IMG/VR virus record: IMGVR_UViG_3300031776_000001
Coordinates: 1 to 54,058 of that record
Length of the DNA stretch: 54,058 bases
DNA from: a virus
Lineage: Duplodnaviria > Caudoviricetes
Strand: one strand, 5' to 3'
The notes beneath the pieces are model-generated. The model did no database searches. It was not told where the DNA came from and saw only the letters and a program-made list of their open reading frames with translations. The first letter of the stretch is position 1, and every line of letters starts with the position of its first letter. Below, in pieces: positions 1 to 54,058 of this stretch. A program made the position numbers and the translations under genes.

Positions 1-1653
1 AGCCCAGGGCACCAGGACCTCACGCGTCACCTCGGGGTCGAGGTAGGCGAGATCAGCCAAGACCCTCTCGTTCTCCCGTTGCGGATTCTCGATACCCAGA
101 AACTCGTCGCGGGCCGTCTCCAGGGAGATCAGCTTCTTGTCGGTGAGCAACGCCGCCAGCTGCGCCATCTGGACGCGGTCTCGCGGTGCCACCTTGCGGA
201 ACCTGACCACGGTGCGGGTGCCCACGGCAGCCACGAGATCTGGGGTAATGGCATTCCCCGACACCAGACGCCCCGTCAAGGGATCGCGCACTAGATACCC
301 CACTGGGCCATCATGGAGATCCCGAATCAGCTCCAGAGCACGCTGGTTCACCTGCTCGATCACTTGCTCCAACACCCGCGTCAGCGGGTGCAGCGTATCC
401 ATGGCAGCATCAGTCTGGAGCGTCAGCGCAAAGCCGGAGCCTTGGCCCACGCCCCAGAGGACACCCGGCAACCCTCCCTTCTCCACGTCATCCACCAGCG
501 CCTGCATCACCGGCGCCGCATTGGCCGGGTTGGGAGTCACCTGGAGCACATCCACCCGCTCCCTGTCGAAGTAGAGGAAGTTGGTGGCACCCGCCGACAG
601 CTTGATGGGCTGCGGGTTGTCAGGGCGGGCCGGATCGTAGTAGTAGACGGTGGGCGGGTTGGCGACTCTGGCCACCTCCGTCGCGAGTTGTGAGATGAGA
701 CGGTTCAGTTGGCGATAGGCTCGCTTGATGCCATGGAAGATGGAGACGCCCACCTCTTGTGTCCAGTGCTGCTGGTCACGGAAGGTGGCCCGGATGGGAG
801 CTCCCAAACCGGTGGCGACAATCCAGGGCACGAAACCATACCCATGCTCCGTGGGTGGCTTGATCTCGATTCCATCCACCTCCAGCGCATGCCACCAGTC
901 GTCGTAATAGGCCTGCACCTCGACAATATGATCCTCATCGCGCCCCGAGAGTGCCTTCTCCGCCTCGGGCCACTCATCCAGGATCTCCCCTACCGTTGCC
1001 CAGTAGCGGTGCACCACGTAACGGAGCCCGTTGGTTCCCAACTGTGGGTAGACCTGCCGCGGGTCACAGACATGGAGCTCCACCGGCAGCTCCCCCGCCG
1101 GTGCATCGGCGTTGTAGGAGATCCGGATGGTCACCCATCCCCGCAGGCAGAGAAAGTGGGCGATGTCGCGGAGCAGCGGGCCATGTAGCCCTTGCATCCA
1201 GCGACGGTCCCAGACCTCCCAGGCATAGCGCAGGAAGTCCTCGATGGCCTGAGCCGCCTCCCGCAACCGGCTGTGCGGCGGCACGGCATCGATGGATGGC
1301 AGCTGCTTGGACAGAATCGACGATGCCTTCTCCACCAGCACCCACGGGATGTTGCGGATCACCACCTCTCCCTCGCCCTGGGGGATATCGGTCATCCGGT
1401 AGAGCGAGAGATCTTCATCCATCCGCTGGTCACGGAGGGCCCAGAACTCCGTGGCGCGCTGCACCAGTGTCTGGATCTGTTCCCGCGTCGGCTTGCGCCG
1501 CCGAGGGTGCCGCTCCTCCTCCTCGGTAGCCGAGGGCTCCAACAGCCCTTGCACCTCGGCCATCCCCTCGGCGATCCGCCACAAACCCTCTGGATTCTCT
1601 TCTGGAGGCTGCGGGGGCAGTACCATGGCCCCTCCTTTCTCACCATTGGTCAT
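1..1653 (-). CDS. Portal protein, N-terminal part (copy of 50088..52037, truncated by window edge; likely start 1626)
   Basis: Same sequence as the intact 649-aa ORF; directly follows terL. Confidence 0.85.
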   Translation of the reverse strand, partial: MTNGEKGGAMVLPPQPPEENPEGLWRIAEGMAEVQGLLEPSATEEEERHPRRRKPTREQIQTLVQRATEFWALRDQRMDEDLSLYRMTDIPQGEGEVVIRNIPWVLVEKASSILSKQLPSIDAVPPHSRLREAAQAIEDFLRYAWEVWDRRWMQGLHGPLLRDIAHFLCLRGWVTIRISYNADAPAGELPVELHVCDPRQVYPQLGTNGLRYVVHRYWATVGEILDEWPEAEKALSGRDEDHIVEVQAYYDDWWHALEVDGIEIKPPTEHGYGFVPWIVATGLGAPIRATFRDQQHWTQEVGVSIFHGIKRAYRQLNRLISQLATEVARVANPPTVYYYDPARPDNPQPIKLSAGATNFLYFDRERVDVLQVTPNPANAAPVMQALVDDVEKGGLPGVLWGVGQGSGFALTLQTDAAMDTLHPLTRVLEQVIEQVNQRALELIRDLHDGPVGYLVRDPLTGRLVSGNAITPDLVAAVGTRTVVRFRKVAPRDRVQMAQLAALLTDKKLISLETARDEFLGIENPQRENERVLADLAYLDPEVTREVLVPWA

Positions 1654-3193
1654 ACGCCATGCGCCGGACCACTGGCTCAGGGCGCTCCAGGCGCCGGAAC
1701 GGTGGCAGGTTCACGAAGAAGTACTCCACCGCGCTGCGCAGATGCGAGGTCCCATCATGAATGGGCCTGCCACGCTCATCCTTGCGGGCCCGGCTCATCG
1801 CCTCATCGACGAGGGAAGCATCGACAGCACTCCCTGGGTTCACATTGACCACCACGCGCCGGATCCCGATTTCGGTGAGTTGCTTGCGGGTAAGATAATC
1901 CCGCGCCTTCTGGTTGGTGAAGACGTAGATCCCATGCTGCTTCAAGATGTCCAGCACCGAGAGCCCAGTCCCCACATGACGGTTGCCCCCTGCTGGATCA
2001 CCGAAGTGGATCGGCTTGGCCCACTTGCGGTGGGCCTGGATCTTGGCCCTCTCGTCCATGCTGTAGAGGTGCTCCCGCTCCGGCTCCAGCTCCCCCGTCA
2101 CGAAGGGGATGAACCAGTCCACCGGCATATCGCGGCGCTGGATGGCATCGAGGCAGACCACCTCATCCCGCTCACGATTGACCTGCCACCAGATGATGCA
2201 GGTGGTGTCGAGCCCGAAGTCCCAGCTGCAGTAGAGCAGCGCATTGGGATCATACTCCCGCTGCTCCCGCCGCACTCCCTGCCACCCCGGGTAGACCAGA
2301 TCCCCCTGGTCCACGTAGGGATCCATCTCCAGCTCCTGCAGGATCTCCTCCCGCGTCTTGCGCTCCAGCTGCCGCTGGTACCAGGCCTCATCCTTGCGGG
2401 GATGCAGGCGCCAGTGCAACTGGAGGCGGGGAATCTGGCCTGACTCCCAGAGGCGCCAGAACAGGTTGTCGGCCCCGTTGACAGTGGAAACGGCGATGCG
2501 ACACCGTGTGGCCTCGGAGGCAGAGCGCCAGGCCCGCTCCTGGGTATTCTTCTCCCAGTGCGCCAGCTCATCGATGAAGATCACCGAGAACCGCCCCTGG
2601 CGCCCAAAGTTCCCCTGCGACGACTCCCCCTTGATGGCGGAACCGTTAGCGGGATTGATCAGCTTCATGTGGAAGCGATGCTTGCGTGGCAGGAACCCCT
2701 CAGGCTTGAGCCAGCTGGGCAGCCGCTCCAACATGTAGTCGAGCCTGCCGAAGTGGGAATCCGCCAAGCGATTATCCACCAGGTCCTCGGTACGGGATCC
2801 GATGAGAGCCTGAAAACCTTGGTCGAAGAGCCAGTGCCAGAGTAACCAAGCCATCGCCACCCAGCTGGCACCCATGTCGCGAGACTTCAGGACGATCCCA
2901 TCTTCCTGGTTGCGATAACGCTCCTCGTACCAGCGGATGAGATCCACCTGGAACTCGTAGAGGATGAAGGGGAGATGCGGCGTCTTGCCACTCTCCAGTT
3001 CACGAGGGTCGAAGGTCCACAGAGCGAAGTTGCAGAACCAGGCTGGATCCTCGCGACAACGGCGGCTGATCTCCTCGCGCAGCATGGGATCCCGGTGCGC
3101 CTGCACTGTCAAGAGGCCACGCTCCCGCAGAGTGGGTGGGCGGTCCGGGATCAGGATCCCGCCTCGTGGAGACGCGCTAGCCACCGTGCCCAC
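1640..3193 (-). CDS. terL: Terminase large subunit
   Basis: 517 aa. Has LYEFQ adenine-binding motif, Walker A variant KSRDMGASW, Walker B VIFIDE, coupling motif VST, and RNase H-like nuclease WDFG...HDGTSH. Lies upstream of portal. Confidence 0.93.
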   Translation of the reverse strand: MGTVASASPRGGILIPDRPPTLRERGLLTVQAHRDPMLREEISRRCREDPAWFCNFALWTFDPRELESGKTPHLPFILYEFQVDLIRWYEERYRNQEDGIVLKSRDMGASWVAMAWLLWHWLFDQGFQALIGSRTEDLVDNRLADSHFGRLDYMLERLPSWLKPEGFLPRKHRFHMKLINPANGSAIKGESSQGNFGRQGRFSVIFIDELAHWEKNTQERAWRSASEATRCRIAVSTVNGADNLFWRLWESGQIPRLQLHWRLHPRKDEAWYQRQLERKTREEILQELEMDPYVDQGDLVYPGWQGVRREQREYDPNALLYCSWDFGLDTTCIIWWQVNRERDEVVCLDAIQRRDMPVDWFIPFVTGELEPEREHLYSMDERAKIQAHRKWAKPIHFGDPAGGNRHVGTGLSVLDILKQHGIYVFTNQKARDYLTRKQLTEIGIRRVVVNVNPGSAVDASLVDEAMSRARKDERGRPIHDGTSHLRSAVEYFFVNLPPFRRLERPEPVVRRMAYDQW

Positions 3194-3735
3194 TCCTCCT
3201 CCGATGCATCCTCCGGCGGCAGGGCCCCCATGAGCTCCTGATCCCGCTCTTGCCGCTGCTCCGTCTCCCGCATGATCTCCCGCGTCATGGTGGTGGTGGA
3301 GAGCCTGACGATGCCGACTCGGTCCAGCCAGGTCTCGATAGCCTTGAGCTTGATCTCCTGACGCCCTTCTTGGAGCAGCGTCACGAACTGTTCCAGCACC
3401 AGCGGGGCCAGGACCGCCAGATCCTCCAACACCCTGGTGCGCAAGGTGGCGAGGTTGCGGAGCTCCTTCTCTTGCTGCTCCGCGTCATAGAGCTGCGCCT
3501 GCTCATACCAGCGATCCTCGCGAGACCACCGGTACAAGAGCTCCTTGTTGGTGGTGGGAATATCCCGCCGCAGCCCCAGGCTGCCATCAGGATCACGACG
3601 ACGACGGCTCACGTACTCCCGCCAGAGCCCTTCCACACTGCGCCGGGGTCCCATGGCCAGGAAGTCGGTGAGGGCACGCTGCCGACGGAGGTACTCCTTG
3701 GTACCCGGATTGGCTCCGTAGATCTGCACCGTCAT
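3151..3735 (-). CDS. terS: Probable terminase small subunit
   Basis: 194 aa immediately upstream of terL. MGPRRS...LYRWSREDRW..QA..YD HTH-like pattern followed by helical region; GGAGGAG RBS. Confidence 0.7.
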   Translation of the reverse strand: MTVQIYGANPGTKEYLRRQRALTDFLAMGPRRSVEGLWREYVSRRRRDPDGSLGLRRDIPTTNKELLYRWSREDRWYEQAQLYDAEQQEKELRNLATLRTRVLEDLAVLAPLVLEQFVTLLQEGRQEIKLKAIETWLDRVGIVRLSTTTMTREIMRETEQRQERDQELMGALPPEDASEEEWARWLARLHEAGS

Positions 3736-4049
3736 GGCTCCTCCTCCCGGCTGGTCGCACTCTTGGCACCCTGCACCAGTGCCTCCTCGACGAGTGCCTG
3801 GATCTGGCTCTTAGGAGTGAACTCCTGGTGATAGTAGCCCAGAAGCTGCGCACCCGGTACCGCGTCACCCCAGATCAGCCCTGGACCAGGCGCTCCCTCC
3901 ACCTCGGGAGCCAGGGGATCCCGCGGTACGATGCTCCTGAGAGTACTCTCGTCGAGAGCCCAGAAGGTGAGGGGAAGGATCAGCCGATAGGGATGACGCG
4001 CTAACGCATAGACCGCGAACCAACCTGCCGCTGGAAACAGTTTCACCAT
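3732..4049 (-). CDS. Hypothetical protein
   Basis: 105 aa, GAGGTG RBS, stop overlaps terS start. Confidence 0.7.
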   Translation of the reverse strand: MVKLFPAAGWFAVYALARHPYRLILPLTFWALDESTLRSIVPRDPLAPEVEGAPGPGLIWGDAVPGAQLLGYYHQEFTPKSQIQALVEEALVQGAKSATSREEEP

Positions 4050-4073
4050 CCACCTCGCACTGTCGCGTCACCA

Positions 4074-4280
4074 TCAGCTTGAAGCTGGTGTCTCTTCATG
4101 CTCCTCCAACCCACGCAGGAGGTCCAGCACCTCTACCAGATAGATCCGGAGGTGCCGCAAGAGTTCCCGCAGCCCCTCCTCCTCATCGAGGACACCATCC
4201 AGGACATCGTGCCGGATTCCCCAGCAGTCATCCTCGATGTCCTCACAGATCCGTATCACTTCCTCGTAGAGATCCGGCAT
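4074..4280 (-). CDS. Hypothetical acidic protein (MPDLYEEVIRICEDIEDD..., 68 aa)
   Basis: GAAAGGAG RBS upstream of ATG at 4280; start trimmed from the 156-aa ORF call. Confidence 0.7.
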   Translation of the reverse strand: MPDLYEEVIRICEDIEDDCWGIRHDVLDGVLDEEEGLRELLRHLRIYLVEVLDLLRGLEEHEETPASS

Positions 4281-4309
4281 CGGATGGCTCCTTTCTCGAC
4301 TACCAGCGG

Positions 4310-4381
4310 CAGCCGGGGCAGGATTCGAACCTGCGTGGCAGGGGTCAACCACCCCGTGCTCTACCCTTGAGCTACCCGGCT
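4310..4381 (-). tRNA. tRNA-Asn(GTT)-like gene with atypical anticodon loop
   Basis: Minus strand reads AGCCGGG TA GCTC-AAGGGTA-GAGC A CGGGG-TGGTTGA-CCCCT GCCAC GCAGG-TTCGAAT-CCTGC CCCGGCT G. Acceptor, D and T arms are canonical and the discriminator is G; G33/G37 are atypical; no encoded CCA. Confidence 0.75.
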
Positions 4382-4390
4382 GCGATGGGC

Positions 4391-4534
4391 TCACTTCTTG
4401 CGGCGCGTCTGCTTCGCCTTCGTCTTCGTCTTCTTCTGCTCCTGCAGCGCCTGACCAGTCTTCTTGGCGTACTCCATCGCCTCGCGGATCCCCTGTTCCG
4501 TGTAGGGGAAGTGGCGCTTTCCCACCTTCGGCAT
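4391..4534 (-). CDS. Small basic protein (MPKVGKRHFPYTEQGIREAMEYAKKTG..., 47 aa)
   Basis: Read manually (below ORF-track cutoff); K/R-rich; packed directly after the upstream gene. Confidence 0.7.
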   Translation of the reverse strand: MPKVGKRHFPYTEQGIREAMEYAKKTGQALQEQKKTKTKAKQTRRKK

Positions 4535-4536
4535 CG

Positions 4537-4755
4537 TCACTCACCCTTTCCCCGCTTCGGGTGCTTGATGTTCACCAGCTTGGTACGCCCACCCTCCGGA
4601 CCTTTCTTGCGCAGCACGGCAAAGGTCAGGATGGTGCCGTCCTCCAGCTTCACGCTCCGGTAGCGGAGCACCTGCTTCTTGGGCGGATCTTTGTAGTCCT
4701 CGATGACGTAGTTCTTGGTCTCCTCGATCCTGATGGGTTGGCGCTTCTTGGCCAC
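4537..4755 (-). CDS. Small basic protein (MAKKRQPIRIEETKNY..., 72 aa)
   Basis: GTG start with GAGGAGG RBS. Confidence 0.7.
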   Translation of the reverse strand: MAKKRQPIRIEETKNYVIEDYKDPPKKQVLRYRSVKLEDGTILTFAVLRKKGPEGGRTKLVNIKHPKRGKGE

Positions 4756-4766
4756 CGCTGCCCTCC

Positions 4767-4994
4767 TCAACCGCTCCCCGCACCAACGCGAGGCCGGTAA
4801 CCACGCCAGGTCGGCGCCAGGCGCTCCCACTCGCGACGGCACTCTTCTGGATCGGTACCCATCACCCAGACGCCGCGCTCTGGCTCCGGAGTACCGATGA
4901 GGTAGGGTGTACCTGGAACCGCCTCGAAGTGCCAGCCATCAGGATCCACCCAGGAGACAGGGATCTCAGGCGGTATCGTGGTTCCATCCATCAT
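4767..4994 (-). CDS. Hypothetical protein (MMDGTTIPPEIP..., 75 aa)
   Basis: Fills the gap between neighbours; purine-rich upstream sequence. Confidence 0.5.
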   Translation of the reverse strand: MMDGTTIPPEIPVSWVDPDGWHFEAVPGTPYLIGTPEPERGVWVMGTDPEECRREWERLAPTWRGYRPRVGAGSG

Positions 4995-5016
4995 CTTCCA
5001 CCACCCTCGTCGAGGG

Positions 5017-5184
5017 TCAGCGCTTGCGCCCCTTCTTGGCCAGCTCCTGGAAACGGCGCTTGCCGTACTTCTGCCTCCCGATCCAGGCAGCCAGCGCTGC
5101 CGGGTTGTCAGCTCCACGCTTCTCGAGTTGCTTCACCAGCTGCTTGAACCGTTCACCACTGCCCAGAGGTGGTTTCTTGGCCAT
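5017..5184 (-). CDS. Small basic protein (MAKKPPLGSGERFKQL...ALAAWIGRQKYGKRRFQELAKKGRKR, 55 aa)
   Basis: Read manually; GAGGAG RBS; strongly basic small phage-type protein. Confidence 0.75.
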   Translation of the reverse strand: MAKKPPLGSGERFKQLVKQLEKRGADNPAALAAWIGRQKYGKRRFQELAKKGRKR

Positions 5185-5196
5185 CGTCGCTCCTCA

Positions 5197-5415
5197 TCAG
5201 GTATCTTCACCGTAGGACCAGAACTCCTCAGCGGCGCCCATCTCATCAACACGCGAGTAGATCAGGGCCCGGAGATCTGCCAGGGTGTCGAGAAGGAGGC
5301 GCAGGGCCAGCACCTGCTCTCGTCCCTCTCGTTGCCGCACTGTCCAGAAGCGCAGCGCTAGCTCCCGTTCCAGGGCGTCCAACTCTTCCAACCAGTTCGC
5401 CGTCTCCATGAGCAC
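5197..5415 (-). CDS. Hypothetical helical protein (~72 aa)
   Basis: C-terminal part of the 128-aa ORF call; start chosen downstream of the hairpin. Confidence 0.6.
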   Translation of the reverse strand: MLMETANWLEELDALERELALRFWTVRQREGREQVLALRLLLDTLADLRALIYSRVDEMGAAEEFWSYGEDT

Positions 5416-5448
5416 CCCCGTTTCGCGTACCTGGCAGAGAGAGATGAT

Positions 5449-5480
5449 GCACTGGGGAGCAGGTAAGGACTCCCCAGTGC
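5449..5480 (-). terminator. Terminator-like hairpin after the glycoside hydrolase gene
   Basis: 11-bp stem GCACTGGGGAG/CTCCCCAGTGC, followed on the minus strand by pyrimidine-rich ATCATCTCTCTCT (no strong U tract). Confidence 0.5.
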
Positions 5481-5491
5481 TAGGCACACCA

Positions 5492-7582
5492 TTACCGCAT
5501 CCGGTAGAGCTCCACGACACCGCGGATGGTGCCGTTGATGTGCGGGTTGAACTCTGACTCGGCACAGTAGCTCCGCGGCACACCAGCTCCCAGGCGGATC
5601 AGCGGTGCATCCCAGGGCTCCACGGTAGTCCGAGGACAGTTGGGACTGGAGCCGGAGAGCAGGCCATCCGGGTGTTCATAGCGCAGGACGCCTCTCTCGA
5701 AGTACTGCACCAGGTAGTTGCAGACGTCACCGTTGATGGTCACCCGCTCATGGAAGTGCGTCGATATGGGTCTCCCCAGGAGGGCAATCCGCTCCTGGTC
5801 CGTGATGCCAGCGGCACCACTCTGCCGCCCCACCCGCGAGGCATGGTGGCTCCAGAGGTGCCCACAGACCTGGAACCCGGTCACGGTGTCGAAGTGGGGG
5901 CAAGCTGTCGAATCCTGCACCACTGACTGGTAATCGAAGGGGTTCCGCCTCCATTGCCCATTGACGTTGCGGATAAAGCAGTTTCCAGGGCCAGTGCCAT
6001 CTTCGCAGCGCAGGATCAGCCGGAAGCGTCCAACGGTTCTCCCCGTGTCCTTGCACTGCGACGAGGTGTTGCCTGGTGCACACAGGTACCCGGCGCGGAT
6101 GGCTCTCAGGAACCCGAGTTCAATGTTGCTGGACTGCGTGTCGCTCAGGATACCCCGCTCCGTCACCAGGAACCAGCGGTTGGTGTCAGGATTGAACCAC
6201 CAGCCGAGGCGGACACCGTAGATGTACATGGAACCGCCCACCGACTCGTTGCCATCGGCGACATAGTTGTACCGCTGGGCAGTGCACCCGGTGCCGGAGT
6301 AGACACAAGCAGGGTTGAAGCTGATGTTGCTCTCCGGTATCCGCGCAAAGACAGTGTCCAGGAGAGCCCGGTCCAGCATGTAGCGGTTCCGGGAGAACCC
6401 ACGACGGTAGTCGGCAACGAGGTTATCGGGATCTGCCGAGGCCTGGAACGGCCTCACCATGGTGGAGAGGTTCTCGCACTCTGCCTTTGAGACGCGATCC
6501 GGATCGCTCTGGTACCAGCAGCCGAGAGTGAAGAGTAACCCAAAGGCAATCTGGTTGGCGTCATCCCGCAGCATCTCCCGGATCGCATAACCTCTCACCA
6601 TACCAGGCTGGCGGGTGCCGTTGACGCCCTCCCCCACGATGTTGGGAAGGCCCCAGCCGTTGAGGTTCTGAATCGCGCCGACTCCCACCTCGCCCACGTA
6701 GACCGGCTTGTTCCCCACCCGCTGCTTCAAATACCGCATCGCCTGCACCGGATTGATGGGGTTGGAGAGGGAACCGTTGTAGAAGCGCTGGCGGGCATAC
6801 ACGTTGATGGCGAAGGCGTCGAAGCGCTGCACCACCTGCGAGTTGGAGAGCACCGCGTCGATTTGGCGTTGCCGAGTCGTGTAATCGGTGTCGGGAAACC
6901 CTGAGATGGTTCCCGCTGCCAGGATGACGCGACTCTTGTTGGTGCCGAATTTCTCGTTGATGAAGTCCCGCATTTGCGGCGCCAGCTCAGCCAGCTGGTT
7001 GGAGTAGGCGCGGAGATCAGCCAGGACATCGTCGAATCGGCCATCGCAGTTGGTGTCGTACTCGAGGTCAGGCTCATTCCCGAGTTGGATATAGACGCGC
7101 ACCGAGGAATCGCTGCTCAGGTAGTGGTTGAGGCGGTCCACCAGCGAGGCCCTGGACGTGCCATGAGGACGCAGCTGCGTCAGGCGCCGCGTGATCTGAC
7201 TGTAGGTCATGGGATCCCGCCCTGGATTGGTTTCACATGGTGCACGGGAACCCACACGCACCACGAAGGTGCGCACCCCGTTCTGGTAGAGTCTGTCGAT
7301 GTCATCAGCCCGGAGGTAGTTGGTCTCGTGGGCTGCCCAGATGCTAACAATTCGCACACCGTAGCTCCGGATGATGTTCATCTGGGTGTCGATGTGGCGG
7401 ATGTCACCAGCTGGCACCTGGCGAGACGCATCACCGAGGAACGGCGCGGTGAGCCCAATCTCGGTATTCGATGCAGACTCTACCGTAGGCGCTTCGCGCT
7501 TTGCCACTGGCACCAGCGCCAGCGACGACAGCACCAGGAGCAGGGTTAGCACATGGACCGCGAGACGTTGCCAACGCTTCAC
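5492..7582 (-). CDS. Secreted clan GH-A-like glycoside hydrolase with C-terminal QYFER-type cell-surface repeat
   Basis: 696 aa. Signal peptide MKRWQRLAVHVLTLLLVLSSLALVPVA; acid/base motif QLGNEPD; nucleophile motif KPVYVGEVG; C-terminal GRPIS...VQYFERG..YEHP...LG. Confidence 0.7.
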   Translation of the reverse strand: MKRWQRLAVHVLTLLLVLSSLALVPVAKREAPTVESASNTEIGLTAPFLGDASRQVPAGDIRHIDTQMNIIRSYGVRIVSIWAAHETNYLRADDIDRLYQNGVRTFVVRVGSRAPCETNPGRDPMTYSQITRRLTQLRPHGTSRASLVDRLNHYLSSDSSVRVYIQLGNEPDLEYDTNCDGRFDDVLADLRAYSNQLAELAPQMRDFINEKFGTNKSRVILAAGTISGFPDTDYTTRQRQIDAVLSNSQVVQRFDAFAINVYARQRFYNGSLSNPINPVQAMRYLKQRVGNKPVYVGEVGVGAIQNLNGWGLPNIVGEGVNGTRQPGMVRGYAIREMLRDDANQIAFGLLFTLGCWYQSDPDRVSKAECENLSTMVRPFQASADPDNLVADYRRGFSRNRYMLDRALLDTVFARIPESNISFNPACVYSGTGCTAQRYNYVADGNESVGGSMYIYGVRLGWWFNPDTNRWFLVTERGILSDTQSSNIELGFLRAIRAGYLCAPGNTSSQCKDTGRTVGRFRLILRCEDGTGPGNCFIRNVNGQWRRNPFDYQSVVQDSTACPHFDTVTGFQVCGHLWSHHASRVGRQSGAAGITDQERIALLGRPISTHFHERVTINGDVCNYLVQYFERGVLRYEHPDGLLSGSSPNCPRTTVEPWDAPLIRLGAGVPRSYCAESEFNPHINGTIRGVVELYRMR

Positions 7583-7749
7583 GTCGTGTGAACTCTTTTC
7601 GCTACCTCACAGCCGATTCCGACACCGATGGGATCCCAGGGGCAGGAGAGCGCACCCAGAGGGGCGCGGGCAACGCCAGAGGGCCGCGAGCAGCTGGACC
7701 CTGATGCGGATGCAGGTGCACTTCGGACCTGCCCCACCCATCGGAACCG

Positions 7750-7778
7750 AGTGTACCAGGCCAGCGCGACGCTGTCAA
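7750..7778 (-). promoter_or_regulatory. sigma70-type promoter for the glycoside hydrolase gene
   Basis: Minus strand TTGACA-17 nt-TACACT, ~170 nt upstream of the start codon. Confidence 0.7.
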
Positions 7779-7800
7779 GCGACAGCACTGCTCAACACCA

Positions 7801-8157
7801 TCAGATGGGCGACAAGAAGACGCGTATCGTCACGTCACTGGTCTGGTTGACCGCAGCATTGGAGTTGTCCATCGTCACCAACCGGATGGCGTCGAAGTCG
7901 GATAACAGTCGTGTGATGTCAGGAGCAAACACCGCAACGGTGTTCCCAGCGATGGTGGTGTAGACCACGCCACCGACGTTGCGCAGAGTCCGGAACGTGT
8001 CTGAACCATTGACGCGCACCTGGATTCCCAAGCGGGCTCCTGCGATGTTGGATGGCGTCGCAACTCCCACCAGCATGAGACCATTGATTGGGATGACCCC
8101 CGACGTCGAGGACCCATTGGCAATGGTCACATCTTGGGCAAAGACCTGATAACCCAT
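7801..8157 (-). CDS. Hypothetical beta-rich protein, possibly virion-associated (118 aa)
   Basis: ATG at 8157 with GGGGAG RBS; V/T/N/G-rich, jelly-roll-like composition. Confidence 0.7.
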   Translation of the reverse strand: MGYQVFAQDVTIANGSSTSGVIPINGLMLVGVATPSNIAGARLGIQVRVNGSDTFRTLRNVGGVVYTTIAGNTVAVFAPDITRLLSDFDAIRLVTMDNSNAAVNQTSDVTIRVFLSPI

Positions 8158-8179
8158 CGACGGCTCCCCCACTTCAGCT

Positions 8180-8640
8180 TGAGCGCGAGAGGATCAAGAC
8201 CCAGCTCGCGCTGGTTGGGCAACAGCGGCACAGGTGGCAGAGAACAGCAGGCTACTGCGGTGCGACAGCAGCCTGAGGGCAGCAGGCACAGGGCGGCAGT
8301 ACGGCGCAGAGGCACCCGGATTTTGGTGCTCCCATAAGATATGGCGGCCCCAGTGTTCCCGAGAGCCCATGACCACCGGTTCCGAGGCCCAGAATTCCGC
8401 ATCACGACGCCCAACTTGCCCTCTCAGGCTCCGCGTTCCCGCAGTTTTCCTCATCACGACGCGGAAATCACCGGTGGGCAACTGGCTCCGAGGGGAGTCG
8501 CGAGGTGTAATTTTGATTACACCCCTGTCACAGGTGCCCCGCCTCCTCGCCTCGGCAGCTGCTACCTACGTTTCGACTACCTAACTTTCGACAGCGTTTA
8601 CGCTGTCGATGACCAGGGCTGCTGACGCAGCCCTGGCTCC
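8180..8640 (-). ncRNA. Putative long structured leader or ncRNA
   Basis: No credible ORF. Dense stems at 8613-8636, 8588-8609, 8504-8523, 8373-8380/8470-8477, 8248-8275 and 8182-8212; G-U pairing and a GAGA tetraloop favour the minus strand. Confidence 0.4.
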
Positions 8641-8725
8641 AAGAGCGAGGGATATTGTGTAGCTGGAGCTGAGCAGGGTACATCTCCTCACCATCACGCT
8701 GATACCTGGTAGCTGGTACCTGGAA

Positions 8726-9023
8726 GCATCGTGTTACTCAGGGCGTCTTGGAAAGCCCTGAGTAACACGATGCGACCTAGGAGCTTCTGGGTACCTGGAA
8801 GCCACCACATGGTTATAACACGATAAACCCAATTGCTCCTGGACACCTGGTGCTTCTAGGAACCATTGGGTCGCATCGTGTTACTCGAGGCTCTCCGAGA
8901 CGCCTCGAGTAACACGATGCTACCTGAGGGTTCCTGGTTAACGCATTACCTGGTACCAGGTACTGGGTTGCAGCATCGTGTTACTTAAGGCGTCTCGGAG
9001 AGCCTTAAGTAACACGATGCTGC
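8726..9023. repeat. Three 19-bp-arm palindromes GCATCGTGTTACT-N6-loop10-N6-AGTAACACGATGC (8726-8773, 8873-8920, 8973-9020); putative replication origin
   Basis: Perfect inverted repeats with compensatory inner bases, interspersed TACCTGG motifs, located between divergent operons. The repeats are certain; the origin role is inference. Confidence 0.9.
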
Positions 9024-9184
9024 CCCATGGGATCCCATTGGCTACCTGGATACCAGCTGCTATCGAACTAGTACCATGATACCCATGGGTATCTAGAGGC
9101 CCCTTATGGTTCCTATATGGGGCTCGATGTGTTCAAACGAAATTCAGGTGGATCCCAGGGAGCAGGATGTAACCTGGTAGCAGC

Positions 9185-9214
9185 TTGCACTGGGTGACCC
9201 TGTTGTGCTATGCT
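9185..9214 (+). promoter_or_regulatory. Possible extended -10 promoter
   Basis: TTGCAC-18 nt-TATGCT with TG upstream of the -10. Confidence 0.4.
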
Positions 9215-9283
9215 CTGCTCTGGGGCGCAGGTACAGGAGCCAGAGGGGGCAGCGCTGGTAGCCAAGGATCCTGGAGGAGACTC

Positions 9284-9312
9284 TTGACAGCGGAGCGGTT
9301 TTCAGGTATCTT
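9284..9312 (+). promoter_or_regulatory. sigma70-type promoter of the replication operon
   Basis: TTGACA-17 nt-TATCTT, 45 nt upstream of ATG 9357 (AAGGAGG RBS). Confidence 0.7.
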
Positions 9313-9356
9313 ACGGGTAGCGGCGGCGCAGAGGCACTGGTGACAAGGAGGGTGCC

Positions 9357-9929
9357 ATGGAGGAGCGAACCAGACGCGAGAACCGGCAGCTCCCGAGTAT
9401 CCAGATCCGGACACGTGGCCAGGTGCAGCAGGTGTACCGGTACCGGGATGTCCTGAACTTGGCGTACCAGCATGGGCTGGTAGCTTTTGAGCAGGCAGCA
9501 CCGGTGCAGGTGGTGATGGTGCCCTCGCAGCGAGAGCCTGGCAAGATGATCCCGCTCTTTATCAGTGAAGTGTACGCCATCTTCCGCAACAGCGATGGCT
9601 CTCTGGTGCGGTTCCACGGTGTGGGTGACTGCAGCTACGAGAATGCGCAGCCCAACGTGGCGGCAGCTGGGCCTCGCATGGCCCACACACGGGCCAAGGC
9701 CAGGGCACTGGCGGATGCATTGAACCTGGATGCCAACCTCAGCGAGGAGTTCGACCTCTCGGAGGATACCTCGGGATCCACACAGGAGGCAACGGCAGGT
9801 CCAGGTAGTCGCAACAGTGCTGAGCCACGCTGCTCTCGCTGTGGCAGCCCGATGAGTCAGCGCAGCGCCGAGTACTCGCTGCGGGTGCGGGGTGAGCTGG
9901 TCTGCTACCGTTGTGCGAAGGGTTCCTGA
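9357..9929 (+). CDS. Putative single-strand annealing protein (Rad52/Sak-like) with C-terminal Zn finger
   Basis: FHGVGDCS..N...RMAHTRAKARALADALNL motif, plus CSRC...CYRC; first gene of the replication operon. Confidence 0.6.
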   Translation: MEERTRRENRQLPSIQIRTRGQVQQVYRYRDVLNLAYQHGLVAFEQAAPVQVVMVPSQREPGKMIPLFISEVYAIFRNSDGSLVRFHGVGDCSYENAQPNVAAAGPRMAHTRAKARALADALNLDANLSEEFDLSEDTSGSTQEATAGPGSRNSAEPRCSRCGSPMSQRSAEYSLRVRGELVCYRCAKGS

Positions 9930-9930
9930 C

Positions 9931-10779
9931 GTGAGTGACCCGGTACTCCGTGTACTCGAGATCATCGAGGTCCTCCATGCTCATGAGGACGGCCTCCGCC
10001 CCCTCGACCACCGGCGCTACCAGCAGCTTCTCCAGGAGCTGGAGCGCAATCTGCGGGAGGCCTTTCCCAGCTACGCAGAGCGGATCCCCGAGATCTTGGC
10101 AGCGCTGCGCGGCGGACCAGCTCCCCTGCCTCCGCGCTGGTGGGAAGGAGGTTGGGAGATGACAGCGCCCTCGCCGGAGGAGATCCTGCTCTCGGTGGTG
10201 CTGGGGCAGCGGGATCCACGCTACCTCCCAGAGGACTCGCGGGATCCGCTGGGTGACGCTTACCGTGAACACGTGGCGAGTCATGAGCTTCCCGCACCTG
10301 GTTCACCCGTGCTCTTCGTGCTCTTGCTCCTGGTGGAAGCGCTGCTCTGGGGCTTCTACCGTTTTCGCCTGGTGCGGAGCGGTAAGTTGCAGGGGATGCG
10401 CGAGGTGTTGCGGGAGCGCTATGGTGCCAGCGAGGGGTTCCTGGAAGGCATGTCCACCCTCTCGCGGCGTTACCAGGGGATGGGCTGGGGAGAGCTCCTG
10501 GGGGCGTTTCTCTCCCTCCCTGGTGCTGCTGAGATCCTGGACCGGATGTTGACGCTCTACGGTGATCTTCTGGTGGCCAAAGGGGTGGAGAACTCCGTGG
10601 TGGCCCCAGCTCCGGTGCCGGAGCAGACCACCAACTGGTTGCGGAGTCGCCTCCTGGCGGTGTATCATACAGCGGGCAACGTGAGCCTGGCGGCCAAGGC
10701 GATGCGGATGCGGAAGGCAGCGGCGACGGCTCTGATACGCGAAATGGAGGGCAAAGATGAGCAAGCGCAAGCAAGCTGA
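9931..10779 (+). CDS. Hypothetical protein with C-terminal HTH (possible second in-frame start at 10159)
   Basis: GNVSLAAKAMRMRK Fis-like HTH at the C-terminus; internal GAAGGAGGT followed by ATG. Confidence 0.6.
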   Translation: MSDPVLRVLEIIEVLHAHEDGLRPLDHRRYQQLLQELERNLREAFPSYAERIPEILAALRGGPAPLPPRWWEGGWEMTAPSPEEILLSVVLGQRDPRYLPEDSRDPLGDAYREHVASHELPAPGSPVLFVLLLLVEALLWGFYRFRLVRSGKLQGMREVLRERYGASEGFLEGMSTLSRRYQGMGWGELLGAFLSLPGAAEILDRMLTLYGDLLVAKGVENSVVAPAPVPEQTTNWLRSRLLAVYHTAGNVSLAAKAMRMRKAAATALIREMEGKDEQAQAS

Positions 10780-11308
10780 GGCGGCAGTTCTGGAGCAGCA
10801 GGAGGCAGTCATGGAGAACCCGAAGCGGGAGCTCCTCGAGGCGTATCTGCCGGATGGGTTGGATAGCGACACCAGCAACCGGATCTTGGATGCCCTGAGC
10901 ATCTTGAGGCAGTTTACACCCGAAGAGCTTCAGCGCCTGGAGACGGCGGCTCTGCTCTTGATGCTGGAGCGCATGCACCTGATGGTGGAGCGACTGGGCC
11001 AGATGGTCACGGAGCTCTCCTTGAGCGAGGTCGCTCCAGTGGCCAAGAGCGATGGAGTTTCCGGTGGTTTCGACGCCGTCTACTTCCGTGGCCGCATCCT
11101 CCAGGAGCTGGGTGTCGAGCCAGACGACACCACTCTGGAGCGAGTGGCACAACTGGCAGGGGATCCCAGTCGCCTGGAGCGTGCCATCATGGCTACCCGC
11201 AAGTACCTCGATTACACGGAGGTGGAGAGTCCTCTCGGGGTGCTGATCAACAAGCTCCGCCGCTGGCAAGAGATGGACATCGCCAACGGCAAGCGGCAGC
11301 GCTACTAG
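10757..11308 (+). CDS. Hypothetical protein, possible replication initiator or helicase loader
   Basis: GGAGG RBS; C-terminal YL....ESPLGVLINKL resembles DnaD/Rep C-termini; adjacent to the helicase. Confidence 0.6.
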   Translation: MSKRKQAEAAVLEQQEAVMENPKRELLEAYLPDGLDSDTSNRILDALSILRQFTPEELQRLETAALLLMLERMHLMVERLGQMVTELSLSEVAPVAKSDGVSGGFDAVYFRGRILQELGVEPDDTTLERVAQLAGDPSRLERAIMATRKYLDYTEVESPLGVLINKLRRWQEMDIANGKRQRY

Positions 11309-11341
11309 AGCCGCGAGTACCACGGTAGCGAGGGTGCGGGC

Positions 11342-13036
11342 ATGAGGATCTGGCGAATCGCGAAGGGTGTGCTGCAGCAAGAAGAGCAGTGGGTGCAAAC
11401 GCCGCTGCAGCCGCGAGGGGTGCCGACGGGGCTGAGTGCCCTCGATGCGTTGACCCATGGGCTCCGCCCTCGCGAGGTGACGCTGCTGGCAGCCCGCACC
11501 AGCCATGGCAAATCGGCGTTGGCGCTGACCATCGCCATCAACGTCCTCAAGTGGGAAGTGCTGCGCAGCCTCAGGAAGAATCGCCAGCCGGGGCGGGTGC
11601 TGTACCTCTCGCCGGAGATGCACCCAGAGCAGCTGGTCATGCGCCTGGCCTCTGCCGAGAGCCGGGTGGACCTGGAGCTGATCCAGGATGGAGTAGCGCC
11701 GCCGAAGGAGCGACAGCGCTGGCGCGAGGCACTCATGGCGCTGGAGCCGCTGGATCCCTACCTGGTCATCGAGGGTGGCCATGCTATGGACATCACCGAC
11801 GTCGAGTCGCAGATCCGGAGCCACCATGCTGAGCACCCGCTGGTGCTGGTAGTTATCGACTACCTCCAGCGGCTGAGCTATGGCGTCGTCGATGACGATT
11901 ACCGACGCTATTCGCTGATCTCCCAGACCATCAAGGACCTGGCCAACGAAATCGCGGTGCCCTTCTTGGTGGTGTCTCAGCTCAACCGCCAAATCGAAAG
12001 AGACCGCCACCAGATGGACCGGATGCCAGACCTCTCGGATCTTCGTGGCTCCGGGAGGCTGGAAGAGGATGCCGACAACGTCTGGCTCCTCTGGCGTCCT
12101 CCCAAGCTCTCAGCGGAGAGTTCTGGCGCACCGCAGAGCGCCAAGATCCTGGTGGCCAAGGCGCGGAGCGGCAGGGTAGGTGAGGTGGAGCTCTGGTTCT
12201 ACCCGCGCACTGTCAGCTTCATGGATGCCGGTGCCGGGAGGGTGCGGGCTGATGGAGGTCTAGCGGTCCACTCGGTGGCCGGTGAGCCCTTGCCCAGCCT
12301 CGTGGAGTTAGCGCGGATGCTGCGAGGTGATCAGGGGCCAGTGCCGCCACCAGCTGCACCTGATCCGGTCACCTCATCACCTGATCCAGCGGGGAGCCAG
12401 TTGGTGGCGGATGACGATGGCACAACGGCTCCAGATGCTGGTAACCGAGGTTACCGGAGAGCAGCGTCGGGCACGAGTGTGCTCCAGGCTCTCGATGAGC
12501 TGGCCGAGGTCTTCCAGAACTGGCCCCAGCTGTGCAACAACGGTGTTCCTGATAGTTCTGGCTCTGTCCAGGATCCCGCCACCTCCGCGACGCTGGTGCA
12601 AGCCCAGCTCCTGAGCAGCGAGGGCTTGGTCTTCTCGTGTCGGGAGCGGCGCCATCGGCAGACTCCTCGAGACGGCGAGGCCGAAGGGGATCAACCACCC
12701 ACCTCGCTCCGGGCTCCACCCAAGGGGAGGAGACGTGGTGCGGACTTCGAGAAGCGCCTAGCCAAGCGTCTGGGGGCCTACCGCTGGCCAGGGCTGGATG
12801 GCGACATCGAGACGCCGCAGGGGTGGCGCCTCGAGTGCAAGTACCGGGAGGGGCTGGTACTGGACCGCCGTGACGAGTTGCGGAGCTGGTTGGAGCAGGT
12901 GCAAGGGTACGCCAAACTTTGGCCACCGGGGAAACGCTGGGCACTCGCGCTCACTGGTGGGCGGAGTTACCGGCGGGGGCAGGTGTATGTGCTGATGCCG
13001 CTGGAATTCTGGTGGGAACTGGTATGCGGTACGTGA
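11342..13036 (+). CDS. dnaB: DnaB-like SF4 helicase fused to Hjc-like PD-(D/E)XK nuclease
   Basis: Helicase motifs AARTSHGKS, SPEM, IDYLQ, SQLNR, DLRGSGRLEEDAD, KARSG; low-complexity linker; then RGADFEKRLA...GDI...LECK. Confidence 0.88.
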   Translation: MRIWRIAKGVLQQEEQWVQTPLQPRGVPTGLSALDALTHGLRPREVTLLAARTSHGKSALALTIAINVLKWEVLRSLRKNRQPGRVLYLSPEMHPEQLVMRLASAESRVDLELIQDGVAPPKERQRWREALMALEPLDPYLVIEGGHAMDITDVESQIRSHHAEHPLVLVVIDYLQRLSYGVVDDDYRRYSLISQTIKDLANEIAVPFLVVSQLNRQIERDRHQMDRMPDLSDLRGSGRLEEDADNVWLLWRPPKLSAESSGAPQSAKILVAKARSGRVGEVELWFYPRTVSFMDAGAGRVRADGGLAVHSVAGEPLPSLVELARMLRGDQGPVPPPAAPDPVTSSPDPAGSQLVADDDGTTAPDAGNRGYRRAASGTSVLQALDELAEVFQNWPQLCNNGVPDSSGSVQDPATSATLVQAQLLSSEGLVFSCRERRHRQTPRDGEAEGDQPPTSLRAPPKGRRRGADFEKRLAKRLGAYRWPGLDGDIETPQGWRLECKYREGLVLDRRDELRSWLEQVQGYAKLWPPGKRWALALTGGRSYRRGQVYVLMPLEFWWELVCGT

Positions 13037-13644
13037 GGCTGGAACCTGGTGAACTCGAAGAGTTGTGGCGGATCGCTGGGGCCATCGAGGAGTCGAAGCT
13101 GCACCTGCCCTCGCCGGACTGGGGTGTCAACACCCTGGAGTCGCGTTTCCTGTCGCTCTGTGCAGAGCGTTGTGTGGCGCGTTTGTTGGGTTGTGCACAC
13201 GAGGTCGAGGTGTTGCCAGCTGGTGATGGCGGGATTGACCTGGTGCTGCCACGGGAGACGGTGTATGGCAGAACCGTCGAGGTCAAGTTCCGGCGGAATC
13301 GCAAGTCCGATATCGCCACTGCCACCATCCGTTTCTGGGAGGAGCTGGTGGCCGACATCTATGTCCTGGTGTGGCCTGCGGCAGAACAGGGGTGGTTGCC
13401 AGATCAGGGATTCACTGTGGTAGGGTTTGCGACGCGGCGGCAGTTCCATGAGCGGATCCTGGCCCGCCCTCCAGTGCGCATGAAGGGTGAGAAGTGGGAG
13501 ATCCCCTGGCAGGATCTGGTACCCATCGAGGTGCTGATAGCGGAGGTGCGACATGAAGCCACTCATCGCCTTAGCGGGGAAGTCGGGAGCCGGGAAGACG
13601 ACGCTGGCCGAGGCGCTGGCGGAGCGCTATCGGATCCCGCGTGA
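13024..13644 (+). CDS. Putative PD-(D/E)XK nuclease-fold protein
   Basis: AE....GDGGIDL....VEVK...DIYVLV pattern; start trimmed to ATG 13024. Confidence 0.6.
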   Translation: MRYVRLEPGELEELWRIAGAIEESKLHLPSPDWGVNTLESRFLSLCAERCVARLLGCAHEVEVLPAGDGGIDLVLPRETVYGRTVEVKFRRNRKSDIATATIRFWEELVADIYVLVWPAAEQGWLPDQGFTVVGFATRRQFHERILARPPVRMKGEKWEIPWQDLVPIEVLIAEVRHEATHRLSGEVGSREDDAGRGAGGALSDPA

Positions 13645-14041
13645 CAACTTTGCGGCGCCGATTCGCTGGGCTCTCATGGAGCTGGGTGTCAAAGCTCCCT
13701 ATCCACGGCAGCTGGCGCAGGGCATCGGCATGCTCCTGCGCGCCTGGAATCCAGACCACTTCATCGAGCTCCTGGCAGAGCGCAGTGGGGATTTCCCACG
13801 CGCTGGACTCGTCATCGATGACCTGCGTTTCCTCAACGAGTACCAGTGGCTCCGGCAGCATGGGTTCCTGGTGGTTTACATCGAGGGGAGCTTCCGTCCT
13901 CTCCAGGGTGCCGAGGCGGAACATGAGAGTGAGACAGCTCTCTCACCCGAGGTGGTTCCCTTCGATTTGGTACTCCCGGCGGGGAGCTCAGTGGCGGAGC
14001 GGGTAGAGGCGATAGTCAGCGTGTTGGATGCCGTGGACTGA
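13553..14041 (+). CDS. Deoxynucleoside monophosphate kinase
   Basis: GKSGAGKTT P-loop, FAAPIR, R.L.Q..G, VIDDLRFLNE, HESE. Confidence 0.88.
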   Translation: MKPLIALAGKSGAGKTTLAEALAERYRIPRDNFAAPIRWALMELGVKAPYPRQLAQGIGMLLRAWNPDHFIELLAERSGDFPRAGLVIDDLRFLNEYQWLRQHGFLVVYIEGSFRPLQGAEAEHESETALSPEVVPFDLVLPAGSSVAERVEAIVSVLDAVD

Positions 14042-14049
14042 GGTGCGGC

Positions 14050-16083
14050 ATGTGGAGCTATCAGCTGGTACGGGAGGTACCAGACCTGCCACCTGGGCCG
14101 GTGGCACTGGATATCGAGACCACTGGCCTCCGCCCTGGTGAGGATCAGGTGGTGGTGATCAGCGTAGCGGCACCGGACCAGGCCTGGGTGGTAGACTGCC
14201 GCGGGTTGGCGCGGGAGGTGATTGCGCACTGGTTGGAGCGGCTCTTTGCCCAGCACCCCATCCTGGTCCACAACGGGATCTTCGATATCGTGTTCCTCCA
14301 GGTGGCCTACGGTGTGGCTGCGCCGCCGGTGGGGCAGCTCTGGGATACCAAGCTGGTGGAAGCGATTCTCGAGGGTGGGGCTGCCGAGGCCACGCTGCAG
14401 GAACTGGCCCAGGAGTACTTGGGCCTGGCTCTCGACAAGTCGTGGCAGACCAGTTTCGAGGGTGGGGGCGACCTCAGCGAGGAGCAGGTGCGCTACGCGG
14501 CGTATGATGCGTTGGTGCTCCATGGGATCCAGGTGGGGCAACACCGGCGGTTACGAGACCAGAGCCATCTCTGGCGCATCGTGGCACTGGAACATCGTGT
14601 GGCGCCAGCTTTCTGGGAGATGCAGCGCCGCGGGGTGGCAGTGGACCTGGCAGTCCTCGAGGAAGAAGCACGACGCTGGCGGAGCGAGTGTGACCTGATC
14701 AGGGTGCAGCTGGAGCGTCGGCTCACCCGACGCGTCATCTCCCTCCGCGAGGGGAAGGTGGCTCAGTCTGAGGAGGAGCTAGCACAGTGGAACCAGGCAC
14801 TCGAGGCGGAGGTGGCCCGCTGCGAGGAGGAGTGGCGCCAGCGGCGGGATGATCCTGGCTGGGTGGCGAGTCTCGAGGCTGCCTGGATCGGCTACCAGGT
14901 CACCGAGAAGACAGTGGTGACTCGCGAGGAGATCCAGCGCTGGTTGGATCCGGACAAGGGGCTCCGCCGCTACTTGGAGCGGGTGCGGCAGCGTTTCCGG
15001 CGGGAGCATCCCCGGCCCAAGGTTCCGCGCATCGATGTCTGGGCACCCATCAACCTGCTCTCGTCGCAGCAACTCCTCGAGGCCTTGAATGGGGAACTTG
15101 CGGAGGCAGGGCTACCCCGCATCGAGACCACGGAGTCCAAGGTGCTGCGCAGCCTCCTGGGCCGGTATGAGGATCTGGACCGGGAGGTGTTGCGCCCCCT
15201 CTTGCGCTACAAGGAGTTGGAGAAGCTTCTCGACTTCGTGGAGCAGATCCGGGAGTACACCCGTGGCGGGGTGCTCTATCCTGACTGGCAGCAGATTGGC
15301 GCTGCCACCGGGAGGGCCTCATGCCGGAACCCCAACCTCATGGCGCAGCCGAAGTCAGCTGGCTTCCGGCGGGCCTTCGTAGCGCGGGATGGTCATGTCC
15401 TGATCACGGCGGACTACTCCCAAATCGAGCTCCGGATCATGGCGGCACTCTCAGGGGATCCAGCGATGGTGCGGGCCTTCGTGGAGGGGCAGGACCTGCA
15501 CCGTCTCACCGCCTCGCGGATCTTTCGGGTGCCAGAGGACCAGGTGACGGAGCGGCAGCGCAAGATCGGCAAGCAGGTCAACTTCGGCACCTTGTATGGG
15601 ATGGGGGCGCGGCGGCTGGTGGCAGAGCTGGCAGCGCAGGGGATCAGCATCACCCTCGAGGAGGCTCAGCAGGCGCTGGAGAGCTGGCGGAGGACCTACC
15701 GGCAAGCGGCTCAGTGGATCCGGGAGCGGGGTGAGGAGGCGGCAAAACATGGTGCCGTCTCCACGGCATTGGGCAGGATTCGCAGTTTCCCCAAGCCCCG
15801 CGATGCAGCGGAGGCGGCAGCCATCGCGAGGCGGGGTGGAAATTTGCCCATCCAGGGCACCGCTGCCGATATCATGAAGCTGGCCATGAGCGAGCTCACT
15901 GGTCTCGGGATGGTGCTCCAGGTGCATGATGAGCTGGTCCTCGAGGTACCGGCGGCGGAGGCCGAGGAGCTGGCAGTGGTCATCGAGGAGATGATGCGAG
16001 AGTGTGCTGAAGCGGTTCTCGAGGGGTTTCCCGTGGACGTCGATGTCAGAGTAGGTCAGACCTGGGCGGAGGCAGCAGAATGA
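14050..16083 (+). CDS. polA: Family A DNA polymerase with 3'-5' exonuclease (no 5' nuclease)
   Basis: Exo motifs DIETTG, HNGIFD, YAAYD; polymerase motifs TGR.S..PNL, ADYSQIELR, KQVNFGTLYG, N.PIQGTAAD, QVHDE. Confidence 0.97.
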   Translation: MWSYQLVREVPDLPPGPVALDIETTGLRPGEDQVVVISVAAPDQAWVVDCRGLAREVIAHWLERLFAQHPILVHNGIFDIVFLQVAYGVAAPPVGQLWDTKLVEAILEGGAAEATLQELAQEYLGLALDKSWQTSFEGGGDLSEEQVRYAAYDALVLHGIQVGQHRRLRDQSHLWRIVALEHRVAPAFWEMQRRGVAVDLAVLEEEARRWRSECDLIRVQLERRLTRRVISLREGKVAQSEEELAQWNQALEAEVARCEEEWRQRRDDPGWVASLEAAWIGYQVTEKTVVTREEIQRWLDPDKGLRRYLERVRQRFRREHPRPKVPRIDVWAPINLLSSQQLLEALNGELAEAGLPRIETTESKVLRSLLGRYEDLDREVLRPLLRYKELEKLLDFVEQIREYTRGGVLYPDWQQIGAATGRASCRNPNLMAQPKSAGFRRAFVARDGHVLITADYSQIELRIMAALSGDPAMVRAFVEGQDLHRLTASRIFRVPEDQVTERQRKIGKQVNFGTLYGMGARRLVAELAAQGISITLEEAQQALESWRRTYRQAAQWIRERGEEAAKHGAVSTALGRIRSFPKPRDAAEAAAIARRGGNLPIQGTAADIMKLAMSELTGLGMVLQVHDELVLEVPAAEAEELAVVIEEMMRECAEAVLEGFPVDVDVRVGQTWAEAAE

Positions 16084-16478
16084 GCCGGATACCGCAGAGT
16101 GTGCTCATCGCAGGACTCCGGTATCGCGTGGTGCTGGAGGAGGAGATGGTCAGTGACGAAGGTGTGGAGATCCTGGGGCAACACGATTACGGGAGACTGC
16201 AGCTCAAGCTGTCGCTGGCAGCGGATCCCGAGGTGCGCCCCTTCGTCTTGCTCCATGAGGTGCTCCATGCCTGCGTCACGGTGAGTGGTGGCGACTCGCA
16301 CCAGGAGGAGGCGCTGGTGGCGGGCCTCTCGCATGTGCTGTTGCAAGTGCTGCGGGAGAACCCTGATCTGGTGCGGTATCTTTTGGGAAGGTCGGTGCAG
16401 CGAGGTAGCACAGGAAGGAGTGGACACGATGCGGCAGGTTCGGGTACCGCAACGGAGGCTGATGGTGGATCCGCTTGA
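16080..16478 (+). CDS. Small zincin-like (HExxH) protein
   Basis: LLHEVLHA...EE motif; ATGA overlap with polA. Confidence 0.7.
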   Translation: MSRIPQSVLIAGLRYRVVLEEEMVSDEGVEILGQHDYGRLQLKLSLAADPEVRPFVLLHEVLHACVTVSGGDSHQEEALVAGLSHVLLQVLRENPDLVRYLLGRSVQRGSTGRSGHDAAGSGTATEADGGSA

Positions 16479-16680
16479 CGTGGTGGAGCAGATCCGGTGG
16501 GAGATCCTGGAGGCCAACCGGTCTCAAGAGCAGTTGTGGGATCGGCTGGCTCATCTCGGTGAGGCGTTGGATCTGGTGGAGGCTCTCGAGGCAGCGTTGG
16601 AGGAGGCGATTCGGGCTACGGCACTGGATCTCCGGACCTGGGGAGGTGGCGAGGGGGAAGAGCTGGTGGAGGGTGTCTGA
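16429..16680 (+). CDS. Hypothetical coiled-coil protein (83 aa)
   Basis: GAAGGAG RBS before ATG 16429; stop overlaps the primase start. Confidence 0.65.
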   Translation: MRQVRVPQRRLMVDPLDVVEQIRWEILEANRSQEQLWDRLAHLGEALDLVEALEAALEEAIRATALDLRTWGGGEGEELVEGV

Positions 16681-17576
16681 TGGTGGTGCTGGTGCACTGC
16701 CCCTTCCATGACGACTCGACGCCCTCGTTAGCACTGTACCCGGATCACGCCTTCTGCTACGGTGGCTGTGGCTGGATAGAGCTGGAACAGCTACCGGAGG
16801 AACTGAGGAGGTTGGCAGAGCGGCAGGTGCAGACGCAGCACCGCTGTGGCTGTCAGCATCCACCGGAGCGGCTGCTGACTCTGGTGGATCCCTGGGCCTG
16901 GAACCTTCTCGAGGGGCCGCGCCGCCACCGGCTGGCCTGGCTCGAGGCACGGGGCATCGATGCTGCCGCGGCGCGGCGCTTTCGCCTGGGGCACACAGGA
17001 GCTTGGTTCGTGATCCCGGTGTTGCAGGGAAACCAGGTACTGGGAGTCCGCTTCCGCCGAGACCCCTATTACCTCGACGAGGACCAGGGGCCCAGGTATC
17101 GCAACCCGAAAGGGCAACCTGTGCTCCTCTACCGGCCCAACCCTGGTGGCTGGCCGCTGGTGGTGACCGAGGGGGAATTCGATGCCATGTTGCTCTGCCT
17201 GGTAGGGTGCGACGCGGTCACCGCGACAGCTGGTGCGGGGAGCCTGGTGGGCCTCTTGGAGCGAGAGGGGATCCTGGAACAGTATCGGCGGAGTGGTGCC
17301 ACCCTGCATGTGGCGACGGATCAGGATGCGGCGGGAGAGGGGGTAGTGGAACAGCTCTTGGGGCGCGGTGTGGGTGTCTGCCGCTGGCGCTGGGATGGAG
17401 GCAAAGATGTCTCCGAGGTCTTGGCAGGAGTGCCTCGCAGCGAGTGGCCAGTGTTGGTGCGGCGCTGGATGCGCGAGGGTGCCGTGAAGGCTCCTCGGCA
17501 GAGGGTGTCAGCAGGTGTGAGGAGGAGCGCGCTGGAAGGGGGAGCGGATGCCCGCGGTGGGATGGTGGCTGGGTGA
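16680..17576 (+). CDS. DNA primase (CHC2 Zn finger + TOPRIM)
   Basis: CPFHDDSTPS...CYGGC, then VTEGEFDA, DQDAAG, KDVSE. Confidence 0.9.
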   Translation: MVVLVHCPFHDDSTPSLALYPDHAFCYGGCGWIELEQLPEELRRLAERQVQTQHRCGCQHPPERLLTLVDPWAWNLLEGPRRHRLAWLEARGIDAAAARRFRLGHTGAWFVIPVLQGNQVLGVRFRRDPYYLDEDQGPRYRNPKGQPVLLYRPNPGGWPLVVTEGEFDAMLLCLVGCDAVTATAGAGSLVGLLEREGILEQYRRSGATLHVATDQDAAGEGVVEQLLGRGVGVCRWRWDGGKDVSEVLAGVPRSEWPVLVRRWMREGAVKAPRQRVSAGVRRSALEGGADARGGMVAG

Positions 17577-17580
17577 GGAT

Positions 17581-18306
17581 GTGACCATCTCCTTCGCCGA
17601 GGCCCGGGAGCAAGCAATGCGTGAAGGGGAGTTCGCGGGCTGGATCTTGCCCATCCTGGTGGCGATGGAGGAGCAGGCCACACGACAGCGAGGCTTGTGG
17701 GTCTCGCCCTCGCAGGCCCTGGTGTGCCCACGGCTGCGGGTGTTGCAACTCGAGAAACCCTACTACGTGAGGCCAGAGTGGGTGTGGGCAGCCATGAATG
17801 GCACAGCCATCCACCACTGGATGGCCGAGGTGGGTGCACTCGAGGGTTGTTTCCACGAGTTGCCGCTGGCAGCTAGGCTCACGGTGCGTCTCGGAAAGCG
17901 CGACGTCGAGTTCCCAGTGCAAGGCACGGCGGACCTCTACATCCCGGCGGAGGCGAGGCTGGTGGATGTCAAGACGACGTCGCGGCGCCTGTGGGGATCC
18001 TCCTCGAAGGTGCCGAGGGCGCTGGAGCATGAGTTCCAGGTGAACATCTACGCCTGGCTCCTCCGCGAGAGCGGTTACCCAGTGGAGCGGGCTGAGTTGT
18101 GGTATGCTCAACCAGGACTGCGGAACGGGAGAGTGGAGCGCCAGCTGGTGGTGGTGGAGCTCCTGCCCCATGAGGAGGTGGGGGAGCTCCTGGTGGCGAT
18201 AGCGGAGCCGTTAGTGCGCTACCTCGAGGAGGGGAGGCTGCCAGAGTGCCGGTGCCAGGAGCGGCCATTCATCTATCCGGATCTCTGCAGGGAGGTGGAA
18301 CCATGA
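17581..18306 (+). CDS. Cas4/RecB-like PD-(D/E)XK exonuclease
   Basis: SPSQ..CPR, GTAIH, GTAD, DVKT, QVNIY, and C-terminal CRC...C (possible Fe-S cluster ligands). Confidence 0.82.
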   Translation: MTISFAEAREQAMREGEFAGWILPILVAMEEQATRQRGLWVSPSQALVCPRLRVLQLEKPYYVRPEWVWAAMNGTAIHHWMAEVGALEGCFHELPLAARLTVRLGKRDVEFPVQGTADLYIPAEARLVDVKTTSRRLWGSSSKVPRALEHEFQVNIYAWLLRESGYPVERAELWYAQPGLRNGRVERQLVVVELLPHEEVGELLVAIAEPLVRYLEEGRLPECRCQERPFIYPDLCREVEP

Positions 18307-18638
18307 AGCGGTCACGCAAGACCAGGTACCGAGAGGCCGAGAACCTGCTGCCAGAGGAGGCTAAGAGCCTGGTGATGGAGTGGCGGCGACAGCAGAACCT
18401 GGTGGTGAGTGGGCTCCTCGAGTGGTGGCGGAAGGCGAGTCCAGCCGAGAAGCAGGGGCTGCCCTGGTGCTGGGAGTCCGATGAGTCAGGGAACCCGACG
18501 CTCCTTAGGAGCCGCGATGGCGGTGTGCTGCTCAGGGTAGCAAGGATCCCCTCGGGAGAGCCGGTGCTGGTCTGGGCGCTGTCAGCAGGAACCCTGAGCC
18601 AGCTCCAGGAGACGTTGCGGGAGCTCCGCGGGGGCTGA
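18303..18638 (+). CDS. Hypothetical protein (111 aa)
   Basis: GGAGGT RBS; ATGA overlap with the upstream gene. Confidence 0.7.
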   Translation: MKRSRKTRYREAENLLPEEAKSLVMEWRRQQNLVVSGLLEWWRKASPAEKQGLPWCWESDESGNPTLLRSRDGGVLLRVARIPSGEPVLVWALSAGTLSQLQETLRELRGG

Positions 18639-20456
18639 TGCTACCTCCATGCCCCAGTGCCATGTTGGCAAGGGTAGGGGTGGTGGGGTATGTGGGTAGT
18701 GGGGATTGGCCCCGGTTCTGGAGCTGGCCCAGGAAAGGAGCGGGGGTGGGGGTAGGGGTGCGCAGACGGCGCTGGCCTCGCCTGCGGCGCTGGAAGTGGT
18801 GCCTCAGACGGCGGCGGCCTCGTCCATCCCCTATGGCAAGCGGCGGCTGGTTGAGTGTGGCCCTGCACCGCGGGGCTGGTTGTTAATGGTGGTGCTGCCC
18901 TCGCATGGCGAGGCTGGTGGTGAGGGGGAGATGGGTGGAGGGGGAGGGGTGTGGTGGTTGGAGGGGAAGGTGGAGCAACGGCGGCAGGCGAGGTGTTGGA
19001 CTGGGGAGCGGCGTGTGGGAGGGTGGTGGCAGCGGGCCATTGGGTGGCAGCCATTGGATGGCCCGTTTGGTGGTAGAGGATGGATGGGCTGTGCCTGGGT
19101 GGGCCTGCATAGTGGAGCTACTCGGTTGGCCAGCCAGGTTGGCTGGCAGAGTTGGTTGGTGGGGTGGCAGGCGTCTGTTGTAGCTGCAACAGCGGATCCC
19201 TCATGGCTTGCAGGAACCGGCTCAGACCGACGAGGAGGCTCGTAGAGGGGCCTGTGGTAGAGGGGCTGATAGAGGTACTGGGGGTGGTCCCGAAAGGGCC
19301 TCAGCGGCCAACGTGGTGAGCCTCAGGGCATGTTCTGGGCACGGTTGGGATCCCTGCAGCAGGCTGCAGGGAGTGGCAGCTCGCTGCTGGTGCTCTTTTG
19401 CGCATAAGTGCTCTTATACGCTGGAGGCAGGTTCCGCCAAGCTCCACACTGCTAGGAGCGGCAGGGGGAGGTGACATGGGCGGAAGGATCTACCCAATTA
19501 CCGGTAGCTCCTGAGAGCCGAGGTGGGGCAAGGTGGGCAGCGTGGCGGGAGTGCACCATGGTGGACCAGCCTGGTGCGAGGGAGGCAGCGACCTCGACGC
19601 AGGCACTGGCGGCAGCAGCAACCCTCGAGGAGTCGGGTGCCAGCGTGACTCAATGGACCTAGCACAGTACCGGGAGTTCATGAGAACCAACCTGCCGGGC
19701 CCTCGAGGAGGGCACCGCCACTGCGCCAGGAGCAGACTGCCACCACGACAGCACTGGTGGCGCCGACTCAACACGCGGCCTGATGCCAGCTGCACCTGCG
19801 CACCCTGTCCACCGGTGGAGCGGCAGGCAGGCAGCTAGAGCACTGGCAACCCCTTGGCCCCTGATCTGCCTCCGCTCCAGCACCACCAGCGCTCACTACC
19901 ACCCACACCAGCCAGTCGCAGCAGTTGGATCAGCTACCAAAGGTTTGGGAGCAGTCACCTGCACCAGGTACCCCTACCCAGTACCCGTTGTGCTGGGATA
20001 CCCTACCCCAGTACCCGCTGCAGGTAGGGGCATACGGTACCGGGGTATCAGCACAAACGCAGCGCCAGGGCGCGCAAAGTTGTGACAAGGGGGCAGGGGT
20101 AGGGAGTTTGGGGGTACTGGTAGGGGGTATGGGCGCAATCCCTTGCCCACTGCCCTGTTGCCCCACCGCCAATCCTCACCCACTGCCCCGCAACCCGCAG
20201 TAGCCCGCAGCAACCTCGTCTCCTGCCCCTGCGTCCCCTCAATCCCACTCCATCCTGCCCTGGCCACCTGCCCTCGCCACCTACCCCGGCTGTGTCCACC
20301 GTCACCACCTCCCACCTCCCCTACCTGTGCCTCAAGGTCACACACCATTCTCGTACCGGCCCCGCAGAGCTTTGCTTTGGGTCCCTCTGAGATCCGCGTC
20401 GCGACGCCAATGTTGGAGGCAAGAAACGAATCCGAAAAATTCCCCCTCGAAACCCC

Positions 20457-20485
20457 TTGACAACCGCTCCCACAGGTGCTATAAC
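20457..20485 (+). promoter_or_regulatory. Strong early sigma70 promoter
   Basis: TTGACA-17 nt-TATAAC with extended -10 TG and an upstream A-rich tract (AAGAAACGAATCCGAAAAATT). Confidence 0.85.
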
Positions 20486-20648
20486 GGTACCAGAAGACAA
20501 GAGCGGCACCACCCGGCCCCCCCCCCCTCGAGACGAGGGGCCAGGAACAGGAGCCGCACCGGCATCCACCAGCAAGCCACGTCACCCGGTGCCGGGCACC
20601 TTGACAAGCGAGACGGTCACCTCTGGGTGCTGTGACAGCACTCGGAGC

Positions 20649-20766
20649 CTCGAGAACCGAAGCTGGCCAGCGTGGCGTCGAGGGAGCCACCAGCCAGCTT
20701 CGTGGGAGCAGGAGTTGAACCGGGGTGCGACTCCCCGGGCTCCCAGAGGTAGGTACGGTTCTCGAG
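20649..20766 (+). ncRNA. Structured leader with tRNA-minihelix-like element
   Basis: Closing stem CTCGAGAACCG/CGGTTCTCGAG; inner AAGCTGGC/GCCAGCTT arm; GGGAGC..CCGGGG-TGCGACT-CCCCGG-GCTCCC. Confidence 0.5.
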
Positions 20767-20784
20767 TCCGTAAGGAGGGACACC

Positions 20785-21105
20785 ATGGTCAACCTCATGC
20801 AGCAGGCGGAAATGATCCGCGAGCTCCGCCGCAACCGCGCCATCCAGATGTTCTACCAGGAGGTGGCAGCCCTCGCTCTGGCCGATGCCATCAGCCAGTG
20901 CTGGTTCCAGCTCACCGGTGAGCGCCTGGATGAGACCGACGCACTCCACCTGGCCAAGGTCGCGATGGAGCACCTCCCTGACCAGTCCTGGATCACCATC
21001 GGCAGCTGGTTCCGGAGCCAGAATGGCAGCCACCGCGACCTCCTCAACCACGAGGCCGACGCGGAGATCCTGGTCTACCGCCTCCGCGACCTCGGCTACC
21101 TCTGA
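20785..21105 (+). CDS. Early hypothetical protein (106 aa)
   Basis: TAAGGAGG RBS; first gene after the early promoter. Confidence 0.8.
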   Translation: MVNLMQQAEMIRELRRNRAIQMFYQEVAALALADAISQCWFQLTGERLDETDALHLAKVAMEHLPDQSWITIGSWFRSQNGSHRDLLNHEADAEILVYRLRDLGYL

Positions 21106-21120
21106 TGCCCACTCCCTTCC

Positions 21121-21214
21121 CTCCCTTCCCCAGCAGCTGCGGGTGTCACCCAGCACCCGCAGCGTCGAATGGGACCTCTTGCCAGAGAGGTGCCAGGGAA
21201 ACTGGAAAGGAGGG
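21121..21214 (+). ncRNA. Three-way-junction RNA motif, copy A
   Basis: CCTTCC-CCAG-CA-[P2]-GTCGAA-[P3]-GGGAAA-CTGG-AAAGGAGG. Confidence 0.8.
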
Positions 21215-21219
21215 AACCG

Positions 21220-21699
21220 ATGGTGCAGATCCATGGTCTCGAAATCGAAATCTTCGACGGCGCAGAAGAGAAGGGGGCCAAGATGGCAGGACACCAGGTC
21301 AGCGCAGTGATCCGGCAAGTGGTGGGCAAGCCCCAGCCCCAGCGCAAGGCGGTGGCTGAGTTCGGTGCCGCCAGCGACGTCACCGCTCTCCGCGACATGA
21401 TTGCAGCCTGGCTGGAGCAGCTCCAGAGCGACCTCTATGCACCCCTGGCTCAGCAGACAGGCAAGATGCCCCGCTGGTTCGCTGAGCATGATGCTCAGCA
21501 GATGCTCGACGGGAAGTGGGTTCAGATCGGGTGGCTCAACTCCCGTTCCCACACCATCACCACCCAAGCTCAGGGGCGCGTCATCGACTGGATCCAGGGA
21601 GCCATCGTCTTCTATGACCCGGAGCAGGACACCATCTACTACCCCATCTTCCTGGTCGCCGAGATCCGCCGTCGGCGCGCTCCCCGCGGAGCCCGCTAG
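21220..21699 (+). CDS. Early hypothetical protein (159 aa)
   Basis: AAAGGAGG RBS lies within motif copy A. Confidence 0.8.
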   Translation: MVQIHGLEIEIFDGAEEKGAKMAGHQVSAVIRQVVGKPQPQRKAVAEFGAASDVTALRDMIAAWLEQLQSDLYAPLAQQTGKMPRWFAEHDAQQMLDGKWVQIGWLNSRSHTITTQAQGRVIDWIQGAIVFYDPEQDTIYYPIFLVAEIRRRRAPRGAR

Positions 21700-21706
21700 C
21701 CCAAGA

Positions 21707-21798
21707 CTCCTTCCCCAGCGGCTGGGGGCAGCCAATCGGCTCCCCCAGCGTCGAATGGTGTGGCAACAGGGCCACATCAGGGAGACTGGAAAGGAGGG
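21707..21798 (+). ncRNA. Three-way-junction RNA motif, copy B
   Basis: CCTTCC-CCAG-CG-[P2]-GTCGAA-[P3]-GGGAGA-CTGG-AAAGGAGG. Confidence 0.8.
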
Positions 21799-21803
21799 CA
21801 ACC

Positions 21804-22184
21804 ATGACTCGACGATTGCGCCAGCAAGCAGCGCTGGAGCGCTCACTCGGCACCATGATCACCCAGGCACTCTGGGGCAAGCCCACGACACGACGCAACG
21901 CCGACTCCCGCAAGCGAGTGGCCAAGATCATCCAGGCAGAGCTGGTTGCGCAAGCTCTCCCCATCGTGGGGAGCCAGGAGCTGGCTCAGCAGGTTGCCTA
22001 CCTCGCTTGCCAAGATCCCGCCGCGATGGTGCAGGTCTTCCTCGGCGATGCCGACACCATCAAGCGGCTGGCAGAGAAGGCTGCCACCATGCCGGAGCCT
22101 CCCCAGTCACCGACTCTCGAGGAGCTGATCCCGGTAGCCGAAGAGGCGATGCAGATAGTGCGGAGTCTCTTGGCAACACGATGA
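21804..22184 (+). CDS. Early hypothetical protein (126 aa)
   Basis: AAAGGAGG RBS lies within motif copy B. Confidence 0.8.
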   Translation: MTRRLRQQAALERSLGTMITQALWGKPTTRRNADSRKRVAKIIQAELVAQALPIVGSQELAQQVAYLACQDPAAMVQVFLGDADTIKRLAEKAATMPEPPQSPTLEELIPVAEEAMQIVRSLLATR

Positions 22185-22197
22185 AAGGAGGGCACCC

Positions 22198-22602
22198 ATG
22201 AAGCGGCTCTACAGCCTCGAGAAGGAACTGGCCAAGATCCTGGATCCCCGGCCACCGCGTCCACGCCGCCAGCCACTCTCCCCTGAGGCTATCCGCTCCA
22301 TCGCAGTCCAGGGCTGCCTCGAGTACCTGGCTGACATGACAGAGTCCCGCGAGGGCGCTGAGGCCCAGCGGCTCCTGGCTGAACTCGAGGCGCTCCCCGT
22401 GAACCGACTCGGCGACTCCATCCTCACCTCGATGGAGAACCTGCTGATCAACAAGCACCGCCGCGGCGGCCTGATCTTCCAGACACTGCGCCAGCGCGCA
22501 CCGGAGCGCCTGGGCCGCGGCTATGCCATGTACCGGCTCCTCCAAGATCCGGACCTGGTGGTGGAGGAACTCTTCTGGGACTACCTCGACTACCAGCCCT
22601 GA
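22198..22602 (+). CDS. Early hypothetical protein (134 aa)
   Basis: AAAGGAGG RBS. Confidence 0.8.
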   Translation: MKRLYSLEKELAKILDPRPPRPRRQPLSPEAIRSIAVQGCLEYLADMTESREGAEAQRLLAELEALPVNRLGDSILTSMENLLINKHRRGGLIFQTLRQRAPERLGRGYAMYRLLQDPDLVVEELFWDYLDYQP

Positions 22603-22617
22603 CGCTTACCCATTCCC

Positions 22618-22706
22618 CTCCCCTTCCCCAGCGGCGGTGGGTGCCCCAGTGGGCACCTGCCGCGCCGACTGGCACCAGTGCGGTGCCAGGGAGACTGGAA
22701 AGGGGG
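22618..22706 (+). ncRNA. Three-way-junction RNA motif, copy C
   Basis: CCTTCC-CCAG-CG-[P2]-GCCGAC-[P3]-GGGAGA-CTGG-AAAGGGGG. Confidence 0.8.
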
Positions 22707-22768
22707 TCACGCGGATACCACTGGCTGTCCACCAGCGCAGGCGCGGCGAGTCACTGAAAGGAGGTCAC

Positions 22769-23011
22769 ATGAGCATCGATCCCGTTGCCCTCATCGAGTT
22801 CCTCGAGGATGCCCTGAAGGGTGTCCATGAGGAGTCAGCCCGCCACTGGATCCGCGCCGCCATCCAGCACCTGGCGGAGGGATCCCAGCCACGGTGGGTG
22901 GCAGCCGCCGCTGCCTGCCTCCACGAGGCAGCGCGCTGCACCACCCACCCCAGCTACCGGAACTGGTTGCGGTCCATGGCAGCTCATCTCGAGAAGGAGG
23001 TCTGGTCATGA
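22769..23011 (+). CDS. Early hypothetical protein (80 aa)
   Basis: AAAGGAGGT RBS before ATG 22769. Confidence 0.78.
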   Translation: MSIDPVALIEFLEDALKGVHEESARHWIRAAIQHLAEGSQPRWVAAAAACLHEAARCTTHPSYRNWLRSMAAHLEKEVWS

Positions 23012-23430
23012 AGGATCCACGCTACACGATTGATCGCCTCTCCCGCAACGACAAGGTGGTGGTGAAGGGCCTCGACTCCCTGGCCCTGCACCTGGCTGAC
23101 CTCGAGATCCTGATGAAGGACCTCGAGCTCCCCCTGGCTCAGGAGTACGGCTCCCAGACGGCGTACCTCCTCAACTACCTGCGCCTGGCACTGGAGGCCG
23201 AGGTCCAGGCAGCCAAGATCCTCGAGAAGGTCTCCTCGGCTGCCGACACCCCCGACACCCGGATTGCCCTCCAGGCCCTCCGCCGCTGCTCCGAGGCCAT
23301 CCGGATCCTGGCCTACCGGCGCCTGGAGTGCCTGTGGGAGGTCCTGGCGCTCCGCGAGGGCAGCCGCGACGAAGCAGATCTCGCCAAGCAGCTCATCGAC
23401 GAGTTGCACCTGAGCCCGGCGATTCACTGA
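23008..23430 (+). CDS. Early hypothetical protein (140 aa)
   Basis: AAGGAGGT RBS; ATGA overlap. Confidence 0.78.
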   Translation: MKDPRYTIDRLSRNDKVVVKGLDSLALHLADLEILMKDLELPLAQEYGSQTAYLLNYLRLALEAEVQAAKILEKVSSAADTPDTRIALQALRRCSEAIRILAYRRLECLWEVLALREGSRDEADLAKQLIDELHLSPAIH

Positions 23431-23448
23431 ACCGAAAGGAGGCATGTC

Positions 23449-23736
23449 ATGCAGCCCTGGGACGTCTTCGAGGTAGCCCGCCGCATCGTGAAGCGCCACC
23501 TCGACACCGATGACCTCGACTTCGTCGCAGCTCAACTCATCGCCGAGTATGGTGCCCAGGTCCTCGACGAGAGCCAGGACTGGGGCCCACGAGTCCTGGC
23601 AGCCCAGGAAGAGGTGATCCGCTACGCCCAGAGCCACGCCTACTACGCTCCCTGGGACCCCTATGACGAGGCGGACTGGGCCTGCCTCGAGGAGTGGATC
23701 CTCGAGACGCTCCCGAAGGGAGGTGAAAGCCGCTAA
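23449..23736 (+). CDS. Early acidic hypothetical protein (95 aa)
   Basis: AAAGGAGG RBS; D/E-rich. Confidence 0.78.
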   Translation: MQPWDVFEVARRIVKRHLDTDDLDFVAAQLIAEYGAQVLDESQDWGPRVLAAQEEVIRYAQSHAYYAPWDPYDEADWACLEEWILETLPKGGESR

Positions 23737-23833
23737 GCGTCTCACCCCTGCACTGGCCCCGGTAGGGCACCCACCCTACCGGGGCCCGCCACCCCGGCGC
23801 TGAGGCCAAACTGATCACGAAAGGAGGACCGTC

Positions 23834-24325
23834 ATGACTGCCAAGGAACTGGCTCAAAGCATCCGCGAGCTCCACCACCTGGTGCCGAAGCTCCTGGTGG
23901 GGGAGATGACGCCAGAGGAGTTCTGGAGCCGAGTCGAGGCCTGGTTTGAGCAGGTGTCAGCCGAGTCCAGTGCCCTCGCCGCCTACCTGCCTGGTGAGGG
24001 CACCATCCAGCAGGCTCTGGCTGCCCTGCGCGAGGGGATTCGCTGGGATCTGGAGCTCAACCGCACCCTGTTTCCAGTGCTCCAGGGGCGAGAGTCCGAG
24101 GACATCCTCATCCACCACGCCGTCTCCATCTTCGGGATCATGAGTGCTGAGATCCTGGACCGCCTCTTCAGCCGCCTCGCGGTGTGGGCAGAGCTCTTGG
24201 GCATCCTCGATGGCTCCATCGAGTTCCCTGAGGAGACCTACCTCACCTACCGGGAGCTCCGGGCCATGATCCAGGCCCACCCCTTTGCCGAGTACAGCTT
24301 CGACGTCGAGGACCTCGATGCCTGA
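23834..24325 (+). CDS. Early acidic hypothetical protein (163 aa)
   Basis: AAAGGAGG RBS. Confidence 0.78.
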   Translation: MTAKELAQSIRELHHLVPKLLVGEMTPEEFWSRVEAWFEQVSAESSALAAYLPGEGTIQQALAALREGIRWDLELNRTLFPVLQGRESEDILIHHAVSIFGIMSAEILDRLFSRLAVWAELLGILDGSIEFPEETYLTYRELRAMIQAHPFAEYSFDVEDLDA

Positions 24326-24339
24326 GGAGGGTGAGCACC

Positions 24340-24708
24340 ATGAAGACAGTGGCCTTTCTCGAGAGCCTGGATGTCGCCTTCCGCGCCGAACCCGTCGCCA
24401 TCACCACCTACCACCAGGGTGAGGGCACCACGGCGCGCTACCGCTTCCTGGTGGAGGCCCGGCCCGCCAGCCACCACGGCAACGGCATCCGTGGGGTGCT
24501 CTCCATGGTGGCCCGGCGCGAGGCGGGTGTCTCCTTTGCCTGGGAAGAGGTGCGCTGGACCGATGGAGCCCCACTCTCCGAGCCCGAGTCGCAACTGGCA
24601 CTGGATCTCCTGCTCCGCCACGTGGCGGCCCAGCTCCTCTACCAGCACGCCTACTTCGCCTTGAAGGCTGGTGACCTCCAGGTCATGGAGGAGCGCCTCG
24701 ATGCCTGA
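24340..24708 (+). CDS. Early hypothetical protein (122 aa)
   Basis: GAGGAGG RBS with spacing that fits ATG 24340. Confidence 0.75.
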   Translation: MKTVAFLESLDVAFRAEPVAITTYHQGEGTTARYRFLVEARPASHHGNGIRGVLSMVARREAGVSFAWEEVRWTDGAPLSEPESQLALDLLLRHVAAQLLYQHAYFALKAGDLQVMEERLDA

Positions 24709-25171
24709 GCTGGTCCGCTTCGGTAAGCGAATTCCTGTCTGGTTGGACGCCACCGTCGCCGAGGAGCTGCAGCGGATCTTGCTCCCGGGCACCCACCCTG
24801 CCACCATGCTCCGTCTCCTCATCCGCGCTGCCCTGCATGAGCTCCGCGAGGCCCAGCTCTCTCCAGGGGTGCGGTCCCTGGCCTCGCTCTGCTGGGCTGC
24901 AGTGGCTGCCCGGCGACGGAGGCCAGCCATCATCGAGGTCCTGCCCCGCCTCGTCGATGAGCACCTGGAGGCTCTGGGTGCGAGTTACGCCACCCGCGCC
25001 AAGGTCTATGCCCTGCTGCTGCCGCTGTCTCCATTGCAGCGCCTAGCCCTCCTCGTCGAGGGAGCCCACCAGGCGCGCCAGGCGCTGGCCCCCAGGGCAC
25101 CGGTGCCAGCCGCCACTGGTGGGCCGCAAGACAAACCAGAACCGGATCAGGAAGGAGGTCACGATGGGTAA
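24701..25171 (+). CDS. Hypothetical protein with two RHH-like segments (156 aa)
   Basis: GGAGGAG RBS; IPVWLDATVAEEL...LRLLIRAAL and IEVLPRLVDEHL...LALLVEGA. Confidence 0.6.
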   Translation: MPELVRFGKRIPVWLDATVAEELQRILLPGTHPATMLRLLIRAALHELREAQLSPGVRSLASLCWAAVAARRRRPAIIEVLPRLVDEHLEALGASYATRAKVYALLLPLSPLQRLALLVEGAHQARQALAPRAPVPAATGGPQDKPEPDQEGGHDG

Positions 25172-25682
25172 ACTCGCCAAGTTCCATGAGCATGGGCTCC
25201 CGGACCAGGTGGACTGGGAGGCGGTGCGCACCACCGTCCTCCAGTGCCTCGGAGCTCAGCCACCCTATCCACCGGAGCACTTCTGGGCCATCGACCCCAG
25301 TGGCGCGGTGCGGGGGGCCTGGGTGGGTGACGAGGAGTCGGTGACCATCCCCTTCCGCGAGCTGGGCAAGCTCTACCAGGCGGTGCTGGTCCACTCCCAC
25401 CCACCCGGCTGCCCACCCACGGTGGACGATGCCTACCTCGGCGTCATGGCTGCCTCGCCGCTCCTCGTCATCATCGAGGGAGAGACAGCCCACCTCGTCA
25501 CTGTCTGGCATGACCGGTCTCCTGGCTACATGGCCGCGCTCCTCTGGGATGCACCAGATCTCACCACCGGGCTCAACCTGGTCAGGGGCAACTGGACCAG
25601 GTCCAACCTGGCAGGCCTCGGCGAGGCCATCCAGCACCTGGCAGCGCGTTGGCAGCAGTTCCTGGCGAGTCTGGAGGGCTGA
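25164..25682 (+). CDS. JAB/MPN-like metalloprotein (172 aa)
   Basis: E...VHSHPPGCPPTVDD matches the JAMM E..HxH(x7)S/TxxD pattern; AAGGAGGT RBS. Confidence 0.65.
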   Translation: MGKLAKFHEHGLPDQVDWEAVRTTVLQCLGAQPPYPPEHFWAIDPSGAVRGAWVGDEESVTIPFRELGKLYQAVLVHSHPPGCPPTVDDAYLGVMAASPLLVIIEGETAHLVTVWHDRSPGYMAALLWDAPDLTTGLNLVRGNWTRSNLAGLGEAIQHLAARWQQFLASLEG

Positions 25683-25683
25683 C

Positions 25684-26172
25684 ATGTACCTCTGTGGTCG
25701 CTGTCACGGCACAGGGCTCCACCAGGGCCACCCCTGCCCCGTCTGCGCAGGCTGGGGCGTCTTGCCCGGCATCCACGCCACCTGCACCCGTTGCGGTGGC
25801 AAGGGTTCCGATGCCCGGGGCTACACCTGCCACCTCTGCTACGGCAAGGGGTGGGTGGCCTCGACGGTCCAGTACCAGGAACCACCGGTCACCCGGATCC
25901 CGGTAGCCACCCTGGCTGCCGTCTGGCTCTCCGCCAGGTCTGGCCAGCCCTCCCCCGTAGGGGAGCGCGCCACTGGCCTCGCTGCGGGGATCCTCCTCGC
26001 CCTGCAGCAGCATCGCGAGGACAATCACCTCGACGTGGGAGTGCAGATCCGGCAGCTCCTGCGCGAGGGTGGCTGGATCCTCATCGCCCCGGATGGGCTC
26101 TGGCACCTGGTGGAGGGGAAAATCCCCACCCGTATCCTGATGTTCCCGGCTCTCGGTTCGCGAGGTTCGTGA
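25684..26172 (+). CDS. DnaJ-type Zn-finger protein (162 aa)
   Basis: Four CxxCxGxG repeats. Confidence 0.8.
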   Translation: MYLCGRCHGTGLHQGHPCPVCAGWGVLPGIHATCTRCGGKGSDARGYTCHLCYGKGWVASTVQYQEPPVTRIPVATLAAVWLSARSGQPSPVGERATGLAAGILLALQQHREDNHLDVGVQIRQLLREGGWILIAPDGLWHLVEGKIPTRILMFPALGSRGS

Positions 26173-26186
26173 AAGGAGGGAGAACC

Positions 26187-26453
26187 ATGGCTGCACCAGT
26201 GAGCACCTTCCCCCGCGTCCTGCGGGAGCTCCGCGAGAAGCATGACATGAGCCAGGCGCGCCTGGCCAAGGCTGTCGGCGTAGACCACTCCTACATCAGC
26301 CGCCTGGAATCTGGTCAGCGGCGCCCCAGCTACGACATCCTCTTGGCCATCTCGAGTGCCCTGGGTCTCAGCGCTGAGGAGCGGAAACTCCTCTTCGCCA
26401 GTGCCTGCTACCTCTTGCCAGAAGAAATCGAGTTGATCCTGCGCAAGCGCTAG
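26187..26453 (+). CDS. XRE-family HTH transcriptional regulator (88 aa)
   Basis: LRELREKHDMSQARLAKAVGVDHSYISRLESGQRRPS. Confidence 0.92.
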   Translation: MAAPVSTFPRVLRELREKHDMSQARLAKAVGVDHSYISRLESGQRRPSYDILLAISSALGLSAEERKLLFASACYLLPEEIELILRKR

Positions 26454-26469
26454 GAAAGGAGGACATCCC

Positions 26470-27027
26470 ATGCCCGTCGCAACCCTCACCCCCGACACGC
26501 TGGCCCCCTTCCTCCGCGAGGTCCGCTTCTCCTACGACGAGGAGTATGGCTGGGTGGCCGAGGTACCAGGCTACGAGGACCTCCTCTGCACAGCCGGGAG
26601 GACGCCGGAGGAGGCCCTGGCTGAGCTCGTCACCCTCATCGAGGCGGAGCTCCGCGAGGAGGAGGAGGAGGGGGAGACAGAGAGCCTCCAGCCCGTCGGC
26701 TTCTCCCTCGATCCCGGATTGCCCAGCCCCTTCGGGATCCCCTGGCGCTGGATCCTGCTCCCAGCCATCGTCCTCACCCTGCTCCTCCTCACCCTGGTGG
26801 TGCGCTCACAGCCCGCTGCGCCGGTGCCGACACCACCTGCCTCACCCACCCGGTGGTCAGCACCGGCACCAGCACCACCACCACTGCTCCTCACCCCCTA
26901 CCCCGGGAGCAGCCGGGAGCTGGAGCGGGAACTGGAGCTGGAGCGCCGCCTCCGCGAACTCGAAAGGCGCCAGGACCTGTGTGCCGACCCAGATCTGCCA
27001 CCGCACTTGCGAGACCGTTGCCGCTGA
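26470..27027 (+). CDS. HicB-like N-terminal domain + transmembrane helix + Pro-rich/coiled-coil tail
   Basis: EEYGWVAEVPG..LCTAGRTPEEALAEL; TM segment WILLPAIVLTLLLLTLVV. Confidence 0.65.
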   Translation: MPVATLTPDTLAPFLREVRFSYDEEYGWVAEVPGYEDLLCTAGRTPEEALAELVTLIEAELREEEEEGETESLQPVGFSLDPGLPSPFGIPWRWILLPAIVLTLLLLTLVVRSQPAAPVPTPPASPTRWSAPAPAPPPLLLTPYPGSSRELERELELERRLRELERRQDLCADPDLPPHLRDRCR

Positions 27028-27036
27028 GCCGCTCCC

Positions 27037-27072
27037 AAAACGAAAAGGGGCCAGGCACGGAGCCTGGCCCCT
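27037..27072 (-). terminator. Intrinsic terminator between convergent operons
   Basis: AGGGGCCAGGC-ACGGA-GCCTGGCCCCT; followed on the minus strand by a TTTCGTTTT tract. Confidence 0.85.
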
Positions 27073-27088
27073 GCTTCATGGTCCTGTC

Positions 27089-27430
27089 TCAGCGGCGGGA
27101 TCCCTCATCCAGTGGTGGGAACTCGATGACACCGAAACTCGCCGTCGGCCCCGTCGGTGGCTGATTATCCTGGTGGTCACCACGCTTCACGTAGCGCACC
27201 GTGAGGCTGGCAGCTGCCGCCAGAGCCAGCCCGGTGCCCAGCGTCTCCTGGATGGCATCCGGTGCCAGCTGCGTCACCATGGCCACCGCCATGCCGACTA
27301 CCAGTGCCACGAGGGGGGTGAAGCGCCCCTTGAGGGCCGGTACCACCTCGATGATGGTCTGGACCAGGAACACCACCAGGATCACCGCCTGGAAACCTCC
27401 CAAGAGGATCCCGCTGACGTCGAGATCCAT
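27089..27430 (-). CDS. Holin
   Basis: 113 aa, three hydrophobic segments, directly after the endolysin. Confidence 0.75.
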   Translation of the reverse strand: MDLDVSGILLGGFQAVILVVFLVQTIIEVVPALKGRFTPLVALVVGMAVAMVTQLAPDAIQETLGTGLALAAAASLTVRYVKRGDHQDNQPPTGPTASFGVIEFPPLDEGSRR

Positions 27431-27431
27431 G

Positions 27432-28901
27432 TCAGCTCACCTCCTTGCGCCTCTCCAGGCTCTCGAGGAGCCGGTTGCCGATATCCACCACCATGGCCAG
27501 ATCCGCCGAAGCTCTCTCGACCAGCGCCAGGAAACCTGCCAGTTCCCCTACCAGCTGCTCCCGTTCCTCTTCCAAGGCTTGCTCCTTGGACTCCCGCAGC
27601 CGCTGCAGCTCTTCGCGGAGTTCCAGGAGCTCTGCCCCCACTCGCCCCAGCACCACATGGTAGTCCTCAGCCTTGCCGAGGTCGGGGCGGTGCTCCATCC
27701 TGGCCCTCTCGAAGTACTGCACCGTCACCCCATTCTCGCGGAACTCCTCCGTGATGGGCCACCCGAAGATGGGTAGTCCCCCTCGCTCCTCCCAGAAGCG
27801 CCGGAACCCGCCACCGAGGTGCACTCCAAAGGGGCCGACGCGCACCACCGCCATCTTGTCCTCCGCCGGGGAGCCTCCCGCGCCCACCAGAGCCAGGAAG
27901 CGCTCCCAGGGGAAGTAGGGGCCGGGATCAGTGTGGCGGCCAGCGCCGCCACCGAACTGGGGCTGGTTGGGATCCGGCACATCCACATGCCCCGCGATAC
28001 CTGGGATACCCGCCAGGATGGCAGGGCGGTCCACCCGCCGCACCGGCACCCGGTGCCGCTGGCAGATGCGGGCCACCAGGGCTGCTCCCACCCGCAGCGT
28101 CTCCTCCTCGACAGGAGGGTTGCGGCGGGCTGAACCCACCAGCTCCACGTTGACCGAGGCCTGGTTCACCGCAAAGTTCCCCGCCGTCCAGGCAGTGTCC
28201 TCCTCCGAAACCAGCTGCACAATCCGCACCGGCTGGGAGGGATCATCCCGCCCCACCACATAGTGGGCCGAGGCCTGGGCCCGCGGATTGCGCAGCCAGT
28301 TCACCGCACTGGTGAAGCTCCCCTCCGTGGTGTGGATGATGACCCAGAGGACACGGCGCCCACCGCGCCCATAGGTGAAGTTGGACTCCGGTGCGGGTAA
28401 CCTCTCTATCCGCGGCAGCGACATCGTCTCCACCTCCTGGTGTCGCTCCATGAACCGCACCACGGCACCAGTGTACCACACTGGATCATTTCCGTCCTGC
28501 GCAGGGGCCCAGAGGGGGATGATGGACTCGACAGTTACCGCCCCCCGCTGGGCATAGGGATAGCGTGGATCCACCAGCCGGTGCGCCGCATCGCGAAACC
28601 CCTCAGTCCAGGAGGGGTAGCGGATGAAGCGCCCCTTCTCTGTCTCGACTGGGATGCCCACACCGGTGGAGCTGGACCGGGTGTTCCCAGGGTTCTTGGT
28701 GTCGTACTTGGCCACGATGCCTTGGGTGCCGAAACGCGACTCGCACCAGAAGATGGCCAGGAGGAACAAGGGATCCACTCCCCAGGCCACGATGGCATCG
28801 TAGCTGGGCCCCGCCTCCGCGGCGGCAGGTGAACCGTACTGAGCCAGGAGCTCCTGGAAGCGCTCTCGGGATATCCTGGGTGCCACTCCCACGACTCTCA
28901 T
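27432..28901 (-). CDS. Modular endolysin: glucosaminidase-like + Amidase_2 + QYFER cell-surface repeat + coiled coil
   Basis: GVDPLFLLAIFWCESRFG..NPGN..YPSW; IHTTEG..SAHYVV..GH..HTDPG; GGLPIFGWPITEE..VQYFERARMEH. Start trimmed to 28901 (GGAGGAGG RBS). Confidence 0.9.
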   Translation of the reverse strand: MRVVGVAPRISRERFQELLAQYGSPAAAEAGPSYDAIVAWGVDPLFLLAIFWCESRFGTQGIVAKYDTKNPGNTRSSSTGVGIPVETEKGRFIRYPSWTEGFRDAAHRLVDPRYPYAQRGAVTVESIIPLWAPAQDGNDPVWYTGAVVRFMERHQEVETMSLPRIERLPAPESNFTYGRGGRRVLWVIIHTTEGSFTSAVNWLRNPRAQASAHYVVGRDDPSQPVRIVQLVSEEDTAWTAGNFAVNQASVNVELVGSARRNPPVEEETLRVGAALVARICQRHRVPVRRVDRPAILAGIPGIAGHVDVPDPNQPQFGGGAGRHTDPGPYFPWERFLALVGAGGSPAEDKMAVVRVGPFGVHLGGGFRRFWEERGGLPIFGWPITEEFRENGVTVQYFERARMEHRPDLGKAEDYHVVLGRVGAELLELREELQRLRESKEQALEEEREQLVGELAGFLALVERASADLAMVVDIGNRLLESLERRKEVS

Positions 28902-29107
28902 GAACCGTCCTCCTCCCTGGCCGCGTGGAACCCCTGCGCAGCAGCCCCACCCAGGGGGCGGAGGATGTAGCGGTGTTGTTCCGAGAGGTGCATCCGGCGC
29001 TCCAGCTCCTGCACCTTGCGCCGCACCTGGATGATCTCCTGCCACTGCCGTTCCGGTGTCTCCTTGGGGTGGCCGATGGAGAGGAGGTCACGCAAGATCC
29101 CCTTCAT
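28898..29107 (-). CDS. Small lysis-region protein (69 aa)
   Basis: GAGGAGGT RBS; ATGA overlaps on both sides. Confidence 0.7.
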   Translation of the reverse strand: MKGILRDLLSIGHPKETPERQWQEIIQVRRKVQELERRMHLSEQHRYILRPLGGAAAQGFHAAREEDGS

Positions 29108-29322
29108 GACGACCTCCTCTCCAGCCTCTCGATAGCCCTCTCGGCCAAGTTGGTGGTGGAGAGGGCGATCTCACGCCAGGCATCACGCTCTCGCGCCACT
29201 TCACGGTAGTGCCACCCGAAGACCCACCAGCCACGGGCACCGGCGATGAGAATCAGGAGCAGCATGGCCACGGCGCCCAGATCCGAGAGTGCCCCGAGGA
29301 GCTCAGGGTTCAGGATCTCCAC
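29104..29322 (-). CDS. Small membrane protein (holin/antiholin-like)
   Basis: Single TM segment followed by coiled coil; upstream of the endolysin. Confidence 0.65.
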   Translation of the reverse strand: MEILNPELLGALSDLGAVAMLLLILIAGARGWWVFGWHYREVARERDAWREIALSTTNLAERAIERLERRSS

Positions 29323-29349
29323 TCCCCCCACCCCCTTTCTCGCATCGCC

Positions 29350-31236
29350 TCATCCGATGAACACTATCTGCAACCGGTTGAAGAGCCCAGCTGATGACTC
29401 GGTGGTGCTGGACCTAGCGGTTCCGCACCAGATCACCACGCTGATGGCGTCGTTGGCGGAGCAGGACAGCAGGATCTGCCCCTGAGCCAGGACGAAGTCG
29501 TTGGTGTTGATGTTCTGGTCATAGACGAAGAAGGTGGTGGTGTTCCGCCGCACCCGCAGTGACACTCTCCCACCACCACTGACGCCGTTCAAGAGCACCG
29601 CCACCATGATCAGGTAGAGCCCCGCGAGGCCCACCGTGTAGAGGTGGTTGGTGTTGTCCCAGCTCCCCGGCCCCACCAGGCTCACCGCGTTGGGGAAACT
29701 CACCACCGTCTCGGTGGAGGCAGCGAAGCTCTGCGACGTGGTCTTGCCGCGAAAGAGGAAGGGGCGGTTGCTAGTGGTCACATACCCGGTGACCGCCAGG
29801 TTGCCGCTGATGGTTCCCCCGCTGGTTTGGAGGAAACTGGACGCATGCAGCCCATCCACCAGGTCCGCATTGAGGTTAGTGCAGAGTGTCCCGTTGGAGA
29901 CTGGCACCTGGTTACTGGAGTTTCCGGCATGGTAGTTGTCCAAAAGATCCGCATGCAAGTTGGAGCCCGACCCCTGTGGCGACACCGCCACCGTCACCGT
30001 CTTGGTGCTGGTGTTGGCCGAGAGGCTGATGTTGCTCCCAGCGCTGAACCGGATGGTATCCGTCGGAGCGCTGGCAGCGATGTTGGTGCTGCCCACCTGC
30101 ACCACCGAGTAGGCATCCTGGTTCTGGAGCGTCGAAGCATGGACACCATCCACCAGGTCCGCATTCAGGTTGGTGCAGACCGTGCCGTTGGAGACCGGGA
30201 TCTGGTTGTTGGCGTTACCCGCATGGTAGCTGTCGAGAAGGTCGGCGTGGAGACCTGAGCCTGCACCCTGTGGTGAGACGGCTATCGTCACCTGCTTGGC
30301 CGACGTGTTGGGCGTCAGCGTCACATTGCTCCCCGCCACCAGCCTGAGGGTGTCCCCCGGATCCGTGGCCGCCACGTTGGTGCTCCCGACCTGCACCACC
30401 CCGTAGCTATTGACACTGCCCCCACCACCCGTGGCGGCGATGGTGACCCGTTTGTTGCTGGTGTCCGGCGTCAGCGTCACATTGGAGCCTGCCACCAGCT
30501 CCACCGTATCCGTCTTGGTGGTGGCCGCGATGATGGTGGTGCCCACCTTCACATTGGAGAAGGCAGGCTGGTTGACCTCCGCACCCGCCTGGATCCCATC
30601 CAGCTTGCTCTTGTCGGCGCTACTCATGAAACCTGCGCTGGTTGACGTGGCGTTGGGATGGGTGTGCGAGGCCGCGGCAAAGGCGCTGGCGTGAGCACCA
30701 TCGACGGTGTCGGCATCCAGCCCAGATCCGGCCCCTTGGGGCGACACCCCCAGCGTCACCCGCTTGTTGCCGACATCCGGTGTCAGTGCCAGGTTGCTCC
30801 CCGCCACCAGGGTGAGGGTATCGGTCTTGCTGGTGGCCAGGATCCCGGTGGATCCGACACGGACCTCGGAGAAGGCAGGCTGGTTGACCTCGGCCCCGGC
30901 CTGGATCCCATCCAGCTTGCTCTTGTCATCCGGGCTCATGAACCCCGCGGCACTCGAGGTGGCATTGGGGTGACTGTGGGCCGCTGCCGCAAAGGCGCTG
31001 GCATGGTTCCCATCGAGGAGGTCGGCGTCCAGCCCAGAACCCTCTCCCTGCGGTGTGATATCCCCCGGGGCATGGGTGTGCGCGGGGATGGCCACCTGAC
31101 GGGCTACCCAGCGCCCCTTGGTCGCGTCCCAGAGCAAGAGTGCCCCATCGGTGGGGGTGCCAGAGATCTCGACATCCAAGAGCTGGCGCAGGCGGGTGCC
31201 GCGAGGGATCACTCGTTGAAATGTCTCCTCGGCCAT
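29350..31236 (-). CDS. Tail fibre protein 2 with C1q/TNF-like C-terminal head
   Basis: Repeats of GSGLDADLLDG, HxH and AGFMS..DKSKLDGI; C-terminal YTVGLAGLYLI beta domain. Confidence 0.85.
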   Translation of the reverse strand: MAEETFQRVIPRGTRLRQLLDVEISGTPTDGALLLWDATKGRWVARQVAIPAHTHAPGDITPQGEGSGLDADLLDGNHASAFAAAAHSHPNATSSAAGFMSPDDKSKLDGIQAGAEVNQPAFSEVRVGSTGILATSKTDTLTLVAGSNLALTPDVGNKRVTLGVSPQGAGSGLDADTVDGAHASAFAAASHTHPNATSTSAGFMSSADKSKLDGIQAGAEVNQPAFSNVKVGTTIIAATTKTDTVELVAGSNVTLTPDTSNKRVTIAATGGGGSVNSYGVVQVGSTNVAATDPGDTLRLVAGSNVTLTPNTSAKQVTIAVSPQGAGSGLHADLLDSYHAGNANNQIPVSNGTVCTNLNADLVDGVHASTLQNQDAYSVVQVGSTNIAASAPTDTIRFSAGSNISLSANTSTKTVTVAVSPQGSGSNLHADLLDNYHAGNSSNQVPVSNGTLCTNLNADLVDGLHASSFLQTSGGTISGNLAVTGYVTTSNRPFLFRGKTTSQSFAASTETVVSFPNAVSLVGPGSWDNTNHLYTVGLAGLYLIMVAVLLNGVSGGGRVSLRVRRNTTTFFVYDQNINTNDFVLAQGQILLSCSANDAISVVIWCGTARSSTTESSAGLFNRLQIVFIG

Positions 31237-31255
31237 GGCTCCTCCTCACCCGCTC

Positions 31256-31837
31256 TCAGTGCATCACCCACTGTGACCCGTTCCAGCGCTTGACCGGGAG
31301 CCAGACCCAACGGGTGCCGTCCCAGCGCTTGACGGGATGCTTGACCCATGAGGTGCCGTTCCAGCGCTTCACACCCGTACCGCGGTTGTAGACCAGGTAG
31401 GCACCGATCCGCCCCGAGTGGGCAGTGCCACCCGTGGCAGTACTGATGCCACCAGTGGACGTCTTGTGGTAGTGGGTGCCCCCGCTCCCGTAGCTCCAGA
31501 CCGCCTGGCCACTGGGGTTGCGCCACCAGCCGACATAGTACTCCCAGCCGTACTGGGTGACCATGGGCTCGAAGGTGACCTCGGTCCAGGACTGGCCTCC
31601 TGTATTGTTGCCACCCGTCGGGAAGGTCACTGAAACGGAGCGCAACAGGTTCCCCTGGTAATCCCAGACGCAGACGTAGCCGGTGACAGGTCCACCACGT
31701 CCACCGACATAGACACCCGCGCCAGTGATGATACCCCCCTCAGGCATCACGATCTTCTCGGACCAGATCTGGTTCTCGTAGTTGACGCCAGTCCACTCCC
31801 AGGATGACCAGGGCCCAGTGTAACCGACCTGCGGCAT
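31256..31837 (-). CDS. Fibre-associated / receptor-binding small protein
   Basis: G/W/Y-rich beta domain with three C-terminal VKRW(N/D)GxxW repeats. Confidence 0.65.
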   Translation of the reverse strand: MPQVGYTGPWSSWEWTGVNYENQIWSEKIVMPEGGIITGAGVYVGGRGGPVTGYVCVWDYQGNLLRSVSVTFPTGGNNTGGQSWTEVTFEPMVTQYGWEYYVGWWRNPSGQAVWSYGSGGTHYHKTSTGGISTATGGTAHSGRIGAYLVYNRGTGVKRWNGTSWVKHPVKRWDGTRWVWLPVKRWNGSQWVMH

Positions 31838-31846
31838 GTTCCCCTC

Positions 31847-33589
31847 CTAGGACAGCACGGTGCTGGTGTCGATCCAGATGTCACCAGTGCGGGCATCCGA
31901 GGGCGCGGAGCTCTGGACATAGATCCGGCCACCTTGCAGGTTGTTGGCACTGCGGTAGACCACCAGATCATCGCCGCTCCCACTGGAGCCGATGCGGGCC
32001 ACGAGGCGCCCTCCACCTGAGACCACCCAGATCCGCCCCATCTCGTTGCCGGATCCATCTACGAAGATGATGGCTCCTGGCGCGTTGGAGGTGCTGCCAC
32101 CAGCCCGGAGGTGCAAGTTCTTGCTGGAGCCGATGATGAGATCCCCGCTCATCGTCCCACCACTGGTCTCGAGGTAGTTGGGGTGGGTGTGCGAGGCGGG
32201 AGCGAAGCTGGTGGCATGGTAGCCGTCCACCATGTCGGCATTCAGGTTGTTGCAGAGGGTGCCGTTGGACACCGCTACCTGGTTACTGGAGTTCCCAGCC
32301 CGGTACCCATTGACCATCTCAGCATTGAGCCCCGTTGCGCTGAGGGCGATGGTCACCGTCTTGGTAGTGGCATTGGCCGAGAGGCTGATGTTGCTCCCCG
32401 CTGACAGTGCCAGCGTATCCGTCTTGCTGGAGGCCGCTATCGTCGTGGAGCCCACCGCCACGTTGGAGAAGGCATTCTGGTTCACCTCGGCACCCGACTG
32501 GATCCCGTCGAGCTTGCTCTTGTCGGAGCTGGACATGAATCCCGCCGCACTCGAGGTGGCGTTGGGGTGGGTGTGCGTCGCCAGGGCAAAGGCACTGGCA
32601 TGCTGCCCATCCAAGAGGTCGGCGTCCAGACCAGAACCGGCTCCTTGGTTCAGGGCCAGCGTCACCGTCTTGGTCGTGTTGTTGGGCGTCAGGGTGAGCT
32701 GCGTCGTGTTGCTGGCCAGCGTCAACCGGTCATTCCCAGTGGTGGCTTCCACATCGGTGGTGCCGACGCGAACCTTACCGTAGTTGATGAGACCAGACGA
32801 GGAGGACAGGGCATCCAGGCGGCTCTTGTCGGTAGCGCTCATGAACCCGGCACTGGTGGTGGTGGCTACCGGGTGCGTATGATCAGCTGCCGCCGCACCG
32901 ATGGCCGCAGGTGTCAAGGCATCAGGTCCCCCCGCCGCATGGCGGCTGGCATGGTTGGCCAGCGCCGACAAGGTGATGGGAACCGTATCGGACCAGTTGG
33001 TGGTGCCCAGGATCTCGCGGATCCGCTTGACCAGCCAGGAGAGGATCTGCGTCAAGCTCCCCGTGTTGGCGTAACTCGTGGAGGTTCCCTGGTCCACGGT
33101 GCGGTTGCCGATTTTGGCATCCGTCACCGCCCCATCGGCAATCTTGGCAGAGCCGACAGCACCATCAGCGATGGCCGCAGCGTTGACGGCGCCATTGGCC
33201 AGCTTGGTGCTGGTCACCGCGCCACCCGCCAGCTTCACCGTCGTCACCCCACCATCGGCCAGCTTGGCAGTGGTGACTGAGCCATCAGCCAGCGGCGAGG
33301 CTCCACCCGGGCCGAAGAGTGCCAGCACCTGGAAACGGATCCCACTCTTGATCCAGCGCACCGTGTTGGTCGCCGGATCCAGAAGCTCTATGTCATAGCG
33401 CCCAGTGGGAGAGGCCAGCGTCTCGGTGTTGACGGACAACTCCCAGTAGCCAGTGCCCGAGGCACTGGAGGTCTCCACGAAACTGGAGCCCAGCGTCCCA
33501 TCAGTGTTCACCGGATAGGCCCGGACACGCACCCCTCCCAGAGGTGCCCCCTCGCGGAAGGCATAGCCACTGAAGACCAGAACCGCCAT
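31847..33589 (-). CDS. Tail fibre protein 1
   Basis: VTTAKLADG repeats, HASRHAAGG, LDADLLDG modules, ends in APSDARTGDIWIDT. Confidence 0.85.
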   Translation of the reverse strand: MAVLVFSGYAFREGAPLGGVRVRAYPVNTDGTLGSSFVETSSASGTGYWELSVNTETLASPTGRYDIELLDPATNTVRWIKSGIRFQVLALFGPGGASPLADGSVTTAKLADGGVTTVKLAGGAVTSTKLANGAVNAAAIADGAVGSAKIADGAVTDAKIGNRTVDQGTSTSYANTGSLTQILSWLVKRIREILGTTNWSDTVPITLSALANHASRHAAGGPDALTPAAIGAAAADHTHPVATTTSAGFMSATDKSRLDALSSSSGLINYGKVRVGTTDVEATTGNDRLTLASNTTQLTLTPNNTTKTVTLALNQGAGSGLDADLLDGQHASAFALATHTHPNATSSAAGFMSSSDKSKLDGIQSGAEVNQNAFSNVAVGSTTIAASSKTDTLALSAGSNISLSANATTKTVTIALSATGLNAEMVNGYRAGNSSNQVAVSNGTLCNNLNADMVDGYHATSFAPASHTHPNYLETSGGTMSGDLIIGSSKNLHLRAGGSTSNAPGAIIFVDGSGNEMGRIWVVSGGGRLVARIGSSGSGDDLVVYRSANNLQGGRIYVQSSAPSDARTGDIWIDTSTVLS

Positions 33590-33613
33590 CGTCGCCCCTC
33601 CCCAGAACTGCCA

Positions 33614-34156
33614 TCACACTGCGCGCCGCAACTTGGAGTGATCCCGCCCTTCCAGCGCTTCTCTCACATAGTAGAGTGGATCGCGGATGGCATCGTCCTC
33701 GTCGATGAAGATGATCTGGATCCCCCGCTCCGCAAAGTAGAGGAGCCGGAAGAGATCCCGCTCCTGCCGCTCTGATCCCAGCACATAGTGCCAGTACAGT
33801 CCACTCACCTCGATGCCGATACCCAGGTCCGGCAAGAGGAAGTCCACCTGTGAGTAGAAGCCACGCCCTACCCCTGGGAGCTGCACATGGACGAAGAAGT
33901 CCTCCTCCGGCTGGTATCCCAGCTGCACCAGCGCCCAGTAGACTGCCCACTCAGGCTTGGTGCCACCCGGGTAGCGCTGGCGCCACCAGAGTGGCGGCTC
34001 TCCCGCTGGCTCCTGGACACGGAAGCTCTCCAGTCCACGCAGGCCGCGGGGGATCAGGGTGACGTCGCTCCTGCCGAAGCCACGCGGCTCCCGTGGTATC
34101 CCAGGGAGACGCGGGATCTTGCCGCGCCGGGGGAGCTTGGTTGAGATCTTCACCAT
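33614..34156 (-). CDS. Vsr/DUF559-like endonuclease-fold protein
   Basis: TKPE..VY..L...VDFLLPDLGIGIEVSGLYWH...RD. Confidence 0.65.
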   Translation of the reverse strand: MVKISTKLPRRGKIPRLPGIPREPRGFGRSDVTLIPRGLRGLESFRVQEPAGEPPLWWRQRYPGGTKPEWAVYWALVQLGYQPEEDFFVHVQLPGVGRGFYSQVDFLLPDLGIGIEVSGLYWHYVLGSERQERDLFRLLYFAERGIQIIFIDEDDAIRDPLYYVREALEGRDHSKLRRAV

Positions 34157-34158
34157 GG

Positions 34159-35985
34159 TCAGGACTCCAGCTCGATGAGAGACACCACATAGCGCCCCTC
34201 GCGCCGCGGCCCCTGCACCTCGCTGGCCACGAGTTCCGTGATGAACACCCGCTTCTCGATGACCTCCCCCTCGTCATGGTAGCGGAAGGTTCCCGCCACT
34301 CGCGAGGTGGCAGCTGCCTCGAGGCGCCGGATCAGCTCATGGGCAGGCACTCCCACTGTCTCCCGGCAGAAGGGATCCGTCAGCTGGAGCGAGACCTCCC
34401 ACCCCCAGAGCAGGCGCGGTACCCGCAGATAGGTCAAGATGCAGGTCCGGAGCAGCGGTGCCACCATGGGATCCGTACCGCGGCGCATGGCGATGAGCAT
34501 GCGACAGGCGCGAAAGTGGTGCCCCTGGAGCCCTCCTATCCGGAACCGGTGCTTCCCAGTGGTGGTCACCGTACCCACATACTCCCAGTCGTCGCGATAG
34601 TCCCAGCCCACGTAGATGGCGACCTCGCACCCCTCTGGCACCACTGCATCGACATCGACACCGAGAGCCAGCTTGTCCAGCTCCGACCAGCCCATGTCCC
34701 ACCAGGAGGTGATCAAGGCGCCCTCCTCAGCGTAGCGTTGCGTGGGATTCTGGAGCGGGTTGTGAAGCCCCACCGGGAGGTCCACTGACCAGACACCCTG
34801 GGAGTCGGAGCCCCAGAGGCGATAGGTTCCATCCCCAGTGAGCGCGGCCACATCGCCCATCTCGGTGATACTGGTGCGTTGCGTCAAGAGATGGAAGGCG
34901 ATACCAGGGCTCATGAGCACCGCTCCCGTCACCGAGACACCAGGGAAGAGTGGGGTGTCGATGGGGAGCCCCGTCTCCATGACGGGTGCACTACTGGTCC
35001 GCTGCGCCACCGCGATGACGGCGAACCACAAACCATGCCCCGCCACCACTTGCTGCACCCTCCCAGACAGGTGCGCCGGGAGACCATCGTCTCTATCGGG
35101 GCCCACCACGGTGACGGCATTGGTGTTGTACTTGTAAATCGACAGCCCCACCGGTACATAGAGCTCACCACGCCAGACGGCAGCCCGCCCCACCTGATCC
35201 GTCTCGGGATAGAGGAGACCAGTGGGATAGAAGCGCTGGGCCGCAAAGTCATAGGCATAGAGACCATCGCGGGCCACGGCATGGAGCACCAGCTCACCCG
35301 CGGCATCGAAGTAGGGAATCAGCTGCCGCGCATAACCTGGGGGAGCCGGGAACCGTCCTGCCTCGTTCCACGAGGATCCATCCGTCGGATCCAGTGTCCA
35401 CCGCATCCGGTTCTGCAGATCCAGCCGGAACAGCTTGTCATCCCAGACGCCGAGTGCAAACCCACTGGCTCCCGTTACCGTGGTCCAGCTCCCCAGATCC
35501 GTATCGTAGATGGCCAGCCCCGTCGTGGTGAGGATGATGATCCTGCCGTCATAGATGGCGACATCGCTGAAGGCACCCGAGACCGCCCCCAGATTGCTCC
35601 AGGACTGGGTGTCCTCGTCCCAGCGGTACAGCGTCTCCGAAGCCACTGCATAGATCCGGTCCGCGAAACTGAAGAACCGTTGCACCACTGGCAACTCGCC
35701 GCGGCTCTCCACCAGGGGCGCCAGGGTGAGATAGCGATAGCGCCCATCCAGGCTCCCGAACCAGTAGCGGTCCAGGTGCCGCGTCGGATCTGCAAACAGC
35801 ACCCCGAGACCACCAGTGAAGTCGCTGACTACCCACTCCGATTCCACCACATGGTCACTGCGCCGGTAGTCTCCCGTCACCACCTTCTGGGGGAAGGGGG
35901 TGATGCCACGGCGCACCAGAGGACGTTGCGCCAGTGGGTAATGGACGCCGTAGAGGGAGATCACACCCTCGCGGGTTTGGTTCAT
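34159..35985 (-). CDS. Probable podoviral tail nozzle (T7 gp12/P22 gp10-like)
   Basis: 608 aa with beta-propeller-like W/Y/G pattern; between adaptor candidate and fibres. Confidence 0.6.
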   Translation of the reverse strand: MNQTREGVISLYGVHYPLAQRPLVRRGITPFPQKVVTGDYRRSDHVVESEWVVSDFTGGLGVLFADPTRHLDRYWFGSLDGRYRYLTLAPLVESRGELPVVQRFFSFADRIYAVASETLYRWDEDTQSWSNLGAVSGAFSDVAIYDGRIIILTTTGLAIYDTDLGSWTTVTGASGFALGVWDDKLFRLDLQNRMRWTLDPTDGSSWNEAGRFPAPPGYARQLIPYFDAAGELVLHAVARDGLYAYDFAAQRFYPTGLLYPETDQVGRAAVWRGELYVPVGLSIYKYNTNAVTVVGPDRDDGLPAHLSGRVQQVVAGHGLWFAVIAVAQRTSSAPVMETGLPIDTPLFPGVSVTGAVLMSPGIAFHLLTQRTSITEMGDVAALTGDGTYRLWGSDSQGVWSVDLPVGLHNPLQNPTQRYAEEGALITSWWDMGWSELDKLALGVDVDAVVPEGCEVAIYVGWDYRDDWEYVGTVTTTGKHRFRIGGLQGHHFRACRMLIAMRRGTDPMVAPLLRTCILTYLRVPRLLWGWEVSLQLTDPFCRETVGVPAHELIRRLEAAATSRVAGTFRYHDEGEVIEKRVFITELVASEVQGPRREGRYVVSLIELES

Positions 35986-36003
35986 CGCTCCCTCCTCTCC
36001 TGC

Positions 36004-37035
36004 TCACGGCAGCACCGCCACCGCCCCATGAGGCACCCGGCCCACCAGGCGATGGAGCGCTCCATCGGCTACCTGCAGCGCCACCATGAGACGGCGCAAG
36101 TGCTCCTCGACGTCGATGCCTGGCCCCGCGCTCCGCGCTGCATGCAAGAAGACCGACGCCAGGTTGACCAGCGACAGCGGCTCCACCGGGAGCTGCGAGT
36201 GCGGTTGCACCGGAACCGTCAGTGGCCCGAGACCCCTCAAGAGCACTTCGGTGAGGTCAGCGGGCACCAGGAGGCGCCTGCCCAGCGCTGGTGCCCAGGC
36301 CTCGTCAGGGAGCACTCCTCCCTCCACATGCACCTCGTAGACGTGAGTGAAGCCCACTGGGATCCGCACCTCCCCACGCGCTGCCCCTGGTGCCGTCGTC
36401 ACCGAGAGTCCAGGAGCATCCAGGCGCACCCGTGCCAGGTTGCTGTACTCAGCTACCGCAGAGCGGATGGCCCGCAGCACCTCAGCGGGAGCGAGTTCCA
36501 GGAGCAGATAGCGTGTGCCGGGCAAGAGGGGAGACGGGAAGCTACTGACCAGCCGCAGCTCTCCACCTCGCGAGGAGGCCACCACGCGGCTCACGAGACC
36601 ATTGGCCAGGTCATCCTCCGGGTGGATCACCACATGGTGCTGCACCCAGGTGTCCTGACCACCCGGCAAAGTTTCATCGACGATGACGGTTCCATCAGAC
36701 GAGACGGCATGGATCTCCCCCTCGATCACCGGGGCCTGGTGCGCCGCCACTTGGGCCAGGAGGTCATAGAGGGAGAGCATCGGCACCGGCGTCGGGTTGC
36801 CGATGAAGGCTGGGATCACCCGCTGGATGGAACCGCGCTGGAAGGTGACCTCCCAGAGCCCTGGCACCGTGACGCGACTCCCTGGCACCCTCACCGCAAA
36901 GCGGTTCCCCCCGAGGGCAGTGGCTGACAACCCTGTCACCGCCTCGCCGAGGGAGTCGCGTACTGCCACGGTTACGCTGCCAGTGCCTGGCAGGTCGGCC
37001 ACCACGGTGAGCTCAGCGCCAATCACTCCCTCCAT
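36004..37035 (-). CDS. Probable head-tail adaptor
   Basis: 343 aa; position between capsid and nozzle genes. Confidence 0.5.
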   Translation of the reverse strand: MEGVIGAELTVVADLPGTGSVTVAVRDSLGEAVTGLSATALGGNRFAVRVPGSRVTVPGLWEVTFQRGSIQRVIPAFIGNPTPVPMLSLYDLLAQVAAHQAPVIEGEIHAVSSDGTVIVDETLPGGQDTWVQHHVVIHPEDDLANGLVSRVVASSRGGELRLVSSFPSPLLPGTRYLLLELAPAEVLRAIRSAVAEYSNLARVRLDAPGLSVTTAPGAARGEVRIPVGFTHVYEVHVEGGVLPDEAWAPALGRRLLVPADLTEVLLRGLGPLTVPVQPHSQLPVEPLSLVNLASVFLHAARSAGPGIDVEEHLRRLMVALQVADGALHRLVGRVPHGAVAVLP

Positions 37036-37051
37036 GACCTCTCCCCCTCCG

Positions 37052-37549
37052 TCAGCTTCCCTTCTTGCGCGTCTCCGGCGGCGGCGTCTCGGCAGGCTCC
37101 TCAGTCTCCACGATATGCGTCAGGTAGTCATCCAAGAAGCAGATCTGCGACTCGTCGTAGAGAGCCCGGATCTCTGGCTTCAAGGTGGTCCACTGGAGAC
37201 GGGTGAACCCTGTGGCCTGGTCTCTCCCGCGGTAGAGCCCTCGCTCCCCGAAGTTGTAGAGGAGGTCGATGGCCACACTGCGCGGCACACGACGCCCCTC
37301 TGGTCCAAAGGTCCACTCCCGCCCCTGGTAGCGGACCACCATCGGCTTGCCAGAGGCCGGGGCAATGCGCACCCGCCCATCCCCCAGGTGATCCGCGTCT
37401 ACCCAGGCACGCAAGAGCTGAGTCCGCTCCGGCTCCTCGGTGCGGAACAGGATGTCATCCAGCCGAAGCCCTGCCACCTGGGTGGGATCCGGCACCGTCA
37501 CACCCTGCGCAATCAGAACCGGCGCCTGCTCCTGTATCCGGATGCTCAT
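37052..37549 (-). CDS. Hypothetical structural-region protein (165 aa)
   Basis: AAGGAGG RBS; ATGA overlap. Confidence 0.7.
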   Translation of the reverse strand: MSIRIQEQAPVLIAQGVTVPDPTQVAGLRLDDILFRTEEPERTQLLRAWVDADHLGDGRVRIAPASGKPMVVRYQGREWTFGPEGRRVPRSVAIDLLYNFGERGLYRGRDQATGFTRLQWTTLKPEIRALYDESQICFLDDYLTHIVETEEPAETPPPETRKKGS

Positions 37550-37848
37550 GTTCCCTCCTTGGCCACGCTGCACAACTCTCGCAGATCCTCGGCGCTGACG
37601 AGGTCAGGATCCTGCGTCGGAGCTATCTGGCAGGGCAGATACTCCGGATCATCGTGGATCCCCTGCCAGTAGACAGGATCCGTCGGGGAGGCCGAGTAGT
37701 TGGGGGGCCGCATCACGATGACGGGGCTGGTGAAGACACGTTGGGCCAGCTTCCCGCACACACAGTGCTGCGGCTGCCCCGCCTCTGCCATGGGAAGCTT
37801 CACGAGGTACCGCAACCCACCCTGGCAACGGAAGACATACCACGGCAT
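37546..37848 (-). CDS. FmdB-like Zn-ribbon protein (100 aa)
   Basis: MPWYVFRC...HCVCG..AQRVFTSP; GGAGG RBS. Confidence 0.7.
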   Translation of the reverse strand: MPWYVFRCQGGLRYLVKLPMAEAGQPQHCVCGKLAQRVFTSPVIVMRPPNYSASPTDPVYWQGIHDDPEYLPCQIAPTQDPDLVSAEDLRELCSVAKEGT

Positions 37849-37870
37849 GGTCACCCTCCATGGGAATGGA

Positions 37871-37895
37871 GGGGGAGGGATCAACTCCCTCCCCC
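37871..37895 (-). terminator. Hairpin after the capsid gene
   Basis: 10-bp stem GGGGGAGGGA/TCCCTCCCCC just past the MCP stop; weak U tract. Confidence 0.5.
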
Positions 37896-37903
37896 GCTCA
37901 CCA

Positions 37904-38866
37904 TTACGTGGTCTGCAGGTCACGAATGGCACCCTGCCGCCCCGGGTGACGGCAGATCAGGTTGGCGTAGGTCTTGATCACATACTCTTCCCGGTCCGTG
38001 TTCACCGGCACCTGATCTGTCTCGAAGGGCAGGAGCACCTCGTAGCTCCAGTCACGCTTGTCGATCCAGAACATGGCACCTGCCGCCATGCGCGGCACCA
38101 CCATGACGGGGATCGAGTCGTACTCCAGGGCCTCGAAGCCGCCGTCAGCCTTGGTGACATTGACCCAGCGGCGCCGCTCCTCCAAGAGGTTGCCGTACTG
38201 GTCGAAGTGGACGCGGCTGGTCAGGATGAAGGAGATCTCAGCCTCCCGCTCCGGTACCTCGAGTTGAGCCCGCATCTGCTGGAAGAGCCCCATGGTGAGA
38301 GGACGCGCCGTGCCACCATTGGCCAGCACCACGCTCCGCCACCAGGTAGCGGTGCTCCGGTTGATGGTGGCATACACCCCAGTGTCGCGGATGATGTCCC
38401 CCAAGGAGTCCATCTCGACGCGGGCATACTCGTCGGCGACGGTGTTGGGGTTGATGTTCAAGAGGTGCCCATCGATCCGGTACAGGAGGTCCAGCGAGGC
38501 TCGGCGGGCCTCCTCAGCCAGGACGCGCACCAGGGCTGCTTCATCCGACTTGGTCGCCGCGATGGCCAGACCAGATGCACCATAGGTGATGCGGGCCATC
38601 TTGTAGGGCTTGCGTGCCCTCTCGTATGCCTGCTTGCCAGCCTCGGCGATGACGTCATCTTCACGGTAGAAGACAGCACTGTTGTTCCGGTCATAGTGGA
38701 CGATCCACTGGGCCTCATGACCAGTGCCAGCCTTGGTCCCGAACAGCTTGACCAGTGTCACCTTTTCACCGAGAGCCCGCACAAACGGCTTCTCGAAGTG
38801 CTCCCGGAAGATCCGCGCCAGATCAGTCAGTGCACCTGCACTGGTATAGACTCGCGGACTCGCCAT
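37904..38866 (-). CDS. Major capsid protein
   Basis: 320 aa following the scaffold; YATINRSTATWW, GFEALEYDSIPV and YANLICRHPGRQG..DL are typical HK97-fold MCP patterns. Confidence 0.82.
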   Translation of the reverse strand: MASPRVYTSAGALTDLARIFREHFEKPFVRALGEKVTLVKLFGTKAGTGHEAQWIVHYDRNNSAVFYREDDVIAEAGKQAYERARKPYKMARITYGASGLAIAATKSDEAALVRVLAEEARRASLDLLYRIDGHLLNINPNTVADEYARVEMDSLGDIIRDTGVYATINRSTATWWRSVVLANGGTARPLTMGLFQQMRAQLEVPEREAEISFILTSRVHFDQYGNLLEERRRWVNVTKADGGFEALEYDSIPVMVVPRMAAGAMFWIDKRDWSYEVLLPFETDQVPVNTDREEYVIKTYANLICRHPGRQGAIRDLQTT

Positions 38867-38899
38867 CGTTTCCCTCCCATTGCATCATCGCTTGCGTCA

Positions 38900-39577
38900 T
38901 CAGCGTCCCTGGAGCGACCTCACGATGGCTTCCACCGCCTCGTCGAAGGTCTCCGCTGGGCGCGGAGCTGCACCACCAGCTGCCCCTTCGAACTTGTCAG
39001 CTTGGGTGGCCCGGCGCTGGCTCTTGGCAGCTTGTCGCCGGATCTGCGCCAACTCGCGAGCCACCATCTCCATCGCGTAGGGATCATTGATCTGGTAGAG
39101 GCGCTCTGCGGGAACGCCGTAGCGCTGCGACAAGGTCATGACAACCAAGTGTTTGGCCAGTTCTTGCAGCTGCTGCTCCGCATAGGAGAGCTGCGCAGCC
39201 TTCTGTTGCATAGCCATATCAGCATAGAGCTGCTGCGCCACCTGAGGACGCTCCTCCTCCGGGATCTGCTGCAGCTGCTGCTGCAGGATCATCTGCTGGA
39301 GCTGTGCCTCGAGGCGGGCCTTTTCGAGTTCCAGGGCGCGGCGGGCCTCCACTTCACGCTGGACACGCGCCTGCAGCCCCTTGAAGCGTCGTTCCCACTC
39401 CTCAGCCCGGCGCCGGTACACCTCAGGATCGGCTGCCTCCTCTCCCCGGGCAGCTGCCAGATCCTCAGCAGTATCAGCGCTCCCCGTTCCAGCGAGACCC
39501 TCGTCCTCGAGGGGAAGCTCCTGGCTTTCCTCGGGTTCGGGGGCTCCGGTGACGGTGGGGAACTCGAGCTCTTGCAT
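38900..39577 (-). CDS. Capsid scaffolding protein
   Basis: Acidic N-terminus, WERRFKGLQ coiled coil, C-terminal TFDEAV; directly upstream of MCP. Confidence 0.72.
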   Translation of the reverse strand: MQELEFPTVTGAPEPEESQELPLEDEGLAGTGSADTAEDLAAARGEEAADPEVYRRRAEEWERRFKGLQARVQREVEARRALELEKARLEAQLQQMILQQQLQQIPEEERPQVAQQLYADMAMQQKAAQLSYAEQQLQELAKHLVVMTLSQRYGVPAERLYQINDPYAMEMVARELAQIRRQAAKSQRRATQADKFEGAAGGAAPRPAETFDEAVEAIVRSLQGR

Positions 39578-39617
39578 GGTCTACCTCCTCGTGTCATCCC
39601 TGTTCAGGGTGGTGAGC

Positions 39618-39642
39618 GGGAGGGAGGTGGGGCCTCCCTCCC
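39618..39642 (-). terminator. Hairpin between the giant virion gene and the scaffold gene
   Basis: 10-bp stem GGGAGGGAGG/CCTCCCTCCC. Confidence 0.4.
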
Positions 39643-39653
39643 CCTACCACCTC

Positions 39654-42600
39654 TTACCGCTGTGTCGCTTGCCAGTAGGCCTGCGGAGTGCGTGGTACCC
39701 CGCGAGGCTGCTTCTGCACCCACTCGAAGTAGCGGCGGAGCTCCGGATCCTGCTGGATCAGCTCCTCCTGCTTGCCCGGCGGCAGGAACAAGAGCGCTTG
39801 CACCTTGGCCACCAGGTTCTCCGGCCCCGGCTTCCAGGAGAGCGGGACGTAGGCAGCACCGATCCAGCCCTGCTTGGCCAGCTGGCTCATGGTGCCGCGG
39901 GGGAGCTCACTGGAGGCGGGTAGCTGAGCCCTGGCCTCGCGGATCTGCCGCTCCGTCTCAGGGAGGAACTTCACCGGTACCGGGAGCGTCATGCCCACCA
40001 CCTCCTGCGCCAAGAGCTGGCGCCGGACATCTTGCCAGGCGCGCTGGAAGATGGGGCTCTCGGGATCATTGAGCGCCTTGACATACTCTGGATCCGCTGC
40101 CCTCCCGGTCTCCTCCACCGACAGCTCCAGGATCCGCTTCTTCACCAGGTAGTCGGTGTAGCCAGATCCGGTGAGCGTCTCAGGCTGGCCACGGATCCGC
40201 CGGATCCCCTCGCGGAACGGCTGCTCCACATCCAGGCCCGTCGCCTGCGCCAGGAGACCAGAATGGCGCAGCACCCGCATCGGCTCCCAGTCCTCACCCA
40301 GCACTCCCGCCACTCCCAGCGGGATCTCAGCCCAGGGAGCCAGGCCCAACCCTACCCGCGAGGCCTGGACCTGGAGCCGCGCCAGGAGCGGGGCGTCATC
40401 TGGGATGTAGCGGTACTTGAGCTGGTCAGCGATGGAGAGCGCCACTATCGGGTTGGCATAGGCAGTGCCGGGGCCGAAGAGCCAGCCCAGGAAGGGGACC
40501 GGCATGGTATCGATGAAGCGCCGCGGCAAGCCCAGCCGCTCCCGCTCATCCTCAGCGATCTGGTGGTAGCTCTCCCAGGCCCGCAGGAGCCAGGGATGCT
40601 GCCCCAGCGTCTCGAGGTAGAAGGGGATGTTCCTGGTCGCCCAGAAGTGGAAGGGTGCCCAGGCCCGGATACCCAACCACCTCTCGATGTTCTTCTCGTC
40701 GCCGTAGTCGAAGAAGAGGCGACGGGCTAGCTCTTCACCGCGCCGCGAGGCCTCCACCTGCACCCGGCTCCAGGCGGCGGAGAGTTCCGCGGCCTGCTCT
40801 GGGGTGCCACCCACCCGGCGCACTGCCTCTTCCAGCTGCTGCACCGAGAAGACCACCCCGCGCTCCGTGGCATCCAGCATCCGGATGAGCCGGTTACCAT
40901 TGCGAGTCCCCAGTACCTGGCGCACCAGCCCATCGAAGGCAGGTCTGGCCTCCCGCAGCTGGCGCAGCGTCTCGGTGATCCAGGCCCCGCTCCGGAAACT
41001 GGATTCCACTGCCTGGCCCACCCGGCGGTTGAACTGCACCAGCTTCTCGGCACCAGCCCCCAGGCGGCGCGAGAGTCGCGAGAGGAGTGTCCCCAGCGCG
41101 GTCTCGGCCTGTGGAGAGGCAAACTCCTCCCACACCGTCGTCTGGGGCCTCCAGAGCACCGACTCCGGAATCGGGATGCCCAGGCGCTCCGCGAGGGTGA
41201 AGGCACTGCGTCCTATCACAGGGTTGACGCCATAGAGCACCGCCTTCACCGTCGAGTCCAGGATGTTCTGGAGGTGATAGCGTGGCGTCAGGAGTGCCTG
41301 CTCCCGCCAGGCCCGCAGCGGCAGTGCCTGGGCCAGGCGGCTGAGAGCCCGCACCGCTACTGGATCCTTCTCCACCCCCAGGCGCTTGGCCATCTCGTCA
41401 GCATAGGCCTCGACGAGTGCCTCCCGCCGCGTCTCTGTCACAGTCTTCCCCAGCACTGCCTCCGCCGCCTCGTCAGGATCCAGGCCGATGAGCTGGAGGA
41501 AGTTGTCGATGACGCGGCGCTGGTTCTCGTCGGCAAAGCGCCTAGCCTCCACCACGTCGCGGATGGTGGCTGTGGGAGCTAAGAGATCCGGTGCCAGTGG
41601 CTCCCGCTCCACCAGGTGCTGGCTGATCTCGCGGAGCGCCTGCCGCGCCGCTTGGAAGCTCTCCTCGAGCTGCTGCACCCGCGGCAGTGCCCCCGCCTCG
41701 CGGAGCACCCGCACCATCTGATCCGGCAGGACACTTCCATACCAGCTCCGCGCTAGCTCCCCTTGCACCTGACCACGCAGGCGCCGAGTGCGTGGGAGCA
41801 GGCGGTCCACCAGGCGCTGGGCTACCGGGAAGCGGACTCCGAAGGCAGCCCAGGTATCCCCGACCTCGCGGAGGAGGGCTGCCGCGTGGTTGCGCAGCTC
41901 CTGTGGGGAGCTGGCCCGCAGCGCTTGCACCACCCGTGGCCGCAAGTGCGGGAGCCACAATGAGACCGCTGCCAGCGGCTCATTCTCGTTGCCGAAGGTC
42001 CTGCCCAGGAGCTCGGCCAGCTGGTCCAGGTTCTGCTGCGGCAGCCGCTCCTCGGCAGCGATTTGCGAGAGCACCTCGCGGAGATCCTCCACTGCCAGAG
42101 GACGCATCGTCGGACCTGGCTTGCCGCGGGTGAGCCGGGCTGCCTCACCAGCAGCCTCCTCCACCACCTCCTGGGCGAGTTGGCCACCGAAGTGCGCCTG
42201 GACTACCAGACCGGCATCGGGCCCCAGGACCCCTGCCTTCTGGAGCAGCCACTCCAGGTGCCCGAGTTCTCGCTGGGAGAGGCTGCGCAGGCGCCCATCG
42301 GATCCCACACGCCCTAGGATCTGCTCCACCCCGGGAGCCCAGTCTTGCCCCGACAAGAGGTAGCGCACCGCCTTGTCGAAGAGTGCTCCCTTGAGACGCG
42401 GGTTGAAGTCGAGTGGACCCTTGCCCTGGTCATCGAAGAGGGGGCGACCCGCCACCTCGGGGTTGGGATCACCCGCCTCGAAAGCCAGGCGACGGCTCTT
42501 GCGGATCTCCCTCAGAGTCCGTCGGACCTCCTCCTCAGTGCGTGGACGGACCTCCTCCCAGAGCAGTGAGCGCTGCCCGGCACTCTCCAGATCCCTGGCG

Positions 42601-45600
42601 GCTGCCGTCTCCACTTGGCGCAGCTGCTCCGGGGTGGCGGGAACCAGCCTGCCAGGCTCCACCGCGAAGTCGCGTGGCCAGGTGCCGTCGTCCAGTCGCA
42701 CCGAGAACTTGACCACGCCCTCGGGTGTATCGACCTCGGTGAAGAAGAGGCGCTCCGGACCTTGAATGGAGACCTCTCCCGTCGCCTGGACCACGTGCCC
42801 GCGATGCGGACCACTGGTGTAGACCAGGCCCTTGCCGCCTACCAGCACTGACTCCTGCTCATACTTGGCCCCGAGTTCCAGGGCATCCCGTTCCCGCATA
42901 CCGGGAACCAGGAATGACTCCTCGACGATCCCCTCCTCCGAGTAGCGTCCTCGCACCGGAATCGGCTGGTAGCCACGGCTTTGGAGATCTGCCAGGAGCT
43001 CCTGGCGCCGTCGCACCAGCTCCTCCTCCGGGAGCCCCAGCTTGTCGGAGGTCAGGACCACGTAGTCGCCGCTCTCCAGGATCTCCCGCAGCCGCTTGGG
43101 TACCGGAGCAGCGGGCAGTGCCAGGTCCTGCAACAGTTCCCGCGCTACCTCAGGTGTCAGCGCCTCGCGGGGCAGCCCTCGCCGGTAGGCCACTTCAGCC
43201 ACGCGGCGGTAGTTCTCGAGAGCCTGGCGCAAGGGTTCTGGGACGTCACCAGTGGCCAGGAGCCTCTCGACACCGCGGGCAAAGGCTTCTTCAGCAGGAG
43301 CTGCCTCCTCGGCGAAGATCCCCGCCCCACGCGCCACGTAGCGCATGAGGTGGGCCAACTCATGCGGCAGCGTGGTGATGTCGGCACGCGGTGTGAGGTA
43401 GATCACTGGGCCACCCGGCCCGAGTTCCAGGTACCCCCGCACCCGGCGCAGCCCCTGGTAGAGCCGCGGATAGAGCACATCGATGATGGCGGCTGCCTCG
43501 TCGCTCCGCAGGATGCCGCGCTGGGCCACCTCGGAGAGCAACTCGCGGATCTGCGGATCCCGCTTGGCGATGTCGCTGGGCATCCAGAGGTCCCAGTCGG
43601 CCAAGATCTTGCGGATCCCGCTGGCATCACCCTGGAGCAGCGCCTGCACCACCTCACCAAGACCGCGCTTCACCCCCTCTCCCTCGATCCGGATGATCTG
43701 CCAGAGCCCGGCTTGCAGCGCCGCCAGGTTGGGATAGAGCCTAGACAGCTCCGGATCGCGCTGCACCCGCCGCCAGAGTTCCCGCAGGAGCACCCGCTCC
43801 GCCACTGCCCTGGCCGGTCCCGCTGCCTTCTCAGCCTGGGCCACCGCCTCCTGGTAGGGGATTCCTGAGAGCAGAGCTATATCGCGGCGGATCCAGCGGT
43901 CCAGTGCAGCGCCATTGACCTCCCGCTCAGCCCGCTTGATGTACTGGAGCACCTGCTCCTCCGGTACCCCAGCTGCCCGCATGGCCACTGCCTGGTCGAA
44001 GATGTCAGCGTAGCGGTCCACCACGTAGGTGTAGTTCATCAGCTTGTCGAGGTAGGGTGACGGCTGCCCCGGCTTGGGCACCAGGCGCCCCAGATCCGGT
44101 ACCCGCCTCCAGAGTGGCTCGGCCAAGTTGGTCACATCGGCGAAGGCGCTATCCGGCAAGAGGCCAGGGTATCCCAAGAGCAGGAAGCGCCGGAACTCGT
44201 CGAATCCCGCCAGCAACATCCCTGAGGGATGGCGCCCCTCGGCCAGCTGTCGCGTCCATCCTGCCACGGCACGGAGGTTCAGGAGCGGGTTGGCTCCCTT
44301 GCCACCCGCCGCCCAGGCCGCCAGGGCAAAGTCGCGGATATCCCGGTTCTCGAGGCGATGCCGCACCAGCTTGGCCGCCTCTTCAGGCACCAGGTACCCT
44401 GCCTCGTCCACCCTGGTGAGGTCGATGCCCAGCCGCCGCGCCAGGGTGGGATCCACCCGGTCTACCCTGGTCAGCCCCAGCGTCCTGGCAGTGTCCAGGA
44501 GCGGGTTCACCGGCTGCTCAGGGATGACGAACTTGGTCACCCCCGTCAGGCGACTCACAGAGCGCTCCCGCGGTGGGCGATAGGGTACCTCCCCGATACG
44601 GCTCATCGCCTCGCGGAACAGTGGCTCCGGTATCGCCTCGGTGGGGCGGAAGCGGTACCCCATCTCCTTGAGGGTCTCGTTCAGGCGCTTGGCCTCCGCC
44701 TCGGAGAGGTAGACAGCGCGCTGATAGGCTGGATCCACGTTGCGGGGATCCACCAGCCGCTGGATGGCCTCCTCCGGGAGTCCCTGCCCACGGGGGAAGA
44801 GCCGCGAGAACCAGGCACCGGCATCCCGATACCAGGCTCCCGCCTCTTTGGCCATCGGCTCTCCCATGGCCTGGGAACCGGCCCGCAGCCGCCGCTGCCA
44901 GCGCTCCACCGCATCCGGTGGGTGGCTGAGAAACTTCAGCGCCGAGGCCACCAGTTCCTCGTCGGGGCTCTCCGGTACATAGCGTGGATCCTCCAGCATC
45001 TTGCGGGTGACCTCTTCCACGGTTTGGAAGAGCTTGCTGGCCCCACCGGGGTCGTCCTCGAAGGAGGCGCGGATCCGCATCATCCCATAGACCTCGTCGA
45101 GGTCGCGGAAGCGCCCCGGGTTCTGGGCATAGGTAGCCACGGCTACCGCGTCGAGGATCCGGTGCAGCGTCTGGCGGGTGGGTGCTGGGAACTCCCGCGT
45201 CAGCAAGGCATCGTCCAGCTCCAGGTGGACGCGCATTCTTTCGGAGGGGCGCACCAGGATCCGGTTCCCCTCGCGGACCTCCTGAAGGAGACCGCGCTCC
45301 AGGAGCTCCCGTTTCACCTCGATGAGCGGCTCGCGGGCCTCAGGGCGCAAGGGTGCCTCCCGCGAGAGCGCATCCCAGGCCCGCGTCAGGCTCACACTGT
45401 CCACCCCGCGGATGACGTCACGTACCTGCTCCCGCGGTTGCCCGATGAGCAAGTCTGCCCACCCCTGGCGCGCCAGTCGCACTACTTCTCCCTCGGGAGC
45501 CAGAGGGTTCTCGACACCGCGGCTCTCCGCCTCCTCCAGGGCGCGGCGGAAGAGTTGGACGTTCTGGCGGAGCTCCGCCTGCGGCGACTTCTGGAAGAGT

Positions 45601-46232
45601 GGCTTGCCAGTGATCCGCTCCAGTGCCCGGGCACCCCGGCGCAGCCCAGCCAGCGGCACCGTCACCGGGAGCGCCATGATGCGCCCCAGGAGCTCATCGG
45701 TAGCCGCCACCACGTCGTAGGTCTTGGCCAGTGCCGGAGAGGTCTCGAGGAGGCGCACCACCTTGGGAATCTTGCCCACCTTGCCGACCAGGCCCACGCC
45801 CACCAGGTTCAGGGGATCGAAGAGGATCTCCGAGCCCAGCTTGAGCCAGGGGTGCCCTTCCATGGCGAGGTTCCAGGCCTCGGTGAAGCTCTCCGCCTCC
45901 CGTACCCTGGGATCCTCCGAGATCTGCTTGACGTACCACCCCAGCGCTGGGCGCGTCACGAATTTGTTGCCGACATCGAGGAGCCACCCGGCTGCCGACA
46001 GTGCTTGCCGGAGCGGCCCCTTACCCGGTTGCTCAGCCTGCGCCGGGCTGGGTGTCACCGGTGGCGTGGTGCCCACCGGTGGCATCCGCCCTGGTGCCGC
46101 AGTCACCGGAGCCACGAAACTGGGCAGTGTCGGCTGCGGCGCCGGTCCCGTTGGGCGGCTACCCGGTAGTGCAGCACCAGTGCGAACCTCCGACAGTGCC
46201 TCCTCGAAGAGGCGACGTTCCAGTTCCCCCAT
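39654..46232 (-). CDS. Giant internal virion / DNA-ejection polyvalent protein (~2,192 aa)
   Basis: DPLNLVG ejection-protein motif; internal HELAH zincin, SAM-lyase-like and glycosylase-like segments; GAAGGAGG RBS before ATG 46232. Confidence 0.8.
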   Translation of the reverse strand: MGELERRLFEEALSEVRTGAALPGSRPTGPAPQPTLPSFVAPVTAAPGRMPPVGTTPPVTPSPAQAEQPGKGPLRQALSAAGWLLDVGNKFVTRPALGWYVKQISEDPRVREAESFTEAWNLAMEGHPWLKLGSEILFDPLNLVGVGLVGKVGKIPKVVRLLETSPALAKTYDVVAATDELLGRIMALPVTVPLAGLRRGARALERITGKPLFQKSPQAELRQNVQLFRRALEEAESRGVENPLAPEGEVVRLARQGWADLLIGQPREQVRDVIRGVDSVSLTRAWDALSREAPLRPEAREPLIEVKRELLERGLLQEVREGNRILVRPSERMRVHLELDDALLTREFPAPTRQTLHRILDAVAVATYAQNPGRFRDLDEVYGMMRIRASFEDDPGGASKLFQTVEEVTRKMLEDPRYVPESPDEELVASALKFLSHPPDAVERWQRRLRAGSQAMGEPMAKEAGAWYRDAGAWFSRLFPRGQGLPEEAIQRLVDPRNVDPAYQRAVYLSEAEAKRLNETLKEMGYRFRPTEAIPEPLFREAMSRIGEVPYRPPRERSVSRLTGVTKFVIPEQPVNPLLDTARTLGLTRVDRVDPTLARRLGIDLTRVDEAGYLVPEEAAKLVRHRLENRDIRDFALAAWAAGGKGANPLLNLRAVAGWTRQLAEGRHPSGMLLAGFDEFRRFLLLGYPGLLPDSAFADVTNLAEPLWRRVPDLGRLVPKPGQPSPYLDKLMNYTYVVDRYADIFDQAVAMRAAGVPEEQVLQYIKRAEREVNGAALDRWIRRDIALLSGIPYQEAVAQAEKAAGPARAVAERVLLRELWRRVQRDPELSRLYPNLAALQAGLWQIIRIEGEGVKRGLGEVVQALLQGDASGIRKILADWDLWMPSDIAKRDPQIRELLSEVAQRGILRSDEAAAIIDVLYPRLYQGLRRVRGYLELGPGGPVIYLTPRADITTLPHELAHLMRYVARGAGIFAEEAAPAEEAFARGVERLLATGDVPEPLRQALENYRRVAEVAYRRGLPREALTPEVARELLQDLALPAAPVPKRLREILESGDYVVLTSDKLGLPEEELVRRRQELLADLQSRGYQPIPVRGRYSEEGIVEESFLVPGMRERDALELGAKYEQESVLVGGKGLVYTSGPHRGHVVQATGEVSIQGPERLFFTEVDTPEGVVKFSVRLDDGTWPRDFAVEPGRLVPATPEQLRQVETAAARDLESAGQRSLLWEEVRPRTEEEVRRTLREIRKSRRLAFEAGDPNPEVAGRPLFDDQGKGPLDFNPRLKGALFDKAVRYLLSGQDWAPGVEQILGRVGSDGRLRSLSQRELGHLEWLLQKAGVLGPDAGLVVQAHFGGQLAQEVVEEAAGEAARLTRGKPGPTMRPLAVEDLREVLSQIAAEERLPQQNLDQLAELLGRTFGNENEPLAAVSLWLPHLRPRVVQALRASSPQELRNHAAALLREVGDTWAAFGVRFPVAQRLVDRLLPRTRRLRGQVQGELARSWYGSVLPDQMVRVLREAGALPRVQQLEESFQAARQALREISQHLVEREPLAPDLLAPTATIRDVVEARRFADENQRRVIDNFLQLIGLDPDEAAEAVLGKTVTETRREALVEAYADEMAKRLGVEKDPVAVRALSRLAQALPLRAWREQALLTPRYHLQNILDSTVKAVLYGVNPVIGRSAFTLAERLGIPIPESVLWRPQTTVWEEFASPQAETALGTLLSRLSRRLGAGAEKLVQFNRRVGQAVESSFRSGAWITETLRQLREARPAFDGLVRQVLGTRNGNRLIRMLDATERGVVFSVQQLEEAVRRVGGTPEQAAELSAAWSRVQVEASRRGEELARRLFFDYGDEKNIERWLGIRAWAPFHFWATRNIPFYLETLGQHPWLLRAWESYHQIAEDERERLGLPRRFIDTMPVPFLGWLFGPGTAYANPIVALSIADQLKYRYIPDDAPLLARLQVQASRVGLGLAPWAEIPLGVAGVLGEDWEPMRVLRHSGLLAQATGLDVEQPFREGIRRIRGQPETLTGSGYTDYLVKKRILELSVEETGRAADPEYVKALNDPESPIFQRAWQDVRRQLLAQEVVGMTLPVPVKFLPETERQIREARAQLPASSELPRGTMSQLAKQGWIGAAYVPLSWKPGPENLVAKVQALLFLPPGKQEELIQQDPELRRYFEWVQKQPRGVPRTPQAYWQATQR

Positions 46233-46265
46233 CGCCCCTCCTTCCGTTCTCATGATCCCTCGGCA

Positions 46266-47429
46266 TCAGAAGACCAGGTAATTGCGTGGGTTGACGATCT
46301 TCCCACTGGCATCACGCATCTCGATATGGACATGCGGCCCCGTCGAGTAGCCAGTGTTCCCCGACAGGCCCAGAAAGGCCCCTGGCTCCACGCGCTGCCC
46401 AGGGCGCACTGCCACGGCGGACAGATGCCCCAGGATCAGGACCTTGCCATCGTCGAGCCGGATGGTCACTGAGTTGCCATACCCACCATTCCAACCCGCT
46501 TGGACCACCACCCCGCGGAAGGGGCTGTAGAGACGCGTCCCACTAGGCACGCCGATGTCGATACCGCTATGGTAGCCACCGCGATACATCCGCGGGTTGT
46601 GGTTGGCGTACTCCTGAGTGATGGGGAAGCGCTGTCCACCGAAGATGGTCCAGACACTCCCTTGCACCACCGCTCCAGCCGGTTGCCCCAGATTCTGGAG
46701 GCGGGCCAGCGTGTTGCGGAACTTCTCGACATACTGGAACCCAGTCGTGCCCAAGGCATCGCGGGCACCGGTGATGTTGCCCTGGGCATCGATGGCTCCG
46801 AAGTAGGCTGCCGCTGCCTTGTCCCACGAACCGTAGCGCCGGTATAGCTCAGCTAGGTAATCTGCTGCCGTGAAGACATTCACCCGCGGATCCCACAGGT
46901 TGCCACCATATTTGGCGGCGCGCCCCGCGTGGTAGTTGGGCATGACCTGCATCAAACCCACCGCTCCGGCGGGTGAACGCGCCTGCGGATTCCCCCCACT
47001 CTCGATGGCCATGATGGCTCCCAGAACTTGCCAGGGCACCCCGAACTGCCGCTCTGCCTCCTCCAGGAGCGGCTTCCACTGCAGGACACCGCTGATGTCA
47101 GCACCCTCCTGCGGGTTGCCGGTGGGTAGGTTCTTGGCTCCGGGGAGCTGTTCCTGGGCAGCCAAGAGCAGTGCCTCGCGGAGCTGCTCTTCAGGACTCT
47201 TGCGGATCCCATACACGACATCGTAACCGACGCCATAGCGCGAGAGTGCTGTCTCTGGCTCCCGGACACCATAGACGACATCGTAGCGCGCCGGTGGAAC
47301 CGGTGCGAAGGAGCTCACCAGCTCCTTGTGAAAGCGGTCAGGACGCAGCAACGGTGGAGTGGGAGGTAGCAGGACTCCGGCTTGCATCGGCTTGGGCCAG
47401 AGCGGACCAGCCAGATTCCCGAACACCAT
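46266..47429 (-). CDS. Virion-associated lytic transglycosylase (SLT) + M23 peptidase
   Basis: IESGGNPQARSPAGAVGLMQVMP; HSGIDIG...GGYGN...GHLS...STGPHVH. Confidence 0.92.
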   Translation of the reverse strand: MVFGNLAGPLWPKPMQAGVLLPPTPPLLRPDRFHKELVSSFAPVPPARYDVVYGVREPETALSRYGVGYDVVYGIRKSPEEQLREALLLAAQEQLPGAKNLPTGNPQEGADISGVLQWKPLLEEAERQFGVPWQVLGAIMAIESGGNPQARSPAGAVGLMQVMPNYHAGRAAKYGGNLWDPRVNVFTAADYLAELYRRYGSWDKAAAAYFGAIDAQGNITGARDALGTTGFQYVEKFRNTLARLQNLGQPAGAVVQGSVWTIFGGQRFPITQEYANHNPRMYRGGYHSGIDIGVPSGTRLYSPFRGVVVQAGWNGGYGNSVTIRLDDGKVLILGHLSAVAVRPGQRVEPGAFLGLSGNTGYSTGPHVHIEMRDASGKIVNPRNYLVF

Positions 47430-47447
47430 CTCCCCACCTCATCCGGA

Positions 47448-48170
47448 TCATCTGCCAAAGTAGCGGTCAATGAAGCCAGTGCTGACCAGGAACTCGAGGA
47501 AGCTCATGCCCTGGGCATTGGTGCTGGCGTAGTAGCGGATGTAGTCATCCAGCTTCTGTTGGAGATCCTGGCGCGCTATCCGCTGCCAGGTCGGCGTCAT
47601 CCACAGTCCTCCCAGGTACTGCAAGATGTCGTCAACCAGGCGATACTGGTCCGCGAAGTCACCATATTGCTCACCCGGCACGAAGTTGCGCAGCGCTTGC
47701 CCGATGGTGCGGCGCGAGAGCTGGGTCCCCGCCAAGGCGCTGGGAGTCCGCAGCAACATCTGCGGGAGCTGCTGGGCAAACGCCAGGAACCCGGCAGCTT
47801 GTGACTCCTGGTCTGCTGTCGGCGGGTTCAAGATGTCGTAGACCAGCCGGAGACCAGGTGACATGCTGACGGCGAAGGACGTGAAGGGGTTGGTCAAGTG
47901 GGTCGTGTACCCCATCTCGGCCAAGCGCTGGGTGATAGCTGACGCTGGATACTGGTAGAACCAGCTCTGCTGCCAGATGTTGCCGGTGACTGGCCCAAAC
48001 AGCGGGGAGCCGCGTGGATTGACCTGGAACTGGCTCCCGTACACCGGCTTCCCGGCTCCCGTCACCTGCTGGTACATCTGTTGCTGCTGTTGCTGCGCTT
48101 GTGCTCCCGCCTGCAGCGCATTCGGATCGTAAGGGTTGTACCACGGCGAACCCAAGTGACCCGGCATCAT
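47448..48170 (-). CDS. Probable internal virion protein (240 aa)
   Basis: Q/G/P-rich N-terminus; lies in the portal-to-ejection gene block. Confidence 0.65.
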   Translation of the reverse strand: MMPGHLGSPWYNPYDPNALQAGAQAQQQQQQMYQQVTGAGKPVYGSQFQVNPRGSPLFGPVTGNIWQQSWFYQYPASAITQRLAEMGYTTHLTNPFTSFAVSMSPGLRLVYDILNPPTADQESQAAGFLAFAQQLPQMLLRTPSALAGTQLSRRTIGQALRNFVPGEQYGDFADQYRLVDDILQYLGGLWMTPTWQRIARQDLQQKLDDYIRYYASTNAQGMSFLEFLVSTGFIDRYFGR

Positions 48171-48180
48171 CTCCTCCTGT

Positions 48181-48540
48181 TCATGCGAAGGCGAACCACC
48201 GCAGTGGTCGCTGATAGCGTCTCAGATCCATCCCGCGCATCTGCGGCACCAGGGTAGCCAGCAGACGGTTGGGATCCAACGTGCTCAAGTATTCCACCCA
48301 GTCGGGTGCAGTGGGCCCCTCGAGAGCACTCCGCGCCTGGTAGCCACGGTAGATGTCCTCGAAGAGGCGCTCCAAGCCCACGCGCTCCGCCAGGCTGGCA
48401 CCGAGCTCCCGCAACCAGAGCTCATAAGCTGCCTGCGGGCTCTGCTCGAAGTACCCTCGGGTGTAGATGGAGTAGAGCGGTACCTGACCAGCCCACCCCA
48501 CTGCTGAGAGACGAGGAAGGCGTACCGCATAGTTGGCCAC
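48181..48540 (-). CDS. Hypothetical virion-region protein (119 aa)
   Basis: GGAGGTG RBS with GTG start. Confidence 0.65.
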   Translation of the reverse strand: MANYAVRLPRLSAVGWAGQVPLYSIYTRGYFEQSPQAAYELWLRELGASLAERVGLERLFEDIYRGYQARSALEGPTAPDWVEYLSTLDPNRLLATLVPQMRGMDLRRYQRPLRWFAFA

Positions 48541-48563
48541 GACTCATCACCTCCCTCGCTTGA

Positions 48564-48923
48564 TCAGAACCGTCTCCCCGGCATCGTCATCGGTGGCATC
48601 TGGCGACTGGGCATCTGGGCTGGCGCCATCGCGGGTGGCATCCGCCCCGCCTGAGCCAGCGCCATCTGGAGCATCATCGGGAGGTCACGGAATTCCTGGA
48701 TACCAGCTTGCTCCGGCGACATGCCTGGTGCACCCGGTACCATCATGGACGCCGGGCCCATCATACCGGCGGGTGAGCTCTGCTGGAGCGCCTGGAGCAG
48801 GGCCAGGAGGTCGAGGGCTCCTGCACTGTTCATCATCTCCTGGTTCTGGAGCAACCAGCGGATGAATGGTGAGGAGAGCAGGCGCTCTGGCATCATCCCA
48901 TTGGTCGGTCTCATCGGCATCAT
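48564..48923 (-). CDS. Met/Pro/Gln-rich protein (119 aa)
   Basis: AAGGAGG RBS; low-complexity composition. Confidence 0.65.
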   Translation of the reverse strand: MMPMRPTNGMMPERLLSSPFIRWLLQNQEMMNSAGALDLLALLQALQQSSPAGMMGPASMMVPGAPGMSPEQAGIQEFRDLPMMLQMALAQAGRMPPAMAPAQMPSRQMPPMTMPGRRF

Positions 48924-48951
48924 GGTGTGTCTGGATCCTCCTTCCCCGCCC

Positions 48952-50076
48952 TCAGGCTAGCGGATCATACCCTACATTCCACAGGAACTCGGCGAAGTCC
49001 TGGAGTTGCCCATAGCTCCGCCACTGTCGCTCCAGTTCCTGAAGCTCTTGCCGCTTGCGGCGCATCTCCTCCTCGCTGAAGCCATACCGTCGCAGCAAGG
49101 GCTCGATACCTTGCTCCCAGTACAGCTCCGCTACCGAGGCTCCGGGAGTCTGGGCAGCCCTCCGCGCTGCCAGGCGCAGGGCTTGTCCCTTCTCGGTAGT
49201 CACTCCCAGCACATCGAGCACATCCTGCTGGCGGCGGTAGACATCGAGCCAGGTGGGTACCGTGCCAGATGGCGCGGTCTCGACCCCTGGTGCACTCATG
49301 CCTGGGCGGTTCCGGTAGAGGTTCCACAGTGCATAGGTCGGCTGCACACCCGCCGCCTGCATCGCCTCCAGGCTGGGGTAGAAACCCATGAGGACCTGAT
49401 CCGGTATCGGTTGCCCCGCCTCCAAAGCCTCGGTCACCTTGCCCACATTCGGCAGCTGGGCAGGGATCACTGGCCGGTCCGCCATGGCTACCACCTCGGC
49501 AGGAGCCAGGAAGTAGGTGGGTTCCAGGCCCATCTGGCGGATCTCGTCGATGGTGGAGGCCATGCCAGTGATGATCTGATCCGGCACCGGTGTCACCCGG
49601 ATCGGCTCCTGGTAGAGGGTGCTGCTCCGAGGGCTCGGCGCTGGCTGAGACTGCAGGCTGTAGGTGGGGCGGAGACCACGCTGCGCCAGCTCCTCCATGG
49701 TTGCAGCCTGCCCCGTCAGGATCTGATCCGGCACCAGCGTCGAGGCCAACGGCTCCGTCAGCGAGGCCCGCGGTGGCGTCACCGCTGGCTGCACCGGTGG
49801 CAGGTTGCCGAGTTTCCGCTGCGCCTCGACGAAGGAGGGGCTCTTCCAGGGATCATAAGGGCGGAACTCCGGCACCTCGGCAGGCTCAGCCGTCAGGAAC
49901 GAGGTCAGCCAGGCTCCTGGGTAGCTCATAGCCACATTCAAGCCCTGCAGCGTGGCCGATACCCCCTGGCGCCCACGATGCGCCGCGGTAATCGCACCGG
50001 CCTCCGTCTGTTCCGCCAGCCAGCGCAACCAGTTCCCCACATCACGCACCGTGACCGGTGCCATCGTCGTCGGCAT
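48952..50076 (-). CDS. Probable internal virion protein with three PDQ repeats (374 aa)
   Basis: GGAGGTG RBS; directly after portal. Confidence 0.7.
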   Translation of the reverse strand: MPTTMAPVTVRDVGNWLRWLAEQTEAGAITAAHRGRQGVSATLQGLNVAMSYPGAWLTSFLTAEPAEVPEFRPYDPWKSPSFVEAQRKLGNLPPVQPAVTPPRASLTEPLASTLVPDQILTGQAATMEELAQRGLRPTYSLQSQPAPSPRSSTLYQEPIRVTPVPDQIITGMASTIDEIRQMGLEPTYFLAPAEVVAMADRPVIPAQLPNVGKVTEALEAGQPIPDQVLMGFYPSLEAMQAAGVQPTYALWNLYRNRPGMSAPGVETAPSGTVPTWLDVYRRQQDVLDVLGVTTEKGQALRLAARRAAQTPGASVAELYWEQGIEPLLRRYGFSEEEMRRKRQELQELERQWRSYGQLQDFAEFLWNVGYDPLA

Positions 50077-50087
50077 GTCTCACCTCC

Positions 50088-52037
50088 TCACACCAAGCCC
50101 GGGATCTCCCCAGCTCCCGGCAGCGGCTCCACTCCCGGCACTCCCGGCGGTGCCTGTTCACCTTGACCACCCGCTACCGAGGCCTGCGAGTGCTGCAACA
50201 GGTTCATGAGCGTGGCCAGCTGCGGTGGCAGTACTTGTGGCGGTGGTACCGCGGGTGACACTCCAGCGGGGGCACTCGCGCCACTCTCACCAGGCGGCGC
50301 TGACTCCTTCTGGCTCTGCCGCAGCTCCTTCTGCAGCTTGGCCTGTCGCCAGAGTTCATAGAGCACCGGATCAGTGCGCGCCAGAGCCCAGGGCACCAGG
50401 ACCTCACGCGTCACCTCGGGGTCGAGGTAGGCGAGATCAGCCAAGACCCTCTCGTTCTCCCGTTGCGGATTCTCGATACCCAGAAACTCGTCGCGGGCCG
50501 TCTCCAGGGAGATCAGCTTCTTGTCGGTGAGCAACGCCGCCAGCTGCGCCATCTGGACGCGGTCTCGCGGTGCCACCTTGCGGAACCTGACCACGGTGCG
50601 GGTGCCCACGGCAGCCACGAGATCTGGGGTAATGGCATTCCCCGACACCAGACGCCCCGTCAAGGGATCGCGCACTAGATACCCCACTGGGCCATCATGG
50701 AGATCCCGAATCAGCTCCAGAGCACGCTGGTTCACCTGCTCGATCACTTGCTCCAACACCCGCGTCAGCGGGTGCAGCGTATCCATGGCAGCATCAGTCT
50801 GGAGCGTCAGCGCAAAGCCGGAGCCTTGGCCCACGCCCCAGAGGACACCCGGCAACCCTCCCTTCTCCACGTCATCCACCAGCGCCTGCATCACCGGCGC
50901 CGCATTGGCCGGGTTGGGAGTCACCTGGAGCACATCCACCCGCTCCCTGTCGAAGTAGAGGAAGTTGGTGGCACCCGCCGACAGCTTGATGGGCTGCGGG
51001 TTGTCAGGGCGGGCCGGATCGTAGTAGTAGACGGTGGGCGGGTTGGCGACTCTGGCCACCTCCGTCGCGAGTTGTGAGATGAGACGGTTCAGTTGGCGAT
51101 AGGCTCGCTTGATGCCATGGAAGATGGAGACGCCCACCTCTTGTGTCCAGTGCTGCTGGTCACGGAAGGTGGCCCGGATGGGAGCTCCCAAACCGGTGGC
51201 GACAATCCAGGGCACGAAACCATACCCATGCTCCGTGGGTGGCTTGATCTCGATTCCATCCACCTCCAGCGCATGCCACCAGTCGTCGTAATAGGCCTGC
51301 ACCTCGACAATATGATCCTCATCGCGCCCCGAGAGTGCCTTCTCCGCCTCGGGCCACTCATCCAGGATCTCCCCTACCGTTGCCCAGTAGCGGTGCACCA
51401 CGTAACGGAGCCCGTTGGTTCCCAACTGTGGGTAGACCTGCCGCGGGTCACAGACATGGAGCTCCACCGGCAGCTCCCCCGCCGGTGCATCGGCGTTGTA
51501 GGAGATCCGGATGGTCACCCATCCCCGCAGGCAGAGAAAGTGGGCGATGTCGCGGAGCAGCGGGCCATGTAGCCCTTGCATCCAGCGACGGTCCCAGACC
51601 TCCCAGGCATAGCGCAGGAAGTCCTCGATGGCCTGAGCCGCCTCCCGCAACCGGCTGTGCGGCGGCACGGCATCGATGGATGGCAGCTGCTTGGACAGAA
51701 TCGACGATGCCTTCTCCACCAGCACCCACGGGATGTTGCGGATCACCACCTCTCCCTCGCCCTGGGGGATATCGGTCATCCGGTAGAGCGAGAGATCTTC
51801 ATCCATCCGCTGGTCACGGAGGGCCCAGAACTCCGTGGCGCGCTGCACCAGTGTCTGGATCTGTTCCCGCGTCGGCTTGCGCCGCCGAGGGTGCCGCTCC
51901 TCCTCCTCGGTAGCCGAGGGCTCCAACAGCCCTTGCACCTCGGCCATCCCCTCGGCGATCCGCCACAAACCCTCTGGATTCTCTTCTGGAGGCTGCGGGG
52001 GCAGTACCATGGCCCCTCCTTTCTCACCATTGGTCAT
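50088..52037 (-). CDS. Portal protein (likely start 52010)
   Basis: ~640 aa directly after terL; DPRQVYP, HGYGFVP, ANPP, SGFAL and LISLETARDE patterns are typical of podoviral portals. Confidence 0.85.
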   Translation of the reverse strand: MTNGEKGGAMVLPPQPPEENPEGLWRIAEGMAEVQGLLEPSATEEEERHPRRRKPTREQIQTLVQRATEFWALRDQRMDEDLSLYRMTDIPQGEGEVVIRNIPWVLVEKASSILSKQLPSIDAVPPHSRLREAAQAIEDFLRYAWEVWDRRWMQGLHGPLLRDIAHFLCLRGWVTIRISYNADAPAGELPVELHVCDPRQVYPQLGTNGLRYVVHRYWATVGEILDEWPEAEKALSGRDEDHIVEVQAYYDDWWHALEVDGIEIKPPTEHGYGFVPWIVATGLGAPIRATFRDQQHWTQEVGVSIFHGIKRAYRQLNRLISQLATEVARVANPPTVYYYDPARPDNPQPIKLSAGATNFLYFDRERVDVLQVTPNPANAAPVMQALVDDVEKGGLPGVLWGVGQGSGFALTLQTDAAMDTLHPLTRVLEQVIEQVNQRALELIRDLHDGPVGYLVRDPLTGRLVSGNAITPDLVAAVGTRTVVRFRKVAPRDRVQMAQLAALLTDKKLISLETARDEFLGIENPQRENERVLADLAYLDPEVTREVLVPWALARTDPVLYELWRQAKLQKELRQSQKESAPPGESGASAPAGVSPAVPPPQVLPPQLATLMNLLQHSQASVAGGQGEQAPPGVPGVEPLPGAGEIPGLV

Positions 52038-53577
52038 ACGCCATGCGCCGGACCACTGGCTCAGGGCGCTCCAGGCGCCGGAACGGTGGCAGGTTCACGA
52101 AGAAGTACTCCACCGCGCTGCGCAGATGCGAGGTCCCATCATGAATGGGCCTGCCACGCTCATCCTTGCGGGCCCGGCTCATCGCCTCATCGACGAGGGA
52201 AGCATCGACAGCACTCCCTGGGTTCACATTGACCACCACGCGCCGGATCCCGATTTCGGTGAGTTGCTTGCGGGTAAGATAATCCCGCGCCTTCTGGTTG
52301 GTGAAGACGTAGATCCCATGCTGCTTCAAGATGTCCAGCACCGAGAGCCCAGTCCCCACATGACGGTTGCCCCCTGCTGGATCACCGAAGTGGATCGGCT
52401 TGGCCCACTTGCGGTGGGCCTGGATCTTGGCCCTCTCGTCCATGCTGTAGAGGTGCTCCCGCTCCGGCTCCAGCTCCCCCGTCACGAAGGGGATGAACCA
52501 GTCCACCGGCATATCGCGGCGCTGGATGGCATCGAGGCAGACCACCTCATCCCGCTCACGATTGACCTGCCACCAGATGATGCAGGTGGTGTCGAGCCCG
52601 AAGTCCCAGCTGCAGTAGAGCAGCGCATTGGGATCATACTCCCGCTGCTCCCGCCGCACTCCCTGCCACCCCGGGTAGACCAGATCCCCCTGGTCCACGT
52701 AGGGATCCATCTCCAGCTCCTGGAGGATCTCCTCCCGCGTCTTCCGCTCCAGCTGCCGCTGGTACCAGGCCTCATCCTTGCGGGGATGCAGGCGCCAGTG
52801 CAACTGGAGGCGGGGAATCTGCTCCGACTCCCAGAGGCGCCAGAACAGGTTGTCGGCACCGTTGACAGTGGACACGGCGATGCGGCACCGGGTGGCCTCA
52901 GAGGCAGAGCGCCAGGCCCGCTCCTGGGTGTTCTTCTCCCAGTGCGCCAGCTCGTCGATGAAGATCACCGAGAACCGCCCCTGGCGTCCAAAGTTCCCCT
53001 GCGACGACTCCCCCTTGATGGCGGAGCCGTTAGCGGGATTGATCAGCTTCATGTGGAACCGGTGCTTGCGCGGCAGGAACCCCTCAGGCTTGAGCCAGCT
53101 GGGCAGCCGCTCCAACATGTAGTCGAGCCTGCCGAAGTGGGAATCCACGAGGCGATTATCCACCAGGTCCTCAGTGCGGGATCCGATGAGAGCTTGAAAA
53201 CCTTGGTCGAACAGCCAGTGCCAGAGCAGCCAGGCCATCGCTACCCAGCTGGCACCCATGTCGCGAGACTTCAGGATGATTCCATCCTCCTGGTTGCGGT
53301 AACGCTCCTCGTACCAGCGGATGAGATGCACCTGGAACTCGTAGAGGATGAAGGGGAGATGCGGCGTCTTGCCACTCTCCAGTTCACGAGGGTCGAAGGT
53401 CCACAGTGCGAAGTTGCAGAACCAGGCTGGATCCTCGCGACAACGGCGGCTGATCTCCTCGCGCAGCATGGGATCCCGGTGCGCCTGCACCGTGAGGAGG
53501 CCACGCTCCCGCAGCGTGGGTGGGCGGTCCGGGATCAGGATCCCGCCTCGTGGAGACGTGCTAGCCACCGTGCCCAC
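52024..53577 (-). CDS. terL: Terminase large subunit, second allele
   Basis: 517 aa; differs from copy 1 at five residues I could find (A/T, D/H, V/I, A/V, G/E), all in the N-terminal half. Confidence 0.93.
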   Translation of the reverse strand: MGTVASTSPRGGILIPDRPPTLRERGLLTVQAHRDPMLREEISRRCREDPAWFCNFALWTFDPRELESGKTPHLPFILYEFQVHLIRWYEERYRNQEDGIILKSRDMGASWVAMAWLLWHWLFDQGFQALIGSRTEDLVDNRLVDSHFGRLDYMLERLPSWLKPEGFLPRKHRFHMKLINPANGSAIKGESSQGNFGRQGRFSVIFIDELAHWEKNTQERAWRSASEATRCRIAVSTVNGADNLFWRLWESEQIPRLQLHWRLHPRKDEAWYQRQLERKTREEILQELEMDPYVDQGDLVYPGWQGVRREQREYDPNALLYCSWDFGLDTTCIIWWQVNRERDEVVCLDAIQRRDMPVDWFIPFVTGELEPEREHLYSMDERAKIQAHRKWAKPIHFGDPAGGNRHVGTGLSVLDILKQHGIYVFTNQKARDYLTRKQLTEIGIRRVVVNVNPGSAVDASLVDEAMSRARKDERGRPIHDGTSHLRSAVEYFFVNLPPFRRLERPEPVVRRMAYDQW

Positions 53578-54058
53578 TCCTCCTCCGATGCATCATCCGG
53601 CGGCAGGGCTCCCATGAGCTCCTGATCCCGCTCCTGCCGCTGCTCCGTCTCCCGCATGATCTCCCGCGTCATGGTGGTGGTGGAGAGCTTGACGATACCG
53701 ACTCGGTCCAGCCAGGTCTCGATAGCCTTGAGCTTGATCTCCTGGCGCCCTTCTTGGAGCAAGTTCACGAATTGTTCCAGCACCAGCGGGGCCAGGACCG
53801 CCAGATCCTCCAGCACCCTGGTGCGCAGGGTGGCGAGGTTGCGGAGCTCCTTCTCCTGCTGTTCCGCATCATAGAGCTGGGCCTGCTCATACCAGCGATC
53901 CTCGCGAGACCACCGGTACAAGAGCTCCTTGTTGGTGGTGGGAATATCCCGCCGCAGCCCCAGGCTGCCATCAGGATCACGACGGCGGCGGCTCACGTAC
54001 TCCCGCCAGAGCCCTTCCACACTGCGCCGGGGGCCCATGGCCAGGAAGTCGGTGAGGG
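53535..54058 (-). CDS. terS: Terminase small subunit, second allele (5' truncated by window edge)
   Basis: Matches 3151..3674 with T/N, R/K and E/D changes. Confidence 0.7.
   Translation of the reverse strand, partial: LTDFLAMGPRRSVEGLWREYVSRRRRDPDGSLGLRRDIPTTNKELLYRWSREDRWYEQAQLYDAEQQEKELRNLATLRTRVLEDLAVLAPLVLEQFVNLLQEGRQEIKLKAIETWLDRVGIVKLSTTTMTREIMRETEQRQERDQELMGALPPDDASEEEWARWLARLHEAGS

Follow-up and report, generated by a model that had tools for sequence, protein, structure and literature searches.

Our analysis shows a new family of structured elements, about 90 nt long, that act on the sense strand and most simply do so within polycistronic mRNA. The elements are three-way junctions with the consensus CC-CCAG-CR-[P2]-GYCGAM-[P3]-GGGARA-CUGG, in which the sequences of P2 and P3 differ between copies and their pairing is kept in every copy.

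Three copies in one phage genome

The DNA that we analyzed (the window) is a stretch of 54,058 bp from an IMG/VR phage record (Caudoviricetes). A first-pass annotation had reported three intergenic copies, here called A, B, and C. All of them are present where it had placed them, as elements of ~90 nt each (cores in Table 1), and the P2, P3, and basal-stem sequences that it gave proved correct when the copies were read again. A gapped pattern built from the shared blocks matched three times in the window, always on the + strand, and had no match in 100 dinucleotide shuffles. The P3 of element A holds one G.G mismatch and the P2 of element C two G.U pairs. The fold of every copy was more stable than those of its shuffles, with z values of -4.9 (A), -4.0 (B), and -2.7 (C). 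No fourth copy was found in the phage genome, where the best other covariance-model match scored 15 bits (E 0.2). In the DNA contigs of one sequencing run, unitig breaks were seen near 21062/21114 and inside C, and there were no joints between the elements.

Table 1 Elements A, B, and C, their parts, and the adjoining genes (positions in the window)
Feature	Position	Strand	Remark
gpX, upstream gene, 126 aa, no family	20725–21105	+	stop codon 23 nt before CCCCAG of A
Element A, whole covariance-model match	21118–21216	+	82.1 bits, E 3.5e-18
A, core	21128–21213	+
A, anti-Shine-Dalgarno strand	~21121–21127
A, CC	21128–21129
A, P1 5′ strand	21130–21133		CCAG
A, J12	21134–21135		CA
A, P2 hairpin	21136–21163
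A, J23	21164–21169		GUCGAA
A, P3 hairpin	21170–21195
A, J31	21196–21201		GGGAAA
A, P1 3′ strand	21202–21205		CUGG
A, tract after CUGG	21206–21213		AAAGGAGG
Gene after A, 159 aa, no family match	21220–21699	+
Element B	21703–21800	+	covariance model, 80.6 bits
B, core	21713–21797	+
B, basal strand	21707–21712		CUCCUU
B, CC	21713–21714
B, CCAG	21715–21718
B, CG	21719–21720
B, P2	21721–21749
B, GUCGAA	21750–21755
B, P3	21756–21779
B, GGGAGA	21780–21785
B, CUGG	21786–21789
B, tract after CUGG	21790–21797		AAAGGAGG
Gene after B, 126 aa, no family match	21804–22184	+	41% identity to the gene after L115b
134-aa gene	22198–22602	+	ordinary unstructured ribosome-binding site, no element before it; stop codon 24 nt before CCCCAG of C
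Element C	22616–22709	+	covariance model, 82.0 bits
C, core	22626–22706	+
C, basal strand	22620–22625		CCCCUU
C, CC	22626–22627
C, CCAG	22628–22631
C, CG	22632–22633
C, P2	22634–22663
C, GCCGAC	22664–22669
C, P3	22670–22688
C, GGGAGA	22689–22694
C, CUGG	22695–22698
C, tract after CUGG	22699–22706		AAAGGGGG
Spacer between C and the next start, 59 nt	22710–22768	+	carries the next gene's own Shine-Dalgarno sequence, GAAAGGAGG
Gene after C, 80 aa	22769–23011	+	66% identity to the gene after L068b, likewise spacer-type

Architecture, covariation, and active strand

The closing helix is composed of a basal stem that varies, a CC bulge that does not, and the 4-bp helix CCAG/CUGG, and it leads into a junction whose strands, CR, GYCGAM, and GGGARA, are nearly invariant. 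The two hairpins are free in sequence, P2 having 10 to 13 bp and P3 6 to 10 bp. The 20 distinct copies comprise 17 versions of the P2 hairpin and 19 of the P3 hairpin; variation in the junction is limited to four positions. Pairing was found in 94.5% of the cells over these 20 copies compared to 69.2% in shuffles, double changes occurred in 21 of 27 pairs, and slid controls gave 38 to 54% pairing. Seven of the 20 copies came from the covariance model and not from the exact pattern, and the junction was kept in all seven.

The CCAG/CUGG helix showed no variation in the same comparison; its pairing is therefore deduced from complementarity, and covariation cannot confirm it. Nearest-neighbor folding gave this helix a probability of 0.01 to 0.85 depending on the copy, and one copy, L118c, has a mutated P1 strand. 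The two C's preceding CCAG are invariant and form a pure bulge in L149 and L150, so we count them as part of the core. Additional pairs, either R18-Y51 or Y51-G83/C52-G82, are compatible with the copies but are no more than candidates, given how little these positions vary. A GUC/GAC pairing around P3, which appears in some minimum-energy folds, is broken by the variants Y51=C and R86=A and was rejected.

The folds of P2 and P3 contain 19 G.U pairs when read on the sense strand vs six on the antisense strand, and of 40 cases compared, the sense hairpin was the more stable in 24 and its antisense counterpart in 13. The G·U pairs, taken together with gene orientation, indicate that the sense strand acts and hence that the element is an RNA. 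Covariation and the strand tests thus support the conserved, covarying three-way junction proposed in the first-pass annotation.

Distribution and novelty

Pattern and covariance-model searches confirmed that the element recurs, with the same junction and different stems, in related phages and prophages. Homologues were found in four IMG/VR phage contigs, eight metagenome contigs, and five bacterial genomes, one of which is labeled Thermomicrobium sp. All four IMG/VR relatives that were recovered via alignment of the nuclease bear the element, 1.3 to 3 kb downstream of the nuclease gene, and the junction is constant among phages whose proteins are only 30 to 70% identical. In the host genomes, the covariance model found nothing beyond the elements. 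A further, weak covariance-model match, in G173 (26.8 bits), was rejected because the junction is absent, and L152 to L155 as well as most of L001 to L113 were set aside as chance pattern matches.

The novelty that had been supposed also withstood a search against Rfam 15, whose 4227 models include hammerhead, twister, twister-sister, pistol, hatchet, HDV-like, ZTP, glutamine, c4, pRNA, and 5S. No Rfam family matched the elements at the gathering score or at E ≤ 10, and the sole match over the whole window was a tRNA. At E ≤ 10, the region 20900–23000 gave eight chance-level matches, among them no ribozyme or riboswitch and none that spans an element junction; two lie within single hairpins, in the P2 of B (16.8 bits, E 6.2) and, on the minus strand, in C (16.5 bits, E 8.6). 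Five homologous loci yielded a single match at E ≤ 1, of 21 bits and under its cut-off. No similar DNA was found in the INPHARED phage records, and no description of the motif was found in full-text literature (main texts) or preprints. The element is a new RNA family of narrow distribution, confined to one phage clade, and its carriers are phages of heat-loving, Thermomicrobium-type bacteria.

Genomic context

The genes around the three copies, called early in the first-pass annotation, are putative early genes. The copies lie 3 to 4 kb downstream of a DnaB/PolA/primase/nuclease module, amid genes that have no family match, and a GC-skew switch is located at ~19.5 to 20 kb. No sigma-70-like promoter was detected in 18000–24500. 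Across the family, the copies are strictly intercistronic and co-oriented with the flanking genes in every case, lying 8 to 24 nt after the preceding stop codon. A homologue of gpX stands ahead of the first element in L115, L118, L124, L132, L134, and L148. The downstream proteins are mostly without similarity to one another. Searches of the flanking small proteins against PHROGs and Pfam profiles matched a family for only one of them, Cas_VVA1548 (E 1e-16), and a protein atlas search gave no usable match.

The block formed by element A and the 159-aa gene is missing at the corresponding place in L115 and so behaves as a cassette. Moreover, L130/L132 and L134a each combine parts of L118 elements, as chimeras joined in the 3′ block, and we infer that this conserved block has a second role, as the joint for the gain and loss of accessory-gene cassettes.

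Position relative to Shine-Dalgarno sequences and start codons

The tract AAAGGAGG, part of the 3′ strand of the closing helix in A and B, lies 7 nt (A) and 6 nt (B) before the ATG at 21220 and 21804, respectively. Element C had been described as having no start codon directly after it, and indeed the next ATG, at 22769, lies 60 nt beyond the element; the G-rich tract of C, AAAGGGGG, has no Shine-Dalgarno role there. The start codon falls at most 5 nt from the 3′ end of the model in 11 to 12 of 21 copies and 12 to 19 nt after CUGG in 14 of 22 copies, while eight of the 22, C included, have a spacer of 25 to 100 nt that carries its own Shine-Dalgarno sequence. The divergent copies L149 and L150 close with the helix CCGU(G)/(C)ACGG, downstream of which the Shine-Dalgarno sequence is unpaired. 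The burial of the Shine-Dalgarno sequence that had been claimed for A and B therefore stands for these two and for most copies, but it fails as a universal rule in L149, L150, and the spacer-type copies.

A leader that may gate translation

The reading that we prefer, tentatively and without calling it probable, is that of a cis-acting leader gating translation of each cassette gene. Each copy would act as a portable leader that sets the access of ribosomes to the gene that follows. The folded junction would lock the closing helix, in which, in most copies, an anti-Shine-Dalgarno-like CCUCC tract would pair with the Shine-Dalgarno sequence or the helix would end 3 to 4 nt from it, and initiation would be kept low until the closing helix opens. 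The invariance of the junction across distant phages argues that it is fixed by something whose evolution is not tied to that of the phage, and the candidates are a small molecule, a host component (ribosome or RNase), or an intrinsic tertiary fold. Occlusion of the Shine-Dalgarno sequence can be neither the sole nor the universal function, given the copies that have it outside the helix (L149 and L150) and those with spacers. A plain thermometer or coupling hairpin, moreover, would not need ~25 invariant junction bases.

In its layout, the element resembles a translational riboswitch of the purine type, which likewise has a P1 and two hairpins, a conserved junction, and a P1 3′ strand that carries or abuts the ribosome-binding site. 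The element differs in having no conserved loops for a loop-loop contact and in that the Shine-Dalgarno sequence lies outside P1 in L149 and L150. A metabolite sensor is also argued against by the genes themselves, as those downstream of the element are unrelated and do not belong to one pathway, and three riboswitch-like sensors in 1.6 kb of one operon would be unusual.

Alternative explanations

The main rival, which we consider somewhat unlikely, has the element punctuate the polycistronic mRNA, either as a self-cleaving ribozyme or as a specific site for an RNase. A cut in or beside the junction would separate the cistrons, and a stable three-way junction would then head the downstream message, insulating and stabilizing it. 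In function, such an element would be comparable to the RNase III sites that separate early genes in T7. The architecture is indeed ribozyme-like, with three free-sequence helices around a compact, invariant core and loops that are not conserved, and it is topologically close to the type III hammerhead, in which a small, purine-rich, near-invariant core joins an open closing helix to two capped ones. As in the hammerhead, a GA step leads into one hairpin and a G-A step out of it, reminiscent of the tandem G.A pairs there, and multiple copies occur in phage DNA. The invariant sequence of CCAG/CUGG next to the junction suggests a role beyond pairing; several strictly intercistronic copies per phage precede unrelated genes; and the core is retained where the Shine-Dalgarno sequence lies outside the element. 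Cleavage is nevertheless putative. The junction strands CR, GYCGAM, and GGGARA, present in 20 of 20 copies, differ from the hammerhead core, the element has an invariant CC bulge 4 bp below the junction, and no hammerhead or other ribozyme family of Rfam matched even at E ≤ 10. Circular permutations with P3 open or P2 open gave at least 119 and 66 pattern matches in IMG/VR, respectively; none of the matches listed had the required hairpin and flank pairing, and in the best permuted candidate among them both stems were ≤4 bp. The tight, constant spacing to the start codon and the helix bearing the Shine-Dalgarno sequence are more typical of translational leaders. A bolder version appears rather doubtful to us, namely that of a catalytic or ligand-sensing RNA class with a hammerhead-like junction and an invariant core of its own (CC bulge, CCAG-CR, GYCGAM, GGGARA-CUGG), which would cut or gate the mRNA before every cassette of a thermophilic, Thermomicrobium-type phage clade and also form the recombination joint of the cassettes, a "ribozyme insulator plus cassette linker."

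It is less probable still that the element is the operator of a trans-acting RNA-binding protein, encoded by phage or host, that co-regulates all cassette genes in the manner of T4 RegA. One common motif does stand before many unrelated accessory genes, and the Cas_VVA1548-family gene downstream of one copy hints at anti-defense cargo. Aca proteins are reported to repress translation at structured 5′-UTR motifs, Aca1 and Aca2 binding in the 5′ UTRs of phage anti-CRISPR operons (PMC13551039). These motifs are likewise structured phage motifs located just upstream of accessory or anti-defense start codons; as described there, however, each is a lone short hairpin where the transcript begins and is paired with an HTH protein encoded alongside it (PMC13551039), whereas our element is a 90-nt, intercistronic three-way junction. 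The only regular neighbor of the first element, gpX, was not found in five of five other element-bearing records, which are incomplete and were queried with a single sequence. Were the partner encoded by the phage, it and its site should have evolved together, but the junction stays invariant even among distant relatives.

The junction could also be read as a k-junction, which is defined by a 3-nt bulge, tandem trans sugar-Hoogsteen G.A and A.G pairs after it, and a third helix on the non-bulged strand (PMC10573300). As in the k-junctions of the TPP riboswitch and DUF-3268, P2 would be followed by a 3-nt GYC bulge and a G-A facing a G-A, with P1 on the non-bulged strand, and all four G/A bases are invariant in the 20 copies. 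Unlike the k-junctions described (PMC10573300), the element interposes one or two further nucleotides (M55, G82/G83) between its G.A pairs and P3, and to accommodate M55 and two G's this reading requires an additional layer ahead of P3. Moreover, the L7Ae family (PF01248) was found in 0/1 phage records and 0/5 host genomes, with controls matching in 7/14, and the DUF-3268 k-junction is reported to show no significant folding when L7Ae is added, the third helix being suggested to block binding (PMC10573300).

We regard it as very unlikely that the element works at the DNA level, as a single-stranded DNA fold for cassette recombination (compare integron attC) or for priming or replication, with the RNA fold incidental. 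Natural deletion and insertion variants join exactly inside the conserved 3′ block, many metagenome contigs end at the element, the site lies downstream of the replication module and about 1 to 3 kb from the GC-skew switch, and single-stranded DNA also tolerates G.T pairs. Crossovers in an identical block of 15 to 25 nt are, however, equally explicable by ordinary homologous recombination, and no recombinase family was detected among the ORFs scanned, which were the neighboring ones and form part of the genome's set. The orientation is always that of transcription, and most copies are fused to a ribosome-binding site whose distance to the start codon is fixed. The possibility that we find barely plausible is that the elements have no specific function, as selfish or neutral intergenic repeats or as generic stabilizing hairpins or terminators spread by duplication. 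Their confinement to one clade, the several copies per genome, and the association with recombination would fit such repeats, but duplicates would stay similar overall, and here the stems are swapped by compensatory changes while ~25 junction bases stay fixed. The copy with a mutated P1, L118c, is the exception and not the rule, and a scan of 18000–24500 for terminator-like sites found none within the three elements. No U run follows P3. Mimicry of the 5S rRNA loop A was considered separately and rejected, as the 5S genes of five host genomes have unrelated loop-A strands.

Significance and relation to other phage elements

If the junction proves to be a catalytic or sensing core, the family would add a new class of ribozyme or riboswitch, and its thermophile origin suggests that such an RNA should be stable, small, and structurally easy to study. 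Occurring so narrowly, the family is of limited general importance. If it is no more than a plain leader, the element would still mean that a phage equips every exchangeable accessory gene with a standard RNA module. This bears on how phages shuffle and express genes for anti-defense or host takeover, and such a module would be the natural equivalent of the insulator parts built for synthetic genetic circuits.

Repeated structured intercistronic elements within one operon are also known from the RNase III sites of the T7 early genes and the 5′ stabilizer stem-loops of Bacillus phage SP82. These share with our element a conserved shape and a variable sequence; they differ in being single long hairpins with internal loops and little sequence conservation, whereas the element described here is branched and has an invariant junction.

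An intercistronic three-way junction with covarying stems

Alignment and a coordinate script agreed on a common layout for the three element copies of the window (A, B, and C), and the sequence at 21100-22710 bears out the copies and architecture that the first-pass annotation had described. From 5' to 3', the element consists of a pyrimidine-rich basal strand, CC, CCAG, C-R, the P2 hairpin (28-30 nt), GYCGAM, the P3 hairpin (19-26 nt), GGGARA, CUGG, and AAAGGRGG. Across the 54,058 bp of the window, a gapped pattern of the conserved blocks gave three matches; 100 dinucleotide shuffles gave none. The copies folded more stably than their own shuffles (z = -4.9, -4.0, and -2.7 for A, B, and C). 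Allowing up to three mismatches, the 3' block alone gave extra matches in the window only at chance level, and a covariance model found no fourth copy in the window, a single contig that is the entire genome record.

In a model-based alignment of 21 matches (20 distinct), whose fitting to the model favors pairing, standard pairs occupied 94.5% of cells versus 69.2% in column shuffles, none of 500 of which reached the observed value; sliding the partners by one to three columns as a control left 38-54% paired. Both sides had changed in 21 of the 27 pairs, including every P2 and P3 pair, and the raw sequences agreed: P2 occurs as 17 distinct hairpins and P3 as 19, every one of them a clean stem. 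The covarying P2 and P3 stems proposed earlier stand, as does covariation of the basal stem, which reads CCGU(G)/(C)ACGG at loci L149 and L150; this fixes the register and makes the two C's before CCAG a conserved bulge. Because the CCAG/CUGG helix (P1) itself never varies, it is not provable by covariation, and nearest-neighbor folding gives it lukewarm support. The junction strands vary at four positions only (R18, Y51, M55, and R86), and CCAG is mutated in one copy, L118c. The CCCA-bearing copy in the table may be decaying.

Under the definition given in PMC10573300, one possible reading of the junction is a k-junction, in which P2 would be the C helix, GYC the bulge, with G-A opposite G-A, P3 the NC helix, and P1 the third helix. 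Another possibility is that the pairs Y51-G83 and C52-G82 lengthen P3, so that GAM would remain as a bulge. A tertiary contact may also link the CC bulge to the GGG run. We treat all three as putative structural leads. A suspected likeness to loop A of 5S rRNA failed on comparison with the hosts' own 5S genes.

Coordinates of the elements and neighboring features
Feature	Position	Strand	Observation
Element copy A	21118-21216	+	
Element copy B	21703-21800	+	
Element copy C	22616-22709	+	
gpX gene	20725-21105	+	Small conserved protein ending AEILVYRLxDxGYL; with homologues, upstream of the first element at seven loci
Gene following A	21220-21699		Forms, with element A, a block that is extra relative to L115
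ORF-poor region	18300-20700		Few ORFs conserved in relatives
Skew switch	~19500-20000		GC skew falls from ~+0.2 to -0.1; cumulative skew peaks; + strand genes continue to ~26.2 kb
2199-aa ORF	39654-46253	-	DUF3293 the only Pfam match
tRNA-Asn (GTT)	4308-4381	-	No other RNA gene in the genome by Rfam or ARAGORN
Contig-end repeat	1-3674 and 50385-54058		3,674 bp, 58 mismatches; not an exact terminal repeat
Gene following an element copy	L117:110-571	+	Cas_VVA1548-family protein (PF09652, E 1e-16)
Variant element copy	L118:737-831	-	P1 5' strand CCCA instead of CCAG; rest intact
Close relative of the variant copy	L124:758-851		Keeps consensus CCAG

Genomic setting and strand

The window is a tailed-phage genome. 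Its minus strand encodes terminase, lysins, and a virion-type protein of 2199 aa; its plus strand carries a DnaB/PolA/primase/PD-(D/E)XK module. Downstream of this module come the elements, set among small genes without a Pfam or PHROG family. The previous stop codon is 8-24 nt upstream of CCCCAG; a start codon follows CUGG by 12-19 nt in 14 of 22 copies compared, and the other eight, C among them, have a spacer of 25-100 nt. After the three related copies L118c, L124b, and L134a, a long perfect hairpin (~45 nt) separates the element from the next gene. The downstream genes are mostly unrelated to one another; those of C and L068b (66%) and of B and L115b (41%) are orthologous. The Cas_VVA1548-family gene hints that the cassettes may carry defense-related cargo. 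For gpX, no significant Pfam family was found, only a weak TetR match below the cut-off (E 0.005).

G.U pairs in the P2 and P3 folds number 19 in the sense and 6 in the antisense direction, and the more stable hairpin is the sense one in 24 of 40 and the antisense one in 13. Six-frame comparison with relatives places the genes flanking the elements on the plus strand, despite the GC-skew switch at ~19.5-20 kb, and all copies are co-oriented with their flanking genes. The simplest reading is that the element is an RNA within a polycistronic mRNA. The region at 18.3-20.7 kb around the skew switch may mark the boundary of a module, or else an origin or terminus.

Relatives and distribution

A loose pattern returned 113 IMG/VR loci, nearly all chance; a script filter requiring both variable segments to form hairpins picked L029 and the two copies of L068, with stems wholly unlike those of the window. 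With a second pattern that left the middle block, GYCGAM, unspecified, all four IMG/VR loci were true, as were 8 of 17 matches in metagenome contigs (9 chance) and 2 of 12 in genomes (10 chance), the latter in records titled "Thermomicrobium sp." and "Bacterium HR28". GYCGA recurred in the correct place between two hairpins at every true locus; at the chance loci, it was absent or (L119 and L144) present without the two hairpins. The covariance-model search suggested in the first-pass annotation extended the set: model R1 added copies that fail the exact patterns (L115b, L118c, and L117a) and four copies in three further genomes (G016, G065, and G118).

Around the Thermomicrobium genome, the class-level and order-level samples each gave the same five matching genomes out of 151; among the 151 of the phylum-level sample, that genome was the sole accepted match, and one weak match was rejected. 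Scanning whole host genomes with the model gave no matches beyond these copies, which adjoin homologues of the window's phage genes. Nuclease alignment recovered just four IMG/VR relatives of the phage, each carrying the element at a distance of 1.3-3 kb downstream from the nuclease gene. The element has a narrow distribution, comprising a single clade of phages and prophages in Thermomicrobium-type bacteria.

Loss of cassettes between elements

L134a joins the 5' flank, P2, and P3 of L118a to the 3' flank of L118c, and L130/L132 join the same parts to the 3' flank of L118b, with one or two gene cassettes deleted. These natural chimeras indicate that inter-element cassettes disappear through recombination within the conserved 3' block. 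Several metagenome contigs among L117, L118, L120, L124, L128, and L130 end inside an element or no more than ~100 nt from one, a pattern that fits assemblies breaking where a joint is repeated and differs between strains.

Possible functions

The element is shown to be a conserved and portable three-way junction that sits between cistrons on the sense strand. In most copies, its closing helix is predicted to pair an anti-Shine-Dalgarno-like tract with the Shine-Dalgarno sequence, so folding of the junction would be expected to limit initiation. Among phages that share 30-70% protein identity the junction stays invariant, which suggests that its partner evolves independently of the phage, be it a ligand, the machinery of the host, or an intrinsic fold. 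We tentatively read the element as a translational gate, with somewhat less than even confidence; its weak points are the spacer-type copies and those with the Shine-Dalgarno sequence outside the closing helix.

The main rival is a self-cleaving or RNase-processed element that would punctuate the transcript. The architecture of a core with free helices fits it, as do the invariance of the helix next to the junction and the placement of several copies between cistrons. No ribozyme family match was found in Rfam 15, however, nor permuted forms among the IMG/VR matches listed; cleavage is a prediction from architecture and placement, and we consider this candidate rather unlikely. Weaker still is a protein operator, for which a single gpX query found no co-occurring regulator in five other, incomplete element-bearing records and no L7Ae was found in the phage or in five host genomes. 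Orientation and fusion to the ribosome-binding site speak against a site acting at the DNA level, and compensatory changes against a neutral repeat, both likewise weaker readings.

Relation to known RNA families

The novelty claimed at first pass held against Rfam 15, which at gathering thresholds reports only a tRNA in the whole window; nothing relevant appeared in the region 20900-23000 at E<=10, nor at five homologous loci at E<=1. No similar DNA was found in the INPHARED phage collection, and no description of the motif in the literature searched at the level of main texts. The element constitutes a new RNA family whose general kind is familiar, namely a structured leader or intercistronic element of phage mRNA; that it represents a new ribozyme or sensor class is a minority possibility but a real one. 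As a minor point on the record itself, the contig-end repeat may reflect a strain mix or an assembled concatemer junction.
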